DNA from: Poseidonia sp.
GTDB taxonomy: Archaea > Thermoplasmatota > Poseidoniia > Poseidoniales > Poseidoniaceae
Direction: 5' to 3'
Assembly: GCA_965661285.1 (NCBI GenBank)
Contig: CBFIDD010000005.1
Span: 1 to 41,475 of the forward strand
DNA length: 41,475 nucleotides
Shown: positions 1 to 41,475 of the stretch, in pieces
How the letters are laid out: each line of letters starts with the position of its first letter
Position numbering within the stretch: position 1 is the first letter of the stretch
The notes under the pieces: model-generated
Database searches by the model: none
Seen by the model: the letters and a program-made list of their open reading frames with translations, nothing else
Told to the model about the DNA's origin: nothing
Made by a program: the position numbers and the translations under genes

Positions 1-24
1 TAAAAAAAAGGAGACAAGAAGAAA

Positions 25-1599
25 ATGAACAAGAAAAATACGAGTGTGCTGGTTGCGCTATTCCTCGTTCTGATGTCGGCTTCGGTCGTCATGGGCGAGG
101 GTTCCGACCCTCTGGATCCGTCTGACGGCGGAGCCGACTGGGACGGAGACGGCTTGACCAACGCTGAAGAACAGCAACACGGAACGGACATGACGAAGGC
201 TGACACTGATGGTGACGGCCTACCGGATGGGTGGGAGGTCACACATGGCCTCAACCCCAACTCGGCTGGCGATGCAAACGCAGACCCCGACGGCGATGGT
301 CTAACCAACGCCCAGGAGTACGCGCGCGGAACCAACCCGAACTCGGCTGACACCGATGGTGACGGCCGACCGGATTCGACAGATCCGTTCCCGAACGACC
401 CGAACGACGGTGAGTACTCGGACTCTGACGGCGACGGTATCCCCGACGCCTACGATCCGGACTACCAAGATGCTGAGACAGGCTCCGGAGACGGCGGCAC
501 CAGTGGTGGCGGCGAATCTGAGGACCAAGGTCAGGGCGAAGGTCAGGGCCAAGGTCAGGGCCAAGGTCAAGGCCAAGGTCAGGGCCAAGGTCAGGGCCAA
601 GGTCAGGGCCAAGGTCAAGGCCAAGGTCAACAACAAGGCCAAGGTCAAGGTCAGCAAGGTCAGCAAGGTCAGCAAGGCCAGCAAGGTCAGCAAGGCCAGC
701 AGGGTCAGCAAGGTCAGCAAGGCCAGCAAGGCCAGCAAGGTCAGCAAGGCCAGCAAGGTCAGCAAGGCCAGCAAGGTCAGCAGGGCCAGCAAGGTCAGCA
801 GCAAGACAACGGCCAAGGTCAGCAACAGCAAGGCGGTCAACAAGGCGGCCAGCAAGGCGACCAGGCCAGCCAAGACCAGAACGGTCAGAACCAGAACGGT
901 CAGAACGAGCAGCAGCAAGGTCAGACGCAGAACGGACAGCAAGGTCAACAAGGCCAGCAATCCGATCAGCAGCAGGGCCAGCAGCTCGACAACCAGGACG
1001 AGAACGACAACGATGGCGATGGTATCCCGAACGACGTTGACAACGACGACGACAACGACGGTATCCCCGATGTTGTGGATGATTCACCAATGGATCACGA
1101 CAACGACGGCACCGACGATTTCGAGGATGATGACGCTGACGGCGACGGCATCGACGACCGCGAGGAAGTGAACGATGCAGACCCCAACACCAACATCTAC
1201 GACCACGACAACGACGGCATTTCCGATGCTGTTGACTTGGACATCGACAACGATGGCATTGACAACCGAAATGACATTGGCGACATGGGCGAAGATCTGT
1301 CCCGAGACCACGACAACGATGGTATGGACGACGCTGAAGACGACGACGATGACAACGACAACATCCTCGATGTTGACGAAATCGACGGCGTTGCCGGAAG
1401 CTACCGCTACGACCACGACAACGATGGCATTTGGGATCTTACCGACAACGATGACGACAACGACGGTCTTATGGACTGGTTTGAAATCAACGACGGCAAC
1501 GATCTCACGGGTCAATTCGACGCTGATAACGACGGACTCGATGATTACGAGGATGACGACGACGATAACGACGGCATCCTTGACATCTACGAATTCTGA
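25..1599 (+). CDS. Secreted acidic protein with thrombospondin type-3-like DxDxDG Ca-binding repeats flanking a central Gly/Gln low-complexity block
   Basis: Signal peptide (MNKKNTSVLVALFLVLMSASVVMG), AAGGAG SD-like site upstream, many DxDGDG/DxDNDG motifs, no C-terminal TM segment. Confidence 0.9.
   Translation: MNKKNTSVLVALFLVLMSASVVMGEGSDPLDPSDGGADWDGDGLTNAEEQQHGTDMTKADTDGDGLPDGWEVTHGLNPNSAGDANADPDGDGLTNAQEYARGTNPNSADTDGDGRPDSTDPFPNDPNDGEYSDSDGDGIPDAYDPDYQDAETGSGDGGTSGGGESEDQGQGEGQGQGQGQGQGQGQGQGQGQGQGQGQGQGQQQGQGQGQQGQQGQQGQQGQQGQQGQQGQQGQQGQQGQQGQQGQQGQQGQQGQQGQQQDNGQGQQQQGGQQGGQQGDQASQDQNGQNQNGQNEQQQGQTQNGQQGQQGQQSDQQQGQQLDNQDENDNDGDGIPNDVDNDDDNDGIPDVVDDSPMDHDNDGTDDFEDDDADGDGIDDREEVNDADPNTNIYDHDNDGISDAVDLDIDNDGIDNRNDIGDMGEDLSRDHDNDGMDDAEDDDDDNDNILDVDEIDGVAGSYRYDHDNDGIWDLTDNDDDNDGLMDWFEINDGNDLTGQFDADNDGLDDYEDDDDDNDGILDIYEF
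529..648 (+). repeat. In-frame 12-bp tandem repeat (GGTCAGGGCCAA consensus) encoding (GQ)n
   Basis: Eight 12-mers at 529-624, then a degenerate tail; read directly from sequence. Confidence 0.95.
649..801 (+). repeat. In-frame 9-bp tandem repeat GGYCAGCAR x17 encoding (GQQ)17
   Basis: Counted 17 contiguous units. Confidence 0.95.
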
Positions 1600-1648
1600 A
1601 GTTGACGCGCTGACTGTCTGTCAAAGAACCGTCTCTGACGGGTACAAC

Positions 1649-1700
1649 AGGTGCTCCGAGGCTACGGCCCCGGAGCACCTCCATTTCTTCCATTTCACAA
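1649..1700 (+). terminator. Strong hairpin followed by a pyrimidine-rich tract; putative terminator or 3' stability element
   Basis: AGGTGCTCCG-a-GGC-TACG-GCC-c-CGGAGCACCT then CCATTTCTTCCATTTC. Confidence 0.6.
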
Positions 1701-1713
1701 TGATTTTTTCAGT

Positions 1714-1749
1714 GGTTGTCCGGACAACCGCGCTCAACAATGGTGTTGA
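1714..1749. promoter_or_regulatory. Two adjacent palindromes, putative operator sites
   Basis: GGTTGTCCGGACAACC (perfect 16 bp) and TCAACA-atgg-TGTTGA in the intergenic region upstream of the 1842 gene. Confidence 0.45.
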
Positions 1750-1841
1750 TACGCAGCGTCTTGTGTGATACGGAACCGCACAATCGCGCCACGCCCTTGA
1801 AATAGGGTATTTCGGTGGAGAGGTGATTACGAGGTGCCCGC

Positions 1842-4800
1842 ATGCTGTCAAAACAACACACCCAACAAATCGAAGAGCGACAACAACTCTCCATGGCCAT
1901 CATCATTGTGTTTTTGATGCTGGCCAGTAGCCTGCTCGCTATCGTTCAAACCGTTCATGACGGTCCCGAAGCCACTCGAGAAACGCGCCTTGTGGATGGC
2001 GGTAGCCTCGGCATGACGCCCGTCCAGTCCACCGACCAAGGAGGCCAAGGCGGCTGGGACGGCGTGCACGACAGCCGCTACGACATGGCACATGAAGCAC
2101 TGACCAATCTCATGTGGTCGGACCCAGGCGTTTCAGCAGGGGTCATCGTTGACCTCTCGGTTCTTGAAGCGGCGATTCCTGCCTACTCTACGTTCCTCGA
2201 AGAAACACGTGCCGGCGACCACGACAACGACGGCATCGACGACCTTGCTGACCTTGACGACGATAACGACGGTATCTACGACTTGCTGGAACGATTTGAC
2301 GGCTGCTATGGAACCGACCCGTACGACCATGACAACGACGGCATCTTGGATGTTGACGATTGGGATGACGACAACGACGGTATCCTTGAGGGCCCCATTG
2401 ACTACGACGCACTTGAAGCACAAGGACTTGACCCCCGCAACGTCTCCACGGACCGCTACCTTGACCCGAACATCGACCACCCTCACCCCGACATCGGCGC
2501 GGTTGGCAACTTCTACCTCGCCGACCAGAACCCCATGGACCACGACAACGACGGCGTGACCGACGAAGACAGCGACGGTGCAGGCCCCGGACGCTATGAC
2601 GAGGACGATGACAACGATGGACGCATCGACCAGTTTACCTGGCCGTGCGACTTGGATTCCGACGGCGTATCCGATTATTTCGACACCGACGACGACAACG
2701 ACGGCGTCCCCGATGTTGACGATACCCATCCCTACGATGCCGCCATCACAACACAAATGTCGGCGACATCTTCGTTGTACGATACTTCTCGTGTTTGGAC
2801 GTTCAACGAATACCGAGCGTATTCCGGTGGCGTTGACTATGTGGAGTGGGAGCGAAATCGAGTAAACGCACCAACGGCCACCGCCTCGGGCTTTGGTGCC
2901 CTGGGTGCACAGGGCACGCCGACCTTTAGCCAAATCATTGATGGCGACTTGGATGGCGATGGAGCACCGAATTTCCTTGACCCTGACAACGACAACGACG
3001 GTACGCCGGACTCGGCTGACACCGACGATGACAACGACGGTATCCTCGACATGGTCGACCCTGACGACGACAACGACGGTATCCCAGACACCTGCATCCA
3101 AATTGATACCAATGGCGATGAAACCAGCGACTACACGGGTCTGCAAAACGGCGGTGTTACGGGCCTCTCATTGACAGACGGCGGTTCGAGCTACATCGAC
3201 GGCAATGACATCTCAACGTCCTCGGCCACCAGCACTGGGACCGGCATGACGGTCAACATCGTCACTACATTAGGAACCGTTACCAGCGTGTCCGTCAACA
3301 AACCGGGTTCGGGGTACGCAAACGGTGACGCCCTCACCATCACGGGTGGCGCATCAGACGCTGAGATCACCGTGACCGGGACATCGAGCGTGAGTTTCGA
3401 AATTCCCGGTGCGGACGGCGATGCTGACGGCATCGTCGACTGTGAAATCGACTACGATTACGACCTTGACGACGACATTCTTCGCCCGTTTGATCAAAAC
3501 TACAACGGTGTCTATGACTGGCTTGACTCCGACATGGGCGGAACAACCTCTCCTGACAACCTTGGCAACTTTGCTGTCGGGGGCGCAGACCTTCCCTACG
3601 ACCTGGACAACGACAACATCGAAAACGAGAACGACTCGTTCCCGCTCGATTCCGCCGCTGATGTGGCCACATGGAATTGCCCATCTCAAGCAAACCCGAA
3701 CCCTGTCACCCCCGATCCGCGCTGTCAAACACGACGCGCCTCTTTCTCTCAATTCAACGACTGGGACGGCGACGGTATCAGCAACTGGGACGACGTTGAT
3801 GACGACAACGACGGCATCATTGATGCGCTTGACATCGACTGGGACTGCGATCTTGACAATGACAATGACCTCCACGTGCTCAACGGAGGCCTGTATCGGG
3901 ATGACGGGCCCAACGATGTAGATTCAGATATTGATGGTGATGGATTGGAGAACAGCATTGACTGGGACGACGATAACGACGGGATTTCCGACCTCTTCGA
4001 CCCTGATGACGGCAACTGTGGCGTGGTTGATTTCGACGGCACCGATGCCTTTGCAACCCCTTACTACCCCGTGAACGACGGAGGAGCACTTGATGGCTCG
4101 GCTGACAGCCAGCTGTACGGCACCAACTCCACCGACCATTGGAACATGGTGTTCAAGCACTACCCCTTTGCCGATGTTGTCCTGAACTACAACGGCTATG
4201 ACGCCACCACGACGCCGGTTACCCCGGGTGTCGTCCCCGAATTCTATTGGTTCTTGTTCGCTCGTTGGTCCCCCTACAACGGTGGAAACGAATGGGATAT
4301 TGATTCCGACGGTGATTCTCTCATCAACGGGTTGGATGTTGACCAAGATGCCGATGGTATGCCAGATTGGTGGGATCAAGATGAAGGAAACGATGGAATT
4401 CTCGACGTTGATGATATCAAGATGGGAGGAACATTCAACCTCTCCGTGTGTGGCTGGACGGCTGGCAATCTCGGGCAGGGCTATGTTTGTGGGTATTCCT
4501 ATGCCCTGGCATACAAGATGCCACTCAACGGCGTGAACGCACAATTCGGTGCTCCGTACTCCACACGCCCCGATGCAGCGTTTGACCAGGGCCCGACCGC
4601 TGGTGGACCTTCAGGCAACTGGAGCTGCACGCCTGTTGCAGACATCGGTTGCTGGCACTATGATTTCGGTGGCGATGGAACGATTGACTCCGCTGTGACC
4701 TACACCCAGATGGTGGATAACCGCGACGCCTACATCACGTGGATTGGGCTGACCACCGGCATCTGGCAGTGGAACAGTGACAATGGCCCGGAGGCGGATT

Positions 4801-7800
4801 TCCCAGATGAACTGGGAGCTGACCTGCTCAAGAACGATGTTGATGGCGACATCGACGGCGATTTCACCAACTCAACCATCGATCTTGACGACGATTACGA
4901 CTCGATTTTCGACTGGTTTGACGTTGACGATGACAATGACGGTGTGTGGGATTACTTCGAGGTCGACAGCAATTTCGACCTGGATGACGATACCGGCCAA
5001 AACAACGGGAACTTCTTTTCGGGAACCAACTGCGATGACAACGACGATGACGGCAACGACGCCGATGCAGACGATGACGGCTTCTATCAGGCGGTTTGGG
5101 ACCAAGGTATCATGTCGCAAGGTCTCCGTCAACCAACCTTGTACGACGTCGACAACGATAACGATGCGATTCCCGATGGCGAGGACCCTGATGACGATAA
5201 CGACGGCCGGTTGGATGTCGACCAGGAACGCCTGACTGGATGTTTCTGGGGCGAAGAACAGTCCACATGGGACAACGATAACGACGGTATTGTCAACTGG
5301 GCCGACGACGACTGGGACGGCGACGGATTGCCCAACTTGGAAGAATTGCTTGAAAGCATCACGGCGCCGTTTGACCATGACAACGATGGCGTTCGCGACG
5401 ACCTCGACGAAGACGACGATGAGGACGGCATGCACGACGAAGACGAAGTGCTGCTCTGGCCCACTCGCTTTGACCGCAATTCTACCAACCCGTGGGACCA
5501 CGACGACTTTGGCGACGGTGAAGCACTTGCCAACCCACTCGACACTTCCACGGGACCCGATGCCATCGACATGGACGACGACAATGACACGCGAAACGAC
5601 GTGGACTTCGACCACACCGAAGACAGTGAACTGACATCGGATTGGGACCATGACAACGACGGCATTCTCGATGCTGACGACAAGGCGCCGACCTACATCA
5701 CCCTCAACCTGCCAGACAACTTGTGGCTGGATGCACAAAGTCCTGCCATCTTCTCTGGGCATGTGGATTGGCTCAACCCCATCACCGGTGTGGTGGAACC
5801 GGCTCCGCAACTGCCGGTGCAGGTTCACATTGAATGGACTGCCAACAACACGACGGCCATCGAAACGATTGACGTCTTGACCAATGCGGGTGGCAACTTC
5901 AGCGTTGGACAGTTCCTCTATCCTGAGGATTTGACCGTCGGCGACAACACCACCTACAGGGTTTATGCAGAGGTCACGGAGATGTTCATGTTCAACGGCA
6001 ATCAATCGCAATCCTACTACGTTGGGGCAGAAGCCAACATGACGGTTGACTATTCGGCCTGGACGTTTTTCCGAAGCGATGAACAACCGTTCTGGCTCGA
6101 CTTCAAGGCGCACTATGCAGCCGATTGGGACCGTGGCCTCTTTGACAACCGCATCAAGAACTCCCCGATCACCTTCTCCATCTTTGGTGGCTTGTTTGGA
6201 AACTTGACCGCTCCAACCAACTTTACCGGTTTGGGCAACAACGGTTATCGAACCGACGCCTCGGGCTGGGCTTCGCTCACCTTTGTCCAAGATTTGGGTA
6301 TTGCCGGAACCTGGAAACAAGTGCAATGGAACTCAACCGCCAGCAACGGCGCTGGACAAATTCCCGGCGGATACGAAGAGATCATATGGAACGACTTGAC
6401 CAAGCAACACGACGTTGTGTTGGACGGAGATGGCGACATCGTTCGCTACAACTACACCAACACCAGTCTACCTGCTGGTGATATCGAAATTATCGCTCGG
6501 GCATCACCCGAACTGGCGTCAGAATGGCCGTTCCCCTACCTTCACGGCGATGAGGCCGAACCGTTTTCCGTTCGTATCATGCACCGCATGAACATCGAGG
6601 GAACCTTGGTTCTTGACGGATTGAGCCCCATCTACTACTACGACGCCACGGTCAACAACGGCGACGGAACGTTCGGCGACTGGTCGACGCTCTTCCACCA
6701 GCCTGCGCTGACAGCCGCTGGTGTCAACTACAACGATGTTTCAGCCTTCAAACCGTATCCGAAATCTTGGGACGGCACCCCCGAGGGCCTCACCGGACAA
6801 GCGGCCGCTCTACGGCCCTTCCTTTCCGGCAACGGCACGCACTGGTTCATTGCGCTGGTCAACGGTGGAGACAGCAACCTACCACCGTGTGGCCCGGTTG
6901 ACCGAACCGACCCCAACAGCCCGATTCGCTGTGAAATCGTTCCTGAAATGAACACCGGAGATTCCCTTCAGGTCATCGGCAAGGTCACCAACCGCACCAA
7001 CGATCCGTGGGACCAAGACCCCATTGCGCTGCAGGTTGACGTTGACAAGAACGGGCAATTCCTTGGCGCTGGCGAAACGGCTTACACCCAACGTCCGATC
7101 ATGAAGGACGGCGATGCGACCTACGACTATAACTGGTCGTGGTTCAGCCAATACGGCGCTGGCACATACGGCCTGCGCGTTGATTTCACCAATTCGGCCT
7201 ACTACTTCACCGGCAACTCATCGACGTTGGCCCCAACAGGCGCTTACATCAACGTCACAGTCGTCGGTACCACTGATTTCCAAACCACATCGCTCCCACG
7301 CCTCTACCGAAACACCAACACAACCATTCAGGCCAAGCTGGTCGACAACTCACTTCAGCCGGTGCGAAACGCTCCGGTGAACTACACGTGGTCCTTTGAC
7401 GGACGGACGGGTGTGAACTTTACCGACAGCAACGGTTTCTTCGAGATTCCGTTCAACGTCTCTGCCAGCGACGCACTCGGTAACTTCACGCTGCAGTTCG
7501 AATATTCAGGGACTTCGTTGCTGAAAGGCACCACGGTGAGTCAATCCGTTTGGGTGGTTTCTCGTACCTACATGCAAGTCATCTCAACGGAAGACAATCT
7601 GCGTAGGTCCGGGGACAAGTGGGATTTCACCGCCCAAGTTTCGGACGACAACAAGACGCTCGTGCGCGATTCCGGTGGAACCGCTCTCTCCGGCTCTGAA
7701 ACGCCGTACGGCGGATTGGTTGACGTCATCTTCGAAGGCACGGACTTCCAAGGTACGCTTCACCGACAGGTCGTGGCAACGCTCGCACCTAACGCTGGTG

Positions 7801-9920
7801 TGATCTCTTTGCCAGAGGTGGAACCGGATGGTTCACACCTCTGTTTCTACGACGGAAACGGCGACAACATCCCCGACCGAGACGTTGATGGCGACGGTTT
7901 GGAGGTTGAGGAATCCATTGGATGTTTGAAGTCAAACATTTCACCGCTGAACCCCGCTCTGCTGCGAGCCGACCCTGAGTCGTTCCTGCCTGACGGATTT
8001 GGCCCAGTGAACGTTATTCTCAGGTTCCAAGAGACGCTGCCAAACGAAGGATGTCAACCGCTTGATGTGAGCTATCTCGGTATCCAGGGCGCATGGGACC
8101 CATGTACACAGGTACCTGGAAACGACCATTTCCGCTTGACCATGACCAACAATGCCAACGGGTTCAACCTCATCGGCCGAACCGTCATGACGGTGGATGA
8201 CCAAATCGTCTACACGAGCGAAATCGACCCGCTCACGGGCGAAGTGGTGCCCAAGCCGATGATAGTGACCGGCCAACTCAGCGACGAGTTGGGCGTGAAC
8301 CTGACCGACCGAAGTATCCGCGTGAACTACGAGATGGTCAACGGCCAAACCGGCCCCGTTGCTTGTCAGTCCGGCACCACCAACGCCGACGGCCTCTTTG
8401 CCATCACCTGTCCGCTCTCCGACGTGATGGCTGGCAAGGCCAAGGTGACGGTTTCGTACTCTGCCTACGACAACAACGACGCATACCGCTACGAGAACAA
8501 GACGGTTCAGACCGAGTTCGATGTGTTCTCCAACTCGACATTGCAGATCACCGAAGTCGGACCGTTCAAGTCCAGTGTTGACCAGTGGGTTGCTCCAAAC
8601 GGATCCCGCTACCCCGTGTTGTATCTCAAGGAGTCGTTCCACATCGACGCATTCCTTGCGCAGTCCAACGGTCAAGCCGTTGGCGGCAAGTGCCTCAACA
8701 TCTACCTCGACCCCGACGAGAACATCCGCCCACTGGCAACCGTTCGCACCAGCGACATCGACGGTACCGTGGAATGGTTCAGCGGCGACCCGCTTCAAAA
8801 CCCAACCCTCCGAGGCGTTGAAACCACCGGTGGCAAGCTGGAAGGCTTCCGTACCCTCAGGGTGGCGTTTGAGCCCGACCGCAACATCCCAGGTGGCTGC
8901 GATAAGGACAGCAGCAATGCACTGAACGGCTCGGCCATGGACACAGAGGTCCTCGTGCGTTCCCGTGTTGACCTGCAGGTCAAACAAACGTGGAGCAACA
9001 GCGGCGCCAACGGCGCCGACGAAGGCGACCTCATCAGTGGACAAATCGCTTTGCTGCGCGACCGTCTCGACCTCGCTGTTGAGAACGAAGAAGTCATCTT
9101 CGCTTACGAGTTCTTCAACGACGAAACCGGCGAATGGGAAGTCTCTGACCTGAACAACAAGACCCGAACCAACGAACAAGGCGTTGCCTCCTTTGAGTGG
9201 AGCTTCGTCGGACAGAGTTGCGACGGCAATCCGTGTTCGGGCGTGTGGCGAATCACGGCGTACTATCCCGGCTCAACCTACTTTGCGCCCTCACAGGACA
9301 ACATCACCCACGAAATCACGTACAAGAAAGCAGAGGCGTTGGGCGACAGCAGTGGCTTGTTGAGCCCGGGCAACCTCATCGGTTTCGCCATCATCCTGAT
9401 GGCGCTCTTGATCGCCGGTGCCATTTACTACCAGCGTGTCCAACAACAACGCCAGGTGCAAGCGCTCCGGGGTATCTTAACCGATGCCATGATGCAACTC
9501 GAAGCGAGCAACGAATACATCGCTGCGATTTTCGACTGCTACAAGAGTTTGGTGAAGCACTTCAGGAAGTACGGCTTCATGAAGAAGGTCTACGAGACGG
9601 CCCGTGAGTTTGAAGCAGCCGTTCGTGCCGCCTTCAACATGGTACCTGTCGACCAACTGGACGACTTCTTGTCCATCTTCGAAGAGGCCCGATACTCCGA
9701 GCACACGATCGACGCATCCCACCGCGACCGCGCCCTCCAAACGCTCGGTGCCATCACCAATTCGTTGACGATGGCGCTTGGCGAAGAGTCGGTGGTCAAG
9801 CGCGTGGACGTCACGAGCATTTACGACAACCTGACCAAGGCTGGCGAATTCGTGGCTGCTGACGGCTCGGTGCGCCAAGCCGGTATCGTTGAAGGCGAGA
9901 ACACGGACTTCAAGATTTGA
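1842..9920 (+). CDS. Giant cell-surface protein: TSP3-like Ca-binding repeats, Ig-like beta-sandwich region, C-terminal TM helix and DUF4129-like cytoplasmic domain
   Basis: N-terminal hydrophobic segment, dozens of DxDNDG motifs, TM LIGFAIILMALLIAGAIYY, tail with ETAREF...FEEARYS typical of DUF4129; GAGGTG SD-like site. Confidence 0.85.
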   Translation: MLSKQHTQQIEERQQLSMAIIIVFLMLASSLLAIVQTVHDGPEATRETRLVDGGSLGMTPVQSTDQGGQGGWDGVHDSRYDMAHEALTNLMWSDPGVSAGVIVDLSVLEAAIPAYSTFLEETRAGDHDNDGIDDLADLDDDNDGIYDLLERFDGCYGTDPYDHDNDGILDVDDWDDDNDGILEGPIDYDALEAQGLDPRNVSTDRYLDPNIDHPHPDIGAVGNFYLADQNPMDHDNDGVTDEDSDGAGPGRYDEDDDNDGRIDQFTWPCDLDSDGVSDYFDTDDDNDGVPDVDDTHPYDAAITTQMSATSSLYDTSRVWTFNEYRAYSGGVDYVEWERNRVNAPTATASGFGALGAQGTPTFSQIIDGDLDGDGAPNFLDPDNDNDGTPDSADTDDDNDGILDMVDPDDDNDGIPDTCIQIDTNGDETSDYTGLQNGGVTGLSLTDGGSSYIDGNDISTSSATSTGTGMTVNIVTTLGTVTSVSVNKPGSGYANGDALTITGGASDAEITVTGTSSVSFEIPGADGDADGIVDCEIDYDYDLDDDILRPFDQNYNGVYDWLDSDMGGTTSPDNLGNFAVGGADLPYDLDNDNIENENDSFPLDSAADVATWNCPSQANPNPVTPDPRCQTRRASFSQFNDWDGDGISNWDDVDDDNDGIIDALDIDWDCDLDNDNDLHVLNGGLYRDDGPNDVDSDIDGDGLENSIDWDDDNDGISDLFDPDDGNCGVVDFDGTDAFATPYYPVNDGGALDGSADSQLYGTNSTDHWNMVFKHYPFADVVLNYNGYDATTTPVTPGVVPEFYWFLFARWSPYNGGNEWDIDSDGDSLINGLDVDQDADGMPDWWDQDEGNDGILDVDDIKMGGTFNLSVCGWTAGNLGQGYVCGYSYALAYKMPLNGVNAQFGAPYSTRPDAAFDQGPTAGGPSGNWSCTPVADIGCWHYDFGGDGTIDSAVTYTQMVDNRDAYITWIGLTTGIWQWNSDNGPEADFPDELGADLLKNDVDGDIDGDFTNSTIDLDDDYDSIFDWFDVDDDNDGVWDYFEVDSNFDLDDDTGQNNGNFFSGTNCDDNDDDGNDADADDDGFYQAVWDQGIMSQGLRQPTLYDVDNDNDAIPDGEDPDDDNDGRLDVDQERLTGCFWGEEQSTWDNDNDGIVNWADDDWDGDGLPNLEELLESITAPFDHDNDGVRDDLDEDDDEDGMHDEDEVLLWPTRFDRNSTNPWDHDDFGDGEALANPLDTSTGPDAIDMDDDNDTRNDVDFDHTEDSELTSDWDHDNDGILDADDKAPTYITLNLPDNLWLDAQSPAIFSGHVDWLNPITGVVEPAPQLPVQVHIEWTANNTTAIETIDVLTNAGGNFSVGQFLYPEDLTVGDNTTYRVYAEVTEMFMFNGNQSQSYYVGAEANMTVDYSAWTFFRSDEQPFWLDFKAHYAADWDRGLFDNRIKNSPITFSIFGGLFGNLTAPTNFTGLGNNGYRTDASGWASLTFVQDLGIAGTWKQVQWNSTASNGAGQIPGGYEEIIWNDLTKQHDVVLDGDGDIVRYNYTNTSLPAGDIEIIARASPELASEWPFPYLHGDEAEPFSVRIMHRMNIEGTLVLDGLSPIYYYDATVNNGDGTFGDWSTLFHQPALTAAGVNYNDVSAFKPYPKSWDGTPEGLTGQAAALRPFLSGNGTHWFIALVNGGDSNLPPCGPVDRTDPNSPIRCEIVPEMNTGDSLQVIGKVTNRTNDPWDQDPIALQVDVDKNGQFLGAGETAYTQRPIMKDGDATYDYNWSWFSQYGAGTYGLRVDFTNSAYYFTGNSSTLAPTGAYINVTVVGTTDFQTTSLPRLYRNTNTTIQAKLVDNSLQPVRNAPVNYTWSFDGRTGVNFTDSNGFFEIPFNVSASDALGNFTLQFEYSGTSLLKGTTVSQSVWVVSRTYMQVISTEDNLRRSGDKWDFTAQVSDDNKTLVRDSGGTALSGSETPYGGLVDVIFEGTDFQGTLHRQVVATLAPNAGVISLPEVEPDGSHLCFYDGNGDNIPDRDVDGDGLEVEESIGCLKSNISPLNPALLRADPESFLPDGFGPVNVILRFQETLPNEGCQPLDVSYLGIQGAWDPCTQVPGNDHFRLTMTNNANGFNLIGRTVMTVDDQIVYTSEIDPLTGEVVPKPMIVTGQLSDELGVNLTDRSIRVNYEMVNGQTGPVACQSGTTNADGLFAITCPLSDVMAGKAKVTVSYSAYDNNDAYRYENKTVQTEFDVFSNSTLQITEVGPFKSSVDQWVAPNGSRYPVLYLKESFHIDAFLAQSNGQAVGGKCLNIYLDPDENIRPLATVRTSDIDGTVEWFSGDPLQNPTLRGVETTGGKLEGFRTLRVAFEPDRNIPGGCDKDSSNALNGSAMDTEVLVRSRVDLQVKQTWSNSGANGADEGDLISGQIALLRDRLDLAVENEEVIFAYEFFNDETGEWEVSDLNNKTRTNEQGVASFEWSFVGQSCDGNPCSGVWRITAYYPGSTYFAPSQDNITHEITYKKAEALGDSSGLLSPGNLIGFAIILMALLIAGAIYYQRVQQQRQVQALRGILTDAMMQLEASNEYIAAIFDCYKSLVKHFRKYGFMKKVYETAREFEAAVRAAFNMVPVDQLDDFLSIFEEARYSEHTIDASHRDRALQTLGAITNSLTMALGEESVVKRVDVTSIYDNLTKAGEFVAADGSVRQAGIVEGENTDFKI

Positions 9921-10013
9921 AGTTCTCATCTGTGAATGGCCGAAGGCACCTCAGCGAAAGCAAGACCTGTCGAAGCCTTAACCTTCAAAGGCTGGAGGCC
10001 TGTGTGTTAGTCC

Positions 10014-10457
10014 ATGGACGACTGGAAAGCGCTCATTGACCAAGCCATGCAAATTGAAACGACCGACACCATCGGTGCCCACGGGACGTACGAACAGGCT
10101 GTTCGTGCAGCGCTCGCTCAGTCGCAAATGCTGCTCGGCGATTTGGAAGCGGCTCAAATCATCGAGTCCATTTACGGCGCTTTGGTGGCGTATTCCCAGA
10201 CCGTCATGCTCCGCATGAAGGCCGAAGACCCCGAGCCAGGAAGCGCCGACCACGCTTTCCGTGCCGGACAAGCCTACGGCGTCAGTTGCGTTTTGAACCA
10301 TCTCATCGACCAACTCACGGATGTCGCTGGCATCACGGCCCTTGGCGCACTCGACGACTTTTCGGACACGCTTCACGATGAGATCATCATCCAAGCACGT
10401 GCTGCTGGCTTGATGATTGAACTGCTGGACGCGAAAGGCGAAATTCTCCTTGAGTGA
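10014..10457 (+). CDS. Hypothetical helical protein
   Basis: 147-aa ORF with host-like codon usage filling the intergenic space; no recognised motif. Confidence 0.75.
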   Translation: MDDWKALIDQAMQIETTDTIGAHGTYEQAVRAALAQSQMLLGDLEAAQIIESIYGALVAYSQTVMLRMKAEDPEPGSADHAFRAGQAYGVSCVLNHLIDQLTDVAGITALGALDDFSDTLHDEIIIQARAAGLMIELLDAKGEILLE

Positions 10458-10573
10458 GCTTCACGCTCTTCAAAAATCGCTACGCTCCGGCGCGATTGGA
10501 GTCGTCTTCGCGTCGGTGCCTTCATAACGGGATGGACGGTCGGCAGGTTGCTTCAAAGCATCGAGGGAGTCAA

Positions 10574-10939
10574 ATGAGCAATCCAAACCGTAAGACAAAC
10601 GCCCAGTTGGTTGATACCATCAACCAGCTGAAAGCCCAGTCTCGCGACACCGGAGCCGCTGTTTGGCGAGATGTGGCCTTGCGCCTCTCAAAGAGTCGCA
10701 AGAATTGGGCCCAACCCAACTTGAGCCGTGTGAGCCGCTACGCCCCCGAGGGTGCCACCATCCTCGTTCCAGGCAAGCTGCTCGGTTCAGGTGAGTTGAC
10801 CAACGGTCACACCATCGCCGCCTACAGCGTCAGCAACGGTGCCCGTGAGAAGATAGAAGCCGCTGGAGGTCGAATCATGACCTACGGCGAGCTGATGAAC
10901 GAAAACCCAACAGGAACGGGGGTTGTTATCCTTGGCTGA
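10574..10939 (+). CDS. rpl18e: 50S ribosomal protein L18e (eL18)
   Basis: KTNAQL...VWRDVALRL...ILVPGKLLGSG motifs; ATG at 10574 after GAGGGAG. Confidence 0.95.
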   Translation: MSNPNRKTNAQLVDTINQLKAQSRDTGAAVWRDVALRLSKSRKNWAQPNLSRVSRYAPEGATILVPGKLLGSGELTNGHTIAAYSVSNGAREKIEAAGGRIMTYGELMNENPTGTGVVILG

Positions 10940-11420
10940 TGCAACCACCTACGTGTTTGATGCAGACGGTCTGATTTTGGGCCGCCTCGCCTCAGCCTCC
11001 GCCGACATTCTGTTGAAAGCCGCTCGCGAAGACCGTGATGACAAGGTCATCATCATCAACGCAGAGAAGGCCATCATCTCCGGTCGCCCACGAGCTGTTC
11101 TTGACAACTATCACAAGAAGTACGAACTGAACCACGCCCGAAAGGGACCGTTCTTCCCTCGTATGCCCGACATGATTCTCAAGCGGGCCGTTCGAGGTAT
11201 GTTGCCCTATCAAAAGAAGAGCAGCGGCCGACGTGCCCTTCGCAACCTTCGTGTTGAGATCGGTTGCCCCAACCACCTCTCCGGCGACCTGCCTGAGGGT
11301 CATGAGCGTGGCGACGACAGCAAATTCCGCCGAGACCTGCCAGACCGCTACATCCGATTGGGTGATGTCAGTGCAGACTTGGGAGCACCCGCTCACCGAT
11401 GGACGGGAGGTGACCAGTGA
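10923..11420 (+). CDS. rpl13: 50S ribosomal protein L13 (uL13); TTG start at 10923 or 10932
   Basis: DADGLILGRLAS, IINAEKAIISG, KRAVRGMLP motifs; operon position. Confidence 0.95.
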   Translation: MLSLADATTYVFDADGLILGRLASASADILLKAAREDRDDKVIIINAEKAIISGRPRAVLDNYHKKYELNHARKGPFFPRMPDMILKRAVRGMLPYQKKSSGRRALRNLRVEIGCPNHLSGDLPEGHERGDDSKFRRDLPDRYIRLGDVSADLGAPAHRWTGGDQ

Positions 11421-11851
11421 TGGCACGAAAGAAGAAGTCAGTAGAATCCTCTGGAAAGCGCAAGACCGCCGTCGCTCGTGCGAGCGTCAAGGCCGGCAAA
11501 GGCCGCGTCCGAGTCAATTCCGAACCGATCGAAATTTTGCAGCCTTCCCTGGCCCGTCGCAAATCGATGGAACCCCTCGTCATCGCTGACGCCATGAACC
11601 GACTGAGCAAAGTCGACATTTCCGTCACCACCAACGGTGGCGGCATCATGGGTCAAACCGACGCCATCCGTACCGCCATTGCCCGTGGTCTTGTCCACTA
11701 CAACGGTGGAGCAGAAGGCATTGACGAAGAACTTCGAGATGAATACCTGCGCTTCGACCGCAGCCTTCTCGTGAACGACCCACGCCGAAAGGAGCCCAAG
11801 CACCAACTCGGCCGTGGCGCTCGCCGCAAGAAGCAAAAGTCGTACCGATGA
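11420..11851 (+). CDS. rps9: 30S ribosomal protein S9 (uS9)
   Basis: GKRKTAVARA, GGGIMGQ, DPRRKEPK...QKSYR; GGAGGTGA SD. Confidence 0.97.
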   Translation: MARKKKSVESSGKRKTAVARASVKAGKGRVRVNSEPIEILQPSLARRKSMEPLVIADAMNRLSKVDISVTTNGGGIMGQTDAIRTAIARGLVHYNGGAEGIDEELRDEYLRFDRSLLVNDPRRKEPKHQLGRGARRKKQKSYR

Positions 11852-11857
11852 GGTGAG

Positions 11858-12064
11858 ATGATGATTATTCCAGTACGATGTTTCAGCTGTGGCACCGTTG
11901 TCGCACACAAGTGGGAAGAATTCAAGCAATTGCTGGCGGACGGTAAAAGCGACGCTGAAGCCCTCGACGACGTGGGTTTGAAGCGGTACTGCTGCCGACG
12001 CATGTACGTTGGACACCTCGACCTCATCGAAGAGGTCGCACCGTTCAGCGCAGCACGCAACTGA
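11858..12064 (+). CDS. rpoN: DNA-directed RNA polymerase subunit N (Rpo10)
   Basis: IPVRCFSCG and RYCCRRM zinc motifs. Confidence 0.97.
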
Positions 12065-12074
12065 GGAACTCCTC

Positions 12075-12152
12075 GGGCCCGTGGGTTAGCTTGGCCTATA
12101 CTTGGCGGCTGGGGGCCGTCAGACCCCGGTTCAAATCCGGGCGGGCCCACCA
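12075..12152 (+). tRNA. tRNA-Pro(GGG), CCA encoded
   Basis: Acceptor GGGCCCG/CGGGCCC, anticodon arm GGCGG-CTGGGGG-CCGTC, T arm CCCGG-TTCAAAT-CCGGG; usual archaeal position after rpoN. Confidence 0.95.
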
Positions 12153-12203
12153 CTCTTGCTTCACAGTGTGTACACCTTGAAGACGCGGAGCCTTTGGATT
12201 GAT

Positions 12204-15200
12204 ATGGCGCCACCGCAACGCCAGTTCATGCGACAAGGCCGAGCAATGGGCATGGTAACCCTTCTCCTGACCGTTCTTCTTCTGCCCGTGGTGAACGCTG
12301 CAGACAGTACGGTCTCAACCAGTACCACATGGTCGGGAGACATGGTGCTTTCCGGCAACGTGACCGTTGCAAGCGGAGTAACGCTCACGGTGTTGCCCGG
12401 TACGACCGTCGATGCCAGGGAGTACGCCATCATCATTGAAGGAACCTTGGTCGCCGACCAGACCGTCTTCTTTTCCTCCATCACCCCTGAAACCCAAGGC
12501 TCACACGGCCAAGGGCTCTGGCCCGGCCTCGTTGTGGAGCCGGGCGGTCAAGCCAATTTGACCGAGGTGACCGTCGCCAACGCTTCTGCTGGCGTCTTGG
12601 TACGAGGCGACTTCAACGGAACGAATGTGGTCTTCAACGACGCCTACCGTGGACTTTCCGTCATGGGTGGCGAAGCCGTTGTTTCGGGATTCGAGGCCAA
12701 CCGCATCGACTACGAAGCGATGTATGTTGAAAGCGGAGAACTCAATGTTACCAACGGTACGGCCACCGAAGTGGCGGCCGGTCTTGCCAATCACGCCACT
12801 GCAAACATCCTCGAATTCACCGTAAACCAGGCAGGTGTCGGCGTTCAGTCCTTGGGCGGCACCCTCGATCTTCGAGGTCTTGGCGTGTACAACGCAAGCG
12901 TTGGTGTGGCGACGGCCTCAGGCGCCTCCACATCGGTTCGCACGTTCTTTGGAACGGGACTCGCACTGGCCATTGATGCAGGAGATGCCGATGATTTCGA
13001 ACTGCATCTTGCCCGCCTTTCGGGTGAACGCTTGGTGGTCGGTCAAGGTGTTTCGTCAATGTACATGGAGGATGTCGGGTTTACGGCGACCTCTGCATCT
13101 GAATTGAGACCGATTGTCGATGTGCGGTGCGATGGCCTGTGCAAACTGGAAAACAGCACTGTTGATGGCGTGGCCCGCAGCGGCGTTTCTTGGTCGGGAG
13201 CCGGGACTTCTCACATGCAGAATGTGTTCGTTCAAGCGGCTGAACAAGCGATTGGGGCCTCGGGAAGTGGCCATGCAGCATGGACGAACCTCACCGTGAA
13301 CACCTCGAAGACGGGCGTGTCGGTACAGACCCCGACCAGCACCTTGGACGACATCACCGTCGTCCTCACCTCGGATGATGCTGTTGGGGTTGACGTCCTG
13401 GGTGGCGTCCACGATTGGTCTAACCTCACCGTGGAGAAATCCTTCGTTGCTACGGATACGAGCTCGGTCGGGTTGAAATCGTGGTACAGCGACCTCACCA
13501 TAGAACGTTTGACCTCAAGAAACGTCTCAATCGGGATGCTGCTGGAGGACTCCTCACTGGTGGCCCAATCGGTTGAGGCCAACATTGGCAGCCTTGCCGG
13601 TGTCCACCTCATCGATTCCACCTATCGTGGTTCAGGCCTCACCACCATCGCACAAGACGAAGGCGTGTTGATGGAAGGCGATGCGTCCCTCCATCTCTCT
13701 TCCTGGACCGCACAACTCCACGATACGCCCTTGATGATGTCAACGGGCAGTACTGCTGTTGTGAGGGCCTTTACGCCACTGAATACGGCACCATCATCAG
13801 CCGACGCCCTCGGGGACGGAACGCTGTATTACGGTTCAAGTTCCAACCCCTCCATCAGCACCTCAGCGTCGTACCGTTTCGTTGAAACCGACGTCACCTT
13901 CACCGATTTAACCGGTCAACCCGTTGAAGCCCATGTCGCCGTTCACGGTTTTTCACTCATGAGCAACAGCAACGGCGCTCTTACCCTTCCCCTGGTGAAC
14001 ACCGGGTCGGTCGTTGATGTCACGCTTGATGGTGCTGGGGCTCGCGTCACGCTTTACGGTGGTCAAAACGGGCAATCGGTACAGGTTCCGGTCATTCCGG
14101 ACGGTGACTGGACCATCGCATCCGGTCAAGATGTTGTGCTGGGGCCTCGCCCCGACGGGCAGCCTCATCAGTTAACGGGTGATTTGACGGTCGCCAACAA
14201 TGCTGCATTGACCCTTGTCTCAACCGATGTCGTGTTTTCGTCTGGCCACACCGTGTCGGTGGAAGGTACGGGACAACTCATCGGCGAAGCTGCCACCATC
14301 ACCGCCGATGCGCTTCAGGCCAGCGGTGAAAGCGTGCTGACCGGAAGCGGCACCGAAGCACTCACGCTTGATACCAATGTTCAGTGGGGCTGCCTCAGCC
14401 CACGAGAGGTGCAACACCTCAACATCCTCGGTACACTCACCGTCCAACCCGGATGTGAAATCGACGTGATGAGCGGAACGGTTGAGGGCACGATTACGGC
14501 CATGACCGGGGCGGTCTTCACCAGCTCATCAACCCTTGAGATCGAGGTCTTTGACAAAGGTGAACCGGTGGACGGGGCGCTAATCTCTATCGAGGGCTCG
14601 GTCGCCATGACCGACGAGAATGGAGCGTTGTCAACCGAGACCGTCGCTCGACGTGTCACCGATACCGGAGTGACATGGGAGGGCATCAAGACCGTCACGC
14701 TTCAGCGAAACAACTTCTCGGATTTTGTCACATGGGACACCAACCGTTCGCTCACGCACACCTTCATGGCGTCCACGGTACCCAGCGGTGCGGTTTCAGG
14801 ATGGCTCGTGCTTGAACGCCAATGGAGCCCGTACACGCTGGATCATTCGCTGGAACTTCAAAGCGCCTCGACCATGACGATTCAGGACGGCGTCTCGTTG
14901 CGCATTTCAGAAGGCGCCACCATCACCGTGAACGGAGTGCTTGATGCGGGCGATGCCACGCTTTCCTCCACCGGCTTTGGGGCGCGCTGGGGCGGCCTTG
15001 CTCTCGGCAGTTCAACGGCGGCTGCCATCGAACTCTCGGGAACACAACTCATCGAGTCCGCCCCCGCCATCACGGTTTCGGGATTGGGTTCAGTTCAAGC
15101 CGATGGGGTCTTCATGGCACGATCTGCGAGCGATGCGCTCGTCGTGGTTGAGTCCGGAAGCGCTGCGACGCTGGTGCTTCGCAACAGCCATTTGCAAAAC

Positions 15201-16898
15201 GCGAGCGGTTGTGCCCAACTCTACCCGTCCAGCGGCCTCATCACCTTCAGCAACGTGAGTTTTGCCGATTGTGAAGAGCAAGCGATTTGGGCGCAACAAA
15301 CACCGCTTCAGTTTACCGATTTGACGTTCGCAGAGGGGACGGATGCAGGCATGGAATTGACCGGTGTTTCCGGTTCCATCAACGGCGTTGATGCGACCAA
15401 CTTCCAAGGTGCCGATGCCATCATTTCGCTCAACAGCATCACGTCTGCATTTTCGCTGACCGATGTATCGGGTGAAGTCACCGGCCAAACCGGTATCGTT
15501 GGCGAGAACAACGAAGACATCACCATTGAGCGCGTCCATCTTACCGGTGCACCGGCCATTGACTTGGATCGGACCTCCGGCCTCCTCTCCGACATCACCC
15601 TTGAGGGCGATGGCAGCGGAACGGCGTTCATCTCTCACCACGGGCGTTCATCGGCCTCGTTGGTCGTTGAAGACCTCGACATCTCTGGCTATGCCGTCGG
15701 GGTTTCGCTTCACTCCGACCCCGGTGAAATCAGTGCACCGCTGGTGATGCGCAACGCTCACATCGTGGTTTCGAGCGCCTTGGCGACGGAAGAATTTCCC
15801 GTCAGAATGGAAGGGTGTTCCCTCATTGGTAGCGTCGATGTCGCCTTTACCGAGGTGGTATCGGTGGACGGCCAAGTCGGAACGGTCTCCGCCAGCGAAG
15901 GGGGAGAATTCTCTGCTTACAGAACGGTTGCACTTGATGCACAGCGTGCAGGTCTCCCGGTCGCTGCGACCTTTACCGTGAGCTATGGAAGTGAACTGCT
16001 CGACCCATTCACCGTCCAAGGCACAACGGTGGATGTCGAATTGCTCCTGCGAACCATGACAGCATCTCAGGAAGCGGTGGCCTCTCAATGGGTGGTGAAG
16101 GCCGTGGTCCCGGGGTCGCCTGCTGCCGAACTGACGGTGGCTTCACCCGCAACCTCGCCCTCCGTTTTGGTGGTGAACATTCTTGTCAACCAACCCCCAG
16201 AGGTCCAACTGCTCGAGCCGTATGCGGGTCAACGCGTCATGGAAGGGGATTCGATTCGCGCTTCGGCTGAATTCAGCGACGACATGGACGACGTCGACGC
16301 GCTCGTTCTCTCGTGGCGTGTGTACGATATGGCCGGAAACACCGTGCTGCAAGGCGGCGACGAACCCGTGTTCAACATCACGGATTTGACAGCAGGTTTC
16401 TACATCGTTGAGGCGACGGTATCCGACACCTTTGGCGAGCAAGCCATCGCATCCATGGATTTCGAATACACGCTTCTCGACACCGATAACGACTGGTCGT
16501 CTTCGTGTTCGTCCGATACGTGGTTTGACCCGAATACCGGTAAATCGTGCGGGCCCAACATCTACGACCAGGACGACGATAACGACGGCTTCAGCGACGA
16601 GAAGGATGCGTTCCCTCTCGACCCGTGCGCTCAACTTGATACCGACGGCGATACACAGCCCGATGTTTTGGACTGCCCGGAGGGCTACACAAGTTGGTTG
16701 ACCGAAGACATGGACGACGACGGGGATGGAACCCCAGATGTGCTTGAGGGTGCAGATACCAGCGACGACGACGACATCAACGTGAACGCCCTCATGGTGG
16801 TTCTCGCGCTCTTTGTGGTGGTGGCCATGCTGTTCTTTGCTCGACTGCGACGGGGTGGTCCGGGCGATTTGACATCGCTTGACCAACAACATCTCTGA
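12204..16898 (+). CDS. Large surface protein with right-handed parallel beta-helix modules, Ig/PKD-like domain, TSP3-like repeats and C-terminal TM anchor
   Basis: Signal peptide ending PVVNA, repetitive beta-helix-like pattern, DDDNDG/DAFPLDP repeats, TM ALMVVLALFVVVAMLFF followed by RLRR; start may be 12204, 12228 or 12246. Confidence 0.8.
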   Translation: MAPPQRQFMRQGRAMGMVTLLLTVLLLPVVNAADSTVSTSTTWSGDMVLSGNVTVASGVTLTVLPGTTVDAREYAIIIEGTLVADQTVFFSSITPETQGSHGQGLWPGLVVEPGGQANLTEVTVANASAGVLVRGDFNGTNVVFNDAYRGLSVMGGEAVVSGFEANRIDYEAMYVESGELNVTNGTATEVAAGLANHATANILEFTVNQAGVGVQSLGGTLDLRGLGVYNASVGVATASGASTSVRTFFGTGLALAIDAGDADDFELHLARLSGERLVVGQGVSSMYMEDVGFTATSASELRPIVDVRCDGLCKLENSTVDGVARSGVSWSGAGTSHMQNVFVQAAEQAIGASGSGHAAWTNLTVNTSKTGVSVQTPTSTLDDITVVLTSDDAVGVDVLGGVHDWSNLTVEKSFVATDTSSVGLKSWYSDLTIERLTSRNVSIGMLLEDSSLVAQSVEANIGSLAGVHLIDSTYRGSGLTTIAQDEGVLMEGDASLHLSSWTAQLHDTPLMMSTGSTAVVRAFTPLNTAPSSADALGDGTLYYGSSSNPSISTSASYRFVETDVTFTDLTGQPVEAHVAVHGFSLMSNSNGALTLPLVNTGSVVDVTLDGAGARVTLYGGQNGQSVQVPVIPDGDWTIASGQDVVLGPRPDGQPHQLTGDLTVANNAALTLVSTDVVFSSGHTVSVEGTGQLIGEAATITADALQASGESVLTGSGTEALTLDTNVQWGCLSPREVQHLNILGTLTVQPGCEIDVMSGTVEGTITAMTGAVFTSSSTLEIEVFDKGEPVDGALISIEGSVAMTDENGALSTETVARRVTDTGVTWEGIKTVTLQRNNFSDFVTWDTNRSLTHTFMASTVPSGAVSGWLVLERQWSPYTLDHSLELQSASTMTIQDGVSLRISEGATITVNGVLDAGDATLSSTGFGARWGGLALGSSTAAAIELSGTQLIESAPAITVSGLGSVQADGVFMARSASDALVVVESGSAATLVLRNSHLQNASGCAQLYPSSGLITFSNVSFADCEEQAIWAQQTPLQFTDLTFAEGTDAGMELTGVSGSINGVDATNFQGADAIISLNSITSAFSLTDVSGEVTGQTGIVGENNEDITIERVHLTGAPAIDLDRTSGLLSDITLEGDGSGTAFISHHGRSSASLVVEDLDISGYAVGVSLHSDPGEISAPLVMRNAHIVVSSALATEEFPVRMEGCSLIGSVDVAFTEVVSVDGQVGTVSASEGGEFSAYRTVALDAQRAGLPVAATFTVSYGSELLDPFTVQGTTVDVELLLRTMTASQEAVASQWVVKAVVPGSPAAELTVASPATSPSVLVVNILVNQPPEVQLLEPYAGQRVMEGDSIRASAEFSDDMDDVDALVLSWRVYDMAGNTVLQGGDEPVFNITDLTAGFYIVEATVSDTFGEQAIASMDFEYTLLDTDNDWSSSCSSDTWFDPNTGKSCGPNIYDQDDDNDGFSDEKDAFPLDPCAQLDTDGDTQPDVLDCPEGYTSWLTEDMDDDGDGTPDVLEGADTSDDDDINVNALMVVLALFVVVAMLFFARLRRGGPGDLTSLDQQHL

Positions 16899-16907
16899 GG
16901 CTCAACC

Positions 16908-17462
16908 ATGGTCGAACTCCCTTCCGCAGAACACGTCGCCATGGCGGCGGTGGTCGTCTTGGCGGCCATTGTGGTATGGGACGCTTACTGGTTGACTAAG
17001 CAACGACGAGATGTACCTCAACTCGGTGCGTTGTCTGGCGGTGGGTTTGCATGGGCCAGTGAGGGCGTGCACGAGATGGTTCGACAGTGGGGCAATCTCG
17101 GTTCCATGGCCGCCATGATGGTGCTCCCTTGGGCCCTGTTGGAGGCGAGTGATACCCCCATCATCTACGCCATCCTTTGGGACGTCTTCTTGGGACTTCA
17201 CCTCATTTCTTTGCTGGTTCCCAAGCGCTACGCCATCACGTCCACCCATCTCTTTGCCGATGGCCAACGCTACCCATGGGAGCGTCTTCGATTGGCCAAG
17301 CGACAACCAAAACGCCGGATCATGTTGTTACGCAACGGGTGGGGCCCGTTTGGACCGCTTCCGCTCGGGGGCGACCGGGCGTCGCTTGCCGTCGCCCGCG
17401 AATACATCAGGGCCATGGAACAGGCGCGCCGAGGTAGCGACCCCCACGTTGAGGCGGAGTGA
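16908..17462 (+). CDS. Hypothetical membrane protein (about 3 TM helices, small soluble C-terminal domain)
   Basis: Hydrophobic segments; starts 9 bp after the upstream gene. Confidence 0.75.
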   Translation: MVELPSAEHVAMAAVVVLAAIVVWDAYWLTKQRRDVPQLGALSGGGFAWASEGVHEMVRQWGNLGSMAAMMVLPWALLEASDTPIIYAILWDVFLGLHLISLLVPKRYAITSTHLFADGQRYPWERLRLAKRQPKRRIMLLRNGWGPFGPLPLGGDRASLAVAREYIRAMEQARRGSDPHVEAE

Positions 17463-17499
17463 ACGGCAGCCTCATGAGCCACCGTCCCGACCTTGGACC

Positions 17500-17928
17500 A
17501 TGGAGTGGACGCGAAGCGGCGACGATGTGTTTGTGAGGCTTGACCCCGGAGAGGAAATACATGCTACGCTGCAAGCACTGGCCGACACGGTGGGATTTGA
17601 CGCCGCCGCCATCACCAGCGGCATCGGTCGAACACGAGACAGCACCTACGGCTACATGGACGATGACCATGTCTACCATCGTGTGAATCTCAAGGATGGC
17701 AGCGAACTCGTCACCCTTCAAGGCAATCTAGTAAGGCGAGAAAACGGCGAGGCGTTCACGCACCTCCACGCCACCTTTTCAGATGACGATCTCAAGCCCC
17801 ATGCCGGCCATATGTTCTCGGCCACGGTTCATGTTGTGGCCGAAATACATCTTCGAATTTTGAGCCAAGCCATCATGACGCGTTGCCCGCTCGAGAACAG
17901 TGAATTCGTGGCCCTCAAGTTCAATTGA
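17500..17928 (+). CDS. PPC-domain (DUF296) protein
   Basis: VRLDPGEEI, SGIG, ELVTLQGNL, HLHATFSD, GH motifs. Confidence 0.9.
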   Translation: MEWTRSGDDVFVRLDPGEEIHATLQALADTVGFDAAAITSGIGRTRDSTYGYMDDDHVYHRVNLKDGSELVTLQGNLVRRENGEAFTHLHATFSDDDLKPHAGHMFSATVHVVAEIHLRILSQAIMTRCPLENSEFVALKFN

Positions 17929-17976
17929 AGGGTCAAAAAGCGATGCTTCATAGCCTGTCGCACCCCTGTTCACCTC

Positions 17977-20190
17977 ATGGGCGAAGCGGGCGCTTTCTCC
18001 GAAGCAGATGAGGCGCGTATCGCCTCACTTGCGGACCAAATCGCCCATCATTCGCACCTCTACTACAACCTCGCCCAACCCGAAATCAGTGATGCAGCGT
18101 TTGACCGTCTGTGGGACGAACTCAAGCAACTCGACCCCGACCACCCTCAACTCAGTCGCGTCGGTGCAGACATCGCTCCGGGCAGCGTGAAGGTTGACCA
18201 CCTCTTTCCGATGCGCAGTTTGGACAAAGCCACCTCGGCTGAGGAACTCAACCACTTTGTGAACACCACGACTTCAGGGGCCACTCGCTTCCTTTCTCAA
18301 CCGAAATTGGACGGCTCTGCTCTTTCACTCGAATACCGCATGGGCAGATTGGTTCGTGCTGCCACCCGAGGAAGCGGTGAGCGAGGCGAAGATGTCACGC
18401 GAAACGCCCGGAAAATCGACAATGTTCCGCACACGCTCCCCCTCCCCGTCGACGTCCATGTTCGAGGTGAAGTCGTCATGCCGCTTGCTGTGTTTGAGGA
18501 GAAATACAGCGATGTTTCTCCGAATCCTCGGAATCTTGCAGCCGGCGCTTTGCGGCAGAAGCATGCCGACGGGAAAGCCGATGCATCGGACCTTGTGTTC
18601 CAAGCCTACGATGCTCAAGTTCCCGGCGACGAACATCGTCACCCCGACAGTCAACCCGTCCCCGATATGGCCAACGATACCGACATGCTCGTGTGGATGG
18701 AAGACCGTCTGGGCATTGCTCCCGCCCCGTGGGAACTCCATCACGGCGAATCGCCCTCGCAGGCAGCCCAACTCTTGGACCAAGCGACCGTTGCTTGGAC
18801 AGAAAAACGCAGCACCCACGCCTTTGAAATCGATGGCGTGGTGTTCAAACTTGACAATTTGGCTCAACGAAACAGCCTCGGCATGACGGCCCACCATCCT
18901 CGCTGGGCCCTCGCGTGGAAGTTTCCCCCCGAAGAGGCGTACTCGGTGCTCCTGGATGTGGAATGGCAAACAGGTCGTACCGGCAACATCACGCCGGTGG
19001 CCCGTATTGCACCCCAGCGGGTGGGCGGGGTGACCGTTGAGAACACGACGCTGCACAACGTCGGCGAAGTTGACCGGCTCGGCATCAACATTGGTGACAA
19101 GGTCCTCATCGTCCGCAGGGGCGATGTCATTCCCAAGATTGAGCAAGCCCTCGGTCCTGCAGAGCCAAAGGACCTGACCGGGAGATTTCACGCGGATGGC
19201 GAAGCCTTCACGGACTCCCTCCCCGAACCAAGCGCCATCTCCACGCCGAATGCTTGTCCGGCTTGCGAGGGACACGTCGAGATCGAAGGGGCCTTCCTCA
19301 AATGCGTGAATCTCTTTTGTGAAGCTCGAACAAGCCGCTCGGTGCTCTACTGGTGCCGGGCTCTGGAATTGGACGGCGTGGGAGAGAAACTCGTTGACCA
19401 ACTGCTCGATGCACAGCACATTCGTTCGTGCGCCGACCTCTATCGGCTCACGTTGGACGACCTGCTGAGTCTTGAGCGCATGGGTGAAAAGTCAGCGACC
19501 AATGTGCTTCGGGAGGTTGACAAGGCTCGAACCATGTCGCTTGGAAAGTTCCTCCACGCTTTGGGACTTCCAGGCATTGGGCCCGAACTGGCTTCAGCGA
19601 TGGCGTCGGTGCTGGGCGATACGCAGCAGATGCTGGCATGGTTGGACGAAGCCCATGCCCAGCCCGGCGAGGCAGCTTTTGGTCCCGACCAAGATGAGGC
19701 AGGTAAACCGTATGCCCACAACCAAGCGCTTCGCAAGGTCCTCGCTCTCGATGGCGTGGGCGAGATTGTTGCCCTTCAGTTCCGGGACGGCCTTCAGGTC
19801 CGTCGAACGCTCGTCGAAGATTTGGTCGACCTTCTCACCATTGAAACCGAGGTCGTAAAGCCGACGGCCGGCCCCTTCCTCGGCATGACCTTCTGCGTGA
19901 CGGGAACACTTTCCGCCCCCCGCAAGGAAATTCAACAACGTATTATCGACGCAGGCGCGAAAATCGTCGGCAGCGTTTCAGCGAAACTCAGCGTTCTCGT
20001 TGCTGGAGAAAAGGCTGGCTCGAAACTCACCAAAGCCACCAACCTTGGCGTTGATGTCTGGTCGGAACAAGAATTGAACGCTCGTCTTGAAGGGGATTCG
20101 GACGGAGGAAGAAGCGAGACCGCCATTGTTGAGGGCGACGAACAACCCCAAACAAGCGGCCAATCCTCGCTATCGGATTTTCTAGGATGA
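17977..20190 (+). CDS. ligA: NAD+-dependent DNA ligase
   Basis: YY...ISDAAFD domain Ia, PKLDG adenylation motif, TRGSG..GEDVT, IDGVVFK, AWKFP, RGDVIP, C4 zinc finger, HhH and BRCT regions. Confidence 0.97.
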   Translation: MGEAGAFSEADEARIASLADQIAHHSHLYYNLAQPEISDAAFDRLWDELKQLDPDHPQLSRVGADIAPGSVKVDHLFPMRSLDKATSAEELNHFVNTTTSGATRFLSQPKLDGSALSLEYRMGRLVRAATRGSGERGEDVTRNARKIDNVPHTLPLPVDVHVRGEVVMPLAVFEEKYSDVSPNPRNLAAGALRQKHADGKADASDLVFQAYDAQVPGDEHRHPDSQPVPDMANDTDMLVWMEDRLGIAPAPWELHHGESPSQAAQLLDQATVAWTEKRSTHAFEIDGVVFKLDNLAQRNSLGMTAHHPRWALAWKFPPEEAYSVLLDVEWQTGRTGNITPVARIAPQRVGGVTVENTTLHNVGEVDRLGINIGDKVLIVRRGDVIPKIEQALGPAEPKDLTGRFHADGEAFTDSLPEPSAISTPNACPACEGHVEIEGAFLKCVNLFCEARTSRSVLYWCRALELDGVGEKLVDQLLDAQHIRSCADLYRLTLDDLLSLERMGEKSATNVLREVDKARTMSLGKFLHALGLPGIGPELASAMASVLGDTQQMLAWLDEAHAQPGEAAFGPDQDEAGKPYAHNQALRKVLALDGVGEIVALQFRDGLQVRRTLVEDLVDLLTIETEVVKPTAGPFLGMTFCVTGTLSAPRKEIQQRIIDAGAKIVGSVSAKLSVLVAGEKAGSKLTKATNLGVDVWSEQELNARLEGDSDGGRSETAIVEGDEQPQTSGQSSLSDFLG

Positions 20191-20994
20191 TCAACCGTAG
20201 AGCATGGCGTTGGAGGAGGGACTGCCCTTTTCGGATGCGCCAGCGGATTCCATCAACGCAGAAATCTGGGCTTCCAGCATTTCCGCCTCGGCCAGCAGAG
20301 GTTCTTGTGGCAGGTCAATGGACGGCAACAATGCGTTCAACCGCTTGATCAGCGCAGCAGCAGCCCGAGCATCGGGCCAACGGGGGTCGGCTTCCACCAT
20401 GAGGGACATGGTGCCTAACCCTCGTCGAGAGGCCTCACTAAGGATGCCAGCGTTCATCCCGCGAATGACGCCGGTTTCGAGAAGTGGGATGTCCATGTCC
20501 TTGAGCATGGCTCGAACGGTATCGTTGCAGCCGATGCCCACGATGTCAATCTCATCCGTGTCTTCGTATTCCACCACGGGGTCAACGCCGTCCATGCCGC
20601 TCTTCATCCCGGCCTTAGCAAAAGCGTCCACGACAACGCCAGCGAGAACTTGATGTTCTTTGGACCATTCAAACAGCGCCCAGACGATTTTGTGGACAAG
20701 GGATTCCGGTACGACCATCTCGCTCATGAGCAAAATCACCTGATCGCATCCCTCGATGGTACATTGGGGCTTCCCAGCATAGGCTCGAATCGGCGGAAGA
20801 GGGACGCCCTGGTTGATCATGGCGAGCGCTGGCAAACGCTCGTCAACGAGTCCACCCACGAACTCAAGGTCCAGGTGGTCGATGAGGTAGTGGCCCACGA
20901 TGCTTGAGACCATGCCCACGCTTGGAAAGCAGGCGATGACCATGGCATTCTCGTTCTCAATGGAGGTGTTGATGCGCAAACTTGGACTATCCAT
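20191..20994 (-). CDS. PAC2-family proteasome assembly chaperone (PbaA/PbaB-like)
   Basis: FPSVGMVSSIVGHYLIDHL, PPIRAY, PDARAAA motifs; C-terminal LYG. Confidence 0.88.
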   Translation of the reverse strand: MDSPSLRINTSIENENAMVIACFPSVGMVSSIVGHYLIDHLDLEFVGGLVDERLPALAMINQGVPLPPIRAYAGKPQCTIEGCDQVILLMSEMVVPESLVHKIVWALFEWSKEHQVLAGVVVDAFAKAGMKSGMDGVDPVVEYEDTDEIDIVGIGCNDTVRAMLKDMDIPLLETGVIRGMNAGILSEASRRGLGTMSLMVEADPRWPDARAAAALIKRLNALLPSIDLPQEPLLAEAEMLEAQISALMESAGASEKGSPSSNAMLYG

Positions 20995-21078
20995 GAGACG
21001 GGGTGGGACTCGGTGCCCTTCAACACTTTCCCCGTTTGGCCACCAAACCTTCATCATCAACGATGCCCACCTCAAGCC

Positions 21079-22263
21079 ATGGGTGAGGGTACACCGGAGA
21101 CGGAACGAGCGCACCAACTCTCCCCGTCCGCTTGGAACCGCTACGAGACCTGCCCGCGAATGTACTGGCTGAGCCGGCAACGTCTGCCTCGCAAAGCCGG
21201 GATGGCCGCCTCGCTGGGCACAGCCGTTCACGCCTCGATTGAAGACTTGCTGAACATGGACTTGACAGGGCGAGAGGATGCGGAGGCAGGATGGCTTCCC
21301 CTCCAGGCCGAACGCTTCCTCAAGATTCGCTGGGATGAGGAAAAAGCGGTGTTCATGAGCACGCCACGCCGTCCTGATTGGAAGGATGCGAAGTGGAACG
21401 AAGCGAAGAAGCAACAGCGCGGAGGTATCGTGCTTTTGTTGGACCACATCGGAGCGAAACATCTCAACCACGAACAAGTCACCGTCGCCCTTTGGCGCCA
21501 TCTTCAATCGCTCACCATCGCCGTAGAGGGAGAATTGAGAACCGGCGACGGTCGTTTGATGGGCCGCCTGGATTTGCTGTTCGCTGATGTGGACGACGCC
21601 GGAGAAATGCAGGGTTGGCTGGTGGCCGACTTGAAAACCGGAAACGCACCGACAAAGGAACTCAAGCCAGAAGTCAACCGACAACTTCGGATGTACAGGG
21701 ACATCTTGCTGGCCAATAACCCGAGCGCCCCTCCGGTTCGAACGGAGGGATGGTACACAAAAACAGCCTCCAAATGGTCGGCTGAAGGTGAAAGCGTCCT
21801 CGAACAGGCCTATGCTGCATGGGAGGCGACGCAACCCACCACCATGCCGATGAAACCAACGCCCGGTGCAAACAGTTGTGGCGGCTTTTGTGATTGGAAA
21901 GCTTGGTGTCCACACTGGTGGACGTGGCGCCAAGAATCCGGCACGCTCCATCAGGGTGATTTCTGCGATGCGGTCGTTTTGCTTCATCGGTACGAGTCGT
22001 CGTCGGGCGCCGCCGTGTTGGAACTCTGTGAGCCCTTGGATTCCACAGGCAGAGCCATACCGACCGGACACCAACTCGCCGCGAAGTTTGACGGACGTGG
22101 AAAAGAAGTGCTCGAAGAACTCCAAACATCAGGCCACCAAGGGGCGATCTTCCTTGGCTCGGTCATGACGGGGCGCGGAACGTGGCGCATAGGGCCGTGG
22201 TGTGATGTCTTGCCCTGGTCACCGATGCCCGATGATGAGCCCTACGAGCGACCAACATCATGA
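21079..22263 (+). CDS. PD-(D/E)xK nuclease, RecB/AddB/Cas4-like, with probable Fe-S cysteines
   Basis: LSPSAWNRYETCPRMYWL, GTAVH, GRLDLL, DLKTG, QLRMY, CGGFCDWKAWC. Confidence 0.88.
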   Translation: MGEGTPETERAHQLSPSAWNRYETCPRMYWLSRQRLPRKAGMAASLGTAVHASIEDLLNMDLTGREDAEAGWLPLQAERFLKIRWDEEKAVFMSTPRRPDWKDAKWNEAKKQQRGGIVLLLDHIGAKHLNHEQVTVALWRHLQSLTIAVEGELRTGDGRLMGRLDLLFADVDDAGEMQGWLVADLKTGNAPTKELKPEVNRQLRMYRDILLANNPSAPPVRTEGWYTKTASKWSAEGESVLEQAYAAWEATQPTTMPMKPTPGANSCGGFCDWKAWCPHWWTWRQESGTLHQGDFCDAVVLLHRYESSSGAAVLELCEPLDSTGRAIPTGHQLAAKFDGRGKEVLEELQTSGHQGAIFLGSVMTGRGTWRIGPWCDVLPWSPMPDDEPYERPTS

Positions 22264-23076
22264 GCGCAAGTGCGCTTTGATGCGTTCCTTGGTCGCCTCA
22301 CAATCCAACCCGTTGGCTGAAAGAAGCCAACCGATGTAGGCGGGGTCGTTGGCCTGAACCTCAGAGAGGTACCGGCCACGATGGCGCCCAAAGGCCAACA
22401 CCAACGCTTCCCCGTCCTCTCGGACCTTTCCCATGGCGTCGACCGGGGCCAAGTCGTCAAGTCCACGTCCAAGTTCCGATGCGTCCCGTGGCTGGTCGCC
22501 ATGGGCAATCCATCGCTCGAGTTCGGGGATTGACCGTCGGAAGGCTCCGGCATGTTCCACAGAGAGACGCCAGAACAGCAACATGGTCGCAGCAGCATCG
22601 GCAGCAGCCGTGTGGGCGGCCTCAAGGCGAATGCCGTGCCGTCGACACAGGGCACCAAGGTTGTGTGGCCGTGGAAGGCGGAGTCGACGAACCAACTCGA
22701 GCGTGTCCATGATGGCCTTTGGCTGCGGTGCTAAGCGTCCCATGCGCAAAAATTCGGTTTTCAGCATGGCGTAATCGAAACTCCTGACATTATGGCCGAC
22801 CAGAATGGCGCCGTCGATGAGGTCTGCGAGTTCGTCGGCGACCTCAGCAAGCCTTGGCTTGTCTCGGACATCCTCGTTGAAAATACCGTGAATTTGGCTG
22901 GCGTCGTAGGGAATGCGAACGCCGGGTTTCACGATCTGCTCTCGGTTCACAGGCGTGCCGTCTTCCAGCGTCCCAATCAACGCAAACTGAACGATTCGGT
23001 CGTTGTTGGTGGAAACCCCTGTGGTCTCCAAATCAAAGGCCAAAACCTTCTCCCCATGAAAAAGGTCCTGTGCCAT
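22258..23076 (-). CDS. DEDDh 3'-5' exonuclease (DnaQ/exonuclease X-like)
   Basis: FDLETTG, GHNVRSFD, HTAAAD motifs; C-terminal FGRHRG...DPAYIGWL module. Confidence 0.9.
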   Translation of the reverse strand: MAQDLFHGEKVLAFDLETTGVSTNNDRIVQFALIGTLEDGTPVNREQIVKPGVRIPYDASQIHGIFNEDVRDKPRLAEVADELADLIDGAILVGHNVRSFDYAMLKTEFLRMGRLAPQPKAIMDTLELVRRLRLPRPHNLGALCRRHGIRLEAAHTAAADAAATMLLFWRLSVEHAGAFRRSIPELERWIAHGDQPRDASELGRGLDDLAPVDAMGKVREDGEALVLAFGRHRGRYLSEVQANDPAYIGWLLSANGLDCEATKERIKAHLRS

Positions 23077-23143
23077 GAGCATTTATCGGCGGGCACCCCC
23101 TTTGAACATCACTCTCAAACACCATGACGCTCTCAGCACACCC

Positions 23144-23524
23144 ATGGGCTTGCGGGATTGGTTCAAATCAGCCGTATCAACGACACCCTCCTCGCCCCCA
23201 AATGAGCCAACGGTTGACGAAGAGGCGATTCAACGGAAGGCGTTCGCCAAACTTCAGCAAGCGAAAACAGACGAGGCACGGTCGCTGTTCGATGATACTG
23301 AAACGGCACCTGAAGAAGAAGCCACGGTCGCTGCCCCCTACGATGCAAGTGATGCATCGGTCGAGGATTTGATGGGTCTGGAAGACGAGAGTTTTACCCA
23401 TCTGGACGAGGTTGAGGTCGTTGATGTGACTTCGCTTGAAGATCCCTATCTTCGAGCCACCGTCGAGGGTGACATTCCTCAAGCGGTGAACTTTGGCAAG
23501 GAAGAAAACGACCCTTCTGTTTAA
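23144..23524 (+). CDS. Hypothetical acidic, probably disordered protein
   Basis: ORF starting MGLRDWFK, E/D-rich. Confidence 0.65.
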   Translation: MGLRDWFKSAVSTTPSSPPNEPTVDEEAIQRKAFAKLQQAKTDEARSLFDDTETAPEEEATVAAPYDASDASVEDLMGLEDESFTHLDEVEVVDVTSLEDPYLRATVEGDIPQAVNFGKEENDPSV

Positions 23525-23570
23525 TTTAAACTCCCGAACAATTAGAAAGGGTGAGGCCAGCCTCTTTTCC

Positions 23571-24758
23571 ATGCTGGGCAATGGTACAAAGCGGATGTTC
23601 GCTTTGGTCGTTGTGCAAACCTTGTTGTTGAGTCTCCTCGCAGGCTGCATGGGGCCTCTTGATACCACCGTGGAGCCTCGAGCCACCCTCGAAGCCTACC
23701 CCACGCTGATCCAAGAGGGCGAGATGGTGACGCTGGACGCTCGCGATTCATCTCCGGTCGAGGGCGTCATCACACAGTATGCCTGGGATTTCGGTGATGG
23801 CACCACAGCGGAGACCATCGTCGGGTTCACTTCACACACCTACTTGACGTTCGGCCAATACACGGTTCGATTGACGGTCACCAACGACCAAGGTGGAACC
23901 GATGACGCCATCGCGACCGTCATCGTGAACGGTGCACCCAGCGTTAACATCACGATGCCAGCGACGGTGCGTGCCGGCGATGCTGCGTTGTTGGATGCGA
24001 GCAATTCGTATGACCCGGAAGGCGCCAGCCTCACGTACAGCTGGGACTTGAATGCCGCTGAAGACAGCGACGGCGATGGCGATGCTCGCAACGACGCCGA
24101 CGCCACCACACCCACCGTGCTGCTCGACACGTCCTCGTCGGGCATTATCAACGGTGTTTTGCGCGTTGACGACGCCGCGGGCGCGTTTGCCATCGAACCC
24201 TTCCAAGTCAACGTGACCACACGGACCTTCCAAGTCACATGGATCACCGAGAGTTACGAAATGTCCTGGGACGAATACCTCGACCAGGGTGAGACGTGGT
24301 CGGGCAACATGACGCCCGGCGAGATTGGACGCGTCATGTCCTTCAACGCCATCTTGGACCTCGACCAAGACGTTGCTCCACCCCATGACAACTTCACGTT
24401 GGCCCTCCACATCGTTGAGGACGGCTACAAACGAAGCGTCGCCACAGAACCGGGTAATTATTCGACCAACGAACCGGCACGCGCAGAGATGGCCGACGAC
24501 GAGATGAACGTCCGAGGCGAGGACGGCATGTACACCTCCGATTCTGCCGAAGCTTTGCTTCAATTGCTCCTTCGCTCCAAGGACAGCGGGCAGGGCCAAG
24601 GCCCCTGGGTTTGGTCGGTCGTCGCTCAACAATCCGACCCCGATGCGTTCATCGGTGAGATCGACCCTGACCCCGGAAACGATTGGACACTGACCGTTGA
24701 GGTCATCGTCATGCGCCCTTCGTTGACCGAGGTCGCCATCGGCTCCACGAGCGAGTGA
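23571..24758 (+). CDS. PKD-domain lipoprotein
   Basis: Lipobox LAGC, WDFGDG and YTVRLTVT PKD motifs, second PKD-like domain (LDASNSYDPEG..LTYSW). Confidence 0.88.
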   Translation: MLGNGTKRMFALVVVQTLLLSLLAGCMGPLDTTVEPRATLEAYPTLIQEGEMVTLDARDSSPVEGVITQYAWDFGDGTTAETIVGFTSHTYLTFGQYTVRLTVTNDQGGTDDAIATVIVNGAPSVNITMPATVRAGDAALLDASNSYDPEGASLTYSWDLNAAEDSDGDGDARNDADATTPTVLLDTSSSGIINGVLRVDDAAGAFAIEPFQVNVTTRTFQVTWITESYEMSWDEYLDQGETWSGNMTPGEIGRVMSFNAILDLDQDVAPPHDNFTLALHIVEDGYKRSVATEPGNYSTNEPARAEMADDEMNVRGEDGMYTSDSAEALLQLLLRSKDSGQGQGPWVWSVVAQQSDPDAFIGEIDPDPGNDWTLTVEVIVMRPSLTEVAIGSTSE

Positions 24759-24805
24759 AAGCGAAAGGGGTATGAAGCGGGGCCGTTTGGCAAGGACTGG
24801 TTACG

Positions 24806-25159
24806 ATGGTGGACACGGTAGAAATCGGACGCGTTACCCTTCGAGACACGTTGTCGCTGGACCTCTCGGTATGGATGCATCACCCTGATGATTGGGATTT
24901 TCGCCCCACGTTAAGCTACGCCGGCAACACCTTGACCATCACCTGCGCCAACAAAGGAACCACGCTGGCTACCGTTGACCTTGATGACGAACAGGACGAA
25001 GCGCTTCAGCGAGATCGCATGGCTGAGTTGCGGGTTAAATTCCAGGTTCACGGCATGCACGGGCGCCTCAACGACATCCACCCCATCATTGCAGACGGTA
25101 AAGCCAAGAAATTGGCAACGGCGAACTGGAAGACAAAGCAACCCGTTGAATTCAAGTGA
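24806..25159 (+). CDS. Hypothetical protein
   Basis: 117-aa ORF with host-like codon usage. Confidence 0.7.
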   Translation: MVDTVEIGRVTLRDTLSLDLSVWMHHPDDWDFRPTLSYAGNTLTITCANKGTTLATVDLDDEQDEALQRDRMAELRVKFQVHGMHGRLNDIHPIIADGKAKKLATANWKTKQPVEFK

Positions 25160-25205
25160 ACTCCCAGCGAATCTTTGATAATGGTTCACGCTGATTTTTC
25201 TGTTC

Positions 25206-25475
25206 ATGCCTCAACGAACAGGAAAAGGAAGTCAGAAACGAGCACGATTTGAACGCCTCGCAGAAGAAGTTCGCCGCTTTGTGTGCGCCAACCCCGGTTG
25301 CTCAGCACAAGCGATTGTCGCCAACCTCAATCACGACCGGAAACTGCGCAATCACGGCTTGACACCTCGTAAAATTGGATTTTTCATCACCCGGCATCTC
25401 CGTCAGTCCTTGACATGGTGGCAGGACCATCGAGCCGGTCGTCGCGTGTACGGACCCTCGCCAGAAGACGGGTGA
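25206..25475 (+). CDS. Small basic protein, possible winged-helix nucleic-acid binder
   Basis: 89 aa, Arg-rich, helix-NPG-helix-helix-beta hairpin pattern. Confidence 0.65.
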   Translation: MPQRTGKGSQKRARFERLAEEVRRFVCANPGCSAQAIVANLNHDRKLRNHGLTPRKIGFFITRHLRQSLTWWQDHRAGRRVYGPSPEDG

Positions 25476-25539
25476 AACACACCCTCTCTCGTTGGATGAT
25501 GCGGTTCGCTCATGTAGGGTTCATGTCCTCGGACGGGAC

Positions 25540-26205
25540 ATGGGAACCGGGGTTGCGGCCTATTTCGATCTGGACGGGACCCTTCTCAACGCCTCGAGTG
25601 AGAAAACCCTGACGGCTCACCTCGCCAAGCGCCGGCCATGGCGAATTCCTTGGGGAGCGCTGGCGTGGACGACCGGTTTCATCACCAACATGATTCGAGG
25701 TCGCGCTGTGTACGATGCAGCGAGAAACCGTGGACATCTCTCCCTTGCTTCGTGGAACGTCCTTGAGCGTTATTCTCGTCAACTCGCTACGGAGAAATTG
25801 AAAGCGCACATTCCGCTCCAGGCCTGGGAAAAATTGGCATGGCACCGTGAACAAGGCCACCGCCTTGTCCTGGTGACCGCCACGGTGGCGCCGATGGCGG
25901 AAGCCATGGCGGACGTGCTCGGGATGGATGCGGTATACGGATGTGGACCCGAGGTCCGAGAAGGCATTCTTTCCGGGTCAGAGCGTGGATGGAGCGTGCC
26001 AAGACGGAAGGGGAAAGTTCCGGTGGTGATGGAGGATGCGAAAGCGAACGGGCACGACCTTTCGTCGTGTTATGGGTACGGAAACACGCTTGCTGATTCA
26101 TGGTTCATGGCGCTTTGCGGCCATGCGATTGCCGTCAGTCCCGAGCAGCCCCTCCGTCGTCACGCTGAGGCCAATGACTGGGCAGTTGTTGACTGGCGTT
26201 CGTGA
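25540..26205 (+). CDS. HAD-superfamily hydrolase, subfamily IB (SerB-like)
   Basis: FDLDGTL, LVTAT, GK and YGNTLAD motifs. Confidence 0.9.
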   Translation: MGTGVAAYFDLDGTLLNASSEKTLTAHLAKRRPWRIPWGALAWTTGFITNMIRGRAVYDAARNRGHLSLASWNVLERYSRQLATEKLKAHIPLQAWEKLAWHREQGHRLVLVTATVAPMAEAMADVLGMDAVYGCGPEVREGILSGSERGWSVPRRKGKVPVVMEDAKANGHDLSSCYGYGNTLADSWFMALCGHAIAVSPEQPLRRHAEANDWAVVDWRS

Positions 26206-26226
26206 GTTTATATCCTGTTATGAGCC

Positions 26227-27234
26227 ATGGAAAGCATGGACGAGACATTCGATGGTTTGGGAGCATTGTTTGGGGATGACATTCGAGAAGGCACCCTCCA
26301 AGAACTTCGGCGAGAAGACCTCCTTGAAGCCATGCTGAACGTGGCCGAAGCCGCGAAGGTCGCCGCACAACTGGTGAACGACGTGGTGAAGGATAACGAA
26401 GACCGCATGCACCTCGACAACGAACAGCGTCTTGTTATTGCAGGCCGCTTGGCCATTTACCGCGTCAACGTCAACCACTTCATGGAAAAGTTTGCCAATC
26501 CGTTTGCCTACAATTCCTTTGACGTGGTGGAAGTCCATCCGAAAACCGGTCTTGTCAAGGAACCGAAAACGGCCTGTGTTCAAGTGCTTCACCAGGAGAA
26601 CATGCCTGCCTACGACCTCTTTGCCGGCTACCTTTTGGGCCTTCTTAACGATGAAATATCTTGGCTCCACGAGAGTTTGAGTCCACTCCGACGCACCTTA
26701 TTCGGGATTTACGGCCTTGCTCGCTCTCCGCTGACGCCGAGCCTGGTCACTCACTTTGCCAAAGCCGTTGATGGCGACTTTGATTTTGACCATGACACCT
26801 TCACCTTCAACGGTACCAACGGGTGGAAATGGCGCCTCAACTTTGGCCTCCCGCTCAACAAAGGCTACCGAATCGCGTACCAAAAGCCACGGCAAACATG
26901 GTGGAACGTTCTCTTTGAAGACCATGAAGAAGAGACCACCGGGCATTACACCCTCTGCAATTTTTTCGAACTTGTTGACCATCTCAGTGCGGCTCCTGCT
27001 GGATTGAAGAGCGCCAGTGAATGGCAAGTCGACCCCATCCTGCTGCGAAAAGTCGCTACCGACTACCCTCCGCTTGCCAAGGCACTGGTCGGGAAACTTA
27101 CGAGCAGCGATTATTGCCCCGAGGACATTTACACCGATATCGAAGAGCCCATTGGGCGAGTACATGCTGCCGTCATCAAGGACCTGGATGTGGAAGTTCT
27201 CGTGCGAGCAGGCGTTCCTATGGCTCACGCTTGA
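26227..27234 (+). CDS. Hypothetical protein
   Basis: 335-aa ORF, no recognised motif. Confidence 0.75.
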   Translation: MESMDETFDGLGALFGDDIREGTLQELRREDLLEAMLNVAEAAKVAAQLVNDVVKDNEDRMHLDNEQRLVIAGRLAIYRVNVNHFMEKFANPFAYNSFDVVEVHPKTGLVKEPKTACVQVLHQENMPAYDLFAGYLLGLLNDEISWLHESLSPLRRTLFGIYGLARSPLTPSLVTHFAKAVDGDFDFDHDTFTFNGTNGWKWRLNFGLPLNKGYRIAYQKPRQTWWNVLFEDHEEETTGHYTLCNFFELVDHLSAAPAGLKSASEWQVDPILLRKVATDYPPLAKALVGKLTSSDYCPEDIYTDIEEPIGRVHAAVIKDLDVEVLVRAGVPMAHA

Positions 27235-27243
27235 GGTCGAAAT

Positions 27244-27320
27244 TGGCGGCCCCACCGCGATTTGAACACGGGTTCGAGGCTCCGCAAGCCTCTGTGATAT
27301 CCAAGCTACACTATAGGGCC
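27244..27320 (-). tRNA. tRNA-Arg(GCG), CCA encoded
   Basis: Reverse complement GGCCCTA...GAGGC-TTGCGGA-GCCTC...CCGTG-TTCAAAT-CGCGG-TGGGGCC-G-CCA folds as a cloverleaf. Confidence 0.95.
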
Positions 27321-27342
27321 AATTTCGCCGAATGGCCACCCC

Positions 27343-27350
27343 CATTTAAG
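27343..27350 (-). promoter_or_regulatory. TATA-like box of tRNA-Arg
   Basis: CTTAAATG on the minus strand, 30-23 nt upstream of the mature 5' end. Confidence 0.55.
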
Positions 27351-27413
27351 CGCGAGGGTGAGCCTCGGCGTCGCTGCACAAGGGTTCATGGGCGAGGCGT
27401 GCTTGGAGGAAGC

Positions 27414-27839
27414 ATGGCCCTCACGGCAGTACGAACCGTGGAATTCTCCATGGTTGATCTGGCGAACATTGCCTATTATCCGCGTATCTTTGACTTAGCT
27501 CACCGATTTTTTGAATCGGTTTGGCCCGATATTTGCCAACAAACCTACCCCGCCCTCATCAACGAACGACGTCTTGGTTTTCCTGTTGTGAACGTGGAAT
27601 CTGAATTTCTTCACCCGCTCCGTTATGGCGATACCATCACCGCTCACATCACCTTTACTGCCATGGGAACCTCTTCTCTGGGCTGGCGTTATCGTTTTTT
27701 CAACCAAGCCAACAAACTGGTGTGGTACTCCACGCAAACCACGGTCTGCGTCAACATGGATACGATGGAGACCACCCCGTTGCCTGACGATATCCGAGCA
27801 GGCGTTCAGCCTCATCTTGAGCCGGAGTCATCATCATGA
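27414..27839 (+). CDS. Acyl-CoA thioesterase, 4HBT/hotdog family
   Basis: VDLANIAYYPRIF, FPVVNVESEFLHPLRYGD motifs. Confidence 0.88.
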   Translation: MALTAVRTVEFSMVDLANIAYYPRIFDLAHRFFESVWPDICQQTYPALINERRLGFPVVNVESEFLHPLRYGDTITAHITFTAMGTSSLGWRYRFFNQANKLVWYSTQTTVCVNMDTMETTPLPDDIRAGVQPHLEPESSS

Positions 27840-28411
27840 GCGCGCCTTCGGATTTCGAGGTCAAGCCCGACCGCAAAGGCCCGAAGAACATCGCGATTCT
27901 TCTGTTGCTCAGCTCGTTGGTGGTCGCGGGTATGGCGTGGCAAGACTGGCAATTGCACAACGAGGGTCTCACCGACGCTCAAATCGAGACCTTTCTCACC
28001 ACGCCTAACAGTCAACCTGGAGAAGACACCACCGTAGAGCAGTACAAGGATTTTGAATCCGAAGTTCGGGAAGCGAACGGGTATTTGATTCGTAGCGTAG
28101 CGCTGATGGTGGCCGCTGTTTGTCTCTTCATTGGCTCACCTCTCCTCTATCGCCTTCAACGGCTGGGTGCTCGTCTTTGCACAGGCGGTGCGCTGGTGGG
28201 TTTAATCGGTGGCGTGGCAGGCAGCGTCATCATCAACGATGCTGCGCAAAACCATCTCGGCGACGCGATGAAATTGACATATGAAATATGGGTTTATCTC
28301 TGCGGGGCCACCATGGGGTTGTGCCTCGCCGTCGCCGCCCTTCCTCTTCTCAACGCCAGGGCGCGTCTCGCGCTCCAACCCTCCGTGTCGCTGCTTCAAC
28401 AAGAGGCCTGA
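27836..28411 (+). CDS. Hypothetical membrane protein (about 4 TM helices)
   Basis: Hydrophobic segments; ATGA overlap with the thioesterase gene. Confidence 0.78.
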   Translation: MSAPSDFEVKPDRKGPKNIAILLLLSSLVVAGMAWQDWQLHNEGLTDAQIETFLTTPNSQPGEDTTVEQYKDFESEVREANGYLIRSVALMVAAVCLFIGSPLLYRLQRLGARLCTGGALVGLIGGVAGSVIINDAAQNHLGDAMKLTYEIWVYLCGATMGLCLAVAALPLLNARARLALQPSVSLLQQEA

Positions 28412-28413
28412 CC

Positions 28414-28860
28414 TCAATCTGACGGCTTGGGCCATTTCTTGGCAAGCGCCTTGCGCAAATCGTCGTCCATGATGGCGTTCCACCAGTCGCTGCCCTGCCA
28501 GATGGCATACTTGCCTCGAATGCCTCTTAGGTCGGCCCCTTTGAATCGGCAGTTTTTGAAATTGGAGAGGTTGAGACGGGCTTTCCGCAAATCTGCTCCA
28601 CGAAAGTCCGAATGGTCAAAGGCAGATTTCATCAAATCCGCTTCCACCATGGAGGCTCGTCGAAAATCACACGAGGTGAAATCGCCCTCGGTGAGGTCGG
28701 CTCTGTCAAAGATGGTGCGTCTGAAATTTGAGCCGCTGTGTCGTCCTTTTCGTAGGATGACCTCGGTGTGATTTTGAAAAGAGTAGTCCACAACGACCGC
28801 TTCTTCGGCCGTGGTTTCGTCGTCTCGTGGGTCGCCTTGTCCGCCTCCCGACATCACCAT
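28414..28860 (-). CDS. Pentapeptide repeat protein
   Basis: About 18 contiguous (A/S/C)-(D/N)-(L/F)-x-x units (SNFRR...ADLTE...ADLRK...ADLRG). Confidence 0.9.
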   Translation of the reverse strand: MVMSGGGQGDPRDDETTAEEAVVVDYSFQNHTEVILRKGRHSGSNFRRTIFDRADLTEGDFTSCDFRRASMVEADLMKSAFDHSDFRGADLRKARLNLSNFKNCRFKGADLRGIRGKYAIWQGSDWWNAIMDDDLRKALAKKWPKPSD

Positions 28861-28869
28861 GCGTTCACC

Positions 28870-29379
28870 TCAAGCGTTGGAGCGCTTGTCGAGGTGGGCT
28901 TGGCCTTCGGGTGTAAGGATTGCGAAACGGTTTTTGTCGTCCTTGCCAGCGGGGACGAAGAGAAAGTTACGCTCTTTCAAGCGGTTCAAGTAGAGCGAGA
29001 GGTTGCCGGGGGGTTCGATTCCAGCATCGTTGAACAGGTCGTTGACCACCCTCGGTGGGCTGTCTTCAATCCCTTCCACGTCACGCAGATAATGGATGGC
29101 CCCAAGCACCTGGTCTGGCTTCCGGGTGAGCGCGCAGTTTTCGAGGAGTGCACGGAAGGCTGACCCACGTTCTGGAAGGCCAGCATCTCGGGCTGCATTG
29201 AGGGCCGCCTCCATAGCGGCTTCTCGGGCTTCGCGAATACGTTCAAGCAGGACCGTCCATGTGTGTTCGGCTTTGATATGGCTCAGTTGTTCATCAATTT
29301 GGATGGCTGCGCCTTCCAAGTCAATCTCAACGTCACCCGCTTGAATGCTGAGTCTCAATATCCACGCCCTCGTTTTCAC
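28870..29379 (-). CDS. Hypothetical protein with a C-terminal winged-helix-like domain
   Basis: NLSLYLNRLKERNFL...AILTPEG pattern; start codon uncertain (GTG). Confidence 0.7.
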   Translation of the reverse strand: MKTRAWILRLSIQAGDVEIDLEGAAIQIDEQLSHIKAEHTWTVLLERIREAREAAMEAALNAARDAGLPERGSAFRALLENCALTRKPDQVLGAIHYLRDVEGIEDSPPRVVNDLFNDAGIEPPGNLSLYLNRLKERNFLFVPAGKDDKNRFAILTPEGQAHLDKRSNA

Positions 29380-29503
29380 AACCCATTCTATTCATTCATA
29401 ACATTATGTTGAAAAAAAAAATACATATTTGTGCAGATTTCTAGGTTCGTTCGGGCGAAACCGACTTAACCGTGCGAAGGCTGAGCGTAGATGGGGAGTC
29501 GCC

Positions 29504-32500
29504 GTGTCTCGTCGTAACATCATTGTCTCATTTCTGATTTTTTTTCTCATCGCACCAGCGTGGTCCGTCATGTTCGCCCATGCCCAGGGCGGTGAAATTG
29601 ACACCTTTACAACGGGAAACCAGATCGAAACCATCACGATTTCTTCGGGACAAGCCACCTCAATCGGGTTTGAATTGGAGCGAAACACAACCATCACCAC
29701 GGCCTACTTCTTTGTACAACCCACCGAGGGAGGAGATTCTCCTGGTTCGGTTGAGATTCATCTTAACAATGACAGCTCTCCCGAGTGGGCTTTCAACAAT
29801 ACCGGATACGGTGATTTCGGCCACCAGACGGTTTTTGTTTCAGGGAACACGTCAGAAACCCTCTCGTACGACAGGGATTACCTAAACCCGCAGGATGTTG
29901 ACTCTCCTCCGTTTTATTTACCGGTGAACGCCGTTCTCTCAAGCGCCAATCTCGACGTCGGCTTCGTACCGAACTTGACCGGTGGATTCTTCCAAACCGG
30001 CTACATTCACGATGTCGCCAAAGGCGATCTCAACAACGATAGCCACGTTGATTTTGCGCTGCTCTCAAGAAACGCAAATGCATCTGCCACCAATGGAAGC
30101 GGACAAAGCAACAACACAACCACGGCCTTCAGAACCGTTTCTTATTCCAACACCACGGGCATCACCTTCTCACCATGGCACCAAACCTGCACAAATGCTA
30201 CGCGAATCATGGTAGCGGATGTCAACTGGGACGACCATGACGATGTGATCGGCTACGCCCCATCGGATAACGAACTTTGTCTGCACTTCACCAATGCCAC
30301 GACCGGCGCATTTCAAACACAGCTCAACATCACCCACTCCGGCGCCATCCTCGATCTCGATATCGGCGACCTCACCGGAAATGGACAAGCCGAACTGGTT
30401 TCCATTCGTAACGGAGGTGAGGTTCATGTTGAACGGTTCAACGGGAGGACCAACTCATTTTGGAGAGAGGGAAGCGCTATTGTCTACGAAGATATCTCTC
30501 AGACGACAAAAGCCTCGCTCTCCCACATGCTCTTCGCCCCTTCAACAGGCGCCGGGGTTCCTGCGTTATTGATTGTTGCCCAGGCCGATGGCGACGCGAA
30601 TGAGGTTCGTTGGACGTCAAACGGGATGGTGGTCGAACCGGATACGATTGAGGGCGTTGCGGATGGTTCGATCATCGGTGATTTTGATGGCGATGGGGAC
30701 CTCGATATCGTTGCTCCTCGGGGCCCTCAACATCGGACGATTGAGAACCGGCCGAATATGGGGGGCTGGTCTGGCGTCAACCGCAATGGCTTCATCGACC
30801 TCCTCAATGCATCGGTTTTTGATGTCAAGCAAAACGCAACCAGCCACTTGCTGGTACCACACCCGGGGTCGCCTGATGGGAACCCTGCGACCGTGACTGG
30901 GAACGTTTCAGTCCATGATTTCTGGCCGAACAAGGCTGTGAAATCCAACGCCTCTATGGCGTTGTATCCGTACACATCACCACGAGACCTTCACTACGGT
31001 GATATGGACGGCGACGGCTTGATAGAACAGCTCGTACTTGTGGGTGAAGGAAATCAAAACGGTGTGTTCATCTCCGCCTACCACACGGTTGGTTACGATA
31101 TTGACGAAGATGAGGTTGTGGATTATGCAGCCGAAGGCTATGCGGGGAACGGTTCAAACGGTCTGAATCCATTGATGATTGTTGACACCATGGGGAATCT
31201 CTCTGATAATTTACAAGATTTAACGGCCTCTCCAACCTTGCCTTACATACTTGATGGGTATGGCAATCAGATGGGGCGACTCAACCTTTCAATGGACAGC
31301 AAAACCTACGGCGAGTTTCGATTCTCAAATTTGGAGGTTCAATACACCTCAAACTTCCTGGTCAATGTCAACCCGGGCGTAGGAGGCAATTTGAGCAATG
31401 CGCTCAATCAACAGATGACGCTCGGCACGGGTTCGTTCAACGTTCCCATCCAGTTCGCGACATCGCAAAACGGGACGTTCAACATCCTCAATCCAAGCAT
31501 TCGCTACGTCGATGGGGCACCCAACATTCCACTTCCCACAACCCCAACGCTACACCTTATCGAGGCCCTCCCGAGTCGAATCGTGATCGGATGGCAACCG
31601 GTTGAGGATTTTGGCGATGATTTGCTTAATTTCTCGGTTTACAGGTCGCCCGCAGGCCAGGATGTTGATTTGGAGAACCCGTACAACACGTCGGATGCCA
31701 ACGATACGGCTGACTTTGCCGTACAGCCGGGTGAATCGTGGACCTATTGGGTGAGGAGTTTGCACAACTACGGTGTTGCCAGCGGCCTTTCTGCGCCGCT
31801 TACCGTGTCGGTCCCCTATCCTCCTCCACAATCCTACATACCCAACCTAACAGCGGCCGACGTACCGGATGATGATGGCGGTGTGCTGAATGTGTCATGG
31901 AGTTCGGGGCATGCTTCGGTCATGGAACATCATATTTTCTTGCTGCCTTACGATTTCAATGATGTCAGCGACCAAACCAATGTCCAACCTTTGACGGCGG
32001 GTCAAAACGCAACATCACTTGAAACCTCAATCGACAGCACGGGGACACCTCTCATCGACGGCACGCCCTACTACGTTGCCGCCATCGGTGTAGACGTGTA
32101 CGGAAACGCTTCGATGAACGTGACCACTTTCGGTCCTGTTTATACCCGAAACGACACGGGGCTTCCAACGACGTTGGACGTGTCCTACACCGACTTTTCA
32201 CAAAACGAATTGGAGGGTGTGGTTCTTCTCGCACGAACCGAAGGTCTTGATGTTGAGGTCCTTCTTCATCAAGCAGGCACGCCGATCGCCAACGCTTCAC
32301 TGACCCTCGAGATCCGCGACGATGCAGATTCGTTCACCGTGGACATGGCCACCAACGAGACCGGCCATGCAGCTTTGAGCCTAGATGCGCTGTCGAGCCT
32401 CGGCCCGATAGAGGCGGTGGGGGCCATGTCCTTGGTCGTAAGTTATGCAGGTGATGCAGGTGATGAGCAGCAGCAACCCTTGCTCTCAACCAGCACCACG

Positions 32501-33838
32501 CACGACGCGTATGGAACGGTGCTGCTCACCATTACGCCCGATGAACCCATACCTTTGCAGGACGACGAGACCTTCGAGATGTTGGTGATGGTTAATGCGA
32601 ACGATCCCACGCAATCCGCTGCTCTTGCCAACCTCCGCGCGACCTGGGTCGCCACCGATGCAGCGGGGAATGAGGTCAGCACCGGAACTGCAGAGGCAAG
32701 AGGAAACGAACTCCCTGTAACGGGTCAAGGCGCTTACGACGGACGACTCGCCCTTCAACTCAGTGAAGACCCTCCAGCGTTTTACATCCCCGGGATGACG
32801 GCTTCGTACGCCTTTGAAGCAGCGCCAGAGGACAACCAAACCGGTGAGAACACGACGGATGACACCAACCAAACCGTGGAGCCTGAGTTCCCAGACATCA
32901 CGCTTCCTGCAACCGTGGATTGCGGGACGGCCACCTACGAATGGGACAGCAATGCCACGGATGTTGGCATCACCTGCACGGTCACCAACCCGAACCCGTT
33001 CGACGTGATGGTTGGCTTCGCATGGAAGGTCATTCCTGGCACGCCACCCCCCGTTGAATTGGTCTGGAACGAGGCTGCTGGCCCTTCGTTGACGGTGGAA
33101 GCCAACGGGCGTGTTGACTTGACGTTCTCATTGGTTCGCAATGCTCCGACCGAGGGCATGTTCCCTGGACTTCAGGGTGAGGGTTACATCGTCCATCTCA
33201 CCTGCCTTGACTTCGGAGAAAACGCCTGCGATGCCATGACTGAGGACACGGCGAACACCGAGGGAGAACTTCAGTGGACGCTCGGTGAGATGCCTGTTCA
33301 GGTCGTGGATGACAATCCGGTCCAAGACGAGACAGAGGGCGCAATGACGCCTGTTCTGGTCGGCATTGGTATCGTGATTGCTCTCATCGCTGGTGTGGTC
33401 GGTGTGCTCTACATGCGCAGCAACATGGACGACGATTTCTTTGAGGACGATGATGACGATGATGACGAAGACTACTACCGGGAAGCCATGGACACTCCAG
33501 CGACAACGCCCGGTTCAAATGGTCTTGATTTGGGCGCTTCCAAATCGCTTGACGAGTTGAAGAGTTCGGGTAAAGACCTCCACAGCGATGCCCCAGAGGG
33601 GCTTGCCGCCTCGCCAACGCTTGGCAGCAGTGCCGACGCCTTTGAATTCGGTGCGACCGCCGAAGACGCCATTCCCGAAATCGAAGGAAGTGAAGAGGAA
33701 GAATGGGCCGATGAAGAGGCTGAAGCCGATGATGGCATCACCGTCGATGAATACGGCACCGAGTGGTGGGAAGACGAGGATGGTGTCTGGTGGTACCGCG
33801 AAGAAGGCTGGGAAGACTGGGCCGTTTGGGAAGAATAA
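29504..33838 (+). CDS. Large surface protein with FG-GAP/VCBS repeats, fibronectin type III-like domains, TM anchor and acidic Trp-rich cytoplasmic tail
   Basis: Signal peptide (GTG start after GGGGAG), GDLNND/GDFDGDGDLD/GDMDGDG repeats, FN3-like FSVYRS...WTYWVRS, TM VLVGIGIVIALIAGVVGVLYM. Confidence 0.85.
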   Translation: MSRRNIIVSFLIFFLIAPAWSVMFAHAQGGEIDTFTTGNQIETITISSGQATSIGFELERNTTITTAYFFVQPTEGGDSPGSVEIHLNNDSSPEWAFNNTGYGDFGHQTVFVSGNTSETLSYDRDYLNPQDVDSPPFYLPVNAVLSSANLDVGFVPNLTGGFFQTGYIHDVAKGDLNNDSHVDFALLSRNANASATNGSGQSNNTTTAFRTVSYSNTTGITFSPWHQTCTNATRIMVADVNWDDHDDVIGYAPSDNELCLHFTNATTGAFQTQLNITHSGAILDLDIGDLTGNGQAELVSIRNGGEVHVERFNGRTNSFWREGSAIVYEDISQTTKASLSHMLFAPSTGAGVPALLIVAQADGDANEVRWTSNGMVVEPDTIEGVADGSIIGDFDGDGDLDIVAPRGPQHRTIENRPNMGGWSGVNRNGFIDLLNASVFDVKQNATSHLLVPHPGSPDGNPATVTGNVSVHDFWPNKAVKSNASMALYPYTSPRDLHYGDMDGDGLIEQLVLVGEGNQNGVFISAYHTVGYDIDEDEVVDYAAEGYAGNGSNGLNPLMIVDTMGNLSDNLQDLTASPTLPYILDGYGNQMGRLNLSMDSKTYGEFRFSNLEVQYTSNFLVNVNPGVGGNLSNALNQQMTLGTGSFNVPIQFATSQNGTFNILNPSIRYVDGAPNIPLPTTPTLHLIEALPSRIVIGWQPVEDFGDDLLNFSVYRSPAGQDVDLENPYNTSDANDTADFAVQPGESWTYWVRSLHNYGVASGLSAPLTVSVPYPPPQSYIPNLTAADVPDDDGGVLNVSWSSGHASVMEHHIFLLPYDFNDVSDQTNVQPLTAGQNATSLETSIDSTGTPLIDGTPYYVAAIGVDVYGNASMNVTTFGPVYTRNDTGLPTTLDVSYTDFSQNELEGVVLLARTEGLDVEVLLHQAGTPIANASLTLEIRDDADSFTVDMATNETGHAALSLDALSSLGPIEAVGAMSLVVSYAGDAGDEQQQPLLSTSTTHDAYGTVLLTITPDEPIPLQDDETFEMLVMVNANDPTQSAALANLRATWVATDAAGNEVSTGTAEARGNELPVTGQGAYDGRLALQLSEDPPAFYIPGMTASYAFEAAPEDNQTGENTTDDTNQTVEPEFPDITLPATVDCGTATYEWDSNATDVGITCTVTNPNPFDVMVGFAWKVIPGTPPPVELVWNEAAGPSLTVEANGRVDLTFSLVRNAPTEGMFPGLQGEGYIVHLTCLDFGENACDAMTEDTANTEGELQWTLGEMPVQVVDDNPVQDETEGAMTPVLVGIGIVIALIAGVVGVLYMRSNMDDDFFEDDDDDDDEDYYREAMDTPATTPGSNGLDLGASKSLDELKSSGKDLHSDAPEGLAASPTLGSSADAFEFGATAEDAIPEIEGSEEEEWADEEAEADDGITVDEYGTEWWEDEDGVWWYREEGWEDWAVWEE

Positions 33839-33893
33839 TCCTTCCGTGACTCTTTTCATTGAGCCTTGAGTGGACCGATACGGAGGCAGAACG

Positions 33894-34652
33894 ATGGATG
33901 CGAAGTTGCAATCCTATTCCCTTGTTCTCCACCAGGATGCAGACCCGAGAACGGGCGGCGTCGCCGTGTGCGGTTTCACGACGGCGGGGATGGTCGGTGT
34001 CATCGCTGCGTCACACATCATCAAAACACTCGGACTCAAGCAACTTGGAACGGTCATGCACAAGGATTTCCCTGCAGTGGCTCTCATTCACGACGAGGTG
34101 CCAAAACACCCCGTTCGTGTCTATCAGGGTGATGACATCGGCGTCTTCACCTCTGAAATCCAATTCGGCAACGAGACGGACATTCCTTTCGCGACCACGG
34201 TGCTTGAGTGGTTCACCAAGGGCGGTTTTGACCGCCTCATCATCATCGATGGCCTCACGCGGCCGGAAAAGGAATTGAGCAGCGGTGATTTGTTTGGCGT
34301 TGGCTCGATTCCTGCAGCCCGTGAACGCTTGAAGAGCCTCGACATCGAGCCCATTCAGCAAGGCATCGTTTCGGGCATCACCGGTTTTTTGCTGGGCGAG
34401 GGTGACCGACTCGGTATTGACATCACGGCTCTTCTTTCCGAAGCCAGCCCCATGTATCCCGACGCCCGTGCTGCTGCTCTTGCCGTCGAGGCCGTTGGTG
34501 ATTTGACGGGATTGGACCTCCCCCTCACAGAACTGCTCGAAAATGCACGTTCGATTGAAGACAGCGTGCGGGACATCATCGAAAACGCCTCACAAATGTT
34601 GCCCGCACCCGACCAGAGCAACATCACCGACATCGACCCGTCGTTTGGATGA
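33894..34652 (+). CDS. PAC2-family proteasome assembly chaperone (second paralog)
   Basis: GFTTAGMVGVIAASHII, HPVRVY, YPDARAAA motifs. Confidence 0.88.
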   Translation: MDAKLQSYSLVLHQDADPRTGGVAVCGFTTAGMVGVIAASHIIKTLGLKQLGTVMHKDFPAVALIHDEVPKHPVRVYQGDDIGVFTSEIQFGNETDIPFATTVLEWFTKGGFDRLIIIDGLTRPEKELSSGDLFGVGSIPAARERLKSLDIEPIQQGIVSGITGFLLGEGDRLGIDITALLSEASPMYPDARAAALAVEAVGDLTGLDLPLTELLENARSIEDSVRDIIENASQMLPAPDQSNITDIDPSFG

Positions 34653-34653
34653 T

Positions 34654-36006
34654 TCACTTCGCAGCGGCGACCAGCGCACGGGTGGCGTTGATCACCTTTT
34701 CAAACGGAGCGTCGGTGACGAAAAACGGGTCAATATCTGGAACGCGTGCAGCGGCAAAGCCGAGTTCGTTGAGCGCGGTGAACAGCGCTTCCATTTTCGG
34801 GGCTTGACCCGTACCCGCCATGTTGGGCAGGTCGTCCATGTGGTAGAGGGTGTGTTCCCGACTCATCAGATCGGCTGCTTCGGCGATGTACCTCACGCTT
34901 CGACGCAGTTCCCGTTTTGCGTATTCGCAGTCATCTTCGCTCCATTCAAGGCCATTGTTGCGATGGTGTTCGAGTTCGTTTTCGCTCGGGGAGCAGACCC
35001 CAATCGCTCGTTCTTCGGTCATGCGCCCCGCGATTTCTCGATTCCAAAGCGGACCGATCCACATGGGTCCGCTGGCTGCGGGGATGTCTTCGGGGGATGG
35101 ATGATGCACGAAGGTGTAGGTCCCGTTGGTTGACCTCACCCTCCAACCTATTGAATCCAGAACTTCGGAGGCCCCGTCTCGGCTTCGTCGAACCTTGACA
35201 CTGACGCGAACATGGTGCCCATCGAACAAAGCGAGAACCGGTTCAATGCACCGGTCATGGCGAGCAGCGGTCGTCGCGATGAGGCCGAGCAAAACCCGAA
35301 CAGCGTCGTCATGGGCATAACTGTCGACGATGCCTTTCGCACCGTACCGTCGTTGTTGAGAGGAGGCACTTGACCCGGTAAGGGCTGCCGTGTCGGTGGC
35401 GGTCACTTCCAAGAACGCCGTTCGTGACAATCCCTGCACCGCAGCGTCAAGGAAATTGACGGGTGAGCCAAAAGGGTCGAGGTCCACCCACTGGTAAGCC
35501 GCTTCCATCAGGGCGATTCTTGCATCGTTTTGCATGATGAACAGGCCGTTGTGCATCTCACCTTTTGGCAAGCGCTCATAGCGGTCGTCCTCCAGAGCGT
35601 GCCCGACACTCACCGACGGAGGGTAGCGTTCATGGGCGCGTTTCAACTGCTCAAGAGCAACGTTGTCCAGGTCGTTGGCCGTGATTCGCAACCGTTGCTG
35701 GTGCGCTGCTGGAATTTCCCTTCGCCAACGTCGTACGCGAACACCGGTGGCGCAAAGGGCGTCGAGCGCCCGCACATCCTGCCCCTCCTTGACGAGCCAG
35801 TCATGTTCCAAAGCATCGGCCAAGAGCAAGACCGAACGGGTTCGAGCCGGCGCCATGGCCGGATTGAGAAACCCTGGACCCGTGCGTTTCGCTGGACCCC
35901 GAGGCATGTGTGTTGGGCGCTCTTGGTCGGCACGGAGCTCCACCAAGGTCTTGCCTTCCATCCACAAATGGCCGGGTTCGAGGTCTCCCGAACGATCTTC
36001 GGCCAT
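34654..36006 (-). CDS. trm1: tRNA (guanine-26-N2)-dimethyltransferase
   Basis: FLNPAM, LDALCATGVR, DLDPFGSP, VTATDTAALTG, GPMWIGPL motifs. Confidence 0.9.
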   Translation of the reverse strand: MAEDRSGDLEPGHLWMEGKTLVELRADQERPTHMPRGPAKRTGPGFLNPAMAPARTRSVLLLADALEHDWLVKEGQDVRALDALCATGVRVRRWRREIPAAHQQRLRITANDLDNVALEQLKRAHERYPPSVSVGHALEDDRYERLPKGEMHNGLFIMQNDARIALMEAAYQWVDLDPFGSPVNFLDAAVQGLSRTAFLEVTATDTAALTGSSASSQQRRYGAKGIVDSYAHDDAVRVLLGLIATTAARHDRCIEPVLALFDGHHVRVSVKVRRSRDGASEVLDSIGWRVRSTNGTYTFVHHPSPEDIPAASGPMWIGPLWNREIAGRMTEERAIGVCSPSENELEHHRNNGLEWSEDDCEYAKRELRRSVRYIAEAADLMSREHTLYHMDDLPNMAGTGQAPKMEALFTALNELGFAAARVPDIDPFFVTDAPFEKVINATRALVAAAK

Positions 36007-36054
36007 GCACCTGCGAGAGGTTGCCCCCTCATGACCGCACCGCAAGTTGGGCCT

Positions 36055-37167
36055 TCAATAGTGTGAGAATTCGACGCCCTTGATAGCGTGGGTTACGCGG
36101 TGGCCGTGTTCGCGCACATGACCGACGACAGCGACACCGTCCATGCGTTCATGCAGCCAGTTCAGCACCGCTTCAGCCTGCTGGGAATCGACGGCGATCA
36201 CCATGCCCATGCCCATGTTGAACGTTCGATACATCTCCCGTGTTTCCACGCCCCCTGCCGTTTGGAGCCACGTAAATTCAGGGAGCACAGGCAGAGGCGA
36301 ATGAATGTCCCAGCCCAGCGTGGGGTGAAGTCGGAGGAGGTTGGACAACCCCCCGCCCGTGATATGGCAAATACCGTGGATATCGCTGATCGAAAACGGT
36401 GCAGTTCCGCGCGCTGCGTCCAGCAGGTCAACCACAGGGTCACAATAGATGCGTGTAGGGTTCAGGAGAACTTCACCGAGGGTTGGTGCGCCTTCGGTCC
36501 AACGCATCAGCGCCCGGGATGCGTGTTCAGCGTCAAACGGAGCCACGTCCGTGTAGGACACGCCAGTGTGCTCGATGATTTTGCGCACAAGGGAATAGCC
36601 GTTGGAGTGAATCCCGGCAGCTGGAAGTCCGATGAGAACATCGCCTTCGCTCAGATGCTCTCCCGTCACCGCTTGCCCCTTTGGGAGCCATCCAAGCGCT
36701 GTTCCCGAAAGGTCGAGTTCGGTGACAATACCGGGTAAGGAGGCCGTTTCGCCACCGGCCAAGGTCACACGAGCGAGACGGCAGGCTTCAGCCAGCGAAG
36801 CACCAAGCGCGGCGTGGATGGCAGGGTCGGGTTTGGGAACGGCCACGTAATCGACGAAGGCGATGGGTTCGGCACCAACGCACAACAAATCGTTCACGTT
36901 CATCGCCATGCAGTCAATGCCAACACCGCCCCACTGCTTCAGCATCGTAGCGATTTGGAGTTTACTGCCTACGCCGTCGGTGGCCATGGCGAGCAAGTTG
37001 TCGCCAAATTCAATCAATCCACCAAAGCCTCCGGGCAAGTCCACCGGAGCGCCGGGCATACCTGGTGCTCGAACGCTTTTGGAGAGAGCTCCGATGAGGG
37101 AGGCGACCGCTGAACCCTCGAGATCGATATCAACCCCCGCACTGGCGTAGTCCATGGGTTCACTCAT
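36055..37167 (-). CDS. purM: Phosphoribosylformylglycinamidine cyclo-ligase (AIR synthetase)
   Basis: YASAGVDI, TDGVGSK, GGETA, GIHSNGYSLVR, HITGGG, TFNMGMG. Confidence 0.97.
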   Translation of the reverse strand: MSEPMDYASAGVDIDLEGSAVASLIGALSKSVRAPGMPGAPVDLPGGFGGLIEFGDNLLAMATDGVGSKLQIATMLKQWGGVGIDCMAMNVNDLLCVGAEPIAFVDYVAVPKPDPAIHAALGASLAEACRLARVTLAGGETASLPGIVTELDLSGTALGWLPKGQAVTGEHLSEGDVLIGLPAAGIHSNGYSLVRKIIEHTGVSYTDVAPFDAEHASRALMRWTEGAPTLGEVLLNPTRIYCDPVVDLLDAARGTAPFSISDIHGICHITGGGLSNLLRLHPTLGWDIHSPLPVLPEFTWLQTAGGVETREMYRTFNMGMGMVIAVDSQQAEAVLNWLHERMDGVAVVGHVREHGHRVTHAIKGVEFSHY

Positions 37168-37211
37168 GCTCCTTCCAACGGTCGGCGTTTCATGAAGGAA
37201 TCGCTTCGGAA

Positions 37212-37820
37212 TCAAGCATCCATCACGCGGCGCGTGAGCGGTATCAACGCCTCCAAACTCTGGTGAAGTCGGTGACCATCCTCAACCTCGTGAAGGGTGA
37301 TATGGGCGTTGGTTGCAGCGGCTTTTTCGCTGTTTGAAAGGGGCACAACATCATCGTTCGAGCCGTGAAGAATGGCCGTTGGGTGGGGTAGGTCTGGCCA
37401 TGCCATCGTTTGAACGGCTTCCATGAAGGACCACGGCATGACGACCGGTTCATCCCATCCCGGCGGGTGAAAGGTGTGGCTTCCTGTCGCCTCCCAAGCG
37501 GTCATGGCTTCATCCCCCAGCGTTTGTCTGACCAAATCGGGGTAGCCAAAGGCCGGTGCGAGCAACACCAATCGCAGGTCAAGGTCCGGGCGAAGTGCAG
37601 CTGCATTTGCGGTGGCCAAGCCACCAAAGGACGAGCCGATGAGCACGTCAAACGGTCCGTGCTCGTCAATCGCCTCCAACACCGCCCGGGTTTGACTCGC
37701 TTGGTCCCACCCAAACTTGCGCATGTCAACGACCACAACGTCCCATCCCTGGGCGCGCATCCACGCCGCTTTGCTGCTTTCCGTGCTCGACCAGAGGCCG
37801 TGGGCAAAGGTGACTCTCAT
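37212..37820 (-). CDS. Alpha/beta hydrolase (YqiA/UPF0227-like esterase)
   Basis: HGLWSS, GSSFGG nucleophile elbow, LHGSNDDVVP, DGH. Confidence 0.88.
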   Translation of the reverse strand: MRVTFAHGLWSSTESSKAAWMRAQGWDVVVVDMRKFGWDQASQTRAVLEAIDEHGPFDVLIGSSFGGLATANAAALRPDLDLRLVLLAPAFGYPDLVRQTLGDEAMTAWEATGSHTFHPPGWDEPVVMPWSFMEAVQTMAWPDLPHPTAILHGSNDDVVPLSNSEKAAATNAHITLHEVEDGHRLHQSLEALIPLTRRVMDA

Positions 37821-37922
37821 GAGGGAAAACACGCCGACCACGCTACAAGGACTCTTCGCCTTCCGACGTTCTCCACACGACACCTCGTGTTGGCAAAACC
37901 ACGGGCTTGCAGGGTCGTGTTT

Positions 37923-37943
37923 TTCCAGTGGAAGCGAGGGGGT
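37923..37943 (+). promoter_or_regulatory. ORB-like element (Orc1/Cdc6 origin recognition box)
   Basis: TTCCAGTGGAAGCGAGGGGGT: TTCCA-g-TGGAA dyad plus G-string, in the divergent intergenic region before mcm. Confidence 0.65.
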
Positions 37944-38010
37944 GCTGTTTTGCACGAAGAATGATTATATCCGTTCGCCAATGTTGTTCAGTGTCCCGGC
38001 GGTGAACACC

Positions 38011-40140
38011 ATGTCTGCAATTCAAGAATTTGACCTGCCCGCTCGCTGGACCTCCCTGCTCCAGGACAAGTACTCTGAGGCCATACACAACCTGGCCAAA
38101 CTCTGGCCGGACGAAGGCTCGCTTGAGGTCTCCTATCGTGAAGTTGAAGGCTACGACCACGAATTCGCTCAGGATATTCTGGCCAACCCCGACCATCATT
38201 TTCGAGCGGCAAATCAGGCGCTACGCCAATTCCTTCTGGATGCCGGAGAGGGCAATTTGATGCCGTTCGTCCGCATTGTTCACCTTCCAAGCGATCAGGT
38301 CCGAACCGTCTCCCAGCTTCGTGCCGATGACATCGGACGACTCATCGCCATCGATGCGGTGACCACCAAAATCACCGGTGTGCGCCCTCGCCTTTACACC
38401 GCCGTGTTCAAATGCGCAGCCTGCGACCATGAAATGGAAATCAATCAGCCCAACGAACAAGAGCTCATCGAACCGATTGAATGCTCTCAAATCGACGGCG
38501 GTTGCGGCCGACCAAAACGCCAAACCCGATTTTTCTTGATGCAGCAAGAATCCCACCTCATCAATTCGCAGTTCATTGAGCTTCAGGAACTCCCTGAGCA
38601 GATGAAAGGTGGCATCCAACCCGAACGTATTCTTTGCATCGGTGAACAAGACCTCGCGGGGCGCCTCAATCCAGGTGACCGGGTGAAGGCCAACGGTGTG
38701 CTGTTCATCCGCTCTCAGCGCAAGGGTGGAAAAGACACGCCCGTCTTTGACATCTTTTTGCGCATTCACTCGCTTGAGCGTCAAAACATCCCCCTTGAGG
38801 AGATCGTCATTACCGAGGAGGAAGAAAACGAAATCAAAGAAATCGCTCGTTCGGAGGATGTTTATCATTTGCTGACGCGAAGCATCGCTCCCTCCATCTT
38901 TGGCATGGAGAAAATCAAGGAATCTCTCATGCTCCAACTCTTTGGTGGAGAAGCACAGGTCAACGAGGACGGGACGCGCAATCGCGGCGATATTCACATC
39001 CTCTTGATGGGCGACCCGGGTGTGGCAAAGTCGCAACTTCTCCACTACATGTCGACCATCTCCCCTCGCGGGCGGTTCGCATCGGGTCAGTCGGCTTCAG
39101 CAGCCGGTTTGACCGCCGCTGCTGTTCAAGACGCAGCCGCAGACGGCCGCTGGACCTTGGAGGCCGGCGCCCTTGTTCTTGCCGACTTGGGGCTCGCCGC
39201 CATTGACGAATTCGATAAGATGAACACGGCCGACCGTTCCAGCATGCACGAAGCGATGGAACAGCAGAGCATTTCCATCTCGAAGGCCGGTATCAACGCC
39301 AGCCTCCGAACGCGATGCGCAGTGTTGGCGGCTGCCAACCCAACAAGCGGGCGTTTTCAACCCGTCAGCGACGTTCCGTTCACCTCTCAAATCAACCTCG
39401 CCCCGCCTCTGATCTCTCGGTTTGACATCATCTGGTTGTTGACCGATACCCCTGATGAGGCCCACGATGAAAAAATCGCGACGCACATCATCGCAAACAG
39501 AGTGAAAGGGAGCAGCGAATTGTTGGTGAAGGAGGGGACGATTCCCGACCCAGCCAAAGCCACATCAACGCGGAAAGAGGCAAAGAAGGTGGACGGAAAA
39601 TACACCGTCTTGCCGAGGGATATTTTGCGCAAATACGTCGCCTATTCCAAGCGAAGTTTCCACCCAAAACTCAACGATGAAGCCAAGGCAAAAATTGTGG
39701 CGTATTACGTTCAAACCCGAAAGAGTGGAGGCGAGTCCGAAGACAGCGTGGCCATCACGGCACGGTCCCTCGAAGCCCTCTCTCGACTGGCAGAAGCCAG
39801 CGCCCGTATCCGCCTGCAGGACATCGCAACGGTGGAGGACGCTGAACGCGCCATTCGCTTGACCAAGACATGGCGACATGAACTCATGGGCGAAAATTTT
39901 GATGAAACAACGCTCCAATCCGGCAAAAAAGGAAAGGTTCGCAACCAAGAAAAGGCCATCATCGATATTGTCTCTGTGCTTCAAAACGACTCGGGAACCG
40001 CAGCAAATTTGCTCGATGTCCTGACCGAAGCAGAGCGACGAGACATCCCTCGAAGCAAAGCCGAGGACATCATCGACAAGCTGTGTCGTGATGGACGAAT
40101 GATGCGACCATCGGGCTACGATACGCTTCAAGTTGTTTGA
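38011..40140 (+). CDS. mcm: Replicative DNA helicase MCM (no intein seen)
   Basis: Zn finger CAAC...C..GGC, Walker A GDPGVAKS, Walker B IDEFDKM, arginine finger SRFD, C-terminal winged helix. Confidence 0.97.
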   Translation: MSAIQEFDLPARWTSLLQDKYSEAIHNLAKLWPDEGSLEVSYREVEGYDHEFAQDILANPDHHFRAANQALRQFLLDAGEGNLMPFVRIVHLPSDQVRTVSQLRADDIGRLIAIDAVTTKITGVRPRLYTAVFKCAACDHEMEINQPNEQELIEPIECSQIDGGCGRPKRQTRFFLMQQESHLINSQFIELQELPEQMKGGIQPERILCIGEQDLAGRLNPGDRVKANGVLFIRSQRKGGKDTPVFDIFLRIHSLERQNIPLEEIVITEEEENEIKEIARSEDVYHLLTRSIAPSIFGMEKIKESLMLQLFGGEAQVNEDGTRNRGDIHILLMGDPGVAKSQLLHYMSTISPRGRFASGQSASAAGLTAAAVQDAAADGRWTLEAGALVLADLGLAAIDEFDKMNTADRSSMHEAMEQQSISISKAGINASLRTRCAVLAAANPTSGRFQPVSDVPFTSQINLAPPLISRFDIIWLLTDTPDEAHDEKIATHIIANRVKGSSELLVKEGTIPDPAKATSTRKEAKKVDGKYTVLPRDILRKYVAYSKRSFHPKLNDEAKAKIVAYYVQTRKSGGESEDSVAITARSLEALSRLAEASARIRLQDIATVEDAERAIRLTKTWRHELMGENFDETTLQSGKKGKVRNQEKAIIDIVSVLQNDSGTAANLLDVLTEAERRDIPRSKAEDIIDKLCRDGRMMRPSGYDTLQVV

Positions 40141-40188
40141 GTCCGCATCAAGCGTCGCGCTCATGAAGGGTGAGCGCCTCGCACGTCC

Positions 40189-41475
40189 ATGGCCGATGAA
40201 CCTCAAGGCGACGTCCATCGCCCTTCGACCTTGGACCCTGAGCAGTTGGGGTTCATGTGCGGTCTTGAGGTCCACCAACAGTTGGCAACCGGGAAACTCC
40301 ACTCAAGGCAGAGCGGTGAACTCTACGACATCACCGTCGACACGCTTCCCGAGGATTGGCCTCAATTCGAACGGCGTTTGCGAGCCAGTCGTGGCGAAGG
40401 CGGTGCTGTGGACGTTGCTGCAAAGTTTGAGTCCAAGCGAAACCGCACCTTTGTCTACGCACAGTCGCCAAATGCCGGACTGATCGAACTCGATGAACAA
40501 CCGCCGTTGGCGCTTGATGAACACGCCCTTGACATCACGCTGACCGTGGCCGCATTGTTGCAATCAAAACCGGTATCGCTCATTCAGACGATGCGAAAAA
40601 CCGTCGTCGACGGCTCGAACACGAGCGGCTTTCAGCGCACCTCCCTCATCGCCACCGATGGCGAGTTGGAGACCGACGAGGGAACGGTGGGCGTCGACGT
40701 GATCTGTCTTGAGGAAGACAGTGCTCGAAAACTCGATACCGTGGGCACAGCCCGTGGCCAGCAGGTGTTGTACAATCTCGATCGTTTGGGGTTGCCTCTG
40801 ATTGAAATTGCCACCGCCCCCGACGTCCGTTCTCCTGACCACGCCAAGAGCACGGCGATCGCCTTGGGTCGCGTTCTTCGCCAGACCCGCCGTGTCCGTC
40901 GCGGGCTTGGAAGCATCCGCCAAGACCTCAACGTCTCCATCGGCGCCGGCGACCGTGTTGAAATCAAAGGCTGTCAAGACCTCGGGTGGATTCCACGCAT
41001 CATCCGCCTCGAAATGGCCCGTCAACTCCACTTTTACCGGCTGGCCAACGACCTCAGGACGGCATTGAATCTTCCACCGCTCCCCGCTCACCGCGACCTT
41101 GACGATGCTGCCGTTGAAGAAGAGGTGGCGCAGACCGTCTGCGAGCATCTCCCGTTCTCCCTCCACGACGTTTCTTCGGCGTTCACCGCCACTTCTTCGG
41201 GCATGGTTGCCGAAGCTTTGGCTTCGGGATCGGTGATGTTGGCGCTCCCTCTCAAAGGCTTGCTCGGAAAACTCGGAAAGAAGACCGCCGATGAGGATGG
41301 GGCACAACTCCCCCGGCTTGGACGAGAGTTGGCCGGTGCCGCAAAACTTGCGGGCGTGAAAGGCATTTTCCACGCTGACGAACTTCCCGCTCACGGCATC
41401 ACGGGTGATGAAGTTGATGCGGTACGCTCGCAACTCTCGCTCGGCGAACAGGACGGCTTTGTCCTGTGCTGTGCG
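40189..41475 (+). CDS. gatE: Glu-tRNA(Gln) amidotransferase subunit E, truncated by the window end (absent from the ORF track)
   Basis: Hand translation MADEPQ...GFMCGLEVHQQL...MRKTVVDGSNTSGFQRT...CLEEDSAR...LDRLGLPLIEIAT...RRGLGSIRQDLNVSI. Confidence 0.95.
   Translation, partial: MADEPQGDVHRPSTLDPEQLGFMCGLEVHQQLATGKLHSRQSGELYDITVDTLPEDWPQFERRLRASRGEGGAVDVAAKFESKRNRTFVYAQSPNAGLIELDEQPPLALDEHALDITLTVAALLQSKPVSLIQTMRKTVVDGSNTSGFQRTSLIATDGELETDEGTVGVDVICLEEDSARKLDTVGTARGQQVLYNLDRLGLPLIEIATAPDVRSPDHAKSTAIALGRVLRQTRRVRRGLGSIRQDLNVSIGAGDRVEIKGCQDLGWIPRIIRLEMARQLHFYRLANDLRTALNLPPLPAHRDLDDAAVEEEVAQTVCEHLPFSLHDVSSAFTATSSGMVAEALASGSVMLALPLKGLLGKLGKKTADEDGAQLPRLGRELAGAAKLAGVKGIFHADELPAHGITGDEVDAVRSQLSLGEQDGFVLCCA

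Follow-up and report, generated by a model that had tools for sequence, protein, structure and literature searches.

A putative PCNA-docking tail on the NAD+-dependent DNA ligase of bacterial type in the Poseidoniales

The window, meaning the whole stretch of DNA that was analyzed (41,475 nucleotides), comes from Poseidonia sp., and the host genome, which is 93% complete, belongs to the Poseidoniales (Marine Group II). The window contains a complete gene for an NAD+-dependent DNA ligase (LigA), whose features are given here by position and strand.

17977..20190, forward strand: ligA, NAD+-dependent DNA ligase, complete, 737 aa plus stop (open reading frame; Pfam; alignment with 2OWO)
18010..18159, forward strand: domain Ia, NAD+/NMN-binding, residues 12–61 (PF22745, E 5.1e-9; aligns with the 2OWO N-terminus)
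18190..18933, forward strand: adenylation (nucleotidyltransferase) domain, residues 72–319 (PF01653, E 5.9e-51)
18946..19158, forward strand: OB-fold domain, residues 324–394 (PF03120, E 6e-25)
19255..19320, forward strand: Cys4 zinc finger, C427, C430, C443, and C448 (aligns with the Cys-containing stretch of 2OWO)
19363..19620, forward strand: helix-hairpin-helix DNA-binding region, residues 463–548 (HHH_5, HHH, and HHH_2 matches)
19870..20079, forward strand: BRCT domain, residues 632–701 (PF00533, E 2.1e-12)
20092..20160, forward strand: acidic, variable linker, predicted to be disordered, residues 706–728
20161..20187, forward strand: PIP-box-like motif, Q729-S-S-L732-S-D-F735-L-G, forming the last 9 residues of LigA at its extreme C-terminus

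A profile search of the open reading frame returned the Nlig-Ia, adenylation, OB, HhH, and BRCT modules of Pfam, and the E. coli LigA structure 2OWO matches the protein over residues 10–196, 276–554, and 631–701 (E 2e-104). The K110-L-D-G stretch of the adenylation domain aligns with the KLDG of 2OWO, and 46 sequences all keep K110, D112, and G113, with all four zinc-finger cysteines (4/4) likewise invariant in the alignment of LigA orthologs. Judged from its sequence, the LigA of Poseidonia sp. is a bacterial-type enzyme in which all of the catalytic and DNA-binding modules are present. A gene of the PAC2 (proteasome assembly chaperone) family lies convergent with ligA and abuts its stop codon.

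The BRCT domain aligns with residues 595–666 of E. coli LigA, a protein of 671 aa that stops five residues further on, and in an AlphaFold2 model of the Poseidonia enzyme the last BRCT helix stops at residue 705. Beyond this helix lies the linker, residues 706–728 (GDSDGGRSETAIVEGDEQPQTSG), followed by the terminal motif, where positions 20161–20190 read CAA TCC TCG CTA TCG GAT TTT CTA GGA TGA, giving QSSLSDFLG-stop. A first-pass annotation had placed exactly this end after the BRCT domain, and the 737-aa reading frame reproduces it. The same annotation described an acidic linker of about 25 aa; its acidic character stands (6 acidic residues, 1 basic), while its length is 23 aa. The model has pLDDT values below 50 over residues 708–732 and a short helical turn at 732–734, and the tail is predicted to be a disordered, flexible segment.

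By definition, the PCNA-interacting (PIP) motif reads QxxhxxaA and lies at an extreme terminus (PMC4929162; PMC2737543). Closer examination of the LigA tail indicates that Q729, L732, and F735 fit this definition in its form Q-x-x-(L/I/M)-x-x-(aromatic)-(aromatic), with Leu at position 8. This position is missing in many orthologs, which stop at F or Y. With position 8 either Leu or missing, the LigA motif possesses one conserved aromatic residue as opposed to the canonical two, a deviation shared by the QLSLSDFL tail of the PolD large subunit, DP2, encoded in the same genome.

The suggestion that related LigAs would keep the PIP-like end is borne out. The strict motif is present in 112 of 120 database homologs, with variants in another 6. 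In genome loci from all 21 sampled genera of the Poseidoniales, 55 of 62 LigAs carry the motif in strict or Q-less form (42 with Q, 13 without). Tail classes were assigned by regular expression and then corrected by eye; in three loci (L019, L020, and L027), a TLFDF or TLDRW at a distance of over 10 residues from the end had escaped the regular expression. Three candidates were rejected: QTKLAEW in P0281, which directly abuts the conserved BRCT end with no linker, and the ends of P0307 and P0373, regular-expression false positives that are not clamp-motif-like by eye. Across 46 aligned orthologs, Q729 and L732 are invariant and conservation reaches at least 90% at S731, D734, and F735, while the linker is unalignable and has no consensus residues. 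The length of the tail past the BRCT match ranges from 13 to 102 residues in Poseidoniales LigAs. Among 38 loci, the motif Leu uses all six of its codons and the Gln both of its codons. At the sequence level, the motif is under purifying selection, with synonymous codon turnover at the conserved positions.

Six of the 62 loci, in genera g8, g9, and g17, encode tail-less LigAs that end directly after the BRCT domain, and no hidden motif reachable by read-through or frameshift was found downstream of their stop codons. In one genome of genus g6 (G068), QKSLMDF lies in the +1 frame past the ligA stop, indicating that the apparent loss of the motif there is a frameshift or an assembly error.

The other proteins of the same cell provide a measure of what such an end signifies. 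Among 7268 stop-to-stop open reading frames of at least 100 aa from the whole genome (1,549,741 residues), the pattern Q.SL..F occurs 24 times, and it falls within the last 14 residues of five, where 0.9 are expected. Four of these five tails belong to PolB (KQTSLFSF), PolD-DP2 (KQLSLSDFL), Fen1 (GQTSLFSFDG), and LigA (GQSSLSDFLG); the fifth, SQSSLAQFD, is that of an HD-domain protein without a demonstrated part in DNA metabolism. The terminal motif of LigA is more than chance. The PIP repertoire of the host is not uniform, as the RFC large subunit has no C-terminal PIP and RNase HII has a short QQRLF end. Across the Poseidoniales, the core [S/T]-L-x-[D/E]-F is common to DP2 tails and LigA tails. 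In sequence, the PIP form in LigA is Q-x-[S/T]-L-x-[D/E]-[F/Y], the same flavor as the cell's own tails, and the description of the motif as archaeal in type agrees with its match to the host PolB, DP2, and Fen1 ends.

The closest of these ends is that of DP2, which is nearly the same as that of LigA although the proteins are unrelated. The C-terminal PIP of Thermococcus DP2 has been seen touching PCNA by cryo-EM, and that of T. kodakarensis DP2 is ISLDEFFGS, as described in PMC7594292. The discussion in the same paper relays a report that the canonical DP2 PIP of Pyrococcus has a dual role, binding PCNA or primase in competition. Given its near identity to the DP2 tail of its own genome, the LigA tail might likewise dock a partner besides or instead of PCNA, such as the primase large subunit. 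This is improbable, as PolB and Fen1 share the core of the LigA motif and have PCNA as their common known partner, and no primase-specific feature was seen in the LigA tail. Moreover, docking to primase would extend the assignment of the tail to PCNA, without excluding it.

The host genome contains a single PCNA gene, on the minus strand of locus L001 at 1066–1803. Its product can be aligned over almost its entire length to the PCNA of H. volcanii (3HI8) and from end to end to that of A. fulgidus (1RWZ); the alignment includes Met46 and the LAPR stretch, both conserved. The PF00712 profile for the DnaN beta-clamp has no match in this genome. Whether an ATP-dependent ligase is retained, as the first-pass annotation had asked, is answered in the negative for the 93% complete genome: it has no match to PF01068, and a tblastn search with the 585-aa ATP ligase of a class-level relative (locus L199, which has the motif KYDGLR) gave a best E of 0.83. 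Across the order, PF01068 is matched in 0 of 121 Poseidoniales genomes (0 of the 56 of high quality), whereas LigA is present in 121 of 121. By these searches, LigA is the sole recognizable DNA ligase of the host. Table 3 of Borrel et al. 2014 (PMC4153887) already records that MG-II archaea have a bacterial NAD+ ligase in place of the ATP ligase, and on the evidence of that table the displacement itself is known from the literature. No published description of a PIP tail on LigA was found.

The job proposed for this LigA is the same as that of the PIP-bearing ATP-dependent DNA ligase 1, represented by the Sulfolobus Lig1-PCNA3 and Pyrococcus Lig-PCNA-DNA systems, namely PCNA-recruited nick sealing in Okazaki-fragment maturation. 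In the ATP ligases the PIP lies in the N-terminal or DNA-binding-domain region; in LigA the PIP-like motif is instead on a C-terminal tail past the BRCT domain, as in DP2, PolB, and Fen1. The two enzymes also differ in catalytic lineage and in cofactor, which is ATP in ligase 1 and predicted to be NAD+ in LigA, and PF01068 is absent from the host. Both PMC7594292 and PMC3504372 name ligase, together with PolB and Fen1, among the PCNA clients that bear a PIP. Similar to the Poseidoniales enzyme, LigN of Haloferax volcanii is a bacterial-type LigA in an archaeon, acquired from bacteria. LigN and the native ligase share an essential function that is presumed to be Okazaki-fragment ligation (PMC1684257; PMC7776575). 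In contrast to Haloferax, where LigN works alongside an ATP ligase, the Poseidoniales have LigA alone, and neither "PCNA" nor "PIP" occurs in the LigN paper (PMC1684257). A third comparison is offered by H. pylori LigA, which likewise has a short hydrophobic clamp motif near its BRCT domain; the peptide QEFIRSLF binds the beta-clamp (PDB 5FRQ; PMC4976356). The H. pylori motif is internal and its clamp is DnaN, whereas in Poseidoniales LigA the tail is terminal and of the Q-x-x-L-x-x-F type. Since DnaN was not found in the genome, the clamp for Poseidoniales LigA must be PCNA.

A PIP-like tail on LigA occurs a second time within the Thermoplasmatota. LigAs of family f5 end in ILTLDEFF-type tails, which resemble the tails of their own DP2 proteins (HSTLDDFF, HTKLSDFF). 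These LigAs are placed by the tree in a clade apart from Poseidoniales LigA, and the AU test rejects a single clade of the two (p 2e-75). As the f5 lineage is separate and yet has a PIP-like tail, such a tail arose at least twice. Family f16 offers the converse case: 15 of 16 genomes have LigA, and an ATP ligase was found in none of the 16. Of the 12 f16 LigAs examined, 10 lack a tail and two stop at a truncated KQ[S/T]TL(L). This family, being LigA-only and mostly tail-less, indicates that LigA is able to serve an archaeon without a tail. Consequently, given most of f16 together with genera g8, g9, and g17, the PIP tail is not indispensable; it is helpful, not obligatory.

That three genera manage without the tail would also fit a quite different role for it, for instance as a signal for stability or degradation (the PAC2 gene that abuts the ligA stop codon could be read this way) or in an intramolecular regulatory contact with the body of the ligase, or else a chance resemblance. 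These options are very unlikely, taken together. The genome-wide scan of tails ties the motif mainly to replication proteins, the convergent tail of the second LigA lineage matches the DP2 of that lineage, and the model contains no confident contact between the tail, with its pLDDT below 50, and the ligase body.

Among the best 150 LigA cluster representatives, four end in QLNLF, QLLLF, QLPLF, or QSSLF, and three of these four share a well-supported wider clade with Poseidoniales LigA. One representative, P0244, has the same sequence (100% identity) as LigA from genome G193, which belongs to Thermoplasmatota family f36. Relatives of P0243 in the genome contigs are only ordinary bacterial LigAs at 34–40% identity, and a tblastn search of LigA against PLSDB plasmids gave, among the matches listed (40 of 253 records), only bacterial ones and none from haloarchaea. 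The four short ends, and the QPSLFDF of some Poseidoniales orthologs, which includes QxSLF, are what would be expected if the tail were the donor's bacterial beta-clamp motif (QL[S/D]LF or QxxLxF type) with no archaeal clamp function. Such a relic is extremely unlikely. Next to a saturated linker, and with six Leu codons in use, a functionless tail would not have remained invariant, the host genome has no match to DnaN, and both the Q-x-x-L-x-x-F spacing and the likeness to the host DP2, PolB, and Fen1 tails are those of a PIP.

A functional history for the same ends is conceivable, although doubtful. As the nearest bacterial LigA lineage has some members with QLNLF, QLLLF, or QLPLF ends, the archaeal ancestor may have received a ligase that already bore a clamp peptide. 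If sufficiently cross-compatible with PCNA, such a peptide could have been re-tuned into a PIP, easing the full replacement of the ancestral replicative ligase, an ATP-dependent enzyme, in one of the archaeal orders most abundant in the ocean, with an independent retrofit in at least one further Thermoplasmatota lineage. Clamp-docking tails of LigA may represent an evolvable plug, with each retrofit copying the flavor of the PolD-DP2 tail of its own lineage.

The preferred reading, to which we assign a probability of roughly 0.8, is that the sole recognizable ligase of the Poseidoniales is a bacterial-type LigA equipped with a flexible acidic linker and a putative PIP box for docking to PCNA. 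The tail is very likely a true PIP box borne by a displacing ligase of bacterial type, and motif-dependent binding of LigA to PCNA, with stimulated ligation, is what we infer. The terminal motif would dock in the hydrophobic pocket and against the interdomain-connector-loop surface of one subunit of homotrimeric PCNA, in the mode expected for the C-terminal tails of PolD-DP2, PolB, and Fen1 in the same cell. Once gaps are filled and flaps removed, PCNA remaining on the DNA would keep LigA at the nick, where the enzyme could serve both Okazaki-fragment joining and the last step of repair. The linker, of about 23 residues, would leave the tethered ligase body free to encircle the nick. Together, these features suggest that a borrowed enzyme has been wired into the archaeal replication machinery via a clamp-docking tail.

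The Poseidoniales count among the planktonic archaea of greatest abundance and appear to depend, order-wide, on a bacterial-type ligase. Swapping a core replication enzyme for a non-homologous one that comes from another domain of life should be hard, as the newcomer would lack the contacts needed to position it within the replisome. The sole visible adaptation of LigA is its tail of nine residues, which imitates the clamp-docking peptide found on the resident polymerases and flap nuclease, and another Thermoplasmatota family provides a second, independent case. If binding to PCNA is true, this LigA would be a clean natural example of a short linear motif fitting a horizontally acquired enzyme into foreign machinery. 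A system of PCNA, nicked DNA, and LigA in tailed and tail-less form would also make the weight of clamp tethering in the sealing of Okazaki fragments directly testable, with natural controls in the genera that lack the tail and in the LigA-only family that likewise lacks it.

The NAD+-dependent DNA ligase (LigA) of the window is encoded by an ORF of 737 residues (17977..20190, plus strand) that ends in ...EGDEQPQTSGQSSLSDFLG-stop. The first-pass annotation had described a bacterial-type ligase whose terminal QSSLSDFLG-stop was read as an archaeal PCNA-docking motif (PIP box), and this tail sequence is borne out by translation of the ORF and by bases 20161-20190 (CAA TCC TCG CTA TCG GAT TTT CTA GGA TGA). 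The full set of LigA modules is matched by Pfam:

Residues 12-61, domain Ia
Residues 72-319, adenylation domain (E 5.9e-51)
Residues 324-394, OB fold
Helix-hairpin-helix region
Residues 632-701, BRCT domain

The alignment with E. coli LigA (PDB 2OWO; E 2e-104) comprises three stretches (query residues 10-196, 276-554, and 631-701), which include the KLDG adenylation motif. Because the E. coli enzyme stops five residues past the aligned BRCT domain, residues 706-737 constitute an extension. An acidic linker of about 25 residues had been reported after the BRCT domain; residues 706-728 contain six acidic side chains and one basic side chain, so the earlier description of the tail is correct in composition, with its length amended to 23 residues. 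In the AlphaFold2 model (46-row alignment, mean pLDDT 74), the BRCT domain ends in a helix (697-705), residues 708-732 have a pLDDT <50, and residues 732-734 form a three-residue helical turn. The modeled tail thus looks as expected for a short linear motif carried by a disordered tether.

The PIP motif is defined as QxxhxxaA at the extreme terminus in two sources (PMC4929162; PMC2737543), and the LigA motif differs from it in having one conserved aromatic residue, not two. The tails of other proteins from the same genome (G000) were scanned for comparison, using 7268 stop-to-stop ORFs of >=100 aa and the last 14 residues of each. The pattern Q..[LIMV]..[FWY] is present in 41 tails versus 31 expected from the overall motif frequency. 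The narrower Q.SL..F occurs 24 times in 1,549,741 residues, with 5 occurrences in tails versus 0.9 expected. Pfam identified the five proteins:

PolB, C-terminal ...KQTSLFSF
PolD large subunit DP2, C-terminal ...KQLSLSDFL
Fen1, C-terminal ...GQTSLFSFDG
HD-domain protein, C-terminal ...SQSSLAQFD
LigA, C-terminal ...GQSSLSDFLG

This five-protein set suggests that the LigA tail has the PIP flavour of the cell's own replisome, and the DP2 tail is nearly the same sequence. In a Thermococcus cryo-EM study, the DP2 C-terminal PIP (ISLDEFFGS) touches PCNA (PMC7594292). The candidate RFC large subunit of the genome (L235) has no C-terminal PIP. Three proteins of the genome, all encoded outside the window, deserve mention. 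RNase HII (contig C6, 19634-20260, L233) ends in ...EQQRLF, a short Q-x-x-L-F that is closer to the bacterial clamp motif than to the local PIP. Topoisomerase VI subunit B (contig C4, 71110-73206, L004, outside the window) has a weaker PIP-like tail, ending in ...GQQTLMGYGSDA. The HD-domain protein (477 aa, contig C6, 77274-78707, minus strand, L006, outside the window) matches Pfam HD and HD_assoc_2, families that include dGTPase/dNTP-triphosphohydrolase-like enzymes, and ends in ...PSQSSLAQFD; as this is a Q-x-S-L-x-x-F tail like those of PolB, DP2, Fen1, and LigA, it is possibly a further PCNA client.

No spacer separates the ligA TGA stop (20188-20190) from the stop of a PAC2-family gene that runs toward it on the minus strand (ORF from 20191). 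This arrangement is conserved, as an antisense PAC2 reading also follows LigA in other genomes of the order. Other features of the window are:

1842-9920, plus strand, very large ORF (2692 aa), weak Pfam matches only
12102-16898, plus strand, very large ORF (1598 aa), weak Pfam matches only
21013-22263, plus strand, PD-(D/E)XK nuclease-superfamily protein, just beyond the ligA-abutting PAC2 gene
22258-23082, minus strand, DEDDh (RNase T/ExoX-like) exonuclease, just beyond the same PAC2 gene
29429-33838, plus strand, very large ORF (1469 aa), weak Pfam matches only
33870-34652, second PAC2 gene
37717-40140, MCM

Neither the PD-(D/E)XK protein nor the DEDDh exonuclease has a PIP-like C-terminus. 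The weak matches across the three large ORFs are to DUF4129, beta-helix, and FG-GAP, and these ORFs are probably surface proteins.

The ligase resides in an archaeal setting, with ribosomal L18e and L13, MCM, Trm1, GatE-like, and the two PAC2 genes as neighbours in the window, and the nearest named database LigAs are labelled Poseidoniales or Poseidonia. The genome (1.98 Mb, 8 contigs, 93% complete, 0.08% contamination) contains a single PCNA gene, and DnaN was not found in it. The alignment of its PCNA with that of H. volcanii (3HI8; residues 13-245) spans almost the whole sequence, and the one with A. fulgidus PCNA (1RWZ; residues 2-245) runs from end to end; peptide complexes of the latter are available (1RXM, 1RXZ). 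Whether an ATP-dependent ligase is retained had been raised as a check, and none was found: the domain PF01068 is absent from the genome, and tblastn with a 585-aa ATP ligase from a class-level relative (G146) gave a best E of only 0.83. Across the order, PF01068 is matched in 0/121 sampled genomes (0/56 high-quality) and LigA in 121/121, indicating that LigA is the order's only recognisable DNA ligase.

Conservation of the motif in orthologs, also proposed as a check, is borne out. Among the best 120 database homologs (63-96% identity to the query), 112 carry Q..[LIMV]..[FWY] within the last 14 residues, four have a Q-less T-L-x-x-[FYW] form, two have close variants (ESSLSDFS, KNLFDFHS), and two are broken proteins without a BRCT domain. 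At 62 genomic LigA loci, which represent each of the 21 sampled Poseidoniales genera, the Q form occurs in 42 and a Q-less tail (TLFDF/Y or TLDRW) in 13, giving 55/62 with either motif. The tail is not universal: in three genera (g8, g9, and g17, two loci each) LigA ends directly after the BRCT domain. The remaining locus (L064, genome G068, genus g6) has a premature stop, ...RITSSHRIS-stop, followed by QKSLMDF in the +1 frame, making this a frameshift or assembly error, not tail loss; P0241, a database protein 91% identical to this LigA, ends in ...EEQKSLLDF. Q729 and L732 do not vary among 46 aligned sequences, and S731, D734, and F735 are >=90% conserved; the 23 columns preceding the motif have no consensus. 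The 38 strict-pattern loci use all six Leu codons, both Gln codons, and nine Ser/Thr codons, so the motif residues have been kept despite saturating synonymous change; as these loci were picked for carrying the motif, the result speaks to maintenance, not frequency. Among 34 Poseidoniales genomes, one family has the DP2 tail KQ[LM]SL[SA]DFL, the remaining families have V-x-TL-x-DF-[LIVF], and the core [S/T]-L-x-[D/E]-F is common to the DP2 and LigA tails of the order.

At only 39-44% identity to the query, even the nearest LigA cluster representatives outside Poseidoniales give no sign of a recent donor. Two LigA trees (FastTree, 139 rows; IQ-TREE quick, 62 rows) agree on the placements given here. 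Poseidoniales LigAs form one clade (support 100) whose sister is metagenomic P0243, which has a PIP end (...AQATLDRFG; support 85 and 89). A wider clade takes in both (support 98 and 97) and is separate from the one that contains the other Thermoplasmatota LigAs. Among the best 150 LigA cluster representatives, four end in a bacterial beta-clamp motif (KKQLNLF, KKQLLLF, VQLPLF, TQSSLF), and three of the four are placed in the wider clade containing the Poseidoniales enzyme. The four (P0272, P0304, P0311, and P0329) have long C-terminal extensions, the final pentapeptide being QLNLF, QLLLF, QLPLF, or QSSLF (P0304 and P0311, 1078 aa; P0272, 901 aa). H. pylori LigA binds the beta-clamp via a short motif near its BRCT domain (PMC4976356), and, according to a review, the QLTLF motif of Sulfolobus PolB1 is similar to the E. 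coli consensus and is considered to fit PCNA2 (PMC3504372). Given the QLxLF-type ends and these two precedents, it is hypothesized that the archaeal tail could have descended from a bacterial clamp-binding tail; the node bearing on its origin is not resolved in the LigA trees.

Of 201 sampled Thermoplasmatota genomes, 87 have a LigA match and 119 a PF01068 match, and 30 non-Poseidoniales LigA loci from this set were read. In the family f5, seven LigAs have an extension, ending in ILTLDEFIK, IMTLDEFFKA, ILTLDEFFK, IVTLDEFFK, ILPLDEFVDEK, or IIPLDKFMKGL. DP2 in five f5 genomes ends in HTKLSDFF, HSTLDDFFK, HTKISDFL, HAKLDDFF, or NTTLKDFF, and their Fen1 tail is KQKSLFDF; f5 LigA too copies the local DP2 flavour. 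The f5 tails are nested in the other Thermoplasmatota LigA clade amid tail-less relatives, and an AU test rejects a single Poseidoniales + f5 clade (delta lnL 226, p 2e-75; grouping chosen after the tree was seen), pointing to a second, independent case. The family f16 has LigA in 15/16 genomes and PF01068 in 0/16. Ten of its 12 examined LigAs (L069, L072, L079, L081, L084, L086-L088, L091, L092, L095, L096) stop right after the BRCT domain with no clamp motif, the exceptions being L072 (KQTTL) and L091 (KQSTLL). This family is a natural counter-example to a PIP tail being needed.

Ligase displacement in Marine Group II is already known: Table 3 of Borrel et al. 2014 (PMC4153887) lists the group without an ATP ligase and with a bacterial NAD+ ligase. 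No statement of a PIP box on an archaeal NAD+ ligase, and no description of the LigA tail, was found in the full-text literature searched, which covers few subscription journals, making an earlier mention possible; the Haloferax LigN paper (PMC1684257) contains neither 'PCNA' nor 'PIP'. The tail itself is confirmed, and sequence, comparative, and phylogenetic evidence all support its reading as a PIP box, with PCNA binding as a prediction. The enzyme is thus best described as a very probable PIP-box client with a bacterial-type LigA body, in an order where the archaeal ligase appears to have been displaced.
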